Assembly (NCBI GenBank): GCA_020848435.1 | Contig: JADLAC010000037.1 | Location: forward strand, 2,551 to 66,550 | Reading direction: 5' to 3' | Length of the DNA: 64,000 nucleotides | Source of the DNA: Burkholderiales bacterium | GTDB lineage: Bacteria > Pseudomonadota > Gammaproteobacteria > Burkholderiales > WYBJ01 | Shown here: piece by piece, positions 1 through 64,000 of the stretch | Layout of the letters: the number at the start of each line of letters is the position of its first letter | Numbering within the stretch: the first letter of the stretch is position 1 | Notes under the pieces: model-generated | What the model was told of the DNA's origin: nothing | Seen by the model: the letters and a program-made list of their open reading frames with translations, nothing else | The model's database searches: none | Translations under genes and position numbers: made by a program

Positions 1-639
1 CGGCTCGATGGCGGCCGCGGCCTCCGAGATGAGCTCGCGCTTCATGTCCGGATTCGCACTGTAATCCCCGCTCGCGAGCACCACGCCGCGGCGCGCGCGC
101 ACCGTCTCGACCGCGCCGTCGGCTCGCGCGACTTCGACGCCGCGCACGCGCTCGCCGTCACGCACCAGCGCGCGTGCGCGCGCGCTGGTGATGATATGCA
201 CGCCGATCTTTCGTGCATGCCGCTCGAGATGGAAGATATAGGCGCGCGAGCCAGGGATGACGTTGTGCATGCGCGGCTTCCTGTGCGGCGGCTCTTCCAG
301 CGGACCGAAGAACTCGACACCGAGCGCTCCGAGCCAATTCACCGTCTCGGGAACGTTGTCCGCGAGCACGCGGCGTAAAGGATCGTTGTCCGGACGCGAG
401 GTGTATTTCTTCGAAAACAGCGCCATGTCCTCGAAGTGCGCCTCGGGGGTATCGACGATGCCGCGACGCTTCTGCTGTGCCGTACCCGAGGCGCTGATGG
501 AGCCGATGGAGCGTGCCGTCGTGCCGCCGAGCGCTGGGTTCTTTTCCAGCAACACGACGTTCGCCCCGCTCTCGCGTGCCCCGATTGCGGCCGCCAGCCC
601 CGAGCCGCCGCCGCCGACCACCACCACGTCCGCTTCCAT
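1..639 (-). CDS. FAD-dependent oxidoreductase, N-terminal part (FAD_binding_2 / KstD- or fumarate-reductase-flavoprotein-like); C-terminus lies beyond position 1
   Basis: Absent from the ORF track because it stays open to position 1. The minus-strand ATG at 639-637 gives MEADVVVVGGGGSGLAAAIGARESGANVVLLEKNPALGGTTARSIGSISA..., a classic GxGxxG FAD-binding N-terminus, and later ...RGVVLASGDYSANPDM... Confidence 0.8.
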   Translation of the reverse strand, partial: MEADVVVVGGGGSGLAAAIGARESGANVVLLEKNPALGGTTARSIGSISASGTAQQKRRGIVDTPEAHFEDMALFSKKYTSRPDNDPLRRVLADNVPETVNWLGALGVEFFGPLEEPPHRKPRMHNVIPGSRAYIFHLERHARKIGVHIITSARARALVRDGERVRGVEVARADGAVETVRARRGVVLASGDYSANPDMKRELISEAAAAIEP

Positions 640-709
640 CATGACCCGATTCGATGAACCGCGGCGACAGCGCGATGCGAATCGCGCCCTCGCATGCGCC
701 TGCGACCGG

Positions 710-1057
710 CTACTTCGCTGCTCCGGCGGCAAGCATGGCTTTGAGCGTCGGCTCGAAAAACGCCGGCACGCGCATGATGCGCGTATTCTGTTTGAGAATC
801 TTGGGCTGGTTCTTCGCCCGGTAGGCCGGCCAAGCGGGATCGGCGGCCAGCGCGGCACGCCGGCGCTCGCGATCCGCGAAGTCCTCGAAGGCCCACAGGT
901 GCACGAGCAGGTTCTGCTCGCCGACTTCATTGATGTAGAACCCGACCATGTGGCCGAGGTGATGGCGCAGTATCGGCAAGGCTTCGCGCTCGTAGATCTC
1001 CATGAACTCGGGCACCTTGCCGACGTACAGCGTGTACATGCGTTCTTCGACGATCAT
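710..1057 (-). CDS. NIPSNAP family protein
   Basis: 115-aa ORF MIVEERMYTLYVGKVPEFMEIYEREALPILRHHLGHMVGFYINEVGEQNLLVHLWAFEDFADRERRRAALAADPAW... fits the NIPSNAP pattern as I remember it. It lies on the same strand, 70 nt upstream of the FAD oxidoreductase. Confidence 0.75.
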   Translation of the reverse strand: MIVEERMYTLYVGKVPEFMEIYEREALPILRHHLGHMVGFYINEVGEQNLLVHLWAFEDFADRERRRAALAADPAWPAYRAKNQPKILKQNTRIMRVPAFFEPTLKAMLAAGAAK

Positions 1058-1348
1058 CGCGCGCTTCTCCAGGATCGATTTTCATCCGAGCCCGGCGCAC
1101 CGGGCCCATGCTCAAATGGGTGAGTATGACCATCCCTGGGCTATCAGATCAAGCGAGATTGCGCGATGGTCTTCCATTCGGTTTTCTGATCGCGCCGGAA
1201 TCCTCAATCCCTCTACCCCGATTCGCGCTGATGCCGGAGTCGAAGCACGCGTATCAGATCTAGCGGCTCATCGTTGCGTTCGGCGTCAGGCGGGAACCCA
1301 GCGGCACCAGATACAATAGGCTGAAGGGGCGAAGGCTCGGAGCCTAGC

Positions 1349-2206
1349 GTGAAGCATACAAAGATCAACGCGCCTGCGTCTTTGGCGATCGAGTCCTCTT
1401 GCATCATCGAAGGCGACGCATACGTAGTGCTGGCGCACCTGCCGGACCAGTGTGTTCAAACGGTTGTGACATCCCCGCCCTATTGGGGCCTCCGCGACTA
1501 TGATCTGCCGGGACAGATTGGACTAGAAGAGGCGCTGCCACAGTATCTTAACCGGCTGGTCGCTATCTTCGCGGAGGTCAAGCGCGTGTTGAGAGACGAC
1601 GGGACGCTTTGGCTTAACGTCGGCGATGGGTATACAAGCGGGAATCGCGGCTGGCGCGCTCCCGACAAGAAGAACTCTGCACGGGCCATGGAAGTGCGGC
1701 CTGACACACCCGAAGGGCTAAAACCGAAGGACCTCCTCGGCATCCCGTGGCGTTTGGCACTGCGCCTGCAGGACGACGGCTGGTATCTACGCAGCGATAT
1801 CATCTGGCACAAGCCAAACGCAATGCCAGAGAGCGTCAAAGACCGCCCCACCAGAGCGCACGAGTACATCTTCCTCTTCAGCAAGCGGGAACGGTATTAC
1901 TATGATCAGAACGCCATCCTAGAGGTCAACGGGCGCAACAAACGCTCCGTGTGGAGTGTGAACACCCTTCCACTCGTACTCCCACACGCGGCGACGTTCC
2001 CTCCCGCCCTGATCCGTCCCTGCATCCTTGCCTCTACCCGTTCGGGCGATTATGTGCTCGATCCATTCTTCGGCTCAGGTACCGTCGGACTCGTGTGTGA
2101 AGAAACAGGGCGGAATTACTTGGGTATCGAGCTTCATGCCGAGTATGTAAAGCTCGCGGCCGAGCGACTGGGCGCACTGATGACGCACGTTGTCAAGGTG
2201 GCCTAG
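1349..2206 (+). CDS. Site-specific DNA methyltransferase, beta-class N4-cytosine/N6-adenine amino-methyltransferase (N6_N4_Mtase fold)
   Basis: GTG 1349 is preceded by GGAG (1338-1341). Motif IV ...VVTSPPYWGLRDY... is near the N-terminus and motif I ...VLDPFFGSGTVGLV... near the C-terminus, which is the beta-class order. Also present: ...DIIWHKPNAMPESVKDRPTRAHEYIFLFSK.... Codons are visibly more A/T-rich than in neighbouring genes. Confidence 0.9.
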   Translation: MKHTKINAPASLAIESSCIIEGDAYVVLAHLPDQCVQTVVTSPPYWGLRDYDLPGQIGLEEALPQYLNRLVAIFAEVKRVLRDDGTLWLNVGDGYTSGNRGWRAPDKKNSARAMEVRPDTPEGLKPKDLLGIPWRLALRLQDDGWYLRSDIIWHKPNAMPESVKDRPTRAHEYIFLFSKRERYYYDQNAILEVNGRNKRSVWSVNTLPLVLPHAATFPPALIRPCILASTRSGDYVLDPFFGSGTVGLVCEETGRNYLGIELHAEYVKLAAERLGALMTHVVKVA

Positions 2207-2708
2207 TGCCAATCTCGATTCCGATTCCTCAGCTACAGATTGACTTCGCCTTTGCATTGGAGCAGGTCCGCCCAGCATGGCCGACGAGAAAGCCCATCGA
2301 GTAACAGGTTCTACCGACTTTCTCAGGTCGACGGTAAGTCAGGAGACGAGTATGTCGACTTCCGCAATCGCGTCATCTCTATGACCGATGTGCCTTCACC
2401 TTGAGCGCACAAAGAGCATGAGCGGCAATGGATAAACTGACGCCGACAACGCGATGGCGTGCGTCAGGAAGCAACCTGCGCTCGCCCGGCACGCCGGCGT
2501 CACAGCGCCGGGCACGCGCGATTTGAGACCTCGCCTAGGCCGTACGCGAGGTTGCGGATGCACCCTGCATTCGGCTAGGCGTGCGGCGTCATCGATGTGA
2601 GATCTCTCCTGGAGCAGGCACCGCGCGCTGACATAAGCTCGGCGGGGTCGGCGTTGCACGCGGACGGGAAGATTGCGAGGCTCGTTGCAACAGACTTCGG
2701 GAGGCGCC

Positions 2709-3602
2709 ATGGATATTCGTAGCATCATCGCTGCGGGCGTACTGGCAGCAACCGTCAGCGCTCCGGCAGGCGCGTTCAACGTCTTTTCTCTCGGCGGCGA
2801 CCAGGCCCTCAAGTGGGGCAGCAACACGGTCGGAACTCCGGGCGGCACCGTCACCTGGAGCCTGATGCCCGACGGAACCAGCCTGGATCCCAGTGCCCCC
2901 GGCTACATGCACGGCACGTCGAACCTCTCCAGCGTCTTCTTGGAGGTCGGCGGCCAAGCCGCGGCGCTGTCGATGCTGCAGAACGCCTTCGGCGCCTGGT
3001 CGGCCGTCGCCGACGTGCAGTTCCAGTTCATCGGCACCGACGACGGCACACCCTTCGGCGCCTCCTATGCCGCTGGACAGAGCCTCGGCCACATCCGCAT
3101 CGGCGCGTTCGAGATCGACGGATTCTCTGCCGCGGTGGGCTTCGCCGCGCCACCGAACGGCGGCACCACCCTCGAGGGCGATCTGATCTTCAATTCGCGC
3201 AGCGACATTTCGTTCTTCGTCGCACCCGGATCCGAAGGCGATCTGTACGATCTGTTTCCGCCCGGCGGCGGAGCGTACCGCAACGACTTCCAGGGACTCG
3301 CGGCGCACGAAATCGGCCACACGCTGGGCCTCGACCATACCGACGTGACGACCGCGCTCATGTGTGGCGGATCGAGCAGCGCGCAGTGCTATTGGTCGGA
3401 TCCGGACGGCGATGGCAAGGCACCCATCACGCGCCTGCCGAAGCTCGACGACATCGCGGGCGCGCAGTACCTCTACGGCCCTGCGCCGATTCCCGAGCCG
3501 CAAACCTGGCTGCTGCTGCTGGCGGGCTTGGCCTTGGTCGGGATGGCCGCGCATCATCGGTTTGCCGCGCCCGGCAAACTTCTGCGCTCTAACATCGCCT
3601 GA
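2709..3602 (+). CDS. Secreted matrixin-like (M10) zinc metalloprotease with C-terminal PEP-CTERM sorting signal
   Basis: ATG 2709 follows GGGAGG (2699-2704). Signal peptide MDIRSIIAAGVLAATVSAPAGA. Zinc site AAHEIGHTLGLDH (HExxHxxGxxH) followed by the Met-turn ...TTALMCG. The C-terminus ...PIPEPQTWLLLLAGLALVGMAAHHR... has a PEP motif, a hydrophobic helix and a basic patch. Confidence 0.85.
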   Translation: MDIRSIIAAGVLAATVSAPAGAFNVFSLGGDQALKWGSNTVGTPGGTVTWSLMPDGTSLDPSAPGYMHGTSNLSSVFLEVGGQAAALSMLQNAFGAWSAVADVQFQFIGTDDGTPFGASYAAGQSLGHIRIGAFEIDGFSAAVGFAAPPNGGTTLEGDLIFNSRSDISFFVAPGSEGDLYDLFPPGGGAYRNDFQGLAAHEIGHTLGLDHTDVTTALMCGGSSSAQCYWSDPDGDGKAPITRLPKLDDIAGAQYLYGPAPIPEPQTWLLLLAGLALVGMAAHHRFAAPGKLLRSNIA

Positions 3603-3910
3603 CGGCGCAGCCAGCCGGCGAGCGTTCGAGAGGGCAGGCGTCACCGAAGAGGCGACGGCTGCGAGGCTCACCGCCGCCGGATCTCGGCGGGCCGGACGCG
3701 CAATGTTTGCGCTCGGCGCTGGAATTGCCGAGCCTTCTCGCGCGCACACCGGCGCGATCCATGAAAGCATCGTCCCAGCTTCGCGTCGACGGAAACCTGA
3801 TAACGAAATGACGGTACTGGAGGGTATAGTCTGATGCACCATCGGGCGTGGCCGTTGCCGACGCTCGCCTTTGGTAGACTCTCGACTCCACAACCGATCG
3901 GAGATCCGTC

Positions 3911-4102
3911 ATGCCGTTCATTCACGTCCGGCTGTTCGAAGGCCGCACTCAAGAGCAGAAACGTGCGTTCGTGGAAGCGGTGACGCGCGAAACCGCGCGT
4001 ACCTTGAATTGTCCGGCGGAGGCCGTCGACATCGTGTTCGACGACGTGAAGAAATCCGACTGGGCGCACGCCGGCAAGCTGGCGTCGGACGCGGGCAAGT
4101 AA
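3911..4102 (+). CDS. 4-oxalocrotonate tautomerase family protein
   Basis: 63 aa, MPFIHVRLFEGRTQEQKRAFVEAVTRETARTLNCPAEAVDIVFDDV... It has the catalytic Pro-1 and the typical 4-OT beta-alpha-beta length and pattern. RBS GGAGA lies 6 nt upstream. Confidence 0.85.
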   Translation: MPFIHVRLFEGRTQEQKRAFVEAVTRETARTLNCPAEAVDIVFDDVKKSDWAHAGKLASDAGK

Positions 4103-4318
4103 CCACCGATGCACCAGCCTCGAAGCGCCGAGTCCCCGAGCGGCGCTTCCTGCCGACGTCCATAGCGGCATCCTGGCACCCGCATCCTGAGCGCGTTGAC
4201 AGCCCCGCGCTGCCTCACCCACAATAGCCGGGCGGGGATACGGCAGACTCCCCGCCAGTTCAAGACGCCCGCGCGTCCAAGTGCTGCCTTTGCGTGATTG
4301 CGTGCGCGAAGGAGAGTC

Positions 4319-5113
4319 ATGGACGCTTCCATCACCCCACGAAACCTGCGGGACGCTCGCGACGCCGGTGCGCCCGTTCTGGTCATCGATGTACGCCGCC
4401 GGCCAGCATTTCTCGCCGCGGCCGACATGGTCGCCGGTGCCCTGCGGCGCGATCCCGAGGCGCTCGACAGCTGGGCCGACGCGCTGCCGCCGGCCGCCGG
4501 CATCGTCGTGTACTGCGTGCACGGGCACGAGGTGAGCCGGGGCGTTGCAGGGTCATTGCGCGCGCGCGGGCTCGACGCACGCTTCGTCGAGGGCGGGCTG
4601 AGCGCCTGGAAACAGGCGGGTGGCGAAGTCATGGCGAAACCCGCCGGCGCCGCGACGCGCTGGGTCACGCGCGAGCGGCCGAAGGTGGACCGCATCGCCT
4701 GTCCCTGGCTCGTTGCGCGCTTCGTCGACCAGGACGCGGAGTTTCTCTACGTGCCCTCTTCCGAGGTAACACGCACGGCGGTAGAACAAGACGCCATCGC
4801 CTATGACATCCCCGGCGTCCACTTCTCGCACGAGGGCGAGAACTGTAGCTTCGACGCCTTCCTCGAGACCTTCCGGCTGACCGATCCGGCGCTCATCCGA
4901 TTGGCCGGCATCGTACGCGGCGCCGACACCGCACACCTCGACCTCGCCCCGCAGGCCGCCGGATTGCTCGCCGTGTCGCTGGGCTTATCGCACCGCTATG
5001 CGGACGATCACGAGATGCTGAGGCATGGCATGACGATCTACGACGCCCTGTACCTCTGGTGCAAGGACGGTCAGGACGCGCGTCATACCTGGAACCCCGG
5101 CGCCTTTCGCTGA
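4319..5113 (+). CDS. Rhodanese domain fused to ChrB C-terminal (chromate-resistance) domain
   Basis: ATG 4319 follows GGAGAG. The N-terminal rhodanese-like part is ...VLVIDVRRRPAF...IVVYCVHGHEVSRGVAGSLRARGLDARFVEGGLSAW. The following ...RWVTRERPKVDRIACPWLVARFVDQDAEFLYVP...NCSFDAFLETFRL... I recognise as ChrB_C. The gene sits immediately upstream of chrA. Confidence 0.75.
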   Translation: MDASITPRNLRDARDAGAPVLVIDVRRRPAFLAAADMVAGALRRDPEALDSWADALPPAAGIVVYCVHGHEVSRGVAGSLRARGLDARFVEGGLSAWKQAGGEVMAKPAGAATRWVTRERPKVDRIACPWLVARFVDQDAEFLYVPSSEVTRTAVEQDAIAYDIPGVHFSHEGENCSFDAFLETFRLTDPALIRLAGIVRGADTAHLDLAPQAAGLLAVSLGLSHRYADDHEMLRHGMTIYDALYLWCKDGQDARHTWNPGAFR

Positions 5114-5171
5114 GGCGAACGCTCAGCACGGGATCCGGCACGCCATTCGGTCCTCACGAAAGAAGACGAAC

Positions 5172-6545
5172 GTGACCAATGCAATCAGGCATACAAGCGC
5201 GGCTACGCAGACCGATTCCGCGAGCGAGCGTCCCGCGGTCAGCTTCGGCCAGGCCTTTCTCTTCTGGCTCAAGCTCGGGTTCATCAGCTTCGGCGGACCA
5301 GCCGGCCAGATCGCCATCATGCACGAGGAGCTGGTGCAGCGCAGGCGCTGGATCTCGGAGCGACGCTTCCTGCACGCGCTCAACTACTGCATGGTGCTGC
5401 CAGGGCCTGAAGCGCAGCAGCTCGCCACCTACATCGGCTGGCTGATGCACAAGACCTGGGGCGGCATCGTGGCCGGCGGCCTGTTCGTGCTGCCGTCGCT
5501 GTTCATCCTGGTCGCGCTGTCGTGGGTTTACATGGCGTTCGGCGACGTGCCCGCGGTCGCCGGTGCGCTCTACGGCATCAAGCCGGCCGTGACGGCGATC
5601 GTCGTGTTCGCAGCCTACCGCATCGGTTCGCGTGCATTGAGAAACGGCATGCTGTGGGTAATCGCCGCGGCGGCCTTCATCGCGATCTTCGCCCTCAAGC
5701 TGCCTTTTCCGCTGATCGTGCTCGCCGCCGGAGTCGCGGGCTACGCCGGCGGACGCCTCGCGCCGGACAAGTTCACCGCCGGTGGCGGCCACGGCTCGGC
5801 TGCCGAGAGTTTCGGCGCGGCCATGATCGACGATCACACGCCGGCGCCCGAGCACGCGCGCTTCACGTGGCGCGGATTCGCCAGAGTGCTCGCGGTTGGT
5901 CTGCTGCTTTGGTGCGCCGTCCTGGGCGCCATCGTCGCGGCTACCGGCTGGCACAGCACGTTGAGTCAGATGAGCTGGTTCTTCACCAAGGCTGCGCTGC
6001 TCACCTTCGGCGGCGCTTACGCCGTCCTGCCTTACGTCTATCAGGCCGCGGTCGAGCACCACCAATGGCTCACGCCGCTGCAAATGATCGACGGTCTGGC
6101 GCTCGGCGAGACGACCCCGGGCCCGCTCATCATGGTGGTGGCCTTCGTCGGCTTCGTCGGCGGCTGGGTGCAGGAAATACTCGGCCCGGACAAGCTGTTC
6201 CTCGCCGGGACGCTGGCAGCGGCGGTAGTCACCTGGTTCACGTTCCTGCCGAGCTTCGTGTTCATTCTGCTCGGCGGCCCCCTGGTGGAGACGACGCACG
6301 GCGATCTCAAGTTCACTGCACCGCTCACCGGCATCACCGCGGCTGTCGTGGGGGTGATCCTGAACCTCGCCGTGTTCTTCGCCTATCACGTGCTCTGGCC
6401 GCAGGGTCTGCAAGGACGCTTCGATTGGTTCAGCGCCGCGGTCGGCATCGGCGCATTCCTCGCGTTGTGGCGCTTCAAGGCCGGCGTCATGGTTACGATC
6501 GCCGCTTGCGGTGCGCTCGGCGTGGCGTGGACGCTCATGGTCTGA
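5172..6545 (+). CDS. chrA: Chromate ion transporter (CHR family, long-chain)
   Basis: 457 aa starting at GTG 5172. Two CHR repeats are present: ...FLFWLKLGFISFGGPAGQIAIMHEELVQRRRWISERRFLHALNYCMVLPGPEAQQLATYIGW... and ...FFTKAALLTFGGAYAVLPYVYQAAVEHHQWLTPLQMIDGLALGETTPGPLIMV... The protein has many hydrophobic helices. Confidence 0.9.
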   Translation: MTNAIRHTSAATQTDSASERPAVSFGQAFLFWLKLGFISFGGPAGQIAIMHEELVQRRRWISERRFLHALNYCMVLPGPEAQQLATYIGWLMHKTWGGIVAGGLFVLPSLFILVALSWVYMAFGDVPAVAGALYGIKPAVTAIVVFAAYRIGSRALRNGMLWVIAAAAFIAIFALKLPFPLIVLAAGVAGYAGGRLAPDKFTAGGGHGSAAESFGAAMIDDHTPAPEHARFTWRGFARVLAVGLLLWCAVLGAIVAATGWHSTLSQMSWFFTKAALLTFGGAYAVLPYVYQAAVEHHQWLTPLQMIDGLALGETTPGPLIMVVAFVGFVGGWVQEILGPDKLFLAGTLAAAVVTWFTFLPSFVFILLGGPLVETTHGDLKFTAPLTGITAAVVGVILNLAVFFAYHVLWPQGLQGRFDWFSAAVGIGAFLALWRFKAGVMVTIAACGALGVAWTLMV

Positions 6546-6704
6546 CCGCGACGATACGCGAGCCGCCTCGGCCACGATCGCGCGCGGCTAGCCGAGGAAC
6601 TGCTGCCATCGCGGCGCACGCAGGTCGAGATGACGATATCGAACCGGCATCGAACGGATGGATTCGCCGCCGGGTCGACCTGAGCGATCCGGAACCGCCG
6701 GGTC

Positions 6705-7667
6705 TCAGTCTCCTATCGGCAGGTCGATCCCGACCCCGCGCTCGCGCGCGAGCGCGAGCACGCGGGCGCCGACGTAGATATCCTGGATCGCCATGCCGTG
6801 CGACTCGTAGAGCGTAATCTCTTCGTTGGCCGAGCGCCCCGGCAGGCGGCCGATGATCACCTCGCCGAGCTCGGCGAGGCTGTCCCATTGCAGCAAGCCT
6901 TTCTCGACCAGCGGCAGCAGGTCGCCGCACTCGTTGCGCGCGGTACCGCGGGCATCGACGATCACCCTGGCGGCCCGGCGCACCGCCGCCTCGTCCAGCT
7001 CGCGGCGGCTGAGCGCATTCGAGCCTGCCGCGTTGATATGCTGGCCGGCCTCGAGCAATTCGCCGGACAGAACCGGGTCGGACGCCTTGGTGACCAGGTT
7101 CACGATGTCGGCGCCGCGGACCGCATCGGCCACGGTGGGCAGCGCGTGCACCGGCACCCCGAGCCGCTGCGACATCATTGCGCTGAAGCTGCGAGCGCGC
7201 TCGATGCCGCGGCTATGGACTCTCACTTCGCGAATCTTGCGCACGTTGCAGACGGCCTCCAATTGCCCCACGGCTTGCTTGCCGGCACCGAGCATTGCGA
7301 CCACGGCGGCGTCGTCGCGAGCCAAGTAGCGGGTGGCGACGCCGCTCGCCGCGCCCGTGCGCATCATGCCGATCAGGCTCGCCTCCAGGATCGCGTCCAA
7401 GCGCCCGCTGCGCGTGTCGAACAGATTCAGGTAATAGCGCGTCCCCTTGGCGCGCGTGGCATAGTAGGCCTTGAAGCCGATGACCCCTAGATCCGGCGAG
7501 GCGCCTTCCAGCATGTGCAGCGTACCCTCGGGGATATGTGCGCGCACTCGCGGAACGTCGAGCGCTCGGCCGAGCGCGCGATCGGTGAACGCCTGCTCGA
7601 CCGCCGTCAATGCCATGGGCATCGTTAGCAAACGCTCGACGTCGCTCTCGTTCAGATACCGAATCAT
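6705..7667 (-). CDS. Ornithine cyclodeaminase / mu-crystallin family protein
   Basis: ATG 7667 follows GGAGGA. Sequence MIRYLNESDVERLL...VVAMLGAGKQAVGQLEAV...INAAGSN... The longer 352-aa track ORF is rejected because its N-terminal extension has no support. Confidence 0.85.
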   Translation of the reverse strand: MIRYLNESDVERLLTMPMALTAVEQAFTDRALGRALDVPRVRAHIPEGTLHMLEGASPDLGVIGFKAYYATRAKGTRYYLNLFDTRSGRLDAILEASLIGMMRTGAASGVATRYLARDDAAVVAMLGAGKQAVGQLEAVCNVRKIREVRVHSRGIERARSFSAMMSQRLGVPVHALPTVADAVRGADIVNLVTKASDPVLSGELLEAGQHINAAGSNALSRRELDEAAVRRAARVIVDARGTARNECGDLLPLVEKGLLQWDSLAELGEVIIGRLPGRSANEEITLYESHGMAIQDIYVGARVLALARERGVGIDLPIGD

Positions 7668-7777
7668 GGTTCCTCCGTCCCCGTTTCTCGCGGACAAGGA
7701 GGTCCGGCGCGAAAGCCGGCTGCCTCGTGATGCGCACCAGTAGCATAAACTTACGCTATTCATCCAGGGGAGGGGTC

Positions 7778-8770
7778 ATGGCAAGATCGGTTTGCGCGGC
7801 TCTCGGTGCCGCGCTTCTCGTTCCCGGCGTCGCACTGGCGCAATCACCGGCCGCGAGCCCCTCAACGGGCTATCCGTTACGCCCCGTGCGCATCGTCGCC
7901 CCTCAGCCTGCCGGCAGCGGCGTCGATACCTACACGCGCGCCATCGCGCACAAGCTGACCGAGGCGTGGGGCCAGCAGGTGATCGTCGACAACCGTCCCG
8001 GCGCCAACGGCATCATCGGCATCGAGCAGGTCACCAAGGCGAAACCCGACGGTTACACCTTGCTTGCCGCCTTTACCTCGGTGCTGGTGATCAACCCGCA
8101 CGTCTACAAGACGCTACCGTACGATCCGCAGCGCGACCTCACGCCGGTCATGCAGACGATCACGAACAGCATCGCACTGGTCGTGCATCCGAATTTGCCG
8201 GTGCGTTCGCCCAAGGCGCTCGTGGCCCTGGCGAAGTCGCGACCCAGAGACCTCCTGTACGCATCCAACGGCGTCGGCAACGTGAGCCATCTCAGCGCGG
8301 AATTGCTGTCCGCAGAAACCGGGGTGCTACTCACGCATGTTCCCTACAAGGGGGCGACGCCCGCGATCCAGGAGACGATCTCCGGCCAGGTCGCGCTCAC
8401 CTTCCCGACCTTGATCGGCGTCAGCGCGCATATCCGCGCGAACCGCCTGCGGCTGCTCGCCACCTGCGGCGAAAAGCGCGCGAGCCTGTTTCCCGAGACA
8501 CCGACGATGGCGGAATCGGGATTCCCCGGCATGATCGTCACGGGTTGGGGTGGCTACATGGCGCCCGCCAACACGCCGCGCGATATCGTCGCCGCGTTCC
8601 AGCGCGAAGCCGCGCGGGCGTTGCACAGCCCCGACCTGCGCGAGCGCTTGAGCGCGCTCGGCTCCGACCCCGAGGTCAGCACGCCCGAGCAGTTCGCCGC
8701 CTTTCTCAAGTCCGAAACGGACAAATGGGCGCGGGTCGTCAAGCGCGCGGGGATCTACCAGAGCCAATAG
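7778..8770 (+). CDS. Bug/TctC-family periplasmic solute-binding protein
   Basis: ATG 7778 follows GGGGAGGGG. Signal peptide MARSVCAALGAALLVPGVALAQ. Family hallmarks present: YPLRPVRIVAPQPAGSGVD, DNRPGANG, PDGYTLL, HVPYKG and a C-terminal ...FAAFLKSETDKWARVVKRAGI... Confidence 0.9.
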   Translation: MARSVCAALGAALLVPGVALAQSPAASPSTGYPLRPVRIVAPQPAGSGVDTYTRAIAHKLTEAWGQQVIVDNRPGANGIIGIEQVTKAKPDGYTLLAAFTSVLVINPHVYKTLPYDPQRDLTPVMQTITNSIALVVHPNLPVRSPKALVALAKSRPRDLLYASNGVGNVSHLSAELLSAETGVLLTHVPYKGATPAIQETISGQVALTFPTLIGVSAHIRANRLRLLATCGEKRASLFPETPTMAESGFPGMIVTGWGGYMAPANTPRDIVAAFQREAARALHSPDLRERLSALGSDPEVSTPEQFAAFLKSETDKWARVVKRAGIYQSQ

Positions 8771-8897
8771 CGCTGCTGATCGCGCCAGGCACGCCGTCGT
8801 GGCTCGGCGAACGGCGCACAACGCACGCGCCTGGCTCGAGGCGCGCGCCGTATCGGGTTCTAGAATGGCGCTCGAGCATCGACCTCGGACCGGGAGA

Positions 8898-10343
8898 ATG
8901 GACATGAGCGCGACGACCTGGATTCGCAATGCTGCCTGGGTGGTCGCCTGGGATGCGAAGCGGCAGGCTCACCGCTACCTGCGCGATGCAGACGTGGTGT
9001 TCACGGCCAATGTCATCGACCATGTCGGGCCCGGATACCGCGGGCGCTTCGACACGCAGATCGATGGCAGCGAGCTCTGCGTGATGCCGGGCCTGGTCGC
9101 GATCCATTGCCATCCGACCAATCAGCCGATCACGCGCGGCATCCGCGAGGAGCTCGGCAATCCCAAGATGTACATGACGGCCCTGTACGATCGCACCAAT
9201 CTCTGGCCCGCCGACGACGAAGGCATGCTCAACGGCGTGCGCGTGGCACTGGGGGAAATGCTCAAGTCCGGCGTGACCTCGGTGATCGATTTCGCCAACA
9301 AGGTGCCGCAGGGCTGGCTCGACGTGCTGGTCGAATCGGGTCTGCGCATCTTTGCCGCGCCCGCCTTCCGCGACGCGCAATGGGTGGTGAAAGGCGGCTC
9401 GCACTTGACTTACGAGTGGGATGAAAAGGTCGGTCGCGAGGCCATGGAGCGCTCTCTCGCCCTCGTCGAAGCCGCAAGCAAACATCCGAGCGGCAGACTC
9501 GCGGGCGTCATCGCGCCATCGCAGGTGGACACGTGTACCGCCCGCACGCTCCAGGAGAGCGCACGCATTGCCCATGACAGGGGCCTCATGTGGCAGACCC
9601 ACGGCGCGCAGACGCTCAGCGAATTCCACGAGATGACGCGCCGCCACGGCAAGACCCCGGTGCAATGGCTGCACGAAATCGGCGTGCTGGGTCCCTGGGC
9701 GACCGTAGCGCATTGCCTCTTCATCGACGAGCACCCCTGGACGCACTGGGCGGAGCGCGCCGATTTGCGAGTGCTGGCCGAAACGGGAACGACGGTAGCG
9801 CATTGTCCCGTCGTGTTCTCGCGCTACGGCCAGACCATGCATAGTCTCGGCAAGTACCTCCGCGCCGGAGTGAACATCGGCATCGGCTGCGACAGCGCGC
9901 CCCACAACATGCTCGAAGAAATGCGCCAGGCACTCATCCTGTCGCGAGTCGCGAGCGCCGACATCCACGATATCTCCACCAGCGCGGTGTTCCACGCTGC
10001 GACCGTGGGCGGCGCGCGTGCGTTTCGCCGCGAAGATATCGGCCGGCTCGCGGCGGGCGCGAAGGCCGATCTGGTGCTGCTGGACTTGACCAATCGCTAC
10101 ATGCGGCCGATGCGTGATCCGTTGCGCAACCTGATCTACACGGCCGCCGATCGCGCGGTGCGCGATGTCTATGTCGATGGCGTGCGGGTGCTTGCCGCGG
10201 GCGAGGTACGCACAATGGATATACCCGCCGCGACGGCTGCGCTGGAATCCGCCCAGCGCCGCGCCGAAGCGACCGTGGGCCAACGCGATCCCCAGGGCCG
10301 TTCGGGCATCGAAGTTTCGCCGCTGGTACTGCCGCTCGATTGA
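8898..10343 (+). CDS. Metal-dependent amidohydrolase (chlorohydrolase/aminohydrolase, ATZ/TRZ-SsnA-like branch)
   Basis: ...MPGLVAIHCHP... (HxH metal site), ...GIGCDSAPHNMLEEMR..., ...KADLVLLDL... The start is ATG 8898 or ATG 8904; GGGAG at 8892-8896 favours 8904. Confidence 0.8.
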   Translation: MDMSATTWIRNAAWVVAWDAKRQAHRYLRDADVVFTANVIDHVGPGYRGRFDTQIDGSELCVMPGLVAIHCHPTNQPITRGIREELGNPKMYMTALYDRTNLWPADDEGMLNGVRVALGEMLKSGVTSVIDFANKVPQGWLDVLVESGLRIFAAPAFRDAQWVVKGGSHLTYEWDEKVGREAMERSLALVEAASKHPSGRLAGVIAPSQVDTCTARTLQESARIAHDRGLMWQTHGAQTLSEFHEMTRRHGKTPVQWLHEIGVLGPWATVAHCLFIDEHPWTHWAERADLRVLAETGTTVAHCPVVFSRYGQTMHSLGKYLRAGVNIGIGCDSAPHNMLEEMRQALILSRVASADIHDISTSAVFHAATVGGARAFRREDIGRLAAGAKADLVLLDLTNRYMRPMRDPLRNLIYTAADRAVRDVYVDGVRVLAAGEVRTMDIPAATAALESAQRRAEATVGQRDPQGRSGIEVSPLVLPLD

Positions 10344-10363
10344 GCGGCGCGCGGCGGATCGCA

Positions 10364-11356
10364 CTATTCCGGCTTGATGCCGGTCTGCCTCGCGACCTTG
10401 CTGTACTTGGCGATGTCATCGCGCAAGGCGCGAGCGAACGCTTGCGGTGAGCCGCCGACAGGCTCTGTGCCCGCCTTGGCCAGCGCCTCCTTTACCGCTG
10501 CGCTCGACATGGCGGCCACCACGGCCGCATGTAGCCGATTCACGATCGGCATTGGCGTCCCTCCGGTTGCAAGCAGCCCCGTCCAGGACGACGCCTCGTA
10601 GCCCGGAACGCCGGCCTCGCTCAGGGTTGGCACCCGCGGCATCGCCGGCGAACGGACACGCGTGGTGACCCCGAGCGCGCGCAGACGACCCGAGTCCACC
10701 AGCGCGACCACCGCCGCCATCGGCACCATGGCCATCGCGACATAACCCGAGACCACGTCGATCACGGCCTGGGCATTGTTGTTGTAAGGCACCGGGATGA
10801 TGTTCACGCCCGCCATGCCGTTGAACAATGCGAGGCCGAGGTGATTGGCGGTACCCAGACCGCCGAAGGAAGCGGTCAGCTCGCCTGGCCGCGCGCGGGC
10901 GAGCGCGATGAGATCCTTCACCGACCGCACGGACACCGAAGGATGCACGACCAGCACGTTCGGCGCGACGGTGATCTGGCTGATCGGGCTGAGGTCCTTC
11001 AACACGTCGTAGCGCAGGTGGGCGCCGATCGCGGGCGAAATCACCAGCGCGGTCGATCCGAACAGCAGCGTATAGCCGTCTGGCGCGGCGCGCGCAACGC
11101 TCTCCGCCCCGACATTGCCGCCCGCACCCGGCCGGTTGATGATGACCACGGGCTTGCCGAGCTGCTCTTGCATGCCGCGTCCCAACGTCCGCCCCACGAT
11201 GTCGGTAGACCCGCCGGGCCCGAACGGTATCACCAGGGTGATCGGCTTTTCCGGATAAGCCTGAGCGTGGAGGGATACCGGTGCGATCAGCAGGCACGTA
11301 CAAGCGAACAATGTGCGGCTGGCGCTTGACCAGTCGCTATGCAATGCGCATGGCAT
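10364..11356 (-). CDS. Bug/TctC-family periplasmic solute-binding protein
   Basis: 330 aa. Signal peptide, then AYPEKPITLVIPFGPGGSTD, INRPGAGGNVG, PDGYTLLF, IIPVPYNN and a C-terminal ...FARALRDDIAKYSKVARQTGIKPE. Confidence 0.9.
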   Translation of the reverse strand: MPCALHSDWSSASRTLFACTCLLIAPVSLHAQAYPEKPITLVIPFGPGGSTDIVGRTLGRGMQEQLGKPVVIINRPGAGGNVGAESVARAAPDGYTLLFGSTALVISPAIGAHLRYDVLKDLSPISQITVAPNVLVVHPSVSVRSVKDLIALARARPGELTASFGGLGTANHLGLALFNGMAGVNIIPVPYNNNAQAVIDVVSGYVAMAMVPMAAVVALVDSGRLRALGVTTRVRSPAMPRVPTLSEAGVPGYEASSWTGLLATGGTPMPIVNRLHAAVVAAMSSAAVKEALAKAGTEPVGGSPQAFARALRDDIAKYSKVARQTGIKPE

Positions 11357-11431
11357 GGGAGACCATCCGTATGTTCAGAGCAATAGCACGCATCCCGGCA
11401 GCGACGCGCACGTGGTGTGCCGGCTGCGCGT

Positions 11432-12400
11432 TCAGTGCGCCACTTCGAACTTGACGGTCTTCGCCAGGTTGACCCAGCGCGCCAGCTCGCGCCCGATATG
11501 CGCTCTGAATTGCTGCGGTGTCCCAGGGGAGGAGGTCGCGCCAAGGAGCTTGAACTGTTCGTCGATCTTCGGTTCTTGCAGCACTTGCATGAGGATCGCA
11601 TTCAATTGCTCGACGATGGGCTTCGGCGTGCCCTTGGGTGCCAGGATGCCGAGCCAGGTATTCACGTCGAACCCCGGCAAGGCGGACTCCGCGAGCGCAG
11701 GAACATCGGGCAGCGCGACGCTTCGCTTCTGACTGCTTACCGCGAGCGGCTTGACCCTGCCCGACGTGACGAACGGACGCGAGGACGTGGTCGTCGCGAA
11801 CATGAAGCTGATGCGTCCGGCCGCCAGGTCGGTCAAGGCTGCGCTCGCGCCTTTGTACGGGACGTGCTCGATCTGCACGCCAGCCATCTCGCGGAAGACT
11901 TCCGCGGTCAGATGCGGACCCGAGCCGTTGCCCACCGAGCCGTAGGTGAGCACACCGGGCTTCGCCTTCGCCAGGGCGATCAACTCCTTGGCGGATTCGA
12001 CGCGCACCGCGGGACCGACGACCAGCACCGTGGGGATGATCGCCACCAGCCCGATCGGCTCGAAATCCTTCTCGGTGTCGTACGGGAGCTTCTTGAACAC
12101 GACCGGATTGGAAGCGAAATTGGACGCGGCCAACAAGAGCGTGTAGCCATCCGGCGTGGCCTTGGCGACCAGCTCATGCCCGGGCAAGCCGGCGCCGCCG
12201 CCGCGATTGTCGACGATGACCGACTGCCCCAGCAGCTCCGATATCCGCGGCGTCACCAGGCGTCCGATGACGTCGCTGCTGCCGCCTATGCCCAGCGGAA
12301 TGATGAGCCTGATCGGCCGGTTGGGGTAGCTCTGTGCAGCCGCCTGACCGGCGGCGAGCACGCTGGAGAAAAGCAAAAGACCGCGGGCAAAGCTATTCAT
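11432..12400 (-). CDS. Bug/TctC-family periplasmic solute-binding protein
   Basis: 322 aa. MNSFARGLLLFSSVLAAGQAAAQSYPNRPIRLIIPLGIGGSSD, DNRGGGAG, PDGYTLLL, HVPYKG. Confidence 0.9.
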   Translation of the reverse strand: MNSFARGLLLFSSVLAAGQAAAQSYPNRPIRLIIPLGIGGSSDVIGRLVTPRISELLGQSVIVDNRGGGAGLPGHELVAKATPDGYTLLLAASNFASNPVVFKKLPYDTEKDFEPIGLVAIIPTVLVVGPAVRVESAKELIALAKAKPGVLTYGSVGNGSGPHLTAEVFREMAGVQIEHVPYKGASAALTDLAAGRISFMFATTTSSRPFVTSGRVKPLAVSSQKRSVALPDVPALAESALPGFDVNTWLGILAPKGTPKPIVEQLNAILMQVLQEPKIDEQFKLLGATSSPGTPQQFRAHIGRELARWVNLAKTVKFEVAH

Positions 12401-12706
12401 TCTGAATAATCATCCGAAAGACAGACGCCGTGCTTGGGCGCGAAGCTCGCGCACCACGCACCCTTGCGCGTCGAGCACGCGAGCCGATGGCAATGATAGC
12501 CGGACACGCGCCACGCCGTCGCGCCGCGCGGTCGCGTCCGACGCGCTGTTCGTGCAGCGTCGCTTCCCGGCGACGGCAGTGGCAGCGCCTCGGTTGTACA
12601 CACCGACGCTCGGCAGCGGGCATGCGTCGTGCAATTCCTTGGTCGCCACATCCGACAGGAGCAAGCCGTGGAAGTCATTGCAATGATCTGAATCGAGAAT
12701 CAAGCC

Positions 12707-13231
12707 ATGGACACACACACAAGCTCAGCGCGCACGGCGCTGCAAATAGCACTCTTGGCCTGCCTGGGATCGGCGCTCGCTCCGATTGCAGCCTCCGCCC
12801 AGGATCTTCAGCCGCGCAGCCGCACCGTTTTCAAGTGCGAAACCGATAGCGCGACCCTCTATACGGATGCACCCTGCGCCGGCTCCGGCAAGACCGACAC
12901 GGTGCGGCTGCACTTCGCTGCGGCCGCGCAGTCCGATCGAATCGAACCCGAGCTACAAGCAAACACGCCGCGCGATGCCCACGCCGAGGCAGCGCCGGGG
13001 GCCGGCGCGCTCGAACCCAGGCTGCGCGCACAACAACGCATCGCGAGCCTCGCGCACACCCCGCAGGCTGAATGCCCGCACCTGAGCCAGCGCATGGCGT
13101 TGGTGGAAGCCGAGGAACGCACCGCGACGAGCTTTACCATTCGCGCCATCCAGGACCGGCTCACCGTCCAGCGCAATCGCTTCCGCGAGCTGGGTTGCGA
13201 GCAAGTCGGATTCCAGATGACATTGGGCTAG
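12707..13231 (+). CDS. Secreted hypothetical protein, DUF4124-like N-terminal motif
   Basis: Signal peptide MDTHTSSARTALQIALLACLGSALAPIAASAQ. The following ...VFKCETDSATLYTDAPC... resembles the DUF4124 signature. The rest is low-complexity and helical. No clear RBS. Confidence 0.5.
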   Translation: MDTHTSSARTALQIALLACLGSALAPIAASAQDLQPRSRTVFKCETDSATLYTDAPCAGSGKTDTVRLHFAAAAQSDRIEPELQANTPRDAHAEAAPGAGALEPRLRAQQRIASLAHTPQAECPHLSQRMALVEAEERTATSFTIRAIQDRLTVQRNRFRELGCEQVGFQMTLG

Positions 13232-13324
13232 GCCTGCGCGCACCAGTAGACGCCGAGCTTCGCAGGTCACCCGGGGGTGCGCTGCGTTGCGCTTTCGCCG
13301 TAGTAGGGGAACATGGCGCGCCGT

Positions 13325-14692
13325 CTATTCCCGCAACAGCGCACCGAGCGCCCGGACGCTCGGCAAACGGGCGCTATCAGCCACGGTCGCGATGAGGCTC
13401 GCGACGGCCGCTGGCGGCTGCGTGCGACCGGCGAGCCGCTTGAATTTCTCCAATAGCTCCGTGTGTGTACAAGGGTCGGCGGGCATGCCATGCGGATCGA
13501 GCACGGCGCCGCTCTTGCACTCGCCGTTGGCGAGCTCGAGCTCGACTCGCGCCCCGTAGTGCCGCGGATAGGCGGCCTCCATTTCCGGATCGACCACGAT
13601 TTCGATTCGACGCGCGGCCACGCGCCGATCGGGATCATCGACTGCCTCGGCGGAATACATCGCCGGATCCGCGGGGTCGCCCATGAGCGCCAGCGCACAG
13701 CAATAGGGAATGCTGAACTGCGCGCCGAAGGTATCGAGCGGAGCGACCGCCCCGTTCTGCGCTTTCGCATACGCGGACACGCCGACACGAACCTTGGCAA
13801 TTTCGTCGAGCGCGAGCGGCCGCGGCCCGCGCATCGTCACGAGCTGCTGCACCGCGGCCTGGATCCATGCGCAGCAGGGATAGATCTTCACGTACACATG
13901 CTCGACCGCCCAGTGCTCGCCGAGACCCGCGCGGAGCCGCTCAGGCTGGGCGCCATCGCCGGCGATCACGTCCAACAGGCCGAAGCGGCCATCGAGCGCC
14001 GTCGGCGGCGCGGTGAAGCCGCGCGCCGCGAGCTGCGCCATGCGCAGCCCGGCCTCGGCGGCGCGGCCCGCGTGCATGCGCTTTTCCATGCCGCCACCGC
14101 CCCCGGTCGCGAACGCCTTGGTTCCCGACGCGCAGGCGCAAGCAAGACACACCGCTGTGAAGAGCTGATCCGCCGGCAGGCGCAGCACCACGGCCGCCGC
14201 GGCGGCGGCGCCGAGCGGTCCCGCGACCGCCGTCTTGTGATAGCCGCGCTGCGCTGGCGCCACTCCCAGCGCGAGACCGACCCGATTCAACACCTCGTAG
14301 CCCGCGATGATGCCGAGCAACAGGCGCGCCCCGCTGGCATCGATCGCCTCGGCGGCGGCAAAGGCCGTGGACACCACGATCGCACCCGGATGGACGATCG
14401 CCTCGTCGAGATGGTCGTCGAGCTCGAAGCCGTGCGCGGCCGTGCCATTGCACAGGGCCGCCGCCGGCGCGGGTACCGTCCGCCGATGACCCACGATGGT
14501 CGAACGACCGGTCGCAGCTTCGGCCAGCATTTCGGCGGCCATGATGCGCGACCACGGCTCCGGCGCACCGAAAAGCGCGCAGCCGAGCGTATCAAGCAGC
14601 GCCCATCGAGCGGCCTCGGCCACGCTCGCGGGCGCCGCGGCCAAGCGGAGGCCATGCAGGAAATCGGTAAGCTCGCGCGCGCAAGCCGTCAT
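13325..14692 (-). CDS. MmgE/PrpD family protein (2-methylcitrate dehydratase superfamily), paralogue 1
   Basis: 455 aa. ...LLDTLGCALFG...ALCNGTAAHGFELDDH...VHPGAIVVSTAFAAAE...GYEV..., the typical PrpD N-domain pattern. It starts 9 nt after the stop of the upstream reductase gene. Confidence 0.9.
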   Translation of the reverse strand: MTACARELTDFLHGLRLAAAPASVAEAARWALLDTLGCALFGAPEPWSRIMAAEMLAEAATGRSTIVGHRRTVPAPAAALCNGTAAHGFELDDHLDEAIVHPGAIVVSTAFAAAEAIDASGARLLLGIIAGYEVLNRVGLALGVAPAQRGYHKTAVAGPLGAAAAAAVVLRLPADQLFTAVCLACACASGTKAFATGGGGGMEKRMHAGRAAEAGLRMAQLAARGFTAPPTALDGRFGLLDVIAGDGAQPERLRAGLGEHWAVEHVYVKIYPCCAWIQAAVQQLVTMRGPRPLALDEIAKVRVGVSAYAKAQNGAVAPLDTFGAQFSIPYCCALALMGDPADPAMYSAEAVDDPDRRVAARRIEIVVDPEMEAAYPRHYGARVELELANGECKSGAVLDPHGMPADPCTHTELLEKFKRLAGRTQPPAAVASLIATVADSARLPSVRALGALLRE

Positions 14693-14701
14693 TGCGAAAT
14701 C

Positions 14702-16786
14702 CTAAATGCTGTTGCCGACCCGCGCACCGTCGTGAATCGCGTGCAGGATGGTACGTCCCTGCACACAGTCCCCGGCCGAATGGACCGCAAAGGGCCCGCC
14801 CGCGAGCGCTTCGGCCAGCGCCGGATTCGGCGCCAGCGGCAAAGCCGTGATCACGCTATCGGCCGGCAGGGTTTGCACGCCGCCATCGCTCGTGCGCACG
14901 ACGACGCCCTGCGCCGTGATCTCCCGGCACTGCGCCCGGGTAAGCATCGTGACCCCTTTCTCGGCGAGCCAATCCAGCAGGCGAGGTTTCATCGCGGTGG
15001 GAATGCCTTCGCCCAACTGGGCTGACTCCTCGACCACGGTCACCTGACGGCCGCGCTTGACCAGAAAGGCGGCGCTCTGGCACCCCTGCAACAAGCCGCC
15101 GACAACAACGACGCGCTTGCCGACGGGCAGCCAGAACCGGGTCATCCCTCCCAAGACCCGCGGCCCGAAAAGCCTGAGATACGGCGCAGCCAAGCGGCCG
15201 AGCGTCGCACCGCTCAGCACATTCGTGCGCTCTATGCCGGGTATCCGCGGGGAAACGTCCTGTCCGCCGGCGGCAACGATGATGACATCCGGATTGAGCG
15301 CGCGCGCCATCGGCGCCGTGAGCTCTCGGCGCAGCATGATGCGCACGCCGAGTTTTCGGAGCTGGGTTTCGAAGTAGGCGATGAGCGCCGGCAAGTCCTC
15401 GATGGTCGTGCTCTTGATCAGCGCCGCCAGCGGCATGGAGCCGCCGAGGCGATGCGACTTCTCGTAGAGCACGACCGCATGACCTCTGGCAGCGGCAACG
15501 CGCGCGGCTTCCATTCCGGCGGGGCCTCCGCCCACCACGACGACACGCTTTTTCGCCGCGACCGGCCGTATCGCGTACTCCTGCTCTCTTCCCAAGGCCG
15601 CGTTGACTCGGCACGCTGCCGGCCGGTATCTGCCGAACGCTGTGCGGCATTCCAGGCAGGCCATGCACGGCCTGATGTCCTCGGGTCTGCCCTCGAGCAG
15701 CTTTCTGGGCAATGCCGGATCGGCCATCAAGCGCCGGCCCATCGCGATGGCATCGGCCATACCATGGCGCAGCACCCGCTCACCGAGCGCCGGGCCCAGG
15801 CTGCCCACGGCGATCACCGGAATCTTGACCGCCTGCTTGATCGCGGCAGCGCGGCTTGCTATGACCCCCGGCTTCCTGACGAGCCGTGCCAGCGGCACGC
15901 TCGGCTCGGGGTAGAGCAACTGCTCGGGGTATTGCACCCACGAATAAGCACCGTAGCCGTAGCCCCAACCCGTGACGTGAATGATGTCCAGACCCGCGCG
16001 CTCGAGTATGGTCGCGAATGCCACGCTTTCTTCGGAGGTGATACCGAGCTCGTGGCCCCACTCCTCGCCGTTGACGCGCATGCCGATCGCGAAATCGGAT
16101 CCGACCCGCGCCCGGATCGCGCGCACGATGTCGGCCGCGAATCGGGCCCGGTTTTCGAAGCTCTGAGCGCCGTAATCGTCGTCGCGCCGGTTCCAGGCTC
16201 GCGACAGGAAGCTGTTGACCAGGTACGAGTGCCCAGCATGCACCTCCACGCCGTCGAAGCCGCACTGCTTCGCGCGCCATGCCGCCGCGGCGTGCTTCTC
16301 GACGCTGCGCTCGATATCGGCCAGCGTCATGGCGCGCGGCGGATCGTAGGCGACTCTAGGATCGGATACGGGCAGCTCGCCGGCGCTCAGCGCCGATGCC
16401 GCCAAGGGCGGCATACTCGCGAATTTCGCGGCCGGACCATTGTGGCTCAGTTGCAGAAAGGTCGGGCAGGCGTGCGCGTGGATCGCTGCGGCCAGGCGTG
16501 AGAACGAAGGCATGAACGCATCGTCATCGATGCGCAGCCGGTTCTCCCCCTTGCCGCCGATCGGATAGTCGACGCAACTGCTCTCGACGATCAACAGCCC
16601 GACCCCGCCCTGCGCGAGCGCCTCGTAATGGGCGAGCTGCATCGCGCTCGCGTTGCCGTCCTCGGCCGCGAAACCCAGCACTTGCGCGGGCTTGACGATG
16701 CGGTTGCGCAGCGTGACCTGGTTTACCCGCAGCGGCTCGAGCAGCCGGGGAAAGTCGTGGCGGATGGCTTCGCTCGCCTCAGCCAT
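14702..16786 (-). CDS. OYE-family FMN / Fe-S / FAD-NAD(P) oxidoreductase (2,4-dienoyl-CoA reductase FadH-like architecture)
   Basis: 694 aa. N-terminal TIM-barrel OYE part (...LRNRIVKPAQ...VEVHAGHSYLVNSFLS...), a Cys cluster RPCMACLECRTAFGRYRPAAC, then dinucleotide folds VVVVGGGPAGMEAARVAAARGHAVVLYEK and ...RVVVVGGLLQGCQSAAFL... Confidence 0.85.
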   Translation of the reverse strand: MAEASEAIRHDFPRLLEPLRVNQVTLRNRIVKPAQVLGFAAEDGNASAMQLAHYEALAQGGVGLLIVESSCVDYPIGGKGENRLRIDDDAFMPSFSRLAAAIHAHACPTFLQLSHNGPAAKFASMPPLAASALSAGELPVSDPRVAYDPPRAMTLADIERSVEKHAAAAWRAKQCGFDGVEVHAGHSYLVNSFLSRAWNRRDDDYGAQSFENRARFAADIVRAIRARVGSDFAIGMRVNGEEWGHELGITSEESVAFATILERAGLDIIHVTGWGYGYGAYSWVQYPEQLLYPEPSVPLARLVRKPGVIASRAAAIKQAVKIPVIAVGSLGPALGERVLRHGMADAIAMGRRLMADPALPRKLLEGRPEDIRPCMACLECRTAFGRYRPAACRVNAALGREQEYAIRPVAAKKRVVVVGGGPAGMEAARVAAARGHAVVLYEKSHRLGGSMPLAALIKSTTIEDLPALIAYFETQLRKLGVRIMLRRELTAPMARALNPDVIIVAAGGQDVSPRIPGIERTNVLSGATLGRLAAPYLRLFGPRVLGGMTRFWLPVGKRVVVVGGLLQGCQSAAFLVKRGRQVTVVEESAQLGEGIPTAMKPRLLDWLAEKGVTMLTRAQCREITAQGVVVRTSDGGVQTLPADSVITALPLAPNPALAEALAGGPFAVHSAGDCVQGRTILHAIHDGARVGNSI

Positions 16787-16810
16787 GGGGCACCGTGTGC
16801 ATGTCGGGTT

Positions 16811-17758
16811 TCACCTCTCTTTGGCGACAGCCCTGACGATCTTTCCCCAGCGCGCCAGCTCGCTCTTGACATACCCGCGCATGTCCTCGGGACTGCCCGG
16901 ATCGGGCTCGTGCCCCTGTGCGATCAGGCGATCGGCCAACTCGCGATTCGCCAGCGCGCGCGAGGTCTCCGCGTTGAGCTTCAACACGATTTCCGGCGGC
17001 GTTTTCGCGGGCGCCACGACACCGTACCACGTGACCACCTCGAAGCCCGGGAATGTCTCCGCGATCGCGGGCGTATCGGGCATGAGGGTAGATCGCCTGG
17101 TCCCACCGATGCCGAGCAGCGTAAGACGTCCCGCCTTGACGTGCGGGAGCGCCGTGGCGGTGCTGTTGAACAGGAGCTGCACCTCGCCGGCGACCAAGGC
17201 CGTGACCGCCGCCACGCCGCCCTTGTAGCTCACGTGTTGAATGTCGATGCCGGCGTGCAGCTTCAGCAGCTCCGACCCCAGGTGCGGCGTGCTGCCCGTA
17301 CCGAGCGAGCCGATGTTGAGATAGCCCGGCTTGGCCCTCGCCACGGCCGCGAGCTCGCTCACGGTCCGCGCCGGGACCGAGGGATGGGCGACCAGCACCA
17401 TCGGACTCTTGACGATCATGCTGACGAAGGCGAAGTCCTTTAGCGGATCGTAGGGCGTTTCCTTTTGCAACAACGGCGCGAAAACCATCGTTGCGCCCGA
17501 TGCGAGCAGCAGCGTGTAGCCGTCGGCGGCGGCGCGCGTCACGAGCGAGGCGCCAATGATGCCCCCCGCGCCCGGACGCGAATCGACCACGACCTGTTGT
17601 CCCCAGGCCTCGGTGAACTTCTGCCCTAGCAGGCGCCCGACGAGCTCGGCGGGCCCGCCCGCGGCCACGGTATTCACGACGCGGATCGGCCTGGTCGGAT
17701 AGCCCTGGCCGAGGCTGATCGACGTCCAAGTCAAGAGGAGCATCAGCCAAGCCTGCAT
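16811..17758 (-). CDS. Bug/TctC-family periplasmic solute-binding protein
   Basis: ATG 17758 follows AAGGA; the alternative ATG 17785 is 9 codons upstream. MQAWLMLLLTWTSISLGQGYPTRPIRVVNTVAAGGPAE, DSRPGAGG, ADGYTLLL, HVSYKG. The 466-aa track ORF runs into the UbiD gene and is rejected. Confidence 0.85.
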   Translation of the reverse strand: MQAWLMLLLTWTSISLGQGYPTRPIRVVNTVAAGGPAELVGRLLGQKFTEAWGQQVVVDSRPGAGGIIGASLVTRAAADGYTLLLASGATMVFAPLLQKETPYDPLKDFAFVSMIVKSPMVLVAHPSVPARTVSELAAVARAKPGYLNIGSLGTGSTPHLGSELLKLHAGIDIQHVSYKGGVAAVTALVAGEVQLLFNSTATALPHVKAGRLTLLGIGGTRRSTLMPDTPAIAETFPGFEVVTWYGVVAPAKTPPEIVLKLNAETSRALANRELADRLIAQGHEPDPGSPEDMRGYVKSELARWGKIVRAVAKER

Positions 17759-17802
17759 GACAAATCCTTGGTTCAGCTTTCGCATGGCATCAAGCCATCC
17801 GC

Positions 17803-19233
17803 TCAAAGCTCGAATTTCTTGCGCACCCGCTCGAGCAGCTCGGCGCTGCTCTTGAGCGACGGGGGGAACTGGTGCATCCAGTGGAACGGCTTGCACGCGT
17901 ACACCAGTGCCTTGGACGCGGTGATTTCTCCGCGCGCACGCTTCTCGGGCGAGAGCAGCGGATCGGAGCGCATCCCCCAGCAGTTGTCGATCACGTCGAT
18001 GGCGGTGGCCGGATCGCAGCGGGTACCCAGCGCCCACAAGACCTCGCCGATGTTCGAGGGATCGATGTCCTCGTCCACCACGATGACCCAGCGGTTCAAC
18101 CGGTCGTTGATGCCGGTAGCCGCGATTCCCACCTGCTTGGCGTGGCCGGGATAAAGCTGGCGAATCGAGATGATGATCATGATCCCGCTGCGTGCCTCGC
18201 TCGATATCCACAGACCCTGGATGCCAGGCACTTGGTTGTCCAGCTTGTCCCAGACCATCGCGGAACCGATGATGGACGCACCGTTGTAGAAATCGTGCGC
18301 GCCGATGTTCACCGGCGCACCGAAGATGATGGGGTCATTTCGATGCATCACGGACTTCACTTCGAATATGGGCTCCGGCAACCTGTCGCCCGCGAAGTAG
18401 CCGGCCCACTCGCCCATGGGACCTTCGATCCTGGTCTCGCCGCCCGGCAGATGGATCTCGCCCTCCAGCACGATCTCGGCCGTGGCGGGGACGGGAAGCC
18501 CCGTCGTGATGCCCTTGACGGTTTCGATCGGGCGATTCGCCAAGGCGCCGGCATAGCCGTACTCGCTCGTTCCCCACGGTACCGGCAAGGTGGAGGCATA
18601 CCACAGACGGGGATCCTGCCCGCAAACGACGGCGGCGGGCACGCGCATGCCGCGCTCCCAGTACTTGTTGCGGATCAAAGCGCCGTGTCGGCGATCGACG
18701 ATGTGGATCGTGGCCACGTTCTGGTCGAACGCCTGCACGCGGTAGCAGCCGAGATTGACGAAGCCGCTGTCCGGGTCCTTGAGGATGACCATGCCGCCGG
18801 TGATGTAACGCCCCCCGTCGAGCTGGTGCCACTTGGCGATGGGGAACTTGAGAATATCGACGTCCTTGCCGGTGATGACGTTCTCCATGACGGGCCCGCG
18901 CGGGACCTCGACCGGCTCGATCGGTCCCTTGATCGCGTTCAGCTTCTTGCGCAGCGCCTTCACCATCTCGATCTTGCTGGCGTTATGCGGCAAACCCAAG
19001 GCGAGCGCGACGCGGCTCGGTGTGTTCACGACATTGGAGACCACCCGATAGCCCGGGGGGTAGCCCTTGACGGCGTCGAACAGGAGCAGCGGGTTGTTCG
19101 GCACCGCGCACTGCAACTCGGTGATCGCACCCATCTCGAGATCCCAGTCGACCCCTTCGTACAGGCGCAAGTGGTCCTCGCGCTTGACGAGCTCCAGGTA
19201 TTGCCTGAGATCGTTGAATTCCAGTGTGGCCAT
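17803..19233 (-). CDS. UbiD-family (prFMN-dependent) decarboxylase
   Basis: 476 aa, RBS GAGGA. ...LLFDAVKGYPPGYRVVSNV..., ...GGRYITGGMVILKDPDSGFVNLGCYR... and the acidic loop ...RIEGPMGEWAGYFAG... (E-x4-E as in UbiD/Fdc1). Confidence 0.9.
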   Translation of the reverse strand: MATLEFNDLRQYLELVKREDHLRLYEGVDWDLEMGAITELQCAVPNNPLLLFDAVKGYPPGYRVVSNVVNTPSRVALALGLPHNASKIEMVKALRKKLNAIKGPIEPVEVPRGPVMENVITGKDVDILKFPIAKWHQLDGGRYITGGMVILKDPDSGFVNLGCYRVQAFDQNVATIHIVDRRHGALIRNKYWERGMRVPAAVVCGQDPRLWYASTLPVPWGTSEYGYAGALANRPIETVKGITTGLPVPATAEIVLEGEIHLPGGETRIEGPMGEWAGYFAGDRLPEPIFEVKSVMHRNDPIIFGAPVNIGAHDFYNGASIIGSAMVWDKLDNQVPGIQGLWISSEARSGIMIIISIRQLYPGHAKQVGIAATGINDRLNRWVIVVDEDIDPSNIGEVLWALGTRCDPATAIDVIDNCWGMRSDPLLSPEKRARGEITASKALVYACKPFHWMHQFPPSLKSSAELLERVRKKFEL

Positions 19234-19323
19234 CGTGTTTCCTCTTGGCTTCGCATCAATGGACGCGACCAGCTCGCGTCGCGACGTGCTCAGGCTTCGC
19301 CGTCACCCTGACCTGTTCGGCAC

Positions 19324-21009
19324 TTACGTCATGCTGTGGCTGCGCGGAAAGCTCGCGGACGATTCGCGCGCAACCAGATCCGCGATTTCGTCTTCCAGGG
19401 CTTTGCGCATGATCTTGCTGCCGTCGGGGGTCGTCGGCAGCCTGGAGCGCAGCTCGGCGCGCTCCGGGAACTTGTATTTCGCCACGCCCTTCTGTTCGAG
19501 GAAGCGTGCGAGGGAGGCGACGCTCACCGTCTTTCCCGCCACCGGTACGACGAACGCGCAACAGCGCTCTCCGAGCACGGGATCGGGCATCTTGACGACT
19601 GCGACCGCCGCGACCTCAGGGTGCTCCTGCAGCAGCCCCTCGACCTCGGTCGGGCTGATATTGATCCCGCCGCGGATGATGATTTCCTTGATGCGCCCGA
19701 CGATGGTCAAGTAACCCTCGCCGTCCAGAACCCCGAGATCACCGCTGGGGAACCAGCCGTCACGCCCGAGCATCGCCGCGTAGCCTTGGGCGTTGCGCCA
19801 GAATCCGAGTGACATGCCGGGGCCACGGTAGACGACCTCGCCGGCAGATCCAACCGGCAAGGGCTCGCCTGCGCTATCGACGATACGCAACTCCATTCCC
19901 GGCATGGTCCGGCCGACGCTACGGTAGCGTTTCAGCGGCGGATCGTCCGGCGCGGTGCACGTCGGGGTCGCGCCCTCGACGGAGCCATAGGCGGTCAACA
20001 GCACACAGCCGAGCCTGCGCTCGGCCTCTTCGGCGACCGAGGGCGCGATGGCGGCGCCGCCGTTGACCAGGATGCGCAGATTGCCGAGGTCGTATCGGTC
20101 CAGATCGGGCGCTTCGAGCATTTTGACGATCTGGGTCGGCACGGCGACCGCGACCGTGGCCCGGGTGCTTTCCAGCCAGGACAGCGCGTGTTGGGGGGTG
20201 AAACGCTCGAGCAGCGCCATCGAGGAGCCGCCCAGGATCGCGCCGGCCACGCCGACGTAATAGCCCATGCCGCGGGCTATCGGTGCGATCGCAGCGACCA
20301 CGTCCGCGCCGCTCAAGTGGCCACGGTGATCAGCGAATTGGCGGGCCGTCGCCATGAAACAGTTGGCCGTGCGCACGATCATCTTCGGCGCCGCCGTGCT
20401 GCCCGATGTGGTGACGACGAGATCGATGTCGTTGGCGTCAGGGCGCAGGCGTTCGAGCACAGAGCGATCGGTGCGTTGCTCGATGGGATCGCCGAGCCAA
20501 GCGTCGAGACGCTCGCACGCGAGGCCGAGAGCATCGTCGGCGCGCGCGACCACGATCATGCGGATGCTCGGACAGGCCGATTCGAGCTCGCGGATCTCGC
20601 GCACGTAATCGCGGTCGTGATGAACGCGAGGCACCAGCACGCCGGCGGCCTCGGTTGCCGCCAACACGTGCTGTACCTCCTTCTGCCGCCAATCGATCGG
20701 CAACGGAACCGCGATCGCACCGATCTTCGCCAAGGCGAAGCGCATCAAGAGAAACTCGCGCCAGTTCGGCAGTTGTATGCCGAACCGATCCTCCTTCCTG
20801 ATTCCGTGCTCGACCAGGTGCAACGCCAGCCGATCGATCAGGCGGCTCAGCTCTGCGTAGGTCATGCTGCCGCGGGAGTCGATAACGGCGGTTCTGTCCG
20901 GCGCGCCGCGCGCGGTCTCATCGATGTAATCCGGCCAGATTCGATTGCCCCATGCGCCGCAGCGCGTGTAGCGCTCGATCAGCTCGGGCGTAAGTATCGA
21001 CTCGATCAT
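19324..21009 (-). CDS. AMP-dependent synthetase/ligase (acyl- or aryl-CoA ligase)
   Basis: 561 aa. Adenylate-forming signatures ...LVVTTSGSTAAPKMIV..., ...TAYGSVEG... and ...SGDLGVLDGEGYLTIVGRIKEIIIRGGINISP... ATG 21009 overlaps the stop of the upstream gene (ATGA). Confidence 0.9.
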   Translation of the reverse strand: MIESILTPELIERYTRCGAWGNRIWPDYIDETARGAPDRTAVIDSRGSMTYAELSRLIDRLALHLVEHGIRKEDRFGIQLPNWREFLLMRFALAKIGAIAVPLPIDWRQKEVQHVLAATEAAGVLVPRVHHDRDYVREIRELESACPSIRMIVVARADDALGLACERLDAWLGDPIEQRTDRSVLERLRPDANDIDLVVTTSGSTAAPKMIVRTANCFMATARQFADHRGHLSGADVVAAIAPIARGMGYYVGVAGAILGGSSMALLERFTPQHALSWLESTRATVAVAVPTQIVKMLEAPDLDRYDLGNLRILVNGGAAIAPSVAEEAERRLGCVLLTAYGSVEGATPTCTAPDDPPLKRYRSVGRTMPGMELRIVDSAGEPLPVGSAGEVVYRGPGMSLGFWRNAQGYAAMLGRDGWFPSGDLGVLDGEGYLTIVGRIKEIIIRGGINISPTEVEGLLQEHPEVAAVAVVKMPDPVLGERCCAFVVPVAGKTVSVASLARFLEQKGVAKYKFPERAELRSRLPTTPDGSKIMRKALEDEIADLVARESSASFPRSHSMT

Positions 21010-21482
21010 TGGCTTGCGGCCTCTCCCGGCGCGCGCGGCGCCGCGGCAACTCCGGTGCCTGCGGCACGTGACTGCCTGACCACCTCGCGAAAGAACGCGA
21101 TGACGGCGTCCATGCGAGTATCGGTGTCGAACACAGCGCGCACGCCGAGCGCCTTGATCGCCGCGATTTCCTCCGGGTCGGGCAGGAATCCTCCGGCCAC
21201 CACGATGATGTCGTCGATGCCCTGCTCGCGCAGCAGGCTCATGATGCGGGCAAGCGCGGCATAGTGACCGCCGGAGAGCATGCTCACCCCGATGATGTCC
21301 ACATCCTCCTGCAAGGCGATGGCGGTAATTTCTTCGCAGCTCCGATGCAGGCCCGTGTACAGCACTTCGAACCCGGCATCGCGCAAAGCCAACGCCAGGA
21401 CCTTGGCCCCGCGATCATGGCCATCCAGACCGGGCTTGGCGATCAGGACCCGGATCGGCCGCTCGACAGGTGCCGCATTCAT
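21006..21482 (-). CDS. Cobalamin-binding small subunit of an acyl-CoA mutase
   Basis: 158 aa from ATG 21482, 4 nt after the crotonase stop. MNAAPVERPIRVLIAKPGLDGHDRGAKVLALALRDAGFEVLYTG...IIGVSMLSGGH...VVAGG... carries the DxHxxG...SxL...GG base-off/His-on B12 motif set. The upstream part of the 238-aa track ORF is rejected. Confidence 0.9.
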   Translation of the reverse strand: MNAAPVERPIRVLIAKPGLDGHDRGAKVLALALRDAGFEVLYTGLHRSCEEITAIALQEDVDIIGVSMLSGGHYAALARIMSLLREQGIDDIIVVAGGFLPDPEEIAAIKALGVRAVFDTDTRMDAVIAFFREVVRQSRAAGTGVAAAPRAPGEAASQ

Positions 21483-21486
21483 TGCA

Positions 21487-22287
21487 TCAGATCCGAAACT
21501 TCCAGAAGTCCGGCGCGCGCTTCTCCAGGAATGCGCGCGCCCCCTCCTGCTGCTCGTTCTGGTAGAAGTCGGGGCTAAGGACATGCCGGCGTATCGCGTC
21601 GCCGCCTCCGAGCAGCGGCTCGATATCCGCCACAAACGAGCCCTTGAGGACCTGCACGCAGGTGGGCGAGAGGGCGAGAATCTCCCGGCACCACTTGTCG
21701 ACCTCCGCGTCGAGCTCGGCATACGCCACCACGGCGTTGACCAGGCCCCATTCCATCATCTGCGCCGCCGTGTACTTGCGGCATAGCATCCATAGCTCAC
21801 GCGCGCGCTTGTGGCCGAGGATGCGCGCGGAGTAGTTCACGATGGGCCCGCTGGCCGGACTGCCGACGCGCGGTCCGTTCTGGCCGAATACCGCGTGCTC
21901 CGCGGCGATGGTGAAGTCGCAGTAATAGGCGAGATGATTGCCACCGCCGATGGCGTAACCGTTGACCCGCGCGATCACCGGCTTCGGGCAGCGCGAGACG
22001 CTCAAGTGCAAGGAATACGGCTCGAGCACCTGGCGTTCGAGCCCCCCTTGCTTTTCCCAGTTGACATCCCCGCCGGCGCAGAAGGCGCGATCGCCGGCGC
22101 CCGTGAGCACGACGACGCCGATGGCGCGATCCTGGCCCGCGTCCTCGATCGCCAGCGTCAGCTCCTTCAGCGTATCGCCCGTGAAGGCGTTCAACTGCTT
22201 CGGGCGGTTGATCGTGATGCGTGCGACATGGTCCTGCTTGCTGTAGAGGATGTCGTCAAAAGCGTGGTCCGAGCTGAGAATTGCCAT
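21487..22287 (-). CDS. Crotonase-superfamily enzyme, MenB (DHNA-CoA synthase) / BadI-like branch
   Basis: 266 aa from ATG 22287. ...ARITINRPKQLNAF...VVVLTGAGDRAFCAGGD...VNGYAIGGGNHLAYYCDFTIAAEHAVFGQNGPRVGS...ARAFLEKRAPDF... By eye this is closest to MenB/BadI rather than simple enoyl-CoA hydratases. Confidence 0.85.
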   Translation of the reverse strand: MAILSSDHAFDDILYSKQDHVARITINRPKQLNAFTGDTLKELTLAIEDAGQDRAIGVVVLTGAGDRAFCAGGDVNWEKQGGLERQVLEPYSLHLSVSRCPKPVIARVNGYAIGGGNHLAYYCDFTIAAEHAVFGQNGPRVGSPASGPIVNYSARILGHKRARELWMLCRKYTAAQMMEWGLVNAVVAYAELDAEVDKWCREILALSPTCVQVLKGSFVADIEPLLGGGDAIRRHVLSPDFYQNEQQEGARAFLEKRAPDFWKFRI

Positions 22288-22357
22288 GTGAGAGCTTCCC
22301 TGAATCGATCGATGGGCGAGGAATCGGCGAGTCCGCCGGGGGCACTGCCCACCGGCG

Positions 22358-24043
22358 TCACAAGACGCTCGGCGAGCGGTATTCGCCGAACACGTCCTTG
22401 AGCGCGCCGCAGATTTCACCCATGGTCGCGTACGCTTCGACGGCAGCGATGACCGCCGCCATGACGTTCTGATCGCTCGCCGCCACCTTGCGCAGCTCAT
22501 CGAGCGCCGCATTCACGCGTTGCGCATCCCGGCTGGCACGCAGCTTCGCCAGGGCCTCGGCCTGCTCGCGCTCATCGGCGGGATCGACCACGTAGGGCTT
22601 CATCGTGTGTGCCTCGCGCTTTTCGGCAACGAACTTGTTCACGCCGACGCGAACCAGCTCGCCCGCCTCGAACTCCCGCTGCTGACGATAGGCGTCATCG
22701 GCGATCACGCGCTGCACGTAACCGCTCTCGATCGCCTTCACCATCCCGCCCATCACCTCGATGCGCTCGAGCTCCCGCAGGATTTCCTTCTCTATGTCCG
22801 CGGTCAGCGCCTCCAGGTAATAGGAGCCGCCCAGGGGATCGACCACGCTGGTCAGATTGCTCTCGTGACCGACGATGAGCTGGGTGCGAATCGATGCCAG
22901 CGTGGAGTCTTCGCTCGGAATGCCGAGCACTTCGTCCATGGTGCGCAAGCCGATGAACTGGGCGCCGGAGAGCGCCGCCACGATGCAGGCAATCGCATTG
23001 CGCGTCTGGTTGTCGATCGGATGGGGTCGGCAGAGGCTGGCGCCGCCGTTGGTGCTCAAGACTCGCATCATCATGGATTCCGGATTGTTCGCGCCGTAGC
23101 GTTGCCGCACCGTGCGGGCGAAGATCCTTCGCTGCGCGCGAAACTTCGCGATCTCGCCGAAGAAATCGGTGTGATCCTGCGAAATCACGAACGAGAACCG
23201 GGAGGCGAACCGGTCGATGTCCCCGCCCCGAGCCACCACCGCGTCCATGTATGCGATCGCGATGCCCAGACCGAACGCCGCCTCGTGGACCAGGCTGGCA
23301 CCGGCTTCGGACAGGTGGTACTGGCCCATGTTGACCGGAAAGTACTCGGGCAGTTTCTCCATGCAGTACATGAAGCTGTCGACGGCGAGGCGCATGCCGG
23401 CGGCCACCGGAAAGATGTAGTTGCCGCGGCAGATGTATTCCTTCAGGACATCGTTCTGCAGGCTGCCCTTGAGCGTTCCCGGATCGATTCCCTGCTTGCG
23501 CGCGACCCCTACGTGCATCGCCAGCGTGACCATCGCCTGGGCGTTGGACACGGAATTGACGAAGATGGCGCCGACGTCGATGCCGTCGAACACCGTCTCC
23601 CAGTCCTGGAAGGAATTGATGGTCAGGCCCACCTTGCCCACTTCGCCGTGGGAACGCGGATCGTCCGAATCCAGGCCGAGTTGCGTCGGCAGGTCGAAGG
23701 CGAGCGACAGCGCGTTCTGGCCCTGCCGGATCAGGTTCTTGAACAGCAGGTTGGTTTCCCGCGCCTTCGAGAAGCCGGCGTACTGGCGGATCTTCCAGGG
23801 CTGGGCGCGATACATCGTCGCGCTGATTCCGCGCGCATAAGGAAAGGCGCCGGGAAAACCGACATCAGCAAGATAGTCGATACCCCGATCGACCAGGTCG
23901 AGCGGCGTATATACGCGCTGCAAGTCGACCCCGGAATCGTTGCTGAAGCGAGGTTTCTGCTCGCGCTCGAACTCCGCCGCGTGGGCGGCTTCCCACTGCG
24001 CTGCCTCCTGCCTGAGCTTACGGATGAAGTCGTCGGAGTACAT
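22358..24043 (-). CDS. Acyl-CoA mutase large (substrate-binding TIM-barrel) subunit, methylmalonyl-CoA mutase family
   Basis: 561 aa. ...FPGAFPYARGISATMYRAQPWKIRQYAGF..., ...ALSLAFDLPTQLGLDSDDP..., ...LQNDVLKEYICRGNYIFP... and ...MGQYHLSEAGA... align by eye with MCM/ICM/HCM catalytic subunits. It has no fused B12 domain. Confidence 0.9.
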   Translation of the reverse strand: MYSDDFIRKLRQEAAQWEAAHAAEFEREQKPRFSNDSGVDLQRVYTPLDLVDRGIDYLADVGFPGAFPYARGISATMYRAQPWKIRQYAGFSKARETNLLFKNLIRQGQNALSLAFDLPTQLGLDSDDPRSHGEVGKVGLTINSFQDWETVFDGIDVGAIFVNSVSNAQAMVTLAMHVGVARKQGIDPGTLKGSLQNDVLKEYICRGNYIFPVAAGMRLAVDSFMYCMEKLPEYFPVNMGQYHLSEAGASLVHEAAFGLGIAIAYMDAVVARGGDIDRFASRFSFVISQDHTDFFGEIAKFRAQRRIFARTVRQRYGANNPESMMMRVLSTNGGASLCRPHPIDNQTRNAIACIVAALSGAQFIGLRTMDEVLGIPSEDSTLASIRTQLIVGHESNLTSVVDPLGGSYYLEALTADIEKEILRELERIEVMGGMVKAIESGYVQRVIADDAYRQQREFEAGELVRVGVNKFVAEKREAHTMKPYVVDPADEREQAEALAKLRASRDAQRVNAALDELRKVAASDQNVMAAVIAAVEAYATMGEICGALKDVFGEYRSPSVL

Positions 24044-24109
24044 GTTGGTCGATCCCGTGCTCGCGCAGCGTGCGGCTCGTGCCCGGCCGGCATGGGCTGC
24101 CGGTTGATC

Positions 24110-25090
24110 CTACTGCGGTTGCAGCCCGAGCGCCTTGATCAAGCCGGCGTTCTTTCGCACTTCGTCTTGGATGTAGGTAGCGAATTGCGCCGGCGTGCTG
24201 GTCAGCGCCTCGAGCCCCAGGCGCTTGAGCGATTCCTTCGTCTCCGCAGTCTCGATGGCCCGCACCAGCACGGCATTGAGGCGTGCGACGATCTCCTTCG
24301 GCACGCCGGTGGCCGTTACGACCCCGTTCCAGTTCGCGTAGTCGTAGCCGGTCAATCCGGCCTCGTCTAGCGTCGGCAGCGATGGCATCGAGGTCGAACG
24401 CTTGATGCTGGTCACGGCGAGAGGTCTCAGGCGACCGGCGCTGAACAGCGGCTGGAGCGACGGTATGCTGAGGAAGCTCATTTCGATTTCGCCGCCCGCA
24501 TTGGCTGCGGCATTGGCGCCCCCGCCTTTGTATGGCACGTGCAGGATGTTGACCTTGCCAATGAGGTTGAACAAGCCGCCCATCAGGTGCGGCGGGCTGC
24601 CCGCGCCGACCGAACCGTAGCTCAGCTTGCCCGGCATGGAGCGCGCGAGCGCCACTAACTCCTTGACGTTGCGGGCGGGCACGGACGGATGCACCGTCAG
24701 GACGAACGGCGCTGTGGCGACCAGCGCAATCGGGGCCAGGTCGCGCTCGACATCGTAGGGCAGCGAGATCCGCAACGAGGGCAGAACGCTCGCCGTCGCG
24801 CCGATGATCAGCAAGGTGTAACCGTCGGGTCGCGACTTCGCCACCATTTCATAGGCAATCGCTCCGCTCGCCCCGCCGCGGTTCTCGACGATCACCTGCT
24901 GTCCGAGCGGTTCGGCGAGATTGTGCGCGACCAAGCGTCCGACGGCATCGGCAACGCCGCCCGGGGTGAATCCGACCACCAGCCGCACCGGCTTCACCGG
25001 ATAATTCTGCGCGACCGCCGCCGGGGCGGCTGTGCAAGCGAGGATGCCTGCAAGCACCCCGGCCATGCTCCATCTCGACGTTCTCACCAC
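24110..25090 (-). CDS. Bug/TctC-family periplasmic solute-binding protein (first gene of the nine-gene operon)
   Basis: Signal peptide ...RTSRWSMAGVLAGILACTAAPAAVAQ, then NYPVKPVRLVVGFTPGGVAD, ENRGGASG, PDGYTLLI, HVPYKG. The start is taken as GTG 25090 (GGAAGGA just upstream); ATG 25066 is an alternative. The longer 370-aa track ORF runs through the repeat cluster and is rejected. Confidence 0.85.
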   Translation of the reverse strand: MVRTSRWSMAGVLAGILACTAAPAAVAQNYPVKPVRLVVGFTPGGVADAVGRLVAHNLAEPLGQQVIVENRGGASGAIAYEMVAKSRPDGYTLLIIGATASVLPSLRISLPYDVERDLAPIALVATAPFVLTVHPSVPARNVKELVALARSMPGKLSYGSVGAGSPPHLMGGLFNLIGKVNILHVPYKGGGANAAANAGGEIEMSFLSIPSLQPLFSAGRLRPLAVTSIKRSTSMPSLPTLDEAGLTGYDYANWNGVVTATGVPKEIVARLNAVLVRAIETAETKESLKRLGLEALTSTPAQFATYIQDEVRKNAGLIKALGLQPQ

Positions 25091-25116
25091 ATCCTTCCTC
25101 GTGCTTGCGTGCTTGC

Positions 25117-25241
25117 GGTCAGGTCTTGCACGTTTCACCAGCGCGCCGAGGTGTGACCCCAACAGAGGCCTTGCATCGTTCGTGCAACGTGCAAGACCTG
25201 GCCCCCAATTGTGCTTGTGCAACGTGCAAGACCTGACCCCC
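25117..25241. repeat. Cluster of three copies of a dispersed ~22-25-bp repeat (consensus about GTG[A/C]AACGTGCAAGACCTGACCCC)
   Basis: The inverted copy 25117-25138 is GGTCAGGTCTTGCACGTTTCAC. The direct copies are 25182-25206 GTGCAACGTGCAAGACCTGGCCCCC and 25217-25241 GTGCAACGTGCAAGACCTGACCCCC (24/25 identical, 35-bp period). The inverted pair matches 20/22 with a 43-nt spacer. Confidence 0.9.
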
Positions 25242-25244
25242 TAC

Positions 25245-25961
25245 TTACACCTTCTTCGGCGGATGAAATTTCAGGGGCGCCGAACCGGCCGGCAGCCGGC
25301 TGCGGGAGATGCGCTCGAAGTACTGCTCCGGGATGGCTTCCGGCGTCTTGTAGTACAGGTGCACGCAGGGATCGTGGTCGTTCTCCGGCGGCAGGTTGAT
25401 GCGGATCGGGAATCCGCGCGCCTGCGTCGGCAGGATCTCCCACATGATCGCGCAGTGCGTGCAATAGTACGGAACGTCCTTCTTGTTCCACGTCCAGTCG
25501 TGCGCATCCTTCACGCGGGCGACTTTCTTCGTGCGCCTGAGGCGCCCGCCGCTGCCACAAGGATCGCAAGTGACGACGTAGCGGTCCGCTTCCTCCTTGA
25601 CGCTCGTATGGCCGAAATGGCCACGCTGGAACTCGATTCCCCGCTCTAGCGATTGCTTCACGTCGGGGGTCTTGGCAAGCCAGCTCGAGATCAACGGCTG
25701 GTACCTCTTGCGCAGGAGCCGCTCAACTTCGCCGTCACCCGCCACTTCGGCGAGGCGGGTGAGCGCGTCGTCGGCGAACGAGCACATGCTATCGTGCATC
25801 ATCTTCGCTTCCGCACAGCCGTAGTCGATGCCATGGAGCGCATCGTCCGCGCGGCCCTCTTCGATCGCGGCACGCACCTCGTCCCAGGTGGAGCGCGCGA
25901 GCCCCTCTGCGTCCTCGGATCGAATGTCGCGACCGAGCGCCGCGGATGGCCTGATCTTCAT
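25245..25961 (-). CDS. Conserved-looking hypothetical protein with CxxC...CxxC cluster (unknown family)
   Basis: ATG 25961 follows GGAG at 7-nt spacing. The 238-aa protein has a balanced composition (K, E, D, W, Y, H), unlike the Arg/Ala-rich opposite-strand ORFs. Features ...VVTCDPCGSGGRLRR...(about 30 aa)...VPYYCTHCAIMWE... I do not recognise the family. Confidence 0.65.
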   Translation of the reverse strand: MKIRPSAALGRDIRSEDAEGLARSTWDEVRAAIEEGRADDALHGIDYGCAEAKMMHDSMCSFADDALTRLAEVAGDGEVERLLRKRYQPLISSWLAKTPDVKQSLERGIEFQRGHFGHTSVKEEADRYVVTCDPCGSGGRLRRTKKVARVKDAHDWTWNKKDVPYYCTHCAIMWEILPTQARGFPIRINLPPENDHDPCVHLYYKTPEAIPEQYFERISRSRLPAGSAPLKFHPPKKV

Positions 25962-26278
25962 GCCGCATCTCCACGCATCAAACGCCGTCGTAATCAGAAT
26001 TGAATCATCGGCGGCAAACGGCACTCGCCTCCGCCGACGCGTTGCGACTGTTTGCGATTACCGCATCGCGCACGCGCCGATCCGGGCCTGTCCGCCGCGC
26101 CACTCCCACCCGATCCGCAACTATGCATCCTTCCGCGTTCCTTCGTCCAATATCTTTGACGACGCATCTTAATTCGTTTTGCGTATGACCTGTCCGCCAC
26201 GGGCGCGCCATGCTTGACGCACGCCTGCGTTGAGGACACATTGTGGCCGGTCGCAATCGGCATGCAGTGGAGAAGCGG

Positions 26279-27247
26279 ATGACCTTGAACTTGTTGCTCC
26301 CCCTGGGCGGCATGGCCCTGCTCGCCCCTGCCATCGCTTATCCGCAAAGCTACCCGTCCAAGCCGATCCGGATCGTGGTTCCGTTCGCTCCCGGCGGCAA
26401 CATCGACATCACGGCGCGCACGATTGCGCCTGGGCTCACGGAATTCCTAGGACAGCCGGTAATCGTCGAAAACCGCGGTGGTGCCGGCGGCAGGATCGGC
26501 TCCGCCCTGGTCGCCAAATCGCCGGCCGACGGCTATACGCTGCTCCTCGGCGCGCCCGGCACGCTCGTGGCGCAGCCGGTATTCAACGACGATATCGAGT
26601 ACCAGCCGCTGCGCGACTTCGTGTACACCTCGCGCATATCGCTGGTCGCGAGCGCGCTGCTCGTGCACCCCTCGATGCCCGTGCGCAACGTCAAGGAGAT
26701 CGTCGCCTTCGCCAAGCCGCGCGCACGCGAGCTCTTGATGGGATCGGCGGGCCAGGGCTCGGGCACCCACCTGATGGGAGAGCTGTTTCAGTCGATGGCG
26801 CAGGTCAAGTTCACGCACGTGCCGTACAAAGGCGGCGCCGCCGCATCGGTCGCGATCCTGAGCGGCCAGGTCCACCTGGCATTCGACCAGGTCAGCTCGT
26901 CCGGGCCCTTCATCAAGGCGGGCCGGCTGCGCGCGTTGGCGGTGACGACGCCCCAGCGCTCGAAGCTCCTGCCCGAGGTGCCGACCATCGATGAATCGGG
27001 ACTGCGCGGCTACGATTATTCGACCTGGACGACGCTCGGCATTCCGGCCGCGACCCCCAAGGAAGCGGTGCAGAAGCTGCGCGATGCAGTCGACGCGGTC
27101 ATAGCGCAGCCGCGCACGCGCGATGCATTCGACAGAGTCGGCGCCGAAGTCCTGCCCAACTCCGCCGAGGAGTTCACGCGCAGATTGCAGCAGGACCTGG
27201 CGCGATGGGTTCGCATCCGCAAGGAAAGCGGCATAATGATCGATTAG
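26279..27247 (+). CDS. Bug/TctC-family periplasmic solute-binding protein
   Basis: ATG 26279 follows GGAGAA. MTLNLLLPLGGMALLAPAIAYPQSYPSKPIRIVVPFAPGGNID, ENRGGAGG, ADGYTLLL, HVPYKG. Confidence 0.9.
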   Translation: MTLNLLLPLGGMALLAPAIAYPQSYPSKPIRIVVPFAPGGNIDITARTIAPGLTEFLGQPVIVENRGGAGGRIGSALVAKSPADGYTLLLGAPGTLVAQPVFNDDIEYQPLRDFVYTSRISLVASALLVHPSMPVRNVKEIVAFAKPRARELLMGSAGQGSGTHLMGELFQSMAQVKFTHVPYKGGAAASVAILSGQVHLAFDQVSSSGPFIKAGRLRALAVTTPQRSKLLPEVPTIDESGLRGYDYSTWTTLGIPAATPKEAVQKLRDAVDAVIAQPRTRDAFDRVGAEVLPNSAEEFTRRLQQDLARWVRIRKESGIMID

Positions 27248-27285
27248 AGCCGGCGCCCTCGCGGCCGCCGCGGCCGATAGGGACC

Positions 27286-28341
27286 TCAGGCAGCGGTGAT
27301 CTGCTCCAGGGAAGGCGGCTTCGCCGCGTGCAGCGCCGGCAGCAGCTCCTCCGACAGCAAGCGCATGCTGGCCAAGGCGTTGGCGAGCGGCATGCCGAGA
27401 AAGTGCGTCCGGAAGACGAAGTGGGTGACGCCCATTTGCTCGATGTAGGGCTGAAGCTGGCGCCAGCAGTCCTGCGGTGAACCGATGACGAACCGGTCCT
27501 GGACCAGCTCATCGAACGACTTGTCGAGCCGCTCGCGCTCCGGCATCGCCTTGTCGCGCTCCCACTGCGCGTAAGCCCGGTACTTCTCCGAAATATACGG
27601 CGCGCCCCATTCCATCGCGCGAGCACGATCCTTCGCGCAGTAGATTTCGATCCGGCAGGGATTCTCCCGCGGCAACGGTTTTCCCGCCTGGCGCAGCGCC
27701 TCCTTGTACAGCGTCAGCCGCTGCTTGTGGGTGGCCAAGGTGGCCTTCGGGCTGTGATACAGGCAATCCCCCAGCTCGGCGGCGCGACGGATGGCATCGG
27801 GATGCTTGGCCGCGAACCAGATCGGCGGATGAGGCTTCTGCACGCATTTCAAGGACAGATGAGCATCTCGCAGAATGCAGGTGTCGCTCTCGTAGCTCAC
27901 CCTGTCCTCGGTCCAGAGGCGCTTTGCGACGCTCAAGCATTCCTCGAAACGCTGCACCCGCTGCCCTTTGCGCACACCGAAGGCCTCGAACTCGGCGCTG
28001 CGGTAGCCCAGGCCCACGCCGAAGACCATGTTGCCGCGGGCAATCACGTCCAAGGTGGCGATGGTTTCCGCGGTGTACACGGGGTTGTGCAGCGGCGCCA
28101 GCAGCAGCCCCACGCCGAGGGTCATGTCGCCGGCATCGGCGGCCAGGCGAGCCAGGTAGGGCACCATCTGCAGCCCCTGGTTGCCGCCCTCGTTCAAGTA
28201 GTGCTGCCCGCAGAAGTACGAATCCCAGCCGCGGTCGCGCGCTAGCCGTAGCATCACGAGCTGCTCCTCCAGGGCACTGACCATGTCCGCCCCTTCGCGC
28301 TGCTGGTTGCTGAGCATGATGCCCGCCTTGACTCCACTCAT
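27286..28341 (-). CDS. Luciferase-like (LLM class) flavin-dependent oxidoreductase
   Basis: 351 aa, RBS GGAG. ...LARDRGWDSYFCGQHYL...GVGLLLAPLHNPVYTAETIATLDVIARGNMVFGVGLGYR... is the typical LLM TIM-barrel pattern. Confidence 0.85.
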   Translation of the reverse strand: MSGVKAGIMLSNQQREGADMVSALEEQLVMLRLARDRGWDSYFCGQHYLNEGGNQGLQMVPYLARLAADAGDMTLGVGLLLAPLHNPVYTAETIATLDVIARGNMVFGVGLGYRSAEFEAFGVRKGQRVQRFEECLSVAKRLWTEDRVSYESDTCILRDAHLSLKCVQKPHPPIWFAAKHPDAIRRAAELGDCLYHSPKATLATHKQRLTLYKEALRQAGKPLPRENPCRIEIYCAKDRARAMEWGAPYISEKYRAYAQWERDKAMPERERLDKSFDELVQDRFVIGSPQDCWRQLQPYIEQMGVTHFVFRTHFLGMPLANALASMRLLSEELLPALHAAKPPSLEQITAA

Positions 28342-28401
28342 GTCGCGTCTCCGGTTTGCTCGCGATTGCCGGGATGTGAATCGGCCAGCGCGGCGTACGC
28401 C

Positions 28402-29379
28402 TTACTTCTTCAGTCCGATGGCATCGATGAGCTGCCGGCCGCGCTTGAATTCCTCCGCGACGTGCTCGCGATAATGTGCAGGCGAGCCGGAGTCCGGTTC
28501 GACGCCCTGCGAAACAAACCGCTTGCGGATCGACGCGTCGGCGATCGAGCGGCGAAACGTGACGCTCAATCGCTCGGCGATGCGCGGCGCTACGCCGGCG
28601 GGCGCGAACAGCCCGCCCCACGAGCTGTAGACGAATTCAGGCAAACCGGCCTCGGCCGACGTGGGCACCGCCGGCGCGAACGTCGAACGACTGGGCGCGG
28701 CGATGGCAAGGCCGATCAGGCGCTCGCTGTTGCTGAGCAGATTGGTGACCGGGCCGAGCACCACGTCAAGGTTGTCGCCCATGAGATCGACCAGCGCGGG
28801 CGCGACGCCCTTGTAGGGAACGTGCGTCATCTTGATTCCCGCCAGGAGCGACATGAGCTCGGTGCTCAGATGGTTGAAGGAGCCTACTCCCGAGGATCCA
28901 TAGTTGAGCTGCCCCGGACGGCGCCTTGCCTCGGCCAGCAGCTCCTTGAGGCTCGAGTAGCGCCCGCCCTTGCGCCCCATCACGACGCTGGGCTGGGTCC
29001 AAAGCGGCGTGATCGGTGCGAAGTCATTCAAGGCATCGTAGCCCAGGCTCGGGTCGATGTTGGGGTTGTTGACGATGGTACCGGCCGTGCCCAGCAACAA
29101 GGTATAGCCATCCGGTTTCGCCTTGGCGACCTGTATCGCCCCGATCGTGCCGCCCGCGCCGCTGACGTTGAAAGGCACGAATTGCTGGCCCAATTCCTTG
29201 CTCAGGATATCGGCGGCGAGGCGCCCGAGGATATCCGTAGGCCCGCCGGGGGCGAACGGGATGATCAGTCTCACCGGCTTGGACGGATAGGCATCCGGGC
29301 TTTCCGCTTGGGCGAACCCCGGCGACGGCAAGCACCACAACAGCACCGCACCGAACACCGCCCTGAGCTTCAATGCCAT
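28402..29379 (-). CDS. Bug/TctC-family periplasmic solute-binding protein
   Basis: 325 aa, RBS AGGAGAG. MALKLRAVFGAVLLWCLPSPGFAQAESPDAYPSKPVRLIIPFAPGGPTD, PDGYTLLL, HVPYKG. Confidence 0.9.
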   Translation of the reverse strand: MALKLRAVFGAVLLWCLPSPGFAQAESPDAYPSKPVRLIIPFAPGGPTDILGRLAADILSKELGQQFVPFNVSGAGGTIGAIQVAKAKPDGYTLLLGTAGTIVNNPNIDPSLGYDALNDFAPITPLWTQPSVVMGRKGGRYSSLKELLAEARRRPGQLNYGSSGVGSFNHLSTELMSLLAGIKMTHVPYKGVAPALVDLMGDNLDVVLGPVTNLLSNSERLIGLAIAAPSRSTFAPAVPTSAEAGLPEFVYSSWGGLFAPAGVAPRIAERLSVTFRRSIADASIRKRFVSQGVEPDSGSPAHYREHVAEEFKRGRQLIDAIGLKK

Positions 29380-29424
29380 CGCTATCTCTCCTGTATGTAA
29401 CGACGAGTGTCTGCGCGCCTCGCC

Positions 29425-30384
29425 TCAGCGCAATCGCGGCAGCACCCGCTGCGCGATGGCGTCGAGATGGTCCATGGCTTCCTGCCACGTGCCGCCCGGA
29501 AGGTCCAACGTGAGGCTATCGGCACCGTTGCACGCGAACCGATGCGCTACTTCGGTCAGCTTTGCCGTCGTATCGGCCAAGCTGCTCTCGCCTGGTCCGA
29601 TGCGCGCATTACAGCGCGGTGCAATCGTTACGCGCGCAGGGTCCCGCCCCGCCTCCATGGCAATCCGATCGAGCAGTCGCCGCATTTCCGGTAGCCGTTC
29701 GGGTTCCAGTTGTCCGGGCCGCTTCAAGGCGAGCGGGTGCCAGCAATCGCCCAGCTCCGCTGCCCGGCGCAAGGCGCGTTCGCTGTTGCCGCCGACCCAG
29801 ATCGGCAGCGGCTGCTGTAGCGGCTTGGGCGAGAACTCCAGGTTCTCGAATTGATGAAATCGGCCGCGATACGATACCGGGTCTTGCTCCCAGAGCGCGC
29901 GATAGATGCGCAGGTATTCGTCGGTGCGCGATCCGCGCGTCGTGAAGTGATCGCTCAACCCCAGGGCTTCGAACTCGTCGCGCCACCAGCCGGAGCCCAC
30001 GCCACAGAAGATGCGCCCTCGCGCCAGAACATCCATGGTGGCGAGCATTTTCGCGCTGACCAGCGGATTGCGATAGGGCGCGATCATGACACTGGTGCCG
30101 AGCCGAATGTGCTGGGTGCGCCCGGCCAGGAACATGAGCGTGGTCAAGGGCTCGTGGTAATTGCGCAAGGCTTCCCAGCCGCGCCGCTGCTGCGCACCGA
30201 GCGCTTGCTGCGACGGCTTGGCAGACCGGTATTGGTCTTGCTCGCCTTGCCGCCTCGGCACCACGAGATGCTCCGTTACCACGACGTGGTCGAAGCCGAG
30301 GGCTTCGGACCGAATCGCCATCGACGCCATGTTCTCGGCGCTCGCAAGCGGACCCTTGTTGAACAATACGATGCCGAGCTTCAT
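29425..30384 (-). CDS. Luciferase-like (LLM class) oxidoreductase
   Basis: 319 aa from ATG 30384 (GAAGGA 6 nt upstream). MKLGIVLFNKGPL...ALGFDHVVVTEHLV...GTSVMIAPYRNPLVSAKMLATMDVLARGRIFCGVGSGW... The upstream part of the 374-aa track ORF is rejected. Confidence 0.85.
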   Translation of the reverse strand: MKLGIVLFNKGPLASAENMASMAIRSEALGFDHVVVTEHLVVPRRQGEQDQYRSAKPSQQALGAQQRRGWEALRNYHEPLTTLMFLAGRTQHIRLGTSVMIAPYRNPLVSAKMLATMDVLARGRIFCGVGSGWWRDEFEALGLSDHFTTRGSRTDEYLRIYRALWEQDPVSYRGRFHQFENLEFSPKPLQQPLPIWVGGNSERALRRAAELGDCWHPLALKRPGQLEPERLPEMRRLLDRIAMEAGRDPARVTIAPRCNARIGPGESSLADTTAKLTEVAHRFACNGADSLTLDLPGGTWQEAMDHLDAIAQRVLPRLR

Positions 30385-30597
30385 ACCCGATCCTTCGTGT
30401 CCGGGCGTCATCGCGGGCGCGGGTTGCATTGACGCAGCAGCGGCGCGATTCGTTCGCAGCGTGCTTGAGCAGCCTCTTACCCCGCGCGCGCACGAGGTCT
30501 CGCGTGCCTCGCAAAGACATCGCCATGAGCGCCCGATGCTACACTGCAAGTGGCTCTGGCGTCAGACGCGCGACTCACGACGAACGAGGACGGCGAC

Positions 30598-31389
30598 ATG
30601 CATTACGAGCAACACGGCAGCGGCACGCCTGGCGTGGTATTCGTCCACGGCTATACCTGCGATCTCACCGACTGGCGCCCGCAACTCGCGGCATTGCAGG
30701 ACAGATACTGCGTGGTGGCATGCGATCTGCGAGGGCACGGCCGCACGCCGGGCGCGGCGCACGATTGCAGCATCGAGACCTACGGCGCCGACGTTGCCGC
30801 GCTCATCGCCGCGCTCGATCGCGGTCCCGCCGTCCTGGTCGGACACAGCATGGGCTGTCGCGTCGTGCTCGAGGCCCGGCGCTTGAATCCACAGCGCGTC
30901 GCGGGGCTGGTGCTGGTCGATGGCAGTTGCACCGGCTTCGGCGATCGGGCGGGCGCCGAGCAGGCGATGCGCGCCAAGATCGATGCAATGGGCTACGCGG
31001 CATTTTCGGAAGAGCGCTTTCACGACATGTTTCCCGTCCCCTACGCGGGCGCGCAGGCCATCATCGCGCGCTGTCGCAAAACGCCCGCGGCCGTCGGCTC
31101 GGGCTTGTTCCCGCGCATGATCGGTTGGGACGCGCAGTGGATGGACGCCGCGCTCGCGCTGCGGGGGCCGATCATGATCATTCAAAGCACGTACATGGGA
31201 GCTGCGCTCAAGCGCGCGTGTCTTAACCCCGGCGAGAGCTCGCCCTGGCTCGATCGTGTCCGCGGCGCTGCGCCGCACGCCCGGATCGAAACGATCCCCG
31301 GCGTCGGGCACTTCACCCAGCTCGAGGCAGCCGGCATGGTGAATCGCCTGCTCGAATCGTTCATCGGCGAATTGGACCCCGGGGATTAG
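30598..31389 (+). CDS. Alpha/beta-fold hydrolase
   Basis: ATG 30598 follows GAGGA. MHYEQHGSGTPGVVFVHGYTCDLTDW...VLVGHSMGCRVVLE (GxSxG nucleophile elbow)...VDGS...GHF... Confidence 0.85.
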   Translation: MHYEQHGSGTPGVVFVHGYTCDLTDWRPQLAALQDRYCVVACDLRGHGRTPGAAHDCSIETYGADVAALIAALDRGPAVLVGHSMGCRVVLEARRLNPQRVAGLVLVDGSCTGFGDRAGAEQAMRAKIDAMGYAAFSEERFHDMFPVPYAGAQAIIARCRKTPAAVGSGLFPRMIGWDAQWMDAALALRGPIMIIQSTYMGAALKRACLNPGESSPWLDRVRGAAPHARIETIPGVGHFTQLEAAGMVNRLLESFIGELDPGD

Positions 31390-32168
31390 CCAGAACCGCG
31401 CAGCGTGCGCAGCAACGCGGAGCTTTCTTTCAAAAGCAATCCGAGCAGCGGCACGCCCGTCATCGTGACACCGCGAGCGCGATGAGCGGCGATCTGGGGA
31501 CCCAGCTCCTCGATCGCCGCGAACTGCATGCTGAGCTTCTTGCCCGATCGCAGCACCGCGGCGGCGATCTGCTGGATCGCCTGGTCGACCTGCGCTTTCG
31601 GCGGCATCCCCATGGACTGCCACAGGTCCTTCGGGCCGATGTGAATGGCATCGATGCCATCGACGGCAAGCATCGCGTCGAGTTGCGGCAGCGCTTGCGC
31701 CTCTTCGATCATCGCAATGACCAGGAGCTCGTCGTTCGCTTGCCGCGACCACTCGTCGTCGCTCAACCCATGGCTGAAATTGCCGCCGCGTCCGAGCCGA
31801 TAGAAGGTCCGGCGGCCGAGCGGATGGAAGCGCGTGCACTCGACGAGCTGGCGTATGTCTTCGACGCTGCTGCAACGAGGCACGTGCACGCCCTGAGCGC
31901 CGGCATCGAGCAGCCGCAGGAGACGATCGGGATCTTTCGGCACACGCACGATGGGCGTGATGTCGAAAGCATCGGCCGCCCGGATGAGATCGACGAGCTG
32001 CGCGTCGTCGAGCGGCTCGTGCTCCGCGTCGAACGTGACGAAGTCGAAACCCGCCACCGCCGCGATCTCCACCAGCTCGGGCGCAGGCGACGCGACGATG
32101 GCGCCCACGGTCGGTTTTCCCGCCTTCAATGCCTGCTTGGTCTTGTTCACCCGGACAACGTTGATCAC
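31386..32168 (-). CDS. HpcH/HpaI aldolase / citrate-lyase family protein
   Basis: 260 aa. ...AGFDFVTFDAEHEPLD...PIVRVP...GAQGVHVPRCSSVED...VIAMIEEAQAL...IDAIHIGPKDL... follows the class II pyruvate-aldolase pattern. Confidence 0.85.
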   Translation of the reverse strand: MINVVRVNKTKQALKAGKPTVGAIVASPAPELVEIAAVAGFDFVTFDAEHEPLDDAQLVDLIRAADAFDITPIVRVPKDPDRLLRLLDAGAQGVHVPRCSSVEDIRQLVECTRFHPLGRRTFYRLGRGGNFSHGLSDDEWSRQANDELLVIAMIEEAQALPQLDAMLAVDGIDAIHIGPKDLWQSMGMPPKAQVDQAIQQIAAAVLRSGKKLSMQFAAIEELGPQIAAHRARGVTMTGVPLLGLLLKESSALLRTLRGSG

Positions 32169-32349
32169 GCTTCCTCCTTATCGGTCGGCGAGAAAAGCGC
32201 GCGCCGCGCCGCGGCTCGCCTGGCGGCCTATGGTATGGTAAACGCCCGCCCGGTCATGCTGGTGGCGGTGCGCCCTCGAATCGCCACGCACGCCGCGGCG
32301 GCATGCGTGGGTCCGTCACGTTGCGCACTGATATCGCAGGCGCAAGCAA

Positions 32350-32404
32350 GTGAAACGTGCAAGACCTGACCCCAAAGGAGATGCCACGTGCAAGACCTGA
32401 CCCC
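32350..32404 (+). repeat. Two direct copies of the same dispersed repeat
   Basis: 32350-32373 GTGAAACGTGCAAGACCTGACCCC has its first 22 nt identical to the reverse complement of 25117-25138. The second copy is 32385-32404 CACGTGCAAGACCTGACCCC. Both lie in the divergent intergenic region between the aldolase and the SnoaL-like gene. Confidence 0.9.
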
Positions 32405-32855
32405 GAATGCGCGCGCGCTGGCCGAGATGCTTGCGAAGGCGCAAGTGCGCGAGGTGCTCGAGAGCTACTTCCACGCGCTGGACGCACGCGAGGAAGAGCG
32501 CCTCGCGGCCTGCTTCACGCCGGATGCCGTAGCCACGCACCATAGCGGCAGCGATTCGGAGTTCACGCTGACCGGCAACGCCGAGATCGCACGCTACTTC
32601 GTCGCCTTGATGGGGACGTTCGACGCGAGCAACCATAACGCGTCCAATGCCGTGATCCGCGCAAGCGGCGACAGCGCCAGCGCCGATACCTTTGCCATCG
32701 CGACGGTGGTCGCGGCCGATCGGATTCGCGTCCGCGGACTGCGCTACCTCGACGAGCTGGTCCGAAGCGCCGGCCGGTGGCGCATCGCCAGGCGAACCCA
32801 CATCCCGCTGTGGCAGTACGAAACTGCGCCGGTCAAACCCCATCTGCCCCGATGA
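32388..32855 (+). CDS. SnoaL-like / NTF2-fold protein
   Basis: ...AQVREVLESYFHALDAREEERLAACFTPDAV...FDASNHNASNAVI...GLRYLDELVRSAGRWRIARR... is a typical SnoaL_4-type pattern. The start is uncertain: GTG 32388 lies inside a dispersed repeat copy, and the next in-frame ATG is 32427. Confidence 0.7.
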   Translation: MQDLTPNARALAEMLAKAQVREVLESYFHALDAREEERLAACFTPDAVATHHSGSDSEFTLTGNAEIARYFVALMGTFDASNHNASNAVIRASGDSASADTFAIATVVAADRIRVRGLRYLDELVRSAGRWRIARRTHIPLWQYETAPVKPHLPR

Positions 32856-32898
32856 AACGCTCGGCGGCATCGCTCTTACGCGCGCTGCGAGCCGCCTG

Positions 32899-33888
32899 CT
32901 ATTCAGCCCGGATGCCGGCCGCCTTGATGACCGCGGCCCAAGTCGCCGTCTCGGTCTTGATGCGCGCGGCCAGGGCCTGCGAGGTGCCGGGATCGAGATC
33001 GACGCCCTGGCTCGCCAGGGCGGCCTGGATATCCGGCTGCTGCAAGACCTTGTGCAGCTCGCTGCGAATGCGATCGACGACGGCCCCCGGCGTGCCGCTC
33101 GGCACGAACGCGCCATACCATTGGCTGGTGTCGAAGCCAGGGTACCCCAACTCCTCGACCGTAGGCAGATCGGGGAAGACCTTGGAACGCTTCGGACCCG
33201 TCGTCGCCAGCGCGCGCATGCGTCCTGCGGTCACGTAGGGCAGTACCGAGGCCGAGGTGCCGACCAATACCTGGCTTTCCCCGGCGAGCACGGCGGCCGC
33301 CGCCGGCCCGCCGCCCTTGTAGGCTATGTGCGTCAGGTCGATCCCGGCGCGGAGCTTCAACAACTCCGAGGCCATGTGGATCGCGCTGCCTGCGCCGGCC
33401 GAGGCGTAGTTGAGCTGCCCCGGTTTCTGCTTCGCCAGCGCCAGAAAGTCCTTGAAGGTTTTCGCCGGCACGCTCGGATGAACCAGGACCACGTGCACCG
33501 AGGTCCCAATCAGCGTAACCGGCTGCAAGTCCTTCTCGACATCGAAAGACAGCTTGTACAGCGTCGGATTGGCGGTGAGCTGGGTATTGAGCCCGAACAT
33601 GACGGTATGCCCATCGGGAGCGGCGCGCGCGAGCGCTTCCGCCCCGAGATTACCCGCGGCGCCGCTGCGGTTGTCCACCACCCAGGTTTGGCCCATCGCC
33701 GCGCTCAGCTTGGGCGCGATCGTGCGCCCTGCCAGGTCGAGACCGCCTCCAGGCGCGAACGGTATGATGAGACGCACCGATCGCGACGGATAGGTTGATT
33801 CGGCCGCATGCGCGGTCGCGGCAAGCGCTCCCGCGGTCATGGCGGCCAATACCTTCAACAGGCTGCGCCTTGTATGCTCGAACGACAT
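32899..33888 (-). CDS. Bug/TctC-family periplasmic solute-binding protein
   Basis: 329 aa. Signal peptide ...LKVLAAMTAGALAATAHAAESTYPSRSVRLIIPFAPGGGLD, DNRSGAAGN, PDGHTVMF, HIAYKG. Confidence 0.9.
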   Translation of the reverse strand: MSFEHTRRSLLKVLAAMTAGALAATAHAAESTYPSRSVRLIIPFAPGGGLDLAGRTIAPKLSAAMGQTWVVDNRSGAAGNLGAEALARAAPDGHTVMFGLNTQLTANPTLYKLSFDVEKDLQPVTLIGTSVHVVLVHPSVPAKTFKDFLALAKQKPGQLNYASAGAGSAIHMASELLKLRAGIDLTHIAYKGGGPAAAAVLAGESQVLVGTSASVLPYVTAGRMRALATTGPKRSKVFPDLPTVEELGYPGFDTSQWYGAFVPSGTPGAVVDRIRSELHKVLQQPDIQAALASQGVDLDPGTSQALAARIKTETATWAAVIKAAGIRAE

Positions 33889-33987
33889 CGGGGCGACTCT
33901 CTTGTCGGATTATCGAGGAACGCTCGTGCTGCTTATCTCGGTCGAGGATAGCAGTGCGCCGGAACAGCAGCAATCGCGATCGAGCCT

Positions 33988-34827
33988 TCAGGCGGTGCGG
34001 CTTCGATCGAGCTCGTCGAGAAACTCCAGCATCGCGGCGCTGCATTGCTCCGGCAGCATGAACGCTATGCCCTGACCGAAGCCCTCGAAGAGCTTCAAGC
34101 GCGCATTCGGAATGCGGGCTTGCATCGCGAGCATGGCGTCCTTGGTCGCTATCGCGCTCTGAGTGCCGGCCATGATGAGCACGGGCTGCGCGATCCTGCT
34201 CAATTCCGGATAGAGATTGCCGGCGGCAAACATGTCGTGATGCCCGATCGCGACGTGCGCCGGCGTCGCATCGTACTCGCGGATCGTCCACTCGACCCAA
34301 CCGGGCGGCACCTTGTCGGCTTGAATGCGGTTCGTCAAGGTCTTGCGCGCCCAGTGACCCAGGCCGTGACGTTCCACCTCGGCCGGCACGAACAGATCAT
34401 TGGTCGCCTGCGGCAATTGGAACGGCGTATTGACCAGCGTCAAGGAGGTGATTCGTTCGGGGTGCGCGAGCGCGACCGCCAAGCCCACGATTCCCCCCGA
34501 AGCTTCCGCACCCCAATGGACCTGCGCGATGCCGAGGGCATCGAGCAGTCCCACGGCGTCGGCGACCAGCATGTCGAGCGTGAACGCCGAACCGGGGGGC
34601 GGCACCGTCGTGCGGCCGCAGCCACGCGCGTCGAATCGAAGGACGCGATAGTCGCGTGCGAGCTGCGGCACCCACGGCCGCCAATAATCGAGATTGCGCG
34701 CGAATCCATGGTGCAACAGGATCGTGCGCGGCTCGTGCCAGGGCGCGGTGAAATCGGCGATGTCGTAATTGATGTCGAGGTCGGCGACGCGCACGGTGCG
34801 CGGCGCAATGGCAGGCTGGATTGACAT
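33988..34827 (-). CDS. Alpha/beta-fold hydrolase
   Basis: 279 aa from ATG 34827. ...RTILLHHGFARNLDYW...RVLRFDARGCGRT...HWGAEASGGIVGLAVALAHPERITSLTLVNTP... It lies 99 nt upstream of a Bug gene on the same strand. Confidence 0.8.
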   Translation of the reverse strand: MSIQPAIAPRTVRVADLDINYDIADFTAPWHEPRTILLHHGFARNLDYWRPWVPQLARDYRVLRFDARGCGRTTVPPPGSAFTLDMLVADAVGLLDALGIAQVHWGAEASGGIVGLAVALAHPERITSLTLVNTPFQLPQATNDLFVPAEVERHGLGHWARKTLTNRIQADKVPPGWVEWTIREYDATPAHVAIGHHDMFAAGNLYPELSRIAQPVLIMAGTQSAIATKDAMLAMQARIPNARLKLFEGFGQGIAFMLPEQCSAAMLEFLDELDRSRTA

Positions 34828-34915
34828 GGTCGGTGATCCTGCATGGAAGCGTCGGCCGAGGTTAGCATCTATGCTAAGTTGCGTGCTCGGCACGGACGAG
34901 ACGAGAGACAGCACG

Positions 34916-35989
34916 ATGCGCACGCATGACGGAAGGTCTTCACTTGGCAGAGCGCCTTGCCTGCGGGCGTCGTGGGCGCAATGCAGCGCGCGAAATCAAG
35001 TCCGACCCACCCCCGGCTGGATCGCCGGCACAGCCGCTTCGATCGGTCTCGCGTGCGCGCTCGCCACGCCGTACGCAGCAGTGGCGCAAGCCTTCCCGGT
35101 CAAGCCGGTGCGAATCGTGGTGCCGTACCCGGCCGGCGGCCCGACCGACATCATCTCGCGTCTGCTCGCCAAACCGCTCGCCGAGCGCTGGGCGCAACCC
35201 GTGCTCATCGACAACCGCGGCGGCGCGGGCGGGATCATCGGTACCCAGGCGGTCGCGAAATCACCGCCCGATGGCTATACGCTGCTTTGGGGCACCGGCG
35301 GCACGCACGCGATCAATCCCGCCCTGTATCGCAAGCTGCCCTACCATCCACAGAGGGACTTCGCGCCCATCACGCTGGTCGCGCTCGGTACCAACGTGCT
35401 CGTGGTGCATCCGAGCGTACCGGCGGCGTCGGTCGGCGCGTTGATCAAGCTCGCGCGCTCCCAACCGGGCAAGCTCAACTTCGCCTCCTCGGGCAACGGC
35501 GCAACCTCTCATCTGGCCGGCGAGCTGTTGCGCATACTCGCCAAGGTCGATACCGTGCACGTGCCCTTCAAGGGTGCCGCGCCGGCCATCGTCGCGCTCG
35601 CCGGCGGCGAGGTCGATTTCGCGATTCTCGACTTGCCCGCCCTGCTGCCGCATATCCGCGCCGGACGCCTGCGCGCGCTCGGTGTCGCCAATCGCAAGCG
35701 CTTTGCCGGGCTGGCGGACGTGCCGACCCTGATCGAGTCCGGATTGCCGGAATTCGAAGCGAGCTCCTGGCACGGGCTATGGGCCCCGGCAGGGACGCCG
35801 GCCGGCGTGGTCGAGGCATTGAACGTTGCGCTCAGCGCCGTGATCAAGACGCCCCACATCGGCGAACAGATGGTCGCAATGGGTCAGGAAATCGTGGGCA
35901 ATGCGGTTGAGGATTTCGAGCGCTTCCTTCGCGCCGAAACGAGCAAATGGGCGCGGGTGGTGGCGCAAGCGGGCGCCCGCGTCGATTGA
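34916..35989 (+). CDS. Bug/TctC-family periplasmic solute-binding protein (unusually long N-terminal leader)
   Basis: ...IAGTAASIGLACALATPYAAVAQAFPVKPVRIVVPYPAGGPTD, DNRGGAGG, PDGYTLLW, HVPFKG. The only in-frame ATG/GTG/TTG upstream of the hydrophobic signal core is ATG 34916, about 34 residues before it. Confidence 0.8.
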   Translation: MRTHDGRSSLGRAPCLRASWAQCSARNQVRPTPGWIAGTAASIGLACALATPYAAVAQAFPVKPVRIVVPYPAGGPTDIISRLLAKPLAERWAQPVLIDNRGGAGGIIGTQAVAKSPPDGYTLLWGTGGTHAINPALYRKLPYHPQRDFAPITLVALGTNVLVVHPSVPAASVGALIKLARSQPGKLNFASSGNGATSHLAGELLRILAKVDTVHVPFKGAAPAIVALAGGEVDFAILDLPALLPHIRAGRLRALGVANRKRFAGLADVPTLIESGLPEFEASSWHGLWAPAGTPAGVVEALNVALSAVIKTPHIGEQMVAMGQEIVGNAVEDFERFLRAETSKWARVVAQAGARVD

Positions 35990-36138
35990 GCCCATGCTCC
36001 AACGCGCGCTCGGGCTGCGCGCATGCTGCCCGGCGCCCTGGGCGCCAGGCAGCGTCGATCACGCGCGAGCTGCGCGCGCTCATTTCGCCCCCGCCGGGCA
36101 TCCCACGCGATGCCTCCTTCCGACTTGACTGCGCGCGC

Positions 36139-36280
36139 TCAGCTCGCTTTCATTCCGACGGCGCGGATGACCTTCTCGGTTTGAATCAGCTCGCGCCGGA
36201 TCTGTTCGGCGAATTCGCGCGGCGAATTGCCGACGATTCATGTCGGCCTTGGTGAGGATCTTGAACAGCCTCTCACGCTC
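36139..36280 (-). pseudogene. C-terminal remnant of a Bug/TctC-family gene with an internal frameshift
   Basis: My own minus-strand translation gives ...ERERLFKILTKADMN, then after a 1-nt frame change IVGNSPREFAEQIRRELIQTEKVIRAVGMKAS-stop (TGA at 36141-36139). This matches the conserved Bug C-terminus (compare ...RERLSALGSDPEVSTPEQFAAFLKSETDKWARVVKRAGI... at 7778-8770). No N-terminal part exists, because that space is occupied by the plus-strand gene at 36338. Confidence 0.7.
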
Positions 36281-36337
36281 CCCGCGCCGGCGATCATGGC
36301 CTATTATTTGACTCCGCGTCACACGTCGAGCAGCTCC

Positions 36338-37321
36338 ATGGCAGGTGTTCCCTTTGGCCGCGCATTGCGCGTTGCCGCCGGCTGTACATTTATCGCGCTG
36401 AGCACGAGCGCGCCAGCGCAGAGCTTTCCGAGTCGGCCGCTGCGCATGATCGTTCCGTTCGCGCCGGGCGGAGTAGCCGATATCGTGGCCCGTATCGTCG
36501 GCCAGAAGATGGGCGAGTCGTTCGGCCACAGCGTGGTGATCGACAATCGTCCGGGCGCGGGCGGCTCGCTCGCCGGCGAAATCACGGCCAAGGCGAAACC
36601 CGACGGCCACACCGTGCTGCTGTGCAGCTCGAGCGTGGTGGTCATCAACCCGCTGCTCTCGCCGAACATGCAATACGATCCGCAACGCGTGCTGGCGCCG
36701 GTCTCGCTACTGTCCTCCTCGCCCTACGTGCTGCTGGTTCATCCGGGCTCCCCCTTCAAGAACGTGCGCGACCTGATCGGGGCGGCCAAGGCGAAGCCGG
36801 GCGCGCTCAATTTCGGCTCGGCGGGGGTCGGATCCGCCTCGCACCTGGTGGCCGAAATCTTTCGCGCGATGGCCGGCATCCAGATCACCCACGTGCCCTA
36901 CAAAGGCACGGCGCTCGCCTCGAACGACTTGCTCTCCGGCCAGTTGCACATGATGTTCGAGGCGATCTCTGCATCGCTTCCCAACATTCGCGCCGGACGG
37001 CTGCGCCCGCTCGGCATCGCGACCCGCAATCCGTTTCCCCTGACGCCCAACATCCCGACCATCGCCGGCAACGGCGTGCCGGGCTTCGAGGGCACGACCT
37101 GGCAGGGTCTGTGCGCGCCGGCGCCGACGCCGAGCGCCGTGCTGGCGGCGCTAAACCAGGCCGCGGCCCAGGCGGTCAAGTCCGCGGACGTGAGCGAGCG
37201 CTTCGGCGCGCTCGGCGTCGAGGGCGTGGGCACCGGCGCGGAAGAATTCCGCGCCTTCATCAAGGCCGAGCTCGCGCGCTTCGATAAAGCGATCCGCGAT
37301 GCGGGCATCAAGCCCGAATAG
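36338..37321 (+). CDS. Bug/TctC-family periplasmic solute-binding protein
   Basis: 327 aa from ATG 36338 (alternative ATG 36296). MAGVPFGRALRVAAGCTFIALSTSAPAQSFPSRPLRMIVPFAPGGVAD, DNRPGAGG, PDGHTVLL, HVPYKG. Confidence 0.88.
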   Translation: MAGVPFGRALRVAAGCTFIALSTSAPAQSFPSRPLRMIVPFAPGGVADIVARIVGQKMGESFGHSVVIDNRPGAGGSLAGEITAKAKPDGHTVLLCSSSVVVINPLLSPNMQYDPQRVLAPVSLLSSSPYVLLVHPGSPFKNVRDLIGAAKAKPGALNFGSAGVGSASHLVAEIFRAMAGIQITHVPYKGTALASNDLLSGQLHMMFEAISASLPNIRAGRLRPLGIATRNPFPLTPNIPTIAGNGVPGFEGTTWQGLCAPAPTPSAVLAALNQAAAQAVKSADVSERFGALGVEGVGTGAEEFRAFIKAELARFDKAIRDAGIKPE

Positions 37322-37453
37322 CGCGCAGCCCCGACCTGGCCCGAGTGTATTGCCGGGGCGCATGGCGATTGCGGCAACGGCGTGCCGCAGCAGGGCGAGC
37401 CGGCGTTGGCAGATCGGCCGTGCGGCTCCCGTAATGCGAGCGCTCGGCGGCGA

Positions 37454-37897
37454 TCACGCCGCGGCCCGCCGCTTGACCAGGACGGTCTTGTCGTTGCGAA
37501 ACACTTCGTCGCCGTGCTGGTTGTAGACGTGGTCGCGAAACACGACGATGCCGCGATCGGCGCGCGAAGTTTCACGCTTCTCGATCACTTCACACTCGGT
37601 GCGCAGACTGTCGCCTGGGCGCACGCTCGCGAGGAAGCGCGCGTTGTCGATGGCGGCAAGCGCGATCACCGTGTCGGGAAACAGATCGCCCGTCATCGCG
37701 CTTGAAAATGACATGATCAGGTGGCTCGGGCAGATCCGCCCCGGCAGCCCGCGGCCGCGGGCATAGGCGTCGTCGAGAAACAGCGGCACGGTATAACCGG
37801 TCAGGCGGCAGAACGCCTCGTGGTCTGCATCCGAAATGGTGCGGCTACGCGTGGGATAGCGCTTGCCCACGACGAAATCCTCGAAGAAACCGGTCAT
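37454..37897 (-). CDS. MaoC-like hotdog-fold protein lacking the hydratase catalytic motif (probable non-catalytic partner subunit)
   Basis: 147 aa from ATG 37897, which overlaps the RidA stop (ATGA). MTGFFEDFVVGKRYPTRSRTISDADHEAFCRLTGYTVPLFLDDAYA... At the position of the MaoC motif G-D-x-N-P-x-H it reads TGYTVPLFLD, with no Asp or His. Confidence 0.8.
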   Translation of the reverse strand: MTGFFEDFVVGKRYPTRSRTISDADHEAFCRLTGYTVPLFLDDAYARGRGLPGRICPSHLIMSFSSAMTGDLFPDTVIALAAIDNARFLASVRPGDSLRTECEVIEKRETSRADRGIVVFRDHVYNQHGDEVFRNDKTVLVKRRAAA

Positions 37898-38307
37898 GAC
37901 TTTGCCGGCGCCCGCAGCACCGCGATGGCCGAGATCTCGATCAATGCATCCTTCCTCAGCAGCCCGGCCACGATCACCCCCGTGCTCGCCGGAAAACCCT
38001 TGCGGAAGAATTCCCGCCGCACGCGGGCCGTACGATGATAGTTCTGCGTCGTCGTGACGTAGTCGGTGGTCGCGACGATATCGTCGCAGCTCCCGCCGGC
38101 CGCATTCAACAACGCCTCGAACTTGCGAAAGATCTGGCGCGTCTGCGCCTCGATGTCGCCGGGCGCGGTGATGACGCCGTTGTCGTCGGTGCCAGTGGTG
38201 CCGGAGAGATGAATCGTGTTGCCGACCCGCACCGCCGGCACGTAGGTGTACTTCTCGGACCAGGGTTTGCCGCCGTGCAAGGCTTCGCGATCGTCGCTCA
38301 TGCTCAT
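37894..38307 (-). CDS. RidA / YjgF / endoribonuclease L-PSP family protein
   Basis: 137 aa from ATG 38307, which overlaps the upstream stop (ATGA). ...VRVGNTIHLSGTTGTDDNGVITAPGDIEAQTRQIFRKFEALLNAAGGSCDDIVATTDYV...IEISAIAVL... Confidence 0.85.
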   Translation of the reverse strand: MSMSDDREALHGGKPWSEKYTYVPAVRVGNTIHLSGTTGTDDNGVITAPGDIEAQTRQIFRKFEALLNAAGGSCDDIVATTDYVTTTQNYHRTARVRREFFRKGFPASTGVIVAGLLRKDALIEISAIAVLRAPAKS

Positions 38308-38765
38308 CCCTTCGCTTCGACTTCCAGCACGCGGTAGACGTGAAAACCTTCGAGCAGTGTCTCGCCATGCTGGTTGACGAGCTTGGTCTGCACCCGGCAC
38401 AGGAGACGCTTGTCCTCGCGCCAGACGCGTTCGATGGCGAGCTCCGGGGCGAGCGTGTCGCCCACCGCGGCCGGTCGCAGAAAGCGCGAGCCCTGCTCGA
38501 TGAGCACGTAGCCGTCGATGCGCTCGCGCGCGTTGGAAGCGCCGAGGGCGGTGAGCGATGCGAGCAGCAGACCGTGCGCGAGCGGTTTGCCGAAGCGCGT
38601 GCCCTTGGCGTACTCGACGTCGTAGTGGCTGGGGTGCACGTCGCCGGTGACCGCCGAAAACATCAGGAAATGAGCGTCTGTGAGGGTCTTCGACGGGCCG
38701 TGGAAGATCTCGCCTTCGCGCAGCGCTACCGGCGCTTGCGCTACCGGCGCTTGCGCTGCCGTCAT
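38304..38765 (-). CDS. MaoC-like (R)-specific enoyl-CoA hydratase/dehydratase, hotdog fold (catalytic-type motif present)
   Basis: 153 aa. ...LTDAHFLMFSAVTGDVHPSHYDVEYA... carries G-D-x-H-P-x-H at the MaoC hydratase motif position. The N-terminus contains a duplicated AQAPV from a 15-bp tandem duplication (38725-38754). Confidence 0.8.
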   Translation of the reverse strand: MTAAQAPVAQAPVALREGEIFHGPSKTLTDAHFLMFSAVTGDVHPSHYDVEYAKGTRFGKPLAHGLLLASLTALGASNARERIDGYVLIEQGSRFLRPAAVGDTLAPELAIERVWREDKRLLCRVQTKLVNQHGETLLEGFHVYRVLEVEAKG

Positions 38766-39120
38766 GGCGCCACCTCGTCGCGGTGCCGGCGCGGTTGAAT
38801 CGCAAGGCCGTTGTTCGATGCCATGGATCGCATGGCCGATGCCGACCTAGCGCCGACGCGCCGTGTCGTTCGACCGTCATGCGCTGAGCGCCGTGAAAGG
38901 CGCGGGTAGGGCGTGCGCGCTACGCCTGAAAGTCGCATGTCGTCTTCTCCTGTTCGACTGGACGCTCGAATGCTAGGCGCTCGGCCCCGCGCCGGTCAAC
39001 GGTCGGGCTCGCGCCCGAGACGCCGCTCGCACACCTACCGCTTCGGTTGACCGCGGTGATCGATTCGTCAATACTCGATGGCTACCGCGCCATGACAATC
39101 GCTTCCGGGAGAAGTCGCCC

Positions 39121-39435
39121 ATGATGCGCAACCTCGCCATGCTTGCGGTGTCTGTTGCGGCGCTCGTGCTGCCGCAGCAAAGCAGCGCGCAGAGCTATCC
39201 GGCGCGTGCGATCCGCATCATCGTGCCGTTCCCCGCTGCCGGCGTTTCGGATGTGGCGGCGCGGGTGATCGGACAGAAGCTCACCGAGCGCTGGGGCCAG
39301 CAGACAGTGGTCGAGAATCGCACCGGCGCCGGCGGCACCATCGGAACCGAGCTCGCGGCGCGCGCCGAGCCCGACGGTGGGAACAACGCATCAAGCTTGG
39401 TTTTGTTGTCGCCGGATACGGCGACTTCCGAGTAA
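39121..39435 (+). pseudogene. 5'-truncated remnant (N-terminal ~85 codons) of a Bug/TctC-family gene
   Basis: MMRNLAMLAVSVAALVLPQQSSAQSYPARAIRIIVPFPAAGVSD...ENRTGAGGTIGTELAARAEPDG is a normal Bug N-terminus. Homology stops at about 39378, exactly where intact paralogues continue with ...PDGYTLL. The reading frame then runs 18 unrelated codons into an A/T-richer palindromic spacer and stops. Confidence 0.8.
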
Positions 39436-39444
39436 ACGAAGCTT
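39393..39444. repeat. Imperfect palindrome at the truncation point of the Bug remnant
   Basis: AAGCTTGGTTTTGTT-GTCGCC-GGATAC-GGCGAC-TTCCGAGTAAACGAAGCTT. The core hairpin at 39408-39425 has a perfect 6-bp stem. The outer arms both begin with AAGCTT and are partly complementary. The region is noticeably less G+C-rich than its surroundings. Confidence 0.6.
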
Positions 39445-39472
39445 CCGACTCGACCGCGGGGAGCGCACAGCG

Positions 39473-39940
39473 ATGGAGCTCGATCACGATCACTTCATGG
39501 GCATCGCCCTCGATCTCGCGCGCGCGACGGCTGCCGCGGGCAACCGGCCCGTCGGCTCGGTGCTGGTGGCCGCCGATGGTACGTTGCTCGCCTCGGGGGC
39601 AAATCGCATCTTTACGGATTTCGACTCCACGGCCCACGCCGAGATGTTCGTCATCCGCGAGGGCGGACAGAAGCTGCGCACGCTCGACCTGTCGGGCTGT
39701 ACGCTGTACTCCTCGCTCGAGCCCTGCCCGATGTGTTGCTGGGCGACGATCCAGGCCAACGTCAGTTGCCTCGTGCTCGGGGGCCGGCATGCTGCCCTCG
39801 GCTCGCCCGGCCTGGGACGATATTCGGTGGAAACCATGCTCGAATTCACCGGCCGGCGCATGGCGCTCGTCACCGGTATCCGCGCGCAGGAGTGCGAACA
39901 GCTGCGCCGCGCCTGGAATGCGGAGCGCGCGCGGCGCTGA
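39473..39940 (+). CDS. CMP/dCMP-type zinc deaminase (guanine/nucleoside/TadA-like)
   Basis: 155 aa from ATG 39473. ...PVGSVLVAADGTLLASGANR...TAHAEMFVIREG...LYSSLEPCPMCCWA... carries the H-A-E ... P-C-x-x-C zinc site. Confidence 0.85.
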   Translation: MELDHDHFMGIALDLARATAAAGNRPVGSVLVAADGTLLASGANRIFTDFDSTAHAEMFVIREGGQKLRTLDLSGCTLYSSLEPCPMCCWATIQANVSCLVLGGRHAALGSPGLGRYSVETMLEFTGRRMALVTGIRAQECEQLRRAWNAERARR

Positions 39941-39943
39941 TCC

Positions 39944-40004
39944 CTCCGGACCGGGGTCCTCCGGACCGGGGTCGGACCAGGGTCGGGGTCGGACCGGGGT
40001 CGGG
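39944..40004. repeat. Tandem tract of GGACCNGGGTC-type 11-mers directly after the deaminase stop
   Basis: CTCCGGACCGGGGTC appears twice (39944-39958 and 39959-39973), followed by GGACCAGGGTC, GGGGTC, GGACCGGGGTC and GGG. GGACC and GGTCC are mutually complementary. Confidence 0.8.
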
Positions 40005-40055
40005 CGCGCTGCCCACGGCCGCGACGAGTGACCCCGGCGGCGCGACCGGCACGCG

Positions 40056-40079
40056 CTGCAACATGCAAGACCCGACCCC
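40056..40079 (+). repeat. Diverged copy of the dispersed 22-bp repeat
   Basis: CTGCAACATGCAAGACCCGACCCC compares with GTGCAACGTGCAAGACCTGACCCC at 25217. It is intergenic, 136 nt upstream of the gene starting at 40216. Confidence 0.7.
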
Positions 40080-40215
40080 GAAACGTCCATGATGCGGACG
40101 GTGCTGCGCCCCCCGGCGCAGTGCACGAACCCGCGCGCCGCACTAGAATGCGAGGGCGCAGGCACGACCGCGTTCGAGCCGCCTGCGCGTCGAGCATAGC
40201 GAGGGAGAAGCAAGC

Positions 40216-40878
40216 ATGGCCGAGCCCGCAGTCCCCAACGCCTACGGCTACCTCACGCCGCAGGAGGTTCGCTTCCTGGACGCGGCGGTCGAGCGGCTGA
40301 TCCCGACCGACGAGCTCGGTCCGGGCGCCAAGGCGGCCGGCGTGAGCTGCTACATCGATCGCCAGTTGTGCAGCATGTGGGGCACCCACGGGCGCAACTA
40401 CCGTTGCGGCCCTTGGCTCGACGGCACGCCCGAGCAAGGCTTCCAGTCGCGCTTCACGCCGCAGGAGATTTATCGCATCGGCATCCACGAGATCAACGCG
40501 TACTGCCGCGCCAAGCACGACAGGTATTTCGAGTTCCTGTCAGGGTCCGAGCAGGACGACGTCCTGCGCGCCCTCGAAGCGGACCAGGTCGCGCTGCCTT
40601 CGCTCTCCTCGAAGCTGTTCTTCGACCTGCTCTGGCGCAATACCGAGGAAGGCTACTTCGCCGACCCGATGTACGGCGGCAATCGCGACAAGGTGGGATG
40701 GAAGCTGATCGGTTTTCCGGGGGTGGCCTCCGGCGCTTACCGGGATCACATAGACAATCCGCAACCCTACCGGGTCGAGCCGGTGAGCATCCTCGATATC
40801 GAGCTCAGGCAGGCGCAGACCGATGCACAAGGATTCGCCAAGCACGTCATGTTGAACAAGGGCGGGAGCAAGGTATGA
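40216..40878 (+). CDS. Gluconate 2-dehydrogenase subunit 3 (gamma) family protein
   Basis: 220 aa. MAEPAVPNAYGYLTPQEVRFLDAAVERLIPTDELGPGAKAAGV..YIDRQL...FFDLLWRNTEEGYFADPMYGGNRDKVGWKLIGFPG... is the typical family pattern. No twin-arginine leader is visible. The stop overlaps the next start (ATGA). Confidence 0.8.
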   Translation: MAEPAVPNAYGYLTPQEVRFLDAAVERLIPTDELGPGAKAAGVSCYIDRQLCSMWGTHGRNYRCGPWLDGTPEQGFQSRFTPQEIYRIGIHEINAYCRAKHDRYFEFLSGSEQDDVLRALEADQVALPSLSSKLFFDLLWRNTEEGYFADPMYGGNRDKVGWKLIGFPGVASGAYRDHIDNPQPYRVEPVSILDIELRQAQTDAQGFAKHVMLNKGGSKV

Positions 40879-42638
40879 CGACGACCAGGATGAAGCCCGT
40901 CGATGCCGTCATCGTCGGCAGCGGCGTGGTCGGCTCGATCATGTCGATGGAGCTGGCCAATGCCGGCCTGAAGGTCCTCTGTCTCGAGCGCGGCCGCATG
41001 TCCGATCCGCAGCACGACTTCGTCATGCCCTACGTGCACGACGAGCTTCGCTTCGATCGCCACAGCGACATCTTTCAGAATCTCTCGCGCGAAACCATCA
41101 CCTTTCGCAACAACGCGAGCGAGACGGCGCTGCCGATGCGCGAGCTGGGCTCGTTCAAGCCCGGCGAGATCGTCGGCGGCACGGCGGCGCACTGGGGCTG
41201 CAACGCACGTCGCTTTCTCCCGCACGATTTCGAGTTTCGCAGTCGCGTCAGCGAACGCTACGGCCGCAATGCCTTCCCGGAGGATTGCACCAGCCAGGAC
41301 TGGGGCGTGAGCTACGACGAGCTCGAGCCCTACTACGATCAGTTCGAGCACATCTACGGTGTGGGCGGCAAGGCGGGCAACCTGAACGGCGTGATCCAGC
41401 CCGGAGGCAATCCGCACGAGGGAGCGCGCTCGCGCGAGTATCCGAATCCGCCGACGCGCAGGACGCCGCAGGGCGAAATCTTCGCCAAGGCCGCGAGCGA
41501 GTTGGGCTACACGCCCTTCCAGGGTCCGGCCGCCGCCATGACGCAAGACTACGACAACCTGTACAAGCTCAGGCTGGGCCAGTGCCAGCGCGGCGGATTC
41601 TGCAGCAGCCACGCCTGTTCACAAGGCGCGAAGGCCAATCCGTTGACCGCCGTATTGCCCGCGCTCTACCGCAAGGACAACGTCGAAATCCGCCCGCTCT
41701 GCAACGTGATCAAGGTCAATACCGATTCCACCGGCAAGCAGGCGACCGGAGTGACCTATATCGACGCCCGCGGCCGGCAAGTCGAGCAGCCCGCGGATCT
41801 CGTCGTCCTGGCCACGTACTGCTTCAACAACACCCGGTTGTTGCTGCTATCGGGCATCGGCACGCCCTACGATCCGCTTACGGCGCGCGGCGTCGTCGGC
41901 CGCAACTACTCTTACCAGAGCGGCGGCCGGGTGCACGTATTCTTCGACGATCGCGAGTTCAATCCCTTCATTGGCGGGGGCATGGTCAATACCTCCATCG
42001 ACGATTTGAACGGCGACGTGATCGATCGCTCCGGCTTGGGTTTCGTCGGCGGCGCCTACGTCGCCGTCGCGAGCAGCGGTGCGACGCCGATCAAATCCAA
42101 GCCCGTTCCCGAGGGCACGCCGCGCTGGGGCGGTGAGTGGAAGAAGGCGGTCGCGCACAATTACCGGCGCACGTTCGCCATCGGCATCCACGGCTCGTGC
42201 CAGAGCTATCGGCAGAACTATCTCGACCTGGACCCGACATACCGCGACGCGAACGGGTTGCCGCTGCTGCGCATGACCTTCGACTGGCACAAGAACGAGC
42301 AGAAGATGCTGGCGTGGGTGTACCAGCGCTGCATCGAGATCGCAAGAGCGATGAAGCCCGCCAAGCACGCGGCCCACCACATCCCCACCAAGTACAGCAT
42401 CATCCCGTACCAGAGCACCCACAACATGGGCGGCGCAGTGATGGGCGCTGACCCCGCGACCAGCGTGGTGAACAAGTATCTCCAGTCCTGGGACGTGTCG
42501 AACCTGTTCGTGGTCGGCGGCAGTGCCTTTCCGCACAACGCCGCCCAGGGTCCGACCGAGACCATCGGCATGCTGGCGTGCTGGGCGGCCGACGGCATCA
42601 AGGACGTGTATCTGAAGCATCCGGGACCGATGGTCTGA
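40875..42638 (+). CDS. GMC-family FAD oxidoreductase (gluconate 2-dehydrogenase flavoprotein-subunit-like)
   Basis: 587 aa from ATG 40875. MTTTRMKPVDAVIVGSGVVGSIMSMELANAGLKVLCLERG (GxGxxG)...STHNMGGAVMGADPATSVVNKYLQSWDVSNLFVVGGSAFP... The upstream part of the 756-aa track ORF overlaps the gamma-subunit gene in another frame and is rejected. Confidence 0.88.
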   Translation: MTTTRMKPVDAVIVGSGVVGSIMSMELANAGLKVLCLERGRMSDPQHDFVMPYVHDELRFDRHSDIFQNLSRETITFRNNASETALPMRELGSFKPGEIVGGTAAHWGCNARRFLPHDFEFRSRVSERYGRNAFPEDCTSQDWGVSYDELEPYYDQFEHIYGVGGKAGNLNGVIQPGGNPHEGARSREYPNPPTRRTPQGEIFAKAASELGYTPFQGPAAAMTQDYDNLYKLRLGQCQRGGFCSSHACSQGAKANPLTAVLPALYRKDNVEIRPLCNVIKVNTDSTGKQATGVTYIDARGRQVEQPADLVVLATYCFNNTRLLLLSGIGTPYDPLTARGVVGRNYSYQSGGRVHVFFDDREFNPFIGGGMVNTSIDDLNGDVIDRSGLGFVGGAYVAVASSGATPIKSKPVPEGTPRWGGEWKKAVAHNYRRTFAIGIHGSCQSYRQNYLDLDPTYRDANGLPLLRMTFDWHKNEQKMLAWVYQRCIEIARAMKPAKHAAHHIPTKYSIIPYQSTHNMGGAVMGADPATSVVNKYLQSWDVSNLFVVGGSAFPHNAAQGPTETIGMLACWAADGIKDVYLKHPGPMV

Positions 42639-42680
42639 TAGGCGCACACGCGCCGCCAGTGCAGGGCGTCGAAGGTCTGG

Positions 42681-43925
42681 CTAGGCCGGCGCCGCGCGCG
42701 GCAGACCGTGCGGCTTCGACGGCGGGCGCAGGAGCGCGAACGCGAGCTGCACCGCGCCCGCCGTGAGTCCGAGCGACACGCCGACCTTCCAGGCGAGGTC
42801 GTACGAACCCAGCGCGTCGTAGATCAACCCGCCGCCGAACGCGCCCACGCAGCTTCCTATCTGGTGGCTGACGAAAGCCATGCCCTGGATCATCGGCTGC
42901 CAGCGCAAGCCGAACATGTCGGCCACCGCGCCGGCGATCAGCGGGCTCACGCCCAGCCACAGGAAACCCATCGCGCCCGCGAACAGGATCGTGCTCTGCG
43001 GCGTGGGCGGCAGGCGGAAATAGAGGATGAGCACGAGCGAACGGGCGATGTAGAGAAAACCCAGCAGCGCGAGCTTGTTCCAGCGCTGGCCCGCCCAACC
43101 GAAGAACAGGCACCCCACGACGTTGAAGCCGGCGATCGTCCCTAACGCCTGCGCGCTCAGCATCGGATCCATGCCGCAGAGATCGAGATACGAGGGCAGA
43201 TGCGTGGTGAGAAAGACCAACTGCATGCCGCAGACGAAATAGGCGCAAGCCATGACGACGAAGGGCGGATGCCGTGCCGCCGCCCGCAACGCCACGCGCG
43301 CCGATGTGCCGCCGATCTCGCTGCCGGATGTCAGCGGCAACGGCACCCGGTCGATCTTGCTCGCAAACCACGCCGCCGGCAGCATGCAAAGCGCCATGGC
43401 GACCAATCCACCCATGCCGACGCGCCAACCATAGGCCTGGGCCAAGCTCTGGCCGATCGGCGCGGAGATGAGCGCGCCGAGCGACCCGACCGCCGTCACC
43501 ATGCCCAGCGTGATGCTGCGCACGTGCAGCGGTACCGCGCGCGAGGCGACCGAGTTCGCCATGGCCGATGCGGTGCACGCCATCGCCAAGCCGAGGCAGA
43601 CGCCGGCGCCGAGAATGACGCTCGCCATGCCCTGGGCAGTGGCGAGCAATAGCAGGCCCGTGATATAGAGCGACGCGCCGCCGAAAAGCAGCGGCCGGTA
43701 GCCATGACGCACGACCAGCGCGCCGACGTAGGCCTGCACCGTGCCCCAGGCGAGATTCTGGATGGCGATGGCGAGGGTGAAGTCCGACATCGACAGCGCG
43801 AGGTCGCGCGTCAATGGCGGCGCGAACAGACCGAGGCTCTGGCGCAGGCCGATGCTCATCGTGAGCATGATCGCTGCACCGATCACGATCGAGGCGTTGG
43901 GGCGGATGGCGCGCAGGTGGTTCAT
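42681..43925 (-). CDS. MFS transporter
   Basis: 414 aa with about 12 hydrophobic segments. ...AIQNLAWGTVQAYVGALVVRHGYRPLLFGG... is an MFS loop 2-3-like motif. Confidence 0.85.
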   Translation of the reverse strand: MNHLRAIRPNASIVIGAAIMLTMSIGLRQSLGLFAPPLTRDLALSMSDFTLAIAIQNLAWGTVQAYVGALVVRHGYRPLLFGGASLYITGLLLLATAQGMASVILGAGVCLGLAMACTASAMANSVASRAVPLHVRSITLGMVTAVGSLGALISAPIGQSLAQAYGWRVGMGGLVAMALCMLPAAWFASKIDRVPLPLTSGSEIGGTSARVALRAAARHPPFVVMACAYFVCGMQLVFLTTHLPSYLDLCGMDPMLSAQALGTIAGFNVVGCLFFGWAGQRWNKLALLGFLYIARSLVLILYFRLPPTPQSTILFAGAMGFLWLGVSPLIAGAVADMFGLRWQPMIQGMAFVSHQIGSCVGAFGGGLIYDALGSYDLAWKVGVSLGLTAGAVQLAFALLRPPSKPHGLPRAAPA

Positions 43926-44305
43926 GTCGGTCTTGGCGGGCTCCTATCGGTTGGCGTCCGGCGCGAAGCGATGCATCCCGCCGCCGTCAGCCGGCGCCTC
44001 GATGTCCAGGAGCAACGAACGACTGCGATCGCAACCGACCCGGGCTTCAAAGTCGGGACGAACGATAGCACAGCTTCGCGCGCGACTTCGATCGCGCCGA
44101 TTGACAACGCATATTGGCGGGCGTAAACAAGGCCGGAGTCTGGCAGGCAGACCAGCGTTCGAAGGGACCGACCAACGGACAGACGACGTTTTCCGGTCGA
44201 GCGAACCTGACGCGTTCGGGTCCCCGGAAGACGTGGCCTGTTCCCTCTGATTCCCTGAGGTCTGCTCGACTCGAAAAACGTGGTCTTTCCCCCCAGGAGA
44301 AGCGC

Positions 44306-45646
44306 ATGTCCGAGCCCACACCCATCGGCGATGCCGCAGCGCGTTTCATCGCCGCAACCCCGCGCCGGCAGCACGCCCCCGAAGTGCTCGACGCCGCCAA
44401 GATGTGCCTGGTCGATTGGCTGGGCGTCGCGCTGGGCGCGGCGCGGGAACCCGCAGCGCTGGCCGTGCGCCGGGCGGCCGAGAAATGGCGCAGCCAGGGA
44501 AGCGCGCACATCCTGCTCGGGCCGGCCATGGCGCCTACGGCCGCGGCGCTCGTCAACGGCACCATGGCGCACTGCATGGATTTCGACGATACCCACGCCG
44601 ACGGCGCCGGCCACATCAGCGCGCCGACCTGGGCGGCCGCATTGGCGCTGGCGGAGCACCATGGCCGGAGCGAGTCCGATGCGCTCGCCGCATTCATCGC
44701 CGGTTTCGAGATCTCGGCGCGCCTGGGCGCGGGCGGCTTCGGACGCAAGCTCCAACACCTCGGCTTTCATCCCAGCTCGGTGTTCGGGCGCTTTTCCGCC
44801 GCCGCCGCGGCCAGCGTGCTCATCGGCCTCGATGAAACACAAGTCGCGCACGCGCTCGGTGTCGCCGGCACGACCGCCGGCGGGCTCAATGCCTCCTTCG
44901 GCACCATGAGCAAACCCTTCCACTTGGGCAAGGCGGCCATCGACGGCATACTCGCGGCGCAAGTCGCGGCCGAAGGATTCGAGGCGGCCACGAATCTGCT
45001 CGATGCCGACAACGCCCTGGCGGCGACGCTGGTTCAGGACCGCTCGCTTCGCATCGAGCCGACGGCGTTCACCGACGGCCTCGCCCTGCTGCGCAACGCG
45101 TACAAGCCCTATGCGTGCTGCAAGGCCACCCATGCCTGCGTCGATGCCGCGCGCGAGCTGAGCGCCAAGGTCCAAGCGGATGCGATTCGGCGCGTGGTCA
45201 TGGGCGCGTCACCGATGACCTTGCGCGTAGCAGCGCGCCCCGACCCGCAAACGCCGCTCGAGGGCAAGTTCAGCGTCGCCTTCTGCACCGCGCTCGGCCT
45301 GTCCGGCTATCCCGCCGTCGATCGCGATTTTTCCGAGGCGCGCTTGCGTGATCCCAAGCTACGCGCCTTGGTCGCCAAGTCCGAGCTTGCCGTGCAGCCG
45401 AATACGGATCTCGCCGAGGGTTTCGTCGAGGTGACCCTTGCTGATGGGCGCACGTTGCGTGCCGATGTGCCGCTCGCCCGCGGCAATCCCGGCAACCCGA
45501 TGAGCTGGCCGAGCATGGAGGCCAAGTTCACCGGGCTGGTCGAGCCCGTGCTCGGCCGCGACACCAAGCCGCTGTTCGAAGCGCTGCGCCGGTTCGAAGC
45601 GCCCGGCACGCTGGCACAATTGATCGCTCTGGTCGCGCGCGCATAG
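44306..45646 (+). CDS. MmgE/PrpD family protein, paralogue 2
   Basis: 446 aa from ATG 44306 (AGGAGAA upstream). ...LVDWLGVALGAA...ALVNGTMAHCMDFDDTHADGAGHISAPTWAAALALAE...GFEI...KPYACCKATHA... Confidence 0.9.
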   Translation: MSEPTPIGDAAARFIAATPRRQHAPEVLDAAKMCLVDWLGVALGAAREPAALAVRRAAEKWRSQGSAHILLGPAMAPTAAALVNGTMAHCMDFDDTHADGAGHISAPTWAAALALAEHHGRSESDALAAFIAGFEISARLGAGGFGRKLQHLGFHPSSVFGRFSAAAAASVLIGLDETQVAHALGVAGTTAGGLNASFGTMSKPFHLGKAAIDGILAAQVAAEGFEAATNLLDADNALAATLVQDRSLRIEPTAFTDGLALLRNAYKPYACCKATHACVDAARELSAKVQADAIRRVVMGASPMTLRVAARPDPQTPLEGKFSVAFCTALGLSGYPAVDRDFSEARLRDPKLRALVAKSELAVQPNTDLAEGFVEVTLADGRTLRADVPLARGNPGNPMSWPSMEAKFTGLVEPVLGRDTKPLFEALRRFEAPGTLAQLIALVARA

Positions 45647-45684
45647 GATCGCCGCGAGCGCGCCGCTGCCAGTACGCATCGGCT

Positions 45685-46674
45685 ATGAGGCCATTCATGT
45701 CCCAAGGCGTGCGAACGGCCGCCGTCATCGCGACGCTCGCGCTCGCAACCGGGGCGAGCGACTCGACGCTCGCCCAGCCGTATCCGAATCGCCCGATCCG
45801 CATCGTGGTCGCGTATCCGCCGGGCGGCGGCGCGGACGTGCTCGCCCGTGCGCTCGGCCAGAAATTGACCGAGACCTGGGGCCAGCAGGTCGTGATCGAC
45901 AATCGCCCCGGTGGAGGCGCCAACATCGGCGCGGAGCTCGCGGCGCGTGCGACCCCCGACGGCTACACGCTGTTCGAAGCGACGCTTACGCATGCGGTCA
46001 ACGCCAGCTTGTACGCCAAGCTGCACTACGACCTGCTGAAGGATTTCGCGCCAATCATTCTGTTATCGAGCGTGCCGGGCGTCCTGGTCGTTCATCCCTC
46101 GCTGCCCGTGCACTCCACCCGCGAGCTCATCGACTACGCCAAAGCGCGGCCGGGCAAGCTCAACTACGCATCCACCGGCAGCGGCGGGCCGCAGCATCTG
46201 GGCATGGAGCTGTTCAAGACCTTGAGCGGAGCCGACCTGACGCACGTGCCGTACAAGGGGGCGGCGCCGGCGCTGACCGACCTCATCGGCGGGCAAGTGC
46301 ATTCGATGCTCGGCAACATGATTTCGACGCTTCCGCACATGCGCTCGGGAAAGCTGCGCGCGCTCGCGGTGACGAGCGCGAAGCGCTCGCAAGCGGCAGC
46401 GGAGCTGCCGACGATCGCGGAGAGTGGCGTCGCGGGCTTCGAATCGGGCTCGTGGTTCGGGCTCGTGGCGCCGGCGGGCACACCGCACCCGATCCTCCAG
46501 ACCATCAACGCCGAGGCAAACCGCGTCCTCGCGTCGGCGGAATTGCGCAAGCGCCTCGGCGCGGACGGCGCGGAACTGATCGGTGGCACAGCGCAAGCTT
46601 TCGGCGACTATCTACGCAGCGAAATCGACAAGTGGGCGAAGGTGGTGAGATTCGCCAAGATGCGCGTGGAATGA
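45685..46674 (+). CDS. Bug/TctC-family periplasmic solute-binding protein
   Basis: 329 aa. ...AAVIATLALATGASDSTLAQPYPNRPIRIVVAYPPGGGAD, DNRPGGGAN, PDGYTLF, HVPYKG. Confidence 0.9.
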   Translation: MRPFMSQGVRTAAVIATLALATGASDSTLAQPYPNRPIRIVVAYPPGGGADVLARALGQKLTETWGQQVVIDNRPGGGANIGAELAARATPDGYTLFEATLTHAVNASLYAKLHYDLLKDFAPIILLSSVPGVLVVHPSLPVHSTRELIDYAKARPGKLNYASTGSGGPQHLGMELFKTLSGADLTHVPYKGAAPALTDLIGGQVHSMLGNMISTLPHMRSGKLRALAVTSAKRSQAAAELPTIAESGVAGFESGSWFGLVAPAGTPHPILQTINAEANRVLASAELRKRLGADGAELIGGTAQAFGDYLRSEIDKWAKVVRFAKMRVE

Positions 46675-46710
46675 TCGGGTGCGCGTGCGCCCGCGCCACC
46701 CCGCCGCGAT

Positions 46711-47613
46711 CTACAGATCGCGCGCTATCCGAAAGCCTCGACTGTAGAGCCGTATCGTCGTCGGGCTGCCGACGCGATAGGCGGCACGTAAGCCCAAGGG
46801 CCCCTCGTTCCATCCGCCGCCGCGCACCACGCGCAGCGCGCAGTCGCCTCCGGTCCACGCGCGGCCATCGACGGGTGCGCCGTGGTAGTCGCCATTCCAG
46901 CAGTCCTCGGTCCACTCGCCGGCGTTGCCCAGCATGTCGTGCAGACCGAAGCCATTCGGCGCAAAGCTGCCGGCCGGCGCGGTATACGGGTAACGATCGT
47001 TGCAGCGCGCGAGGTGCCAGTCGGTTGCCTCGGCGAGGTTTGCGAGCGTACTCGCATCCGCGCCGTTGACGTGGTTGCAGATCGCGTTCGGATCGTCCCC
47101 CCAGTGGCGCGAGGTGAGCGTGCCCGCTCGCGCCGCGTATTCCCATTCGGCTTCGGTGAGCAATCGGTAAGGCCGGCCGGTCTGTAGGCCGAGCCAGTGC
47201 GCGTAAGCGCGGGCATCCTCCCAGCTCACGCAGGTGGCGGGATGCGAATCGTCCTGAGCGTAGCCCGGATCGAGCCAACTCCTGTTCGGATCGAGCTCGA
47301 ATTGCGCACGCGCCCACACGAAACAACCGCGGCCCGCGCGGCCGGTCGCCTCGACGAAGCGCCTGTACTCACCGCGCGTCACTTCGAACTTGCCGGCCGC
47401 AAACGGCTTCACGCGCACTTCGCGTAGCGGCTCGCTGCGCCCGGCGAAGGACGCGGCCAAGCCTTCGCGTGCCTCCTCGCCCGGCGCTGCACCCATCACG
47501 AACCTGCCGCCGGGCACGACCACCATTTGCGGGCAGTCGGTGCAGTCGGTGAGCGCCTCGCCGGCCGCCACGGCGGATGCTGCCATCAGCCATGCCGTGA
47601 CCCAAGCCCTCAC
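46711..47613 (-). CDS. Formylglycine-generating-enzyme (SUMF1 / FGE-sulfatase) domain protein, probably secreted
   Basis: ...CPQMVVVPGGRFVMGA...HPATCVSWEDARAYAHWL...YRLLTEAEWEYAARAG...PNGFGLHDMLGNAGEWTEDCW...RVVRGGGW... The start is taken as GTG 47613, which gives a signal-like (M)RAWVTAWLMAASAVAA. The track ORF start at 47742 is the alternative. Confidence 0.8.
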   Translation of the reverse strand: MRAWVTAWLMAASAVAAGEALTDCTDCPQMVVVPGGRFVMGAAPGEEAREGLAASFAGRSEPLREVRVKPFAAGKFEVTRGEYRRFVEATGRAGRGCFVWARAQFELDPNRSWLDPGYAQDDSHPATCVSWEDARAYAHWLGLQTGRPYRLLTEAEWEYAARAGTLTSRHWGDDPNAICNHVNGADASTLANLAEATDWHLARCNDRYPYTAPAGSFAPNGFGLHDMLGNAGEWTEDCWNGDYHGAPVDGRAWTGGDCALRVVRGGGWNEGPLGLRAAYRVGSPTTIRLYSRGFRIARDL

Positions 47614-47773
47614 CCGCGGTGTGTGCCTCAAGGCAGTACCACCTGAATAGGAAACAGCCCATGAAGCGCCCACCCGCGGGCACCACTTGCAACCCGCGGC
47701 CAGTCGTAAGCGCGCTGCGCGGGCGCCGTCATGGGTTCGCACTCGCGCCCGAACGATGAGTACCCGACCGGCC

Positions 47774-48784
47774 TCACTCGACTCGAATGTTGGCTGCCTT
47801 GATGACCTTCGCGTATTTCACTTGCTCGTTGCGGATGAAAGTGCGGAATTCGGACGGACCGGCGGCGATGATCTCGAACGCCTGAGCCTCGAAGCTCGCC
47901 TTCACCTCCGGGATTCTCAGCAGCTTCACCGTTTCCTGGTGCATGCGGTTCACGATCGCTGCCGGCGTGCCGGCGGGAAAGAAGCTGCCGAACCAGGATG
48001 TCGCTTCGAAATCGCGCACCCCGGCTTCGATCATCGTGGGCATCTCGGGCATTTGCGGGCTGCGTTTGCGCGACGTCACGGCAAGCCCCTTGAGGCGTCC
48101 TTGCTTCACCAGCGGCGCGCCCGTCGCGAAGCTGGGAAAGCTCACTTGGACTTCATTCGCGACCACCGCGCCCAAACCTTGCGGCGCGCCCTTGTAGAGC
48201 ACGTGCGTAATATCGATGGTCTCCGCGGTTTTCATCATCTCGGCCGCGAGTTGGGCAATGCTGCCCTGGCCATAGGACGAATACAACAGCTTGCCCGGCC
48301 GCTCGCGCGCCAGCGCGACCAGCTCTTTCACCGAGTTGGCCGCGACCGAGGGGTGGATCACCAGCATGAGCGGGAAGCTCTGGACCAGCGTCAGCGGCTG
48401 GAAATCGCGCTCGTTGTCGTACGGGACCTTGTAGATCATCGAGTTCACGACGAAGGCCACCGAGTGCACGAACAGCGTGTAACCGTCCGGGGCAGCGCGC
48501 GCCGCCAGCGTTTGCGCGATGACGCCGTTGGCGCCGCCGCGGTTATCGACGACTATCGTCTGGCCGAGCAGGTCGGTGAGCCGCTGCGCGATCGTGCGAG
48601 CGACGATATCGGTCGGCCCGCCCGCGGGAAACGGCACGAGCATGCGGATAGGACGTTGCGGATACGACGGCACTGCGGGTTGTGCGTGTGCCGCCGGGAC
48701 GCCCGCTACCGCCGCGAGCAGCGCGCCGGCGATGCCCGGGCTCATGCATGCAAGGGCACCAACGCGCCCGAGGCGCTCAGCCAT
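47774..48784 (-). CDS. Bug/TctC-family periplasmic solute-binding protein
   Basis: MAERLGRVGALACMSPGIAGALLAAVAGVPAAHAQPAVPSYPQRPIRMLVPFPAGGPTD, DNRGGANG, PDGYTLFV, HVLYKG. ATG 48784 overlaps the cupin gene end by 8 nt; ATG 48745 is an alternative. Confidence 0.88.
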   Translation of the reverse strand: MAERLGRVGALACMSPGIAGALLAAVAGVPAAHAQPAVPSYPQRPIRMLVPFPAGGPTDIVARTIAQRLTDLLGQTIVVDNRGGANGVIAQTLAARAAPDGYTLFVHSVAFVVNSMIYKVPYDNERDFQPLTLVQSFPLMLVIHPSVAANSVKELVALARERPGKLLYSSYGQGSIAQLAAEMMKTAETIDITHVLYKGAPQGLGAVVANEVQVSFPSFATGAPLVKQGRLKGLAVTSRKRSPQMPEMPTMIEAGVRDFEATSWFGSFFPAGTPAAIVNRMHQETVKLLRIPEVKASFEAQAFEIIAAGPSEFRTFIRNEQVKYAKVIKAANIRVE

Positions 48785-49181
48785 CGCGCCGTTCGCCAGG
48801 CAAGGGGATGGCGGCATCGGCGGAATTCGGATCCGGCCGCACGCTGGTGTAGCCCGCGTTGGTGGTGTAGATGACCACCATGCGGCTGTCGGTCGCCGCC
48901 TTGATGCCGTGCACCAACCCGGCGGGCACGCTCACCAGGCTGCCGGGCATAAGCGGCACTTCGGCGCCCGCTTCGAACGTGATCGCACCGCGGCCTTCGA
49001 CGCAGAATATGACTTCGTCGTCATGGGGATGGACGTGCACCGGCGTCACCTGGCCGGGCTCGTAGCAATTCATCCGCGTCGCCAGGTCCTTCGAGCCGAG
49101 CAGCGGCTGATTGACTCTGGCTGTGGCCGAATAACGCTTGCGGTCGTTGATATTGAGTGATTGAACGCTGGCTTGCGTCAT
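48777..49181 (-). CDS. Cupin domain protein
   Basis: 134 aa from ATG 49181 (AAGGAG upstream). ...GQVTPVHVHPHDDEVIFCVEGRGAITF...VSVPAGLVHGI... carries the two cupin motifs. Confidence 0.85.
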   Translation of the reverse strand: MTQASVQSLNINDRKRYSATARVNQPLLGSKDLATRMNCYEPGQVTPVHVHPHDDEVIFCVEGRGAITFEAGAEVPLMPGSLVSVPAGLVHGIKAATDSRMVVIYTTNAGYTSVRPDPNSADAAIPLPGERRDG

Positions 49182-49265
49182 CGACCTCGTCTCCTTCACC
49201 TCATGCGTCTGCTTGGTCCTACGTTTCGACTGTAACACCAATGCCGCTGCCGTGAACACCGCCTG

Positions 49266-49285
49266 GAGCACCCGACCTGACCCGC
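49266..49285 (+). repeat. Degenerate copy of the dispersed repeat core
   Basis: GAGCACCCGACCTGACCCGC shares the GACCTGACCC core with the copies at 25217, 32350 and 32385. It lies in the divergent cupin/carbamoylase intergenic region. Confidence 0.4.
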
Positions 49286-49407
49286 GGCCGAGCGAAGACG
49301 ATACTATGGGCGCGAGATCGTGCACGACGGCCTAGTCATCCCTTGGGCGTCCGCGGGCAGGTGCAGGCAGCTCGGTGCGATTGGTCAACGACGCCAGGAG
49401 ACCGCTC

Positions 49408-50352
49408 ATGGCCCGCCACATGAAGATCGCCGCTGCGCAGCTCGGTCCGCTGTGTCTCACCGATTCGCGCGAGGCGGCCGTGAAGCGGCTGGTCGCGCTC
49501 ATGCGCGAGGCGCATGGCCAGGGCGCCCGCTTCGTCGTTTTTCCCGAGCTCGCGCTATCGACGTTTTTTCCCCGCTGGTGGTTGGAGGACCAAGCCGAGG
49601 TCGACCGGCGCTTCTTCGAGGCCGCCATGCCCTCGGCCGCGACCCAGCCTCTGTTCGATGAGGGCAAACGCCTCGGCGTCGGCTTCTACCTGGGGTATGG
49701 CGAGCTGATCGCCGCGGACGATCGCATTCGCCGATTCAATACTTCGATCCTGGTCGGTCCCGACGGCGTCGTGATCGGCAAGTATCGCAAGATCCATCTT
49801 CCCGGGCACGCCGAGCACAAACCGGGCGCGCCCTTTCAGCATCTCGAGAAGAAGTACTTCGAGGTGGGCGATCTGGGTTTTCGCGTCTGGCGCTTCATGG
49901 ACACCATCACCGGAATGCTGATCTGCAACGATCGGCGCTGGCCCGAGGCCTTCCGTGTGCTTGCATTGCAGGGGGCCGAGGTGGTGGCGCTGGGTTTCAA
50001 CACCCCGACCGAGAACCTGCATTATCCGGAGCCGCCCGCCCTGCGCGTGCACCATCACCTGATCATGGCGCAATCGATGGCGTTCCAGAATGCCATCTGG
50101 CTCGTCGAAACAGCCAAGTGCGGCGTCGAAGACGGCTTTCGCATGTTCGGTCATTCGCTGATCGTCGCACCCAGCGGCGAGATAGCGGCCAAGTCGACCA
50201 CCGAACAAGACGAGGTGATCTGCTTCAATTGCGACATCGACCTCGCGCAGGACTTGAAACGCACGATGTTCGATTTTGCCGCCCATCGCCGGCCCGAGCA
50301 TTACCGGCTGATCGTCGAACGCGTAGGGGCGGAAGTGACGCCCGCCAACTGA
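49408..50352 (+). CDS. Carbon-nitrogen hydrolase, N-carbamoyl-D-amino-acid hydrolase (D-carbamoylase)-like
   Basis: ATG 49408 follows AGGAG. It has the Glu-Lys-Cys triad contexts ...VVFPELALS..., ...GKYRKIHLPG... and ...GMLICNDRRWPEAFRVLALQGAE... The last is very close to the Agrobacterium D-carbamoylase sequence as I recall it. Confidence 0.85.
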   Translation: MARHMKIAAAQLGPLCLTDSREAAVKRLVALMREAHGQGARFVVFPELALSTFFPRWWLEDQAEVDRRFFEAAMPSAATQPLFDEGKRLGVGFYLGYGELIAADDRIRRFNTSILVGPDGVVIGKYRKIHLPGHAEHKPGAPFQHLEKKYFEVGDLGFRVWRFMDTITGMLICNDRRWPEAFRVLALQGAEVVALGFNTPTENLHYPEPPALRVHHHLIMAQSMAFQNAIWLVETAKCGVEDGFRMFGHSLIVAPSGEIAAKSTTEQDEVICFNCDIDLAQDLKRTMFDFAAHRRPEHYRLIVERVGAEVTPAN

Positions 50353-50360
50353 CAACAACT

Positions 50361-50428
50361 GGCCCCTGGTTCGACCTTGGTCCGGCCCTGGTACGGGGCT
50401 GGGGAGCCTCCGGCCAGGGTCTGACTGA
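50361..50428. repeat. Degenerate 11-12-bp periodic GGNCC..GGTNC tract in a convergent intergenic region
   Basis: GGCCCCTGGTTC GACCTTGGTCC GGCCCTGGTAC GGGGCTGGGGAGCCTCC GGCCAGGGTCT GACTGACG. It follows the same theme as the tracts at 39944 and 55208. Confidence 0.5.
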
Positions 50429-50539
50429 CGAGCCTCGGGCCGCGGTCTATCGCGACGAACCGGTCGCCCTACGATGCGCTCGTCCCTCGGGTCCTAGCGC
50501 GCCGTACCCGCAGCGTGCGCCTTCTCGAACGCTGAGCGC

Positions 50540-51796
50540 TCACTGATCCGCGAGCGCCAGCAGCGCCGCGGTCAACACCCGCGCCCCCGCGGCGAGGTCC
50601 GCGGGCTTGGCATTCTCCGCTTCGTTGTGCGAGATGCCTTGCTCGCACGGCACGAAGATCATCCCGGTCGGGCACACGCGGGCCATGTACATGGCGTCGT
50701 GGCTCGCGCCTGAAGGCAGCCGCATATGCGATAAGCCGAGCGCCTGCGCGCAGCCTTCGATCTCGGCCACGACGCCGGCGTCGAAGACGCACGGATCGTC
50801 GTGCAGCGTGGGCGTGACCTTGAGCGTGCATTGGCGCACCGCGTCGCGGGCGAGGGGCTCGACGCTTCGTCCCAACCTGTCTATGGTCGCGGGGTCGGGA
50901 TGCCGTAGATCGACCGAGAACAAGACGTGGCTCGCGACCGAGTTGGGCGAGTTGGGCGTCACCAGCATCCGGCCGACGGTGAAACGCACGACATCGCTCG
51001 GGTCGCGCGCGAACCGGGCCAGTGTATCGATGATCGCGATCGCATCGCGCAGCGCGTCCTGGCGCAGCGCGAGCGGTGTCGTCCCGGCATGGTCCGTCTT
51101 GCCGAACACTTCCACGTTGAACCAGCGCAAGCCCTGGATGCCGGTGACGACGCCGATGGTCTTGCCTTGCTGCTCGAGCAGCGGCCCTTGCTCGATGTGT
51201 GCTTCGACATAGGCCGCGGCCGGCGCGTTGAAGTTATGCTCGCGCAGCTCCGGGGTCGCGGCCAAGGTGCGTGCGAGCGCCTCGCGCAGCACCGTGCCTT
51301 CGTTGTCCGTCACGTCGAGGAAGTCTTCCACCTTGCGCGCCCCGGTGTAGACCGACGAGCCCATGGTGCAGGGCTGGAATCGCCCGCCCTCCTCGTTGGT
51401 CCAGGCGACCAGCTCGATCGGCCGGCGAGTCACGACCCCCGCCTCGTCGATCGCCTCCAGCGCTTCCAGCCCGGCGAGCACGCCGTAGATGCCATCGAAG
51501 CGCCCGCCGCGCGGCTGGCTGTCCATGTGGCTTCCGGTCATGACCGGTGCTGCTGTCGGATCGAGACCGGCACGGCGCACGAACAAGTTGCCTATGGCAT
51601 CGACGCCGATCTCGAAGCGTTTCGCGCGGGCCCATTCGATCAACAGGCGCCGCGCCGCGATGTCCTCGTCCGACAGCGCGGGCCGATTCACGCCGTTGCC
51701 CGCGATCGCGCCGATGCGCGCCATCGCCATGTGCCGTTGCCACAGGCGCGCTTGGCTGACACGCTCGGCGGCCTCGCGATGAGCTTCGCGCATCAT
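50540..51796 (-). CDS. M20-family Zn amidohydrolase (allantoate amidohydrolase / N-carbamoyl-L-amino-acid / beta-ureidopropionase type)
   Basis: 418 aa from ATG 51796, which overlaps the upstream stop. ...VMTGSHMDSQPRGGRFDGIYGVLAGLEA...LVAWTNEEGGRF...VEAHIEQGPLLE...GASHDAMYM... Confidence 0.88.
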   Translation of the reverse strand: MMREAHREAAERVSQARLWQRHMAMARIGAIAGNGVNRPALSDEDIAARRLLIEWARAKRFEIGVDAIGNLFVRRAGLDPTAAPVMTGSHMDSQPRGGRFDGIYGVLAGLEALEAIDEAGVVTRRPIELVAWTNEEGGRFQPCTMGSSVYTGARKVEDFLDVTDNEGTVLREALARTLAATPELREHNFNAPAAAYVEAHIEQGPLLEQQGKTIGVVTGIQGLRWFNVEVFGKTDHAGTTPLALRQDALRDAIAIIDTLARFARDPSDVVRFTVGRMLVTPNSPNSVASHVLFSVDLRHPDPATIDRLGRSVEPLARDAVRQCTLKVTPTLHDDPCVFDAGVVAEIEGCAQALGLSHMRLPSGASHDAMYMARVCPTGMIFVPCEQGISHNEAENAKPADLAAGARVLTAALLALADQ

Positions 51797-52758
51797 TCGA
51801 TTCTCACGTTGGCCGCGCGCGCCACCTTGCCCCATTTCGCGACATCCTCGCGAATGCGATCGGCCAGCTCGTTCGGCCCCCCCGCCTGCACGAAGCCGCC
51901 CACCGCGAGCAGCCGCTCCCTCACCTCCTGGGTCGCGAGCACCTTCTGCACTTCGCCATCGAAGCGGGCGATGATCTCGCGCGGCGTACCGGCCGGCATG
52001 AGCATACCGAACCACGAATCGGCCTCGAAACCCTTCAGCGCCTCGCCGATCGCCGCGACCTCGGGCAGCGCGGGCGAACGCCGGCTCGATGCGACCCCGA
52101 GCGCGCGGATGCGACCGGACTTGATGTGCGGCAAGGACGACGGCACGCTGTCGAAGAAAAGCTGCACGTTGCCCGGGATGAGATCCGCCAGTCCAGGCGC
52201 GCTGCCCTTGTAGGGCACATGCAAGGCGGTAAAGCCGCCCATCATCTTGAGCAGCTCCTGCTCCAGGTGGGAAAGGGTGCCGTTGCCTTGCGAAGCGAAT
52301 GCCAGCTCGCCCGGCCTCGCCTTGCCCAATGCGATCAGCTGCGTCACGTTGTTCACCGGCAACGACGGGTGCGAGACGAGGATATGCGGCACGTTGCCCA
52401 CCAGCGTCACCGGCGCCAGATCGCGCTCCAGGTTGTAGCCGAGCTTCGCGTAGGTGCTCATGCCGATGGCGTTGGTGGTCGTCGCCGCCATGACCGCGGT
52501 ATAGCCGTCGGCGGGCGCCTTGGCGGCCAGCTCGAGGCCGAGGTTACCGCCTACACCCGGTCGATTGTCGACGATGATCTGCCTGCTCCAGGCTTCGCCG
52601 AGCTTCTGTCCGATGGTGCGCGTCAGCAGATCGGCCGCTCCGGCGGGCGGAAACGGCACGATCACGCGGATGGCTTTGGCCGGATACGGCTGCGCCGCGA
52701 CGCCGCTCGCACCGATCAGCGAGCCGAGCGCGACGAGATGGACGAGGCGTCGCTTCAT
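51793..52758 (-). CDS. Bug/TctC-family periplasmic solute-binding protein
   Basis: 321 aa from ATG 52758 (GGGAGAG upstream). MKRRLVHLVALGSLIGASGVAAQPYPAKAIRVIVPFPPAGAAD, DNRPGVGGN, ADGYTAVM, HVPYKG. Confidence 0.9.
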   Translation of the reverse strand: MKRRLVHLVALGSLIGASGVAAQPYPAKAIRVIVPFPPAGAADLLTRTIGQKLGEAWSRQIIVDNRPGVGGNLGLELAAKAPADGYTAVMAATTTNAIGMSTYAKLGYNLERDLAPVTLVGNVPHILVSHPSLPVNNVTQLIALGKARPGELAFASQGNGTLSHLEQELLKMMGGFTALHVPYKGSAPGLADLIPGNVQLFFDSVPSSLPHIKSGRIRALGVASSRRSPALPEVAAIGEALKGFEADSWFGMLMPAGTPREIIARFDGEVQKVLATQEVRERLLAVGGFVQAGGPNELADRIREDVAKWGKVARAANVRIE

Positions 52759-52783
52759 CGGTTCTCTCCCGCACGCAAGGCCA

Positions 52784-54010
52784 TCAGGGTCGCAGCAGCT
52801 CGGGCGCATGCCAGCGCACCGTCTGCTTGCCCGCTTTGAACACCGCGATCGGCCGCACGACCTCGGCGATCGCCTGCTCCGGAGTGTGCGCATCGAATAT
52901 GGCCACGTCGCCGGCGCATCCCGGCGCGAAGCCGTAATCGTTCAAGTTGAGAACGCGCGCGGAGCGCGTCGTGAGCATCTCGAAGCACTCCCGCAGATGC
53001 GCCGGCCGGTCGACTTGCAGCACGTTGGCATAGAGGTTCGCCATGCGGATGAGCGAGCAATCGCCGTAGGGGGTCGCGGGGTTGAGAATGTTGTTGGACG
53101 ACAGCGAGCAATTCACGCCGTAATGGATCAACGCATTGGCGTCTGCTACGCCGCGGCGGACGTTGTGGTCCTGGTCGCGTCCCATGAGAAAGAGATCGGT
53201 CGCCGGCAGCACCGTGACCGCGATGCCGGCATCGGCGAGCCCTCGCGCGATGGCGGCGAGATCGCCCGGGGGCAGCAGCGACAGCTTCGCCATGTGTCCC
53301 ACCACGACCCGTCCGCCGCGGCCGTATCTTTCGGTCAGCTCGCGCACGCGGTGCACGTCCATCGACGCGGCGCTCGGACCCACGTCGAGATGGACGTCGA
53401 TATCGACATCGAATTCGCGCGCCAGCTCGAAGATGCGCTCGATCTGAGCGCGCGCATCGGTATCATAACGGGGCGCACCGCCGATCAGCTTCGCGCCGCG
53501 CTTGAGCGCTGCCACCAGCAGCTCGTCGGTACCGGGATAGTTGGTGAGGCCCTCCTGCGGAAACACGCAGATTTCGATGTCGATCGCCCACTTGTATTCT
53601 TCGATCAGGGATTGCACGGCGTCGAATCCGCGCATGCCGATGCCCGGATCGACTTCCACCTGGGTGCGCATGCGGGTCGTGCCGTGCACGATGCACGCGT
53701 TCAGCGTGCGAGCCGCGCGTTCGCGCACATCTTCTACGCTCATGCTCGGCTTCAACGGAGCGACGCCCACCACGGGGCTCAACTTGCTGCGTTCCTGCGG
53801 CGCGCAGCGATCGATGATGCGCGACTTGTCGATGTGGATGTGCGATTCGATCAATCCGGGACAGGCGAGGCGCTCCTGCGCATCGAAGTCGCGCACGGCT
53901 TCGCCCAGGTTGCGGCCGACGGCGACGATGCGTCCGCCGTGGATGCCGATGTCGAGCAGCTCGTCGCTGTCGCGGTCGGACAGGCGAGCGTTGCGGATGA
54001 TGAGGTCCAT
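52784..54010 (-). CDS. Amidohydrolase, cytosine-deaminase (CodA/AtzC)-like
   Basis: 408 aa from ATG 54010. MDLIIRNARL...CPGLIESHIHIDKS (HxH)...VDIDVHLDV...VVGHMAKL...LSSNNILNP... fits the CodA-type metal amidohydrolase pattern. Confidence 0.82.
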   Translation of the reverse strand: MDLIIRNARLSDRDSDELLDIGIHGGRIVAVGRNLGEAVRDFDAQERLACPGLIESHIHIDKSRIIDRCAPQERSKLSPVVGVAPLKPSMSVEDVRERAARTLNACIVHGTTRMRTQVEVDPGIGMRGFDAVQSLIEEYKWAIDIEICVFPQEGLTNYPGTDELLVAALKRGAKLIGGAPRYDTDARAQIERIFELAREFDVDIDVHLDVGPSAASMDVHRVRELTERYGRGGRVVVGHMAKLSLLPPGDLAAIARGLADAGIAVTVLPATDLFLMGRDQDHNVRRGVADANALIHYGVNCSLSSNNILNPATPYGDCSLIRMANLYANVLQVDRPAHLRECFEMLTTRSARVLNLNDYGFAPGCAGDVAIFDAHTPEQAIAEVVRPIAVFKAGKQTVRWHAPELLRP

Positions 54011-54128
54011 CGATCGCGGCTCCCTTGCGTCGTATTGGATGATGCAGGATACCAGCGCGGTCGCTAGCGCGGGCGCTGGACACCACCGTGCATCGGTTCG
54101 CCTGCCGTCAGCACGGGTTCGATCAGGC

Positions 54129-55091
54129 TCAGAGCGGCTTGATGGCCGCCCGCTCGACGACGCTTTCCCACTTCGCACGCTCGGAGCGAATATGCGCGCC
54201 GAACTGTTCCGGGGTGGAGCCGATCGGTTCGATACCATCGCGCAGGAAGCGTTCCTTCATGTCGCTCGTCTGCAGCGCGCGTGCAACCTGTTCCTGAATG
54301 CGTTGGATGACATCGCGCGGTGTCGCCGCCGGGGCCGCGATGCCGTTCCACGATACCGATTCGTAGCCCGCTATCCCCGCCTCGGCGACCGAGGGCAGAT
54401 CCGGCACCGAGGCGAAGCGCTTCGCGCTGGTCACGGCCAGCGCGCGCAGCTTGCCGGTCTGCACCTGCGGCAGCGAGCTCGTGATCTGGTCGAAGGCCAC
54501 CCCGACCTGGCCGCTGATGAGATCGGCCATCGCCTGGCCGCTGCCCTTGTACGGAATGTGCACCATGTCGATACCGGCCATGAGGCGAAAGAGCTCGGAA
54601 GTCATGTGGGTCGCGCTGCCGACACCGGAGGATGCGTACGAAAGCTGGCCCGGCTTGGCTTTGGCGATGGCGACCAGTTGCTTGACCGATCTGGCCGGCA
54701 GCGACGGATGCACGATCAGGATGAGCGGCAGCGCGCCGATCTGAGTCACCGGCGCGAAGTCCTTGAGCGCGTCGTAGGGCAGCGTCCGGTACAGCTTGTG
54801 GTTGATCGCCATGACGCCGGTGGTCGCGAGCAGCAGGGTATACCCGTCCGGCGGCGACTTCGCGACCGCCTCGGCACCGATGTTGCCGCCCGCGCCGGCG
54901 CGATTGTCGACGATCACCTGCTGGCGCCAGGCATCGGTCAGCTTCTGCGCCAGGATACGGGCAGTGACATCCGTCGATCCCCCGGGTGAGAACGGCACGA
55001 CGATGCGCACCGGCTTCGCGGGATAGGACTGCGCCCACGATCCCGCGGCGAGCAACGACAGCGACAACGAGCAGACGAGGCGAGACGACAC
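54129..55091 (-). CDS. Bug/TctC-family periplasmic solute-binding protein
   Basis: 320 aa from GTG 55091 (AAGGA 8 nt upstream). (M)SSRLVCSLSLSLLAAGSWAQSYPAKPVRIVVPFSPGGSTD, DNRAGAGGN, PDGYTLLL, HIPYKG. Longer ATG starts at 55148 and 55199 are possible but give no better signal peptide. Confidence 0.88.
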   Translation of the reverse strand: MSSRLVCSLSLSLLAAGSWAQSYPAKPVRIVVPFSPGGSTDVTARILAQKLTDAWRQQVIVDNRAGAGGNIGAEAVAKSPPDGYTLLLATTGVMAINHKLYRTLPYDALKDFAPVTQIGALPLILIVHPSLPARSVKQLVAIAKAKPGQLSYASSGVGSATHMTSELFRLMAGIDMVHIPYKGSGQAMADLISGQVGVAFDQITSSLPQVQTGKLRALAVTSAKRFASVPDLPSVAEAGIAGYESVSWNGIAAPAATPRDVIQRIQEQVARALQTSDMKERFLRDGIEPIGSTPEQFGAHIRSERAKWESVVERAAIKPL

Positions 55092-55207
55092 GGCGCGATT
55101 CCTTCTTCCGGGTTTGCGATCGGCGCCGCAGCGGCATTCCGGCGCCATAGGCGAGACTCGTTCAATCCGCATGATCCGACGCGCTGTGCGAGGCGTCAAT
55201 ACGAGCG

Positions 55208-55240
55208 GGACCAGGTTCGGACCCGGGTCGGACCGAGGTC
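55208..55240. repeat. Three tandem 11-bp units GGACCNGGKTC
   Basis: GGACCAGGTTC GGACCCGGGTC GGACCGAGGTC, located in the divergent intergenic region between the Bug gene (start 55091) and the gene starting at 55467. Confidence 0.8.
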
Positions 55241-55466
55241 AGCGTCCCGCAGTGCGGAGTCGAAAATGGCGGCGTCTTACGATCGGTAGGCGTCCATCCG
55301 CAACCGTGCTCGCACTGCTCGACCCTCTGCGTGCCCACGGCGCGTCGCAGTAGCTTTCGCTCGCCGCCCGGAGGTCTACGCCAAGCCGGTTGCGCCGCCA
55401 TCCTGCCGCGGGTAATGTGGCTCCTCTCAATCCAACGCGCCGCGCGCAACCGAGGAGGCTTCGAGC

Positions 55467-57347
55467 ATGGTTATCGACCTTACGATCAGCCACCGCGCGC
55501 CGGTACTCGACGGCACGGCGTTCGGCGCCGCCGGCGCGTATGAAAAGCTCGCCGGCGCGATGCGCTTCGCGGTCGACCCGCTCGATGCACTGCACCAGCG
55601 CATCACGGATATCGAGCACGCGCCGCGCAATGCGCGCGGGCAAGTGGAATTCTCGGCCGACTTCTACCTGTTGAAACCGGCCGACATGACGCGCGGCAAC
55701 GGCCGGCTGCTGCTCGATTGCGTGAATCGAGGCCGCAAGGTCGCGCTCGGCATGCTCAACAGCGCGCCGCGCGTGCCCGATCCATCGACCGCGGCCGACT
55801 TCGGCAACGGCTTCCTGATGCGCCACGGCTACACGCTGGCGTGGATCGGCTGGCAGATCGACGTGCCGCGCCGCGACGGCCTGATGGCGCTCGATGCCCC
55901 GCGCGCGCAAGGCGTGGTCGGATTCCTGCGCTGCGAGATGCGCCCCAACCAGCGGGTGCAGCGCCTGCCGCTCGCCGATCGCTATCACATTCCCAACCCG
56001 AGCGTCGACCTGGACGATCCCGCGGCGCGCCTCTTCGTCAAGGAGCACGGCGGCGCGGCGGCCGTCGAAGTGCCGCGCGGCGCGTGGCGCTTCCCGGACC
56101 CAAGCCACATCGAGCTCAAGGACGGTTTCACGCCAGGGATGATCTACGACGTGATCTATCGCTCGGCGAATCCGCCGATCGTCGGCCTGGGCTTTCTTGC
56201 CGTGCGCGACTGCGCGGCCTACCTGCGCTGGGACGAGGGCGCGAATCCTTGCCGCGGCGGCATCGAGCGGGCGTATGCCCTGGGCGTATCGCAGACGGGA
56301 CGGTTCCTGCGGCAGATGCTCCATCTGGGCCTGGACCAGGACGAGCAGCAGCGCGCGGTGTTTGACGGCGTCATTCCCCACATCGCGGGCGGCCGGCGCG
56401 GCGAATTCAACTTGCGTTTCGGCCAGCCGTCGCTGAATGCGAAGGAAGCAGTCGGCGACCTACCGCCATTCACCGCCGGCGAGCTGTTCGCGCGCCTGGC
56501 GCGACGTCCTCGCCCGCCGCGCATCTTCCTCATCAATTCGTCCGCGGAGTACTGGCGCGGCGACGCCTCCCTGATCCATACCGATGTCGACGGCGCGTGC
56601 GATGTCGAGCCGCCGCCGTTCGTGCGTATCTACGCCATGGCAGGAACCCAGCATACGCCGGGCACTTTGCCGCCGCTCGATGCCGATCCCAATACCGGCG
56701 ATCGCGGCTTGCGGCCCTTCAACGTGGTCGACTATGCGCCGCTCATGCGCGCGGCATTGGTGAACCTCGATCGCTGGGTGAGCGAAGACGTGGCGCCGCC
56801 CGCGAGCGCTTATCCTCGCCTGGCCGACGGTTCGGCGATCGCCGCCGAAGCGACCGCCGATTTCTTCCGTACCTTGCCCGGCGTGCGCTTCCCCGATCGC
56901 GTCATTCGTCCGCTACGGCTCGACTTCGGGCCCGACATCGATCGCGGCATCGCGCGCTATCCGGCCGCGCTCGGTGCGCCCTACCGCACCTACGTCTCGA
57001 AGCTCGACCCGGACGGCAACGAGATCGCAGGCATCCGTCCGCCCGAGCTGCTGGTCCCGCTCGCGACCTATTGCGGCTGGAACCCGCGCCATCCCGATCA
57101 CGGCGCGCCGGGCGATCTCATGCAGATGATGGGCTCGACGCTCGCGTTCGCGCCGACCCGACTCGCGCGGGAACGCAACGCCGATCCGCGAGCGTCGATC
57201 GAGGAGCGCCACGGCTCGCGCGACGCCTACCTCGCGCGCGTGCGGGACGCGGCCGTAACCCTGGTCGCCACGCGCCATGTGCTCGCGGAAGACGTGGATG
57301 CGATCGTCGAGCGCGCCTCTCGACTGTGGGACTATCTGCACCCTTGA
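55467..57347 (+). CDS. Uncharacterised 626-aa protein, probably of the 'alpha/beta hydrolase domain-containing' family of unknown function
   Basis: ATG 55467 follows GAGGAGG. ...FGAAGAYEKLAGAMRFAVDP...GQVEFSADFYLLKPADMTRGNGRLLLDCVNRGRK..., ...YALGVSQTGRFLR... (a Ser in an elbow-like context) and a C-terminal ...ARERNADPRASIEERHGSRDAYLARVRDAAVTLVATRHVLAEDVD... I recall this pattern from uncharacterised actinobacterial and proteobacterial proteins. The family assignment is from memory only. Confidence 0.6.
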   Translation: MVIDLTISHRAPVLDGTAFGAAGAYEKLAGAMRFAVDPLDALHQRITDIEHAPRNARGQVEFSADFYLLKPADMTRGNGRLLLDCVNRGRKVALGMLNSAPRVPDPSTAADFGNGFLMRHGYTLAWIGWQIDVPRRDGLMALDAPRAQGVVGFLRCEMRPNQRVQRLPLADRYHIPNPSVDLDDPAARLFVKEHGGAAAVEVPRGAWRFPDPSHIELKDGFTPGMIYDVIYRSANPPIVGLGFLAVRDCAAYLRWDEGANPCRGGIERAYALGVSQTGRFLRQMLHLGLDQDEQQRAVFDGVIPHIAGGRRGEFNLRFGQPSLNAKEAVGDLPPFTAGELFARLARRPRPPRIFLINSSAEYWRGDASLIHTDVDGACDVEPPPFVRIYAMAGTQHTPGTLPPLDADPNTGDRGLRPFNVVDYAPLMRAALVNLDRWVSEDVAPPASAYPRLADGSAIAAEATADFFRTLPGVRFPDRVIRPLRLDFGPDIDRGIARYPAALGAPYRTYVSKLDPDGNEIAGIRPPELLVPLATYCGWNPRHPDHGAPGDLMQMMGSTLAFAPTRLARERNADPRASIEERHGSRDAYLARVRDAAVTLVATRHVLAEDVDAIVERASRLWDYLHP

Positions 57348-57357
57348 CGTGACGGCG

Positions 57358-58248
57358 TCAGGGGTTGCCGACGAAGCCGATATACGCGCCGCCCGCCAGC
57401 TCCGGGGGCGCCAGCATCGCCTGCTCGCCGGTATTGCGCACCCCGCGCGGTAATGGCGGTAAGCCGTGGTCGTGCATCCAGCGTGCGGCGGCTTGCATGC
57501 TCGCAGTGCGATACAGCGCCTGGAACGGACCCGGGCCGCGGCGCTCCAGCGCTTCGGACGCCGGCCCGGGCGCATACGGCTGCGCGATGCCGAGACCCGT
57601 CGGCCCGATCTGGAATACGGCCATGTCGGACATGATGACCGTCCCCTTCTGCAGCGGCGGCTGCGGCATGCCGAGGACGCGGGCATAGAGCGCGGCAGCG
57701 GATGGCGCATCGGATGTGACGATGTAAGCGCGCTCCAAGCCCTGGACGCCATTCGGATGCTGGCCGCCGCCGGGCACTTGGGCGCGGCGCAGCTCGACCG
57801 GCGTGAGATGCTGGATGAAAAGAAGCGGCAACGGATTGGCCGCACCGAGCAGCGCCACCTTCCAGCGCAGCTCCAGGCCGGCCGGCGTGCGGCGCGCGCC
57901 GTCCGCGACCTCGCTGACATCGACGCCACGCGCGCGCATCGCTGCCACGTCGCCCTCGAGAGCATCGCTCTGCACGATGATGTAGCGGATGCCGCCGCCC
58001 GCACCGATGAAGCGCGCCAGGCCGCCGTCATGGCTGCGCGACGATTGACCGGCACGCTCGCATTCGTCGCGATCGCGAATGGCGAGCAGCTCGACGTAAT
58101 CGTCCTGGTTGAATGCAATCGCATTGTGGGTGCCTTTGCCGGGATGGCTGCCGCCGTGATGGATGTTGAAGCCGAGGTCTTGGTACTGCGCGATTGCCTG
58201 CTCGAGATCGGGCACGCAAATCATGACGTGATCGATGCGGGTAAACAT
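57358..58248 (-). CDS. VOC (glyoxalase/bleomycin-resistance/dioxygenase) family protein, two-domain
   Basis: 296 aa, RBS AGGAGAG. MFTRIDHVMICVPDLEQAIAQYQDLGFNIHHGGSHPGKGTHNAIAFNQDDYVELLAI...; the second repeat is ...LERAYIVTSDAPSAAALYARVLGM... Confidence 0.8.
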   Translation of the reverse strand: MFTRIDHVMICVPDLEQAIAQYQDLGFNIHHGGSHPGKGTHNAIAFNQDDYVELLAIRDRDECERAGQSSRSHDGGLARFIGAGGGIRYIIVQSDALEGDVAAMRARGVDVSEVADGARRTPAGLELRWKVALLGAANPLPLLFIQHLTPVELRRAQVPGGGQHPNGVQGLERAYIVTSDAPSAAALYARVLGMPQPPLQKGTVIMSDMAVFQIGPTGLGIAQPYAPGPASEALERRGPGPFQALYRTASMQAAARWMHDHGLPPLPRGVRNTGEQAMLAPPELAGGAYIGFVGNP

Positions 58249-58278
58249 GGCTGCGCTCTCCTATGGATGCGGCATCCG

Positions 58279-58944
58279 CTATGGGCACGAAATCGCGCCG
58301 GTGGCTGTTTGCCTGCGCTCGTAGCGCACGCACGACGTGTGCAGGCAATCGCGCAAGCTGGATCGAAACCGGCCGGCCCAGTAATCCTCCGTTGCCCGCC
58401 GCCACGCGAGCGTGCGCGTGACGCCCGGCTCGTCCAGGTGGTAGGTCACGACGTATTTGTGCGTGCTCTGCGTCGCCCGGAACAAGCGCGCGCACTGCAC
58501 ACCCGCGACGGCGGACACCGATGGCAAATGATGGCGTTCGCATGAGCGGGCGAATTCTTCCTCGGCCTCAGCGGCTACGTTGGCCGCCAGCACCATGAGC
58601 GCACGCGCGCGCTCGGGCGCGAGCCGATAGCCGGGAGCCAACTGCTCGCCTTCGAAGCGAAGCCGCTTGATGCAACGCCAGCCGACGCGGCGGGTCCACG
58701 CGGAGTTGTTGTCGTAGCCGATGGCGAGATACGCCGGCGTACGTAACACGTCGACCGATGCCAGCTCGTAGGCCGTCAGCGAAACCTTGCGTTGATCCAC
58801 GGCGAGCCAGCGGCGGCATTGGAGAAATCCCGGCACGCGCCGCCGTTCCGGGATGTGCTCGGTATCGTACCAATCGTGGAACTCGTCCTCCGCGACCGGC
58901 GAGAAGTCGAAGGACGAGATCAGGATACCCATGGGTTGGGTCAT
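58279..58944 (-). CDS. Hypothetical protein, possibly tandem dimeric alpha/beta-barrel (EthD/DUF4286-like) domains
   Basis: 221 aa from ATG 58944. ...FSPVAEDEFHDWYDTEHIPERRRVPGFLQCRRW... recurs loosely as ...VAAEAEEEFARSCERHHLPSVSAVAGVQCARLF... It lies 30 nt upstream of the VOC gene. The family call is tentative. Confidence 0.55.
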   Translation of the reverse strand: MTQPMGILISSFDFSPVAEDEFHDWYDTEHIPERRRVPGFLQCRRWLAVDQRKVSLTAYELASVDVLRTPAYLAIGYDNNSAWTRRVGWRCIKRLRFEGEQLAPGYRLAPERARALMVLAANVAAEAEEEFARSCERHHLPSVSAVAGVQCARLFRATQSTHKYVVTYHLDEPGVTRTLAWRRATEDYWAGRFRSSLRDCLHTSCVRYERRQTATGAISCP

Positions 58945-59041
58945 GCGAGCGATGGGTCGAACCGCCGCCGCGGCATCGTGCCGCAGCGCACACGCGACGC
59001 GATATGATCCGGCGGTCGAGGTCCTCTCCTTTCCGCCGCCA

Positions 59042-60184
59042 ATGATACCCTTCACCCACTGGTTTCCTCAGCAGCGCGTGTTGTTCGGCCGCGGCATGGC
59101 TGCGGACCTGCGGCGAGCCTTGGCCGAGGTCGGGATCGCACGGCCGCTGATCGTATGCAGCGCCCGCGCCCAAACGACGCGCGCGGTGCAGGCGCTCGCC
59201 GAGAGCTTCGGCGCCGCTGCGGCGCGGGTCTGGGGCGGCGTACAAGCGCATGCGCCCTTGCATGCCGCCATCGAGGGCGCGCAGCTCGCCCGAGCCCACC
59301 GCGCCGATGCGATCGTGAGCTTCGGCGGAGGCAGCGCATCCGACTTGGCGAAAGGAATCGCGCTCGCCGTGGCGGAAGGCAGCGATATCGAATCCTTCGC
59401 GATGCGCCGCGAGCAAGGCTCGATCACCGCAGCCCACAGCAGCGCGCCCAAGCTGCCGATCGTGGCGCTGCCGACCACACTCTCGGGCGCCGAGGTCACG
59501 CCGGGGTTCAGCCTGACCCGCGCCGATGCCTACAAGCTCATCTTCCGCGACGCCGCGCTCGCCGCGCGCGCGATCGTGCTCGACCCCGAGCTCATCGTCG
59601 ATGCGCCGACGGACATCCTGCTCGGTTCCGGCATGAACGCCATTGCGCACTGTGTCGAGGCGCTGTACTCGAAGGCGCGCACGCCGATTTCCTCGCTCTT
59701 CGCCGAGGAAGGCTTGCGCCGCCTTTGGCATGGCTTGGCGAGCCGGTTGGAGGGCGCCGACAGCGCCGACGAATTGCTGATCGGCGCCTATTTCGCGGGC
59801 GCCGCCATCGTCAACGCCCGCACCGCGCTGCATCACGCCATCTGCCACAAGCTCGCGCCCATGGCGCGGATTTCGCACGGCGAGGCCAATGCAGCGGTGC
59901 TGCCGCACGTGGCTGCGTTCAATCTCGCCGAGTGCCCGGCGGAAACCGCGCGCATGGCCGCGGCCATGGAGCTGCCCGATGCCTCGATCGCCGCTATCGC
60001 CACGCGCTTGCACGAGCTTGCGCGGCGCGCGGGCTTGCGCACCCGCCTACGCGAATTCGGCCTTGAGCGCGATCGGTTGCAGGAGCTTGCGGCGCGCGTA
60101 TTCGCCGAACCGGGACTTGCCTTCAATCCGCGGCCGATCGATCGGCCCGAGGACATCGAAGCGCTGCTCGCGGCGGCGTGGTGA
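59042..60184 (+). CDS. Iron-containing alcohol dehydrogenase family, maleylacetate-reductase-like
   Basis: 380 aa from ATG 59042. ...IVSFGGGSASDLAKGIA (GGGSxxDxxK)...LPTTLSGAE...GMNAIAHCVEALYS...LHHAICHKL... Confidence 0.82.
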   Translation: MIPFTHWFPQQRVLFGRGMAADLRRALAEVGIARPLIVCSARAQTTRAVQALAESFGAAAARVWGGVQAHAPLHAAIEGAQLARAHRADAIVSFGGGSASDLAKGIALAVAEGSDIESFAMRREQGSITAAHSSAPKLPIVALPTTLSGAEVTPGFSLTRADAYKLIFRDAALAARAIVLDPELIVDAPTDILLGSGMNAIAHCVEALYSKARTPISSLFAEEGLRRLWHGLASRLEGADSADELLIGAYFAGAAIVNARTALHHAICHKLAPMARISHGEANAAVLPHVAAFNLAECPAETARMAAAMELPDASIAAIATRLHELARRAGLRTRLREFGLERDRLQELAARVFAEPGLAFNPRPIDRPEDIEALLAAAW

Positions 60185-60329
60185 TCGGTCCGTAATCGTC
60201 ACGAGACGGCGGGATCGGCAGCAGATCGAGCTGGGCGATCGAAAGCGCGCCGTGACGATGGCCGCTCCCGGCGCAGTCGGTCGCCGCGCGCGTGCGGGAC
60301 ACACCGCGGCGCTCACGCAAGCCAAGGTC

Positions 60330-61619
60330 TCAGCGCAACAGCATCCACGCCAGCAATTGCGTCCCCAGGCAGAAGTCCGCCATGGCCATCGCCTCGTGCG
60401 GGTTGTGACTGCCGTTGGCATTACGCACGAAAATCATCCCGGCGCGAAATCCGGCCTGGGCGAAATCCTGGGCGTCGTGGCCGGCGCCGCTCGGCTGCTC
60501 GTGCGCCGCGATGCCGAGCGCTTGCGCACCGGCGCCGAGCGCACCGCGCAACACCGCGTCCATGGTGGCGGGTGGCGACAGATCGAACGCGCCGAGATCG
60601 AAGCGTACCCGGCGCTCGCGCCCGATCGCCTCGGCCAAGCTGCGGGCCTGCCGCGTCATGTGTTCTAGCGTCGCCAGCTCCTGGCTGCGCAGATCGATGC
60701 TGAACCAGGTCTCACCCGGCACCTTGGTGAGCGAGTGTTGCTGGCCATCGGTATAGAGCTTGCCGACGGTGAATACCAGATCGCCGCCGGCGCACTGCAC
60801 GGCGCTCCATGCCTGGTCCAGCCCCACGCACAACGCCGCCGTCGCCAGCACCGCGTCGCTGCGATATTCGCGCGGCACCGCGCCCGAGTGCGAGTAGGCG
60901 CCGATGCAGCGTGCATTGCGGGCTCGCGCGGAGCCGCGAATCCCGCTGACGATGCCGACCGGTAGACCCCGCGCTTCGAGCACCGGACCTTGCTCGATGT
61001 GCAGCTCCAGGTAGCCGTGGCAGCGCTCGGGCGACAAGCGCGCTGCGGCGTTCGTGATCGCGTCGGGATCGAAACCCGCCGCGCGCATCTGATCGGCCAA
61101 GGTTCGGCCGCTGCGGCTGTGGCGTGCCGCTTGCAGCTCCGCCGGCGGCAGCACGCCGAGCGCGGCGCGACTGCCGATGTGGCTCTGGTGGTTGCCGCCG
61201 TACCAGCTCCCCAGCTCCTCGGCGCGCACGCCCATGACGATCACATCGCGCAGAGGCGTGAAGCCATGGCGGCGAAACGCGGCCAGCACCGCGAGGCCGG
61301 CGATCACGCCGGCGGCGCCATCGTAATTGCCGCCCACCGGCACCGAGTCCAGATGCGAGCCCGTGATCCACGCCGGCAAGCTGCGGTCCCGTCCCGGCAG
61401 CGTCATATAGAGATTGCCCGCGCGATCGCTTTCGACGCCGAGCTCGAGCTCGCGCGCGCTCGCCGCCATCAGGTCGTGCGCATATTGCTCGCCGGGCCCA
61501 TACGGCTCGCGGCTCACACCCGCACCATCGGCCGTGTTGGCCTTTAGCCGATCGAATAATGATTCGGCGAACGGCATTGCCTGCTCGACGGCCTCGCGAA
61601 TGGCGGCCGACGTGCTCAT
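60330..61619 (-). CDS. M20-family Zn amidohydrolase (allantoate amidohydrolase / N-carbamoyl-L-amino-acid hydrolase type), second copy
   Basis: 429 aa. ...WITGSHLDSVPVGGNYDGAAGVIAGLAV...GYLELHIEQGPVLE...GAGHDAQDF... ATG 61619 is 1 nt after the upstream PrpD stop. Confidence 0.88.
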   Translation of the reverse strand: MSTSAAIREAVEQAMPFAESLFDRLKANTADGAGVSREPYGPGEQYAHDLMAASARELELGVESDRAGNLYMTLPGRDRSLPAWITGSHLDSVPVGGNYDGAAGVIAGLAVLAAFRRHGFTPLRDVIVMGVRAEELGSWYGGNHQSHIGSRAALGVLPPAELQAARHSRSGRTLADQMRAAGFDPDAITNAAARLSPERCHGYLELHIEQGPVLEARGLPVGIVSGIRGSARARNARCIGAYSHSGAVPREYRSDAVLATAALCVGLDQAWSAVQCAGGDLVFTVGKLYTDGQQHSLTKVPGETWFSIDLRSQELATLEHMTRQARSLAEAIGRERRVRFDLGAFDLSPPATMDAVLRGALGAGAQALGIAAHEQPSGAGHDAQDFAQAGFRAGMIFVRNANGSHNPHEAMAMADFCLGTQLLAWMLLR

Positions 61620-61620
61620 G

Positions 61621-63006
61621 TCACTTCGCTCCGGCGGCGAACGCCTCGACCACGGCGCGCCACGGCCGCGCGAGCTCGCCGGGATCGAGCGCGAGCAAAG
61701 CCTCGAACACTGGATTGAATCGCGGATACGGCTCGTGCGTGATGTCCCGAATCTTCTCCAGGATCACGGCCTCGTCGAACGGCCGGTCGGGACCGCCGGC
61801 CGCGCTCAGGCATTCGCGCGTGATCGAGGTGCCGCCGGCGAGCTCCAGGGTGACCCTCGCCGGTCGGTCGTTGGGCCGCGGCAGCGCGGGCTCGAAGCGG
61901 CGCAATTCGATCCGTTCGCGCAAGCCGGCGATGACGGGATCGGTCAGCGTCGCCGCGGAGAACGCTTCCGCCCGCGCGTGGCCGTGCACTTGGGCCGTGG
62001 CGAGCACGTGCTCGAACGAAAAGCGCGCCGCCAGCGTCGTGGCCGGCCGCGGATTGGTCATCGCGGGCCGATGCGTATCGAGCACCACCCGGCGGATATC
62101 GTTCGCACCGCTTCCCGGCGGCATGGCAGCGCGCGCGGCCAGCATGGCTTCGACCGCCGAATGAGTCGACTGGCAGCAGCCATGGATCTTGTGATAGCCG
62201 CGCGTGATCGCCCATTGCGCGCCGAGCGCTTCGGTGAGCGCCTCGGGCGCCGGCGCCTGCCCCAAGCGCTCGGTATAGATCGCATAGGCACTGCCGGCGT
62301 GTCCGCCGATGCCGCACTCGGCGAAGTCCGCGCAGCGCATGCCGTTGCTGGTGCCGACCGCGGCCCAGACATTGCGCACCAGGGCGCCGTCGATGGCGTG
62401 CTGGTAGTCCCCGGCCGTGATCAAGGTGGCGGCCGCGCTCACGGCATCGAGAGTGCGGCGCGCGTCGAAACGGCGCGCGAGCGCCGTGGCGATGGCCCCA
62501 CCGATCGCCGCGCTCTGCGGGTGCGGATGCAGTCCAGGGGCCGGGAATACCCAGCAGCGTGCGAACCGTGCCGTCACCTCGTAGGCGACGACGGCGGCAA
62601 AGAGCACCTCGCCGGTGCTCAAACCGCGCGCTTCGGCTTCGGCCAGCAGCGCCGGCAAGGTGTACAAGCCGGCATGACAAGCGGCGAGCCGGTAGCCTTC
62701 GTCGAGCTCGCACCAGCTTCCCGCGATGCCATTGCCGAGCGCAGCCGAAATGCGATCGGTGCGCGTCCCGGCAGCGCCGAACAGCGACGCTTCCGCGCGG
62801 GGGCCATCACGCCGCAACTGCGCGTGCACGCGTACGACCTCGGGCTCGTCACGCGCCGCGATCGCCGCGGCGATATCGTCGGCGATGATGAGCACCGCCT
62901 TGCGCAGCACCGCTCGCGGAATGCCGTCCGGCCGCAGCGACGTCGCCCACGCGAGCAGCGTTTGGATACCTTCAGCGCTCGCGCGCCTGCCGTCCGACTC
63001 GCTCAT
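61621..63006 (-). CDS. MmgE/PrpD family protein, paralogue 3
   Basis: 461 aa from ATG 63006, which overlaps the stop of paralogue 4 (ATGA). ...LIIADDIAAAIAA...ALGNGIAGSWCELDEGYRLAACHAGLYTLPALLAEAE...AYEV...HKIHGCCQSTHS... The 774-aa track ORF is this gene plus an out-of-gene upstream extension. Confidence 0.88.
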   Translation of the reverse strand: MSESDGRRASAEGIQTLLAWATSLRPDGIPRAVLRKAVLIIADDIAAAIAARDEPEVVRVHAQLRRDGPRAEASLFGAAGTRTDRISAALGNGIAGSWCELDEGYRLAACHAGLYTLPALLAEAEARGLSTGEVLFAAVVAYEVTARFARCWVFPAPGLHPHPQSAAIGGAIATALARRFDARRTLDAVSAAATLITAGDYQHAIDGALVRNVWAAVGTSNGMRCADFAECGIGGHAGSAYAIYTERLGQAPAPEALTEALGAQWAITRGYHKIHGCCQSTHSAVEAMLAARAAMPPGSGANDIRRVVLDTHRPAMTNPRPATTLAARFSFEHVLATAQVHGHARAEAFSAATLTDPVIAGLRERIELRRFEPALPRPNDRPARVTLELAGGTSITRECLSAAGGPDRPFDEAVILEKIRDITHEPYPRFNPVFEALLALDPGELARPWRAVVEAFAAGAK

Positions 63007-64000
63007 CGCCGCACCGCCTCTCCCGCTACGGCCATCAGCCCGCGCACGCGAGCCTTGTCCATGCCCTGCACCAGCTCGCTGAGGCGCGCGCAGCGCTCGG
63101 CACCGAGCAGCGGGCGCGTCAAGCGCACGAACTTGTCGTGCAGGCGGCTGCCTTGTTGCCGATAATCGGTGCTCGCAATGCCGGTATCGCAACGTTGCGT
63201 GAACGTGCGAGCGTCGCGCAGCGTCACGGCGACCTCGGTCTGCATGATCGGCCAGCCCTCGACCAGGGCCACCTGCACGCGGTCGCGCAGCGCTACCAAC
63301 GCCGGATCGGCCGCGCTCGTTTCGGAATACGCGGCAAGCTCGCCGGTATCGCGCCCGCACAGGGCCAGCGCGGTGGTGAAGCGCAGGCTGAACTTCGCCT
63401 CCAGCCCGGTGCGGGGGTTCGGGATATTGCACACCGCGTCCGCGCCCCGCTCCACGCGCACGACCACGCGCTCGATCGCATCGGGGGCGAAGCCGTGCTC
63501 GGCGCGCAAGGCGCGCGCGCATTCGATCGCCGAATGCGTCCCGTAGCAGGCGGCATGGTACTTGAAGAGATTGTCGGCGATGTAGAACTTGTCGGGATCG
63601 TCCAGCGCCGCGGCGGGCTCGAAATCCGGGCTCATGACGGCCGCGAAGCCTTGCGCGCACTCCAGGGCATCGGCGCGGCTTTGCATGCCGCGCGCCGCCA
63701 GCGCCGCTGCGCGCGCACCGTTTTGCGCGGCCATGCCCGCATGGAATGGCTTGCACTGGGTGCCGAACATCGCCTTCAAGCCTGCCGCCTGGGTCGCGGC
63801 GATGCCCACGGCCATCGCGGTGCGCTCGGCATCGAGGCCGAGCAGACGCGCGCAGGCTACGGCGGCACCCAATCCGCCCACCGTCGAAGTGGCATGGTAG
63901 CCCTTCAGGTAGTGCCCCGGCGCCGCCAGCCGGCCCGCGCGGCACGCGAACTCGTACCCCGCAACGAAGGCCGCCAGCGCCTCCATGCCGTCGGCATCGA
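63003..64000 (-). CDS. MmgE/PrpD family protein, paralogue 4 (C-terminal ~330 codons; N-terminus beyond the window)
   Basis: ...AGYEFACRAGRLAAPGHYLKGYHATSTVGGLGAAVACARLLGLD...TQAAGLKAMFGTQCKPFHAGMAAQNG...FKYHAACYGTHSAIE... The reading frame is open to position 64000. Confidence 0.88.
   Translation of the reverse strand, partial: DADGMEALAAFVAGYEFACRAGRLAAPGHYLKGYHATSTVGGLGAAVACARLLGLDAERTAMAVGIAATQAAGLKAMFGTQCKPFHAGMAAQNGARAAALAARGMQSRADALECAQGFAAVMSPDFEPAAALDDPDKFYIADNLFKYHAACYGTHSAIECARALRAEHGFAPDAIERVVVRVERGADAVCNIPNPRTGLEAKFSLRFTTALALCGRDTGELAAYSETSAADPALVALRDRVQVALVEGWPIMQTEVAVTLRDARTFTQRCDTGIASTDYRQQGSRLHDKFVRLTRPLLGAERCARLSELVQGMDKARVRGLMAVAGEAVRR

Follow-up and report, generated by a model that had tools for sequence, protein, structure and literature searches.

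Described systems and how the locus compares

In E. coli, the sbm-ygfG genes pair a mutase with a crotonase. The anaerobic naphthalene/phenanthrene pathway comprises a UbiD-type carboxylase, an aryl-CoA ligase, and type III OYE aryl-CoA reductases such as 2-naphthoyl-CoA reductase (NCR), and PhdA is a prFMN-dependent phenazine-1-carboxylic acid decarboxylase with a free-acid substrate. In the systems built on substituted succinyl-CoA mutases, a 2-substituted succinate is activated with CoA, a B12-dependent 1,2-shift yields a substituted malonyl-CoA, and CO2 is lost. Both indoleacetate degradation and the alkane pathways provide documented precedent for the B12 rearrangement of CoA-activated substituted dicarboxylates (PMC8360864).

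The window analyzed here (the whole stretch of DNA, 64,000 nt) comes from an uncultured Burkholderiales bacterium, and ten of its minus-strand genes, from UNK (25961) to PrpD (13325), would form a tightly packed candidate catabolic operon (Table 1). Like the hcl-hcmA-hcmB system (with meaH) for the 2-hydroxyisobutyryl-CoA mutase (HCM) of Aquincola tertiaricarbonis, the operon combines a split mutase (about 560 + 140 aa) and an AMP-forming ligase dedicated to it. MeaB-type chaperones, a further similarity, occur in relatives of the locus in other metagenomes (L007, L011, L012, and L098); the 64-kb window itself lacks MeaB, UbiX, and TctAB, which counts against the explanation favored below. However, the ligase is not HCL-like, and HCM lacks a crotonase partner. 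The logic proposed below resembles that of IaaGH, the phenylsuccinyl/benzylmalonyl-CoA mutase of the iaa operon in Aromatoleum aromaticum, and of the alkylsuccinyl-CoA mutases that serve anaerobic alkane degradation; the window mutase retains the carboxylate-binding Tyr and Arg, and the related locus L060 carries a family III CoA-transferase and DUF35/thiolase genes like the bbs/iaa systems. Unlike them, the window uses an AMP-forming ligase instead of a CoA-transferase, and its decarboxylation candidate is a MenB-like crotonase rather than the acyl-CoA dehydrogenase IaaF or a transcarboxylase. Further differences are that the host is a Burkholderiales MAG and that no fumarate-adding enzyme is present in the window. 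In the E. coli sbm-ygfD-ygfG-ygfH (Sbm/ScpABC) operon, a crotonase-fold enzyme acts after the B12 mutase and takes the carboxyl group off the malonyl-type product. A corresponding role is proposed here for the window crotonase, but the mutase is split and non-canonical, the ligase replaces a CoA-transferase, and the crotonase belongs to the MenB/BadI branch and not to that of the decarboxylase YgfG, which counts against the explanation we favor. The co-occurrence of UbiD, a ligase, an FMN/[4Fe-4S]/FAD OYE reductase, and crotonases recalls the anaerobic naphthalene/phenanthrene pathway, which, however, involves no mutase. No characterized pathway matching the operon was found in the literature.

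Operon layout and borders

Nine of the genes, together with every gap between them, had been described in the initial annotation and were reproduced exactly by ORF listing and start-codon inspection (from Bug1 to PrpD: 66, 70, 4, -4, 90, 44, 24, and 9 nt, the negative value being an ATGA overlap). All nine family assignments were upheld by Pfam, with E-values from 3e-21 to 2e-165, and in a third-position GC scan no gene on the opposite strand within these limits was credible. That annotation had missed UNK, a tenth co-directional gene 154 nt upstream of Bug1, which is counted in the operon because of its synteny. A convergent ORF on the plus strand (12707-13231) marks the downstream limit of the run, and a divergent Bug gene (26243-27247) marks its upstream limit. 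In simple scans, neither a promoter-like site nor a convincing internal terminator emerged from the region; terminator-like matches were weak and numbered four, where chance alone predicts 7.3. Judging by position alone, the divergent intergenic region is likely to be the operon promoter region, although a scan of it gave no match to the sigma-70 consensus.

Table 1. Features of the candidate operon and its upstream region, from upstream to downstream.
Feature	Position	Strand	Description
Divergent intergenic region	25962..26242		between UNK (-) and the plus-strand TctC gene 26243-27247
UNK	25245..25961	-	Cys/His-rich, 238 aa, family undescribed; probably opens the operon
REP-like palindromic element	25091..25240	-	UNK-Bug1 spacer; fold, inverted repeats, repeated core motif
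Bug1	24110..25090	-	TctC-family periplasmic solute-binding protein; Pfam TctC 5e-68
Mutase large subunit	22358..24043	-	from a split acyl-CoA mutase that uses coenzyme B12; clade MCM-like but non-canonical
Crotonase	21487..22287	-	MenB/BadI-like; ECH_1 4e-63
B12 subunit	21006..21482	-	small mutase subunit with a B12-binding domain
Ligase	19324..21009	-	AMP-forming acyl-CoA ligase; AMP-binding 7e-74
UbiD	17803..19233	-	UbiD-family (prFMN) decarboxylase, PhdA-like; all three UbiD Pfam domains
Bug2	16811..17758	-	second TctC-family binding protein; Pfam TctC 5e-68
Reductase	14702..16786	-	FMN (OYE)/[4Fe-4S]/FAD-NAD(P), three domains; Oxidored_FMN 1e-55, Pyr_redox_2 6e-28
PrpD	13325..14692	-	MmgE/PrpD family (MmgE_PrpD_N + MmgE_PrpD_C); closes the run

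UNK is 100% identical to the NCBI entry 'hypothetical protein IT531_12515' and had no match in Pfam or NCBIfam; its AF2 model (pLDDT 94) gave no significant fold match in the PDB. The residues invariant in the family include H115, C135, G136, G138, G139, C167, H169, C170, and C199, and UNK is considered a putative conserved metal-binding partner. The REP-like element between UNK and Bug1 folds with -75 kcal/mol (z = -6.45 against shuffles), its arms are inverted repeats of 26-27 nt, and its core motif GTCAGGTCTTGCACGTT occurs in seven copies in the window, compared with 0.1 expected. The presence of so stable a hairpin within the 154-nt gap counts against the favored explanation; in L098, the closest relative, the position of the element is taken by a MeaB gene. 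Three alternative start codons within 24 nt are possible for Bug1 (GTG at 25090 or 25087, or ATG at 25066).

Predicted functions of the encoded proteins

The mutase large subunit matched Pfam MM_CoA_mutase (2e-165) but scored 467 against a cut-off of 876 for the NCBIfam equivalog of methylmalonyl-CoA mutase (MCM), and its best solved structure was HcmA (439 bits). It retains Tyr89, Gln197, Arg207, Tyr243, and His244 as in MCM, with Tyr89, Gln197, Arg207, and His244 invariant among its 120 best homologues. HTQT of the canonical RFHTQTGG is replaced by LSTN and NSYDEA by RTMDEV; both motifs are retained in true split MCMs, which share 46% identity. At the discriminating pocket sites, Tyr, Ala, and Arg stand where HcmA has Ile90, Asp117, and Gln208, pointing to a carboxylated rather than a hydroxylated substrate; the pocket is thus predicted to bind a carboxylate through a Tyr89/Arg207 clamp and differs elsewhere from that of MCM. 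The clade was seen only in MAGs and metagenomes and is rare (four GTDB species only). The small subunit (B12-binding Pfam 3e-21; TIGR00640 138 versus a cut-off of 57) carries the DxHxxG motif as DGHDRG.

The crotonase scored below the equivalog cut-offs of both MenB (270 versus 380) and BadI (265 versus 468), and MenB was its best solved relative (232 bits); the resemblance is therefore real at the family level, yet the enzyme is neither MenB nor BadI. Gly86, Gly133, Gly156, Ser161, and Tyr258 are retained, whereas the catalytic Asp163 of MenB has become Ala and its catalytic Tyr97 Leu, which speaks against the Dieckmann-type chemistry first suggested; instead, the proposed substrate of the crotonase is the product of the mutase. 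The ligase, which appears to be translationally coupled to the B12 subunit via the ATGA overlap, reached no NCBIfam equivalog cut-off, and its best structures were aryl-acid adenylating enzymes (salicylate/DHB-AMP ligases, about 240 bits).

UbiD exceeded the cut-off of TIGR00148 (278 versus 245) and contains NxGxYR and EGPxGE motifs. The closest characterized enzyme was PhdA of Mycobacterium fortuitum (PDB 7PDA; 354 bits over residues 6-461), although the window UbiD is roughly half identical to it at best and has another genomic context. Phthaloyl-CoA decarboxylase reached only 70 bits, so an earlier reading as a phthaloyl-CoA-type decarboxylase of thioesters gives way to likeness with a free-acid enzyme. 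The reductase carries a CxxCxxC-x11-C motif, and its likeness to NCR is real at the family level (297 bits versus 196 for FadH). For PrpD, the equivalog scores were 34-57 against cut-offs of 458-950, with no match to the 2-methylcitrate dehydratase equivalog. Its best solved relatives, at low similarity, were iminodisuccinate epimerase (107 bits) and IRG1/cis-aconitate decarboxylase (95-75 bits), all of which act on substituted succinate/aconitate polycarboxylates; no orthologue above 35% identity was found elsewhere, a further point against the favored explanation.

The two Bug proteins, which had been read as a specific uptake signal, carry little such information, given that the window harbors 14 TctC/Bug and four PrpD-family paralogues and no TctA or TctB. 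At the background density of the genome, 11.8 kb would be expected to hold two Bug genes and a single PrpD gene; therefore, the presence of these genes in the run weighs little. No Bug2 orthologue above 45% identity was detected among the fetched loci.

Two modules and a proposed route for succinate-type acids

Comparison of gene order with other metagenomes shows that two modules make up the operon, namely module A (UNK, Bug1, mutase, MenB-like crotonase, B12 subunit, and ligase) and module B (UbiD, Bug2, OYE/Fe-S/FAD reductase, and PrpD). The module A core recurs at seven or more loci, and L098 has the gene order of the window: UNK (79% identity), MeaB, Bug1 (80%), mutase (86%), crotonase (89%), B12 subunit (86%), and ligase. 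The B12-ligase-mutase core was present in every locus of the clade (71-86% identity), with orthologues of the B12 subunit at 70-86% and of the ligase at 60-74% identity. Crotonase orthologues (79-89%) adjoin the mutase in six distinct loci besides the window (L007/8, L011, L012, L014, L016, and L098). Module B recurs in pieces only and never within 10 kb of this mutase clade, where orthologues of UbiD, the 694-aa OYE, and PrpD were absent from every locus. All operon orthologues occur together at no other locus, which counts against the favored explanation and leaves the single fixed nine-gene pathway of the initial annotation unsupported. Its gene identities, operon-like packing, and lack of a characterized counterpart stand: no NCBIfam equivalog cut-off was reached, the mutase clade turned up in MAGs and metagenomes only, and the literature searched offered no match.

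This separation raises the alternative that two or three independent catabolic units lie head to tail in a Bug-rich region, with a mutase unit (UNK to ligase) and a UbiD/OYE/PrpD unit serving an unrelated acid, in which case the nine-gene pathway would be an adjacency artefact. Consistent with this, small units of Bug genes plus enzymes form a mosaic in this region, and the widest internal gap of the nine genes (90 nt between ligase and UbiD, 19234-19323) lies exactly at the module border. However, the genes are all co-directional, and that gap contains no terminator-like or promoter-like site and folds no more stably than shuffled sequence. Moreover, the modules are linked by two families. 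The rare UNK family accompanies both kinds, with orthologues adjoining the mutase module in L007, L011, L012, L014, and L098 (66-79% identity) and the OYE-UbiD genes in L003 (51%). Bug1-type proteins flank UbiD orthologues in L001, L002, and L017 (56-67%) yet head the mutase module here and in L098. A B12-binding gene lies 6.5 kb from a UbiD of 73% identity on contig P0008, the mutase, OYE, and UNK families occur together in L028, and the distant locus L060 unites two mutases, two long OYEs, UNK, a crotonase, a family III CoA-transferase, and a DUF35 + SCPx-type thiolase pair, families which are those of the benzylsuccinate and phenylsuccinate pathways. Independent units are thus considered unlikely, though a serious alternative.

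Our preferred reading, held tentatively and at slightly less than even confidence, is that the two recurrent modules act in sequence on one class of compounds, 2-substituted succinate/fumarate-type C4-dicarboxylic or tricarboxylic acids. Gene families, packing, modular synteny, and active-site residues are observed, and the order of steps is inferred from them. Bug1 and Bug2 would pass the acid on to a TctAB permease whose genes lie outside the window. Tailoring of the free acid would follow, in which the PhdA-like UbiD may decarboxylate an unsaturated or aromatic acid, PrpD may isomerize, dehydrate, or decarboxylate a polycarboxylate, and the reductase could saturate a C=C bond to give a 2-substituted succinate. 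The ligase would then form the CoA thioester, and the split B12 mutase would move the thioester group to yield a substituted malonyl-CoA. The crotonase, with its oxyanion hole kept but without the MenB residues, may remove or use the carboxyl group, most simply by decarboxylation, and the resulting acyl-CoA would enter beta-oxidation elsewhere. Decarboxylation after the mutase fits the other candidates for this step at related loci, such as an HMGL/PYC_OADA gene in L005, which lacks the crotonase, and a Carboxyl_trans gene besides the crotonase in L016; genes of the Asp_Glu_race family are further candidates there.

A different substrate class is suggested by the best solved relatives, since PhdA, NCR, MenB, and the aryl-AMP ligases indicate aromatic or bicyclic rather than aliphatic acids, which counts against the preferred reading. 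In a pathway for aromatic or alicyclic acids of the anaerobic naphthalene/phenanthrene kind, UbiD would (de)carboxylate an aromatic acid, the ligase form the aryl-CoA, the NCR-like reductase dearomatize or reduce the ring, the BadI-like crotonase open it, and the mutase repair the branched dicarboxyl-CoA product. The literature joins UbiD, OYE reductases, and crotonases in anaerobic PAH degradation only, and NCBIfam matches include cyclohexanecarboxylate-CoA ligase, BadI, and phenylphosphate carboxylase beta, but all three fell below their cut-offs. Furthermore, the mutase pocket would need a free carboxylate beside the thioester, class I/II benzoyl-CoA reductase and thn-like genes are absent from the window, and elsewhere the mutase module is followed by ordinary beta-oxidation or succinate/fumarate-type genes, not by ring-reducing enzymes. 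In L003, where two reductase relatives (49% identity) flank a UbiD homologue along with UNK, Asp_Glu_race genes, and a TRAP transporter, no CoA ligase lies within 10 kb of the UbiD-OYE pair; with UbiD nearest to PhdA, module B looks like free-acid chemistry. An aromatic route is therefore rated decidedly unlikely. Finally, an ordinary MCM with a methylmalonyl-CoA decarboxylase crotonase, forming an Sbm/YgfG-type succinate-to-propionyl-CoA shunt beside unrelated genes, would suit the MCM-like pocket residues and a mutase-crotonase pairing that mirrors sbm-ygfG, but is highly improbable given the low MCM equivalog score, the replaced motifs, the rarity of the clade, and the dedicated aryl/medium-chain-type AMP-forming ligase that is always attached.

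Returning to the succinate-type reading, the accessory families near both modules (Asp_Glu_race, also found around mutase-clade loci, FAD_binding_2, Lyase_1, aconitase, MR_MLE, MmgE/PrpD, and TctC or TRAP transporters) share a succinate/fumarate theme, their archetypes acting on succinate, fumarate, aspartate, or aconitate skeletons. On this reading, the uncultured Burkholderiales bacterium would break down substituted succinate-type acids via a route not yet characterized.

Organization of the operon and its genomic setting

All nine minus-strand genes of the initial annotation were found at their places by ORF listing and start-codon inspection, their gaps (66, 70, 4, -4, 90, 44, 24, and 9 nt) were reproduced exactly, and a third-position GC scan revealed no credible opposite-strand gene within the run. 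Pfam likewise confirmed the family claimed for each gene, i.e., TctC twice (Bug1 and Bug2), MM_CoA_mutase (2e-165), ECH_1, B12-binding, AMP-binding, three UbiD domains, Oxidored_FMN plus Pyr_redox_2, and the N- and C-terminal MmgE/PrpD domains. NCBIfam placed the operon enzymes at superfamily or subfamily level only, with no equivalog cut-off reached by any of them. A further co-directional gene, missing from the initial annotation, was detected upstream of the nine; it encodes a Cys/His-rich protein (hereafter UNK), lies 154 nt from Bug1, and is itself preceded by a divergent TctC gene. The run is best described as a genuine, composite, uncharacterised catabolic operon, in which a free-acid module of UbiD, OYE reductase, and PrpD-family genes is joined, in this genome, to a mutase, a ligase, and a MenB-derived crotonase, with UNK at the head. 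It is not a new category but a variant of acyl-CoA-mutase-based acid catabolism, which is a known kind. We infer both the unity of the pathway across the two modules and its substrate.

The spacer between UNK and Bug1 folds into a very stable hairpin (-75 kcal/mol; z = -6.45 against shuffled sequence) built from the palindromic core GTCAGGTCTTGCACGTT. Because this motif occurs seven times in the window versus 0.1 expected, the hairpin was regarded as a REP-like element. Neither the 66-, 70-, and 90-nt spacers nor the operon 3' end formed RNA folds stabler than those of shuffled sequence. Promoter and terminator scans, which were uninformative in this DNA of 66% GC, returned no promoter-like sites in the operon and four weak terminator-like sites (7.3 expected), respectively, while Rfam uncovered neither a cobalamin riboswitch nor one of another type around the operon, and the tRNA search found no tRNA.

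The window (63-71% GC) is a mosaic in which most Bug genes form a pair with one enzyme gene; the enzymes include amidohydrolases, hydrolases, luciferase-like monooxygenases, a GMC oxidoreductase, and an HpcH aldolase. It harbored 14 TctC/Bug paralogues, two of them in the operon, and four MmgE/PrpD paralogues, and at this density the presence of two of the former and one of the latter within 11.8 kb tells little that is specific. The two TctC receptors had been read as an uptake signal; both genes are indeed present, but the signal is diluted by this background and by the absence of TctA and TctB homologues from the 64-kb window, where no full tripartite tricarboxylate transporter (TTT) set was found. 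Comparison of Bug1 with solved structures yielded generic Bug family matches only and no ligand diagnosis.

Features of the window, with window positions
Feature	Position	Strand	Description
UNK	25245-25961	-	238 aa
Convergent ORF	12707-13231	+	174 aa; signal-peptide-like N-terminus, no Pfam match; operon 3' boundary
REP-like intergenic palindromic repeat	25091-25240; also 32354-32401, 36761-36777, 40060-40076		
TctC/Bug paralogues	7808, 10367, 11444, 16826, 24128, 26306, 28405, 32902, 34997, 36320, 45730, 47783, 51814, 54135		
MmgE/PrpD paralogues	13325, about 44400, about 61700, about 63300		
DNA methylase gene	1349-2206	+	N6/N4 type, near window start; adjoins an ORF (257-1123) without family match
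Chromate-resistance unit	4233-6545	+	chrB-b cis-regulatory RNA (Rfam RF03086, 55.7 bits) directly upstream of ChrB regulator (rhodanese-ChrB_C); chromate transporter ChrA
Unit resembling another small catabolic unit	27286-30549	-	two luciferase-like flavin monooxygenase genes around a TctC gene, then alpha/beta hydrolase and HpcH/HpaI aldolase

Assignment of the operon enzymes

The mutase large subunit passed the superfamily model TIGR00641 (556; cut-off 304) and the small subunit TIGR00640 (138; cut-off 57), the latter with its DxHxxG motif as DGHDRG. Active-site comparison with 4R3U, human methylmalonyl-CoA mutase (MCM), and P. shermanii MCM aligned the motifs RQYAGF, LQND, ICRGNY, and QYH to Tyr89, Gln197, Arg207, Tyr243, and His244 (P. 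shermanii numbering). The Tyr/Arg carboxylate clamp was kept in all of the best 120 homologues, and the substrate-clamp residues were constant within the mutase clade except at position 243 (Y/V/I). Canonical MCM was rejected, since the pocket motifs RFHTQTGG (His328/Gln330) and NSYDEA/NSxDEA (Asn366) are replaced by RVLSTNGG and RTMDEV and the score on the canonical-MCM equivalog NF006944 was 467, under its cut-off of 876; the clade shares R(V/I)(L/F)STNGG and RTMDEV, whereas the canonical motifs persist in true split MCMs at 46% identity. 2-Hydroxyisobutyryl-CoA mutase (HCM) was likewise rejected, given Tyr, Ala, and Arg where HcmA (4R3U) has Ile90, Asp117, and Gln208. The retained clamp, the replaced canonical motifs, and the absent HCM residues together indicate a carboxylate-substrate mutase that is neither canonical MCM nor HCM, and its sequence places it in a clade of acyl-CoA mutases that is rare and non-canonical and has a predicted carboxylate-type pocket. 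This clade comprises about 26 sequence clusters, with identities of 71-86% (next relatives <=54%), and occurred in only four of the 185,579 species genomes scanned in GTDB, all MAGs (two Betaproteobacteria, one Burkholderiaceae, and one Rokuibacteriota), so that no cultured carrier was found among these four loci. A MeaB homologue was not found in the 64-kb window and may be encoded elsewhere in the source genome.

The crotonase had been called MenB/BadI. Its MenB-like character was upheld by the retention of Gly86 and Gly133 (oxyanion hole), Gly156, Ser161, and Tyr258 (E. coli numbering), but Tyr97 is replaced by Leu and Asp163 by Ala. With these two catalytic residues missing and scores of 270 and 257 on the NCBIfam MenB models (cut-offs 380 and 343), MenB (1,4-dihydroxy-2-naphthoyl-CoA synthase) was excluded, and BadI (2-ketocyclohexanecarboxyl-CoA hydrolase) was ruled out on its equivalog TIGR03210 (265 bits; cut-off 468). 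For the ligase, the closest solved structures were aryl-acid adenylating enzymes.

UbiD contained all three domains (PF20695, PF01977, and PF20696) and scored 278 on TIGR00148 (cut-off 245). Its NLGCYR and EGPMGE motifs align with those of PhdA, and we take them to correspond to Asn168/Arg173 and Glu277/Glu282 of Fdc1, respectively. The best structural relative was PhdA (7PDA, 354 bits), a free-acid decarboxylase, versus 70 bits for phthaloyl-CoA decarboxylase (8OZ5/8PMK); the earlier reading as a phthaloyl-CoA-type enzyme acting on a thioester was therefore abandoned. No UbiX-type flavoprotein was found among the window ORFs annotated with Pfam, and the genome probably carries a housekeeping UbiX at another place. 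In the reductase, the OYE FMN domain is N-terminal and the FAD/NAD(P) domain C-terminal, and a [4Fe-4S] motif of the form CxxCxxC-x11-C (CMACLECRTAFGRYRPAAC) is present. This architecture is that of the type III aryl-CoA reductases and FadH-like OYE/Fe-S flavoenzymes, and the closest solved relative was 2-naphthoyl-CoA reductase (NCR; 297 bits, versus 196 for FadH). An aryl- or dienoyl-CoA thioester is at most a candidate substrate: no equivalog cut-off was reached (best, mycofactocin OYE_2, 409 versus 793), and relatives in L003 lie away from any CoA ligase. The last gene scored 56.5, 39.8, and 34.4 on the 2-methylcitrate dehydratase PrpD equivalogs, far under their cut-offs of 950, 575, and 458, and its closest solved relatives were iminodisuccinate (IDS) epimerase and IRG1/cis-aconitate decarboxylase; PrpD proper was thus rejected.

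Distribution of the two modules and of the UNK family

Among the metagenomic and MAG loci compared, a B12-subunit orthologue (70-86%) and a ligase orthologue (60-74%) adjoined the mutase at every locus of the clade, and crotonase orthologues (79-89%) were present in L007/L008, L011, L012, L014, L016, and L098. The closest relative, L098 (mutase, 86% identity), showed the order UNK (79%), MeaB, Bug1 (80%), mutase, crotonase (89%), B12 subunit (86%), and ligase, i.e., the window order plus a MeaB gene at the position of the REP-like hairpin. UNK directly adjoined MeaB in this and three further mutase loci (L007, L011, and L012). After the core, a full beta-oxidation set, TctCBA, UNK, MeaB, and acyl-CoA dehydrogenases followed in L007, L012, and L014; Asp_Glu_race genes, aconitase-like genes, and transcarboxylase parts in L005 and L016; and Lyase_1, a PrpD-family gene, and Asp_Glu_race in L009. 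TctCBA sets adjoined UNK in L007, L012, L014, L015, and L028.

Close relatives of the window UbiD (63-87%) came from metagenomes only, and distant ones (50-59%) mostly from Chloroflexota and Thermodesulfobacteriota MAGs. In L001 (83% UbiD) and L017 (79%), UbiD was accompanied by Bug1-like binding proteins (56-67% to Bug1) and by PrpD-family genes that are not orthologues of the window PrpD. In L003 (58% UbiD), UbiD lies between two long OYE reductases (49% to that of the window) and next to UNK (51%), in the same neighbourhood as three Asp_Glu_race genes and a TAXI-TRAP transporter, with no CoA ligase within 10 kb of the UbiD-OYE genes; this locus may represent module B (UbiD, Bug2, reductase, and PrpD) in a form that acts on free acids. 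The UbiD-OYE-UNK-Asp_Glu_race-TRAP set, with no CoA-activating enzyme seen nearby, was carried by a metagenomic contig of 55% GC (L003/L004/L048; L003 3189-15637). On the contig of P0008, another UbiD relative (73%), a B12-binding gene was located 6.5 kb from UbiD.

Orthologues of the window UbiD, the 694-aa reductase, and PrpD were absent within 10 kb of the mutase-clade loci, and hence the exact nine-gene set was unique among the loci compared. The interpretation as an undescribed catabolic route accordingly holds for an uncharacterised composite operon but not for a nine-gene set that recurs elsewhere. That the modules are found apart elsewhere, and that the 90-nt gap falls at their boundary, would suit independent units that are merely adjacent and form no single pathway. 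We regard this as unlikely, as it leaves unexplained the Bug1 subfamily shared by UbiD loci (L001, L002, and L017) and mutase loci (L098 and the window) and the rare UNK family, which adjoins both kinds of module; the modules are also packed co-directionally in the window. Co-occurrence of the mutase, OYE reductase, crotonase, and PrpD was borne out at the family level, in distant lineages, but not at the orthologue level. At the family level, no other locus parallels the window operon as richly as the sediment contig L060 (1758-18784), which has bbs/iaa-like components. Besides UNK, a crotonase, and two long OYEs, it contains two MCM-like mutases (44-45%), a B12 subunit, DUF4286, MarR, a TAXI-TRAP transporter, a family III CoA-transferase, and a DUF35 and SCPx-type thiolase pair. 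A literature search for a characterised cluster with mutase, UbiD, OYE, and crotonase yielded the iaa operon and, apart from it, only papers on anaerobic PAH degradation in which no mutase takes part, in keeping with the claim that the whole set matches no characterised pathway.

A word-indexed search of 5.8 billion proteins revealed only 163 UNK homologues, all unnamed or 'hypothetical protein', and a profile search extended the family to 827 representative clusters (E up to 1e-3), including forms of 330-560 aa. Pfam at E up to 10 gave chance CxxC matches only, and no NCBIfam family matched. In the long members P0365, P0369, P0374, P0380, P0413, P0437, and P0442, the profile matches two or three stretches, which may represent tandem duplications or extra domains; as these relatives lack a Pfam domain, the fusions give no functional clue. 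The alignment invariants (CGSGG, CxHC, one more Cys, and a His) suggest a metal site. The AlphaFold model was confident (pLDDT 94), and Foldseek against the PDB found nothing under E = 0.05, its best match, the PoxR/MopR phenol-sensor domain (TM 0.38), being a weak lead. Across metagenomic loci, UNK relatives neighboured long OYEs, SDRs, PrpD-family genes, MeaB with mutases, and Tct/TRAP transporters. The UNK-anchored scan of metagenomes returned 80 loci, and in the 28 of at least 8 kb (33-61% GC) an SDR was near UNK in 13, a long OYE/Fe-S/FAD reductase in nine, a PrpD-family gene in four (directly downstream in three), the mutase plus B12 subunit in three, and UbiD in one.

Proposed pathway and its implications

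The families around both modules elsewhere included Asp_Glu_race, FAD_binding_2, Lyase_1, aconitase, MR_MLE, MmgE/PrpD, transcarboxylase parts, family III CoA-transferase, DUF35/thiolase, and Tct/TRAP transporters. In each case the archetype works on a succinate, fumarate, aspartate, aconitate, or arylsuccinate skeleton. Combined with the carboxylate clamp of the mutase, these archetypes point to a putative substituted C4-dicarboxylate or tricarboxylate as the operon substrate. CoA-activated substituted dicarboxylates are known to undergo B12 rearrangement in indoleacetate and alkane degradation (PMC8360864), and the step order proposed here follows from this precedent and the predicted substrate. 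After uptake, UbiD, the reductase, and the PrpD-family enzyme would tailor the acid in its free form; ligation to CoA and a 1,2-shift would come next, after which the MenB-derived crotonase would take off the resulting malonyl-type carboxyl group. Analogues of this last step are E. coli Sbm/YgfG and mammalian ethylmalonyl-CoA decarboxylase. The scheme as a whole is put forward tentatively, at somewhat less than an even chance.

The best structural relatives (PhdA, NCR, MenB, and aryl-AMP ligases) would accord with an aryl-CoA route for aromatic or alicyclic acids, like that of anaerobic PAH degradation; however, a UbiD-OYE locus occurs without a ligase, the mutase partners are beta-oxidation and succinate-type enzymes, and the mutase pocket is a carboxylate pocket, which makes such a route distinctly improbable. 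A plain MCM/decarboxylase shunt is very hard to credit, given that the motifs of the pocket are changed and that the mutase has a ligase of its own.

Beyond the dicarboxylate or tricarboxylate scheme, the operon could be one case of a widespread, uncharacterised UNK-centred toolkit in uncultured groundwater and sediment Burkholderiales, Chloroflexota, and Rokuibacteriota. There, UNK would be a new metal-dependent enzyme or cofactor/substrate handler working with long OYEs, SDRs, PrpD-family proteins, and B12 mutases, and the mutase would form a new class for a substituted succinate that is so far not known to serve a mutase as substrate, together with a new MenB-derived crotonase reaction. We consider this wider picture possible, though on balance doubtful; candidate mutase substrates under it include a fumarate-adduct metabolite, a tricarboxylate, and a carboxyl-rich alicyclic acid.

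To our knowledge, only a handful of acyl-CoA mutase specificities have been recognised (methylmalonyl, ethylmalonyl, isobutyryl, pivalyl, 2-hydroxyisobutyryl, and aryl/alkylsuccinyl), and each newly found one gave both a pathway and a biocatalytic tool. The mutase clade, known only from uncultured bacteria and accompanied by its own ligase (always) and a MenB-derived crotonase (usually), thus provides three enzymes that can be cloned and form a defined target in the search for the substrate, and it is because this core and UNK are well-defined targets that the operon is worth experimental follow-up. With its confident fold, lack of annotation, and strikingly non-random neighbours, UNK offers a handle on a part of the metabolic dark matter within the carbon turnover of groundwater and sediment. 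If the substituted-succinate reading is true, these organisms may eat fumarate-adduct or polycarboxylate metabolites excreted by other anaerobes.
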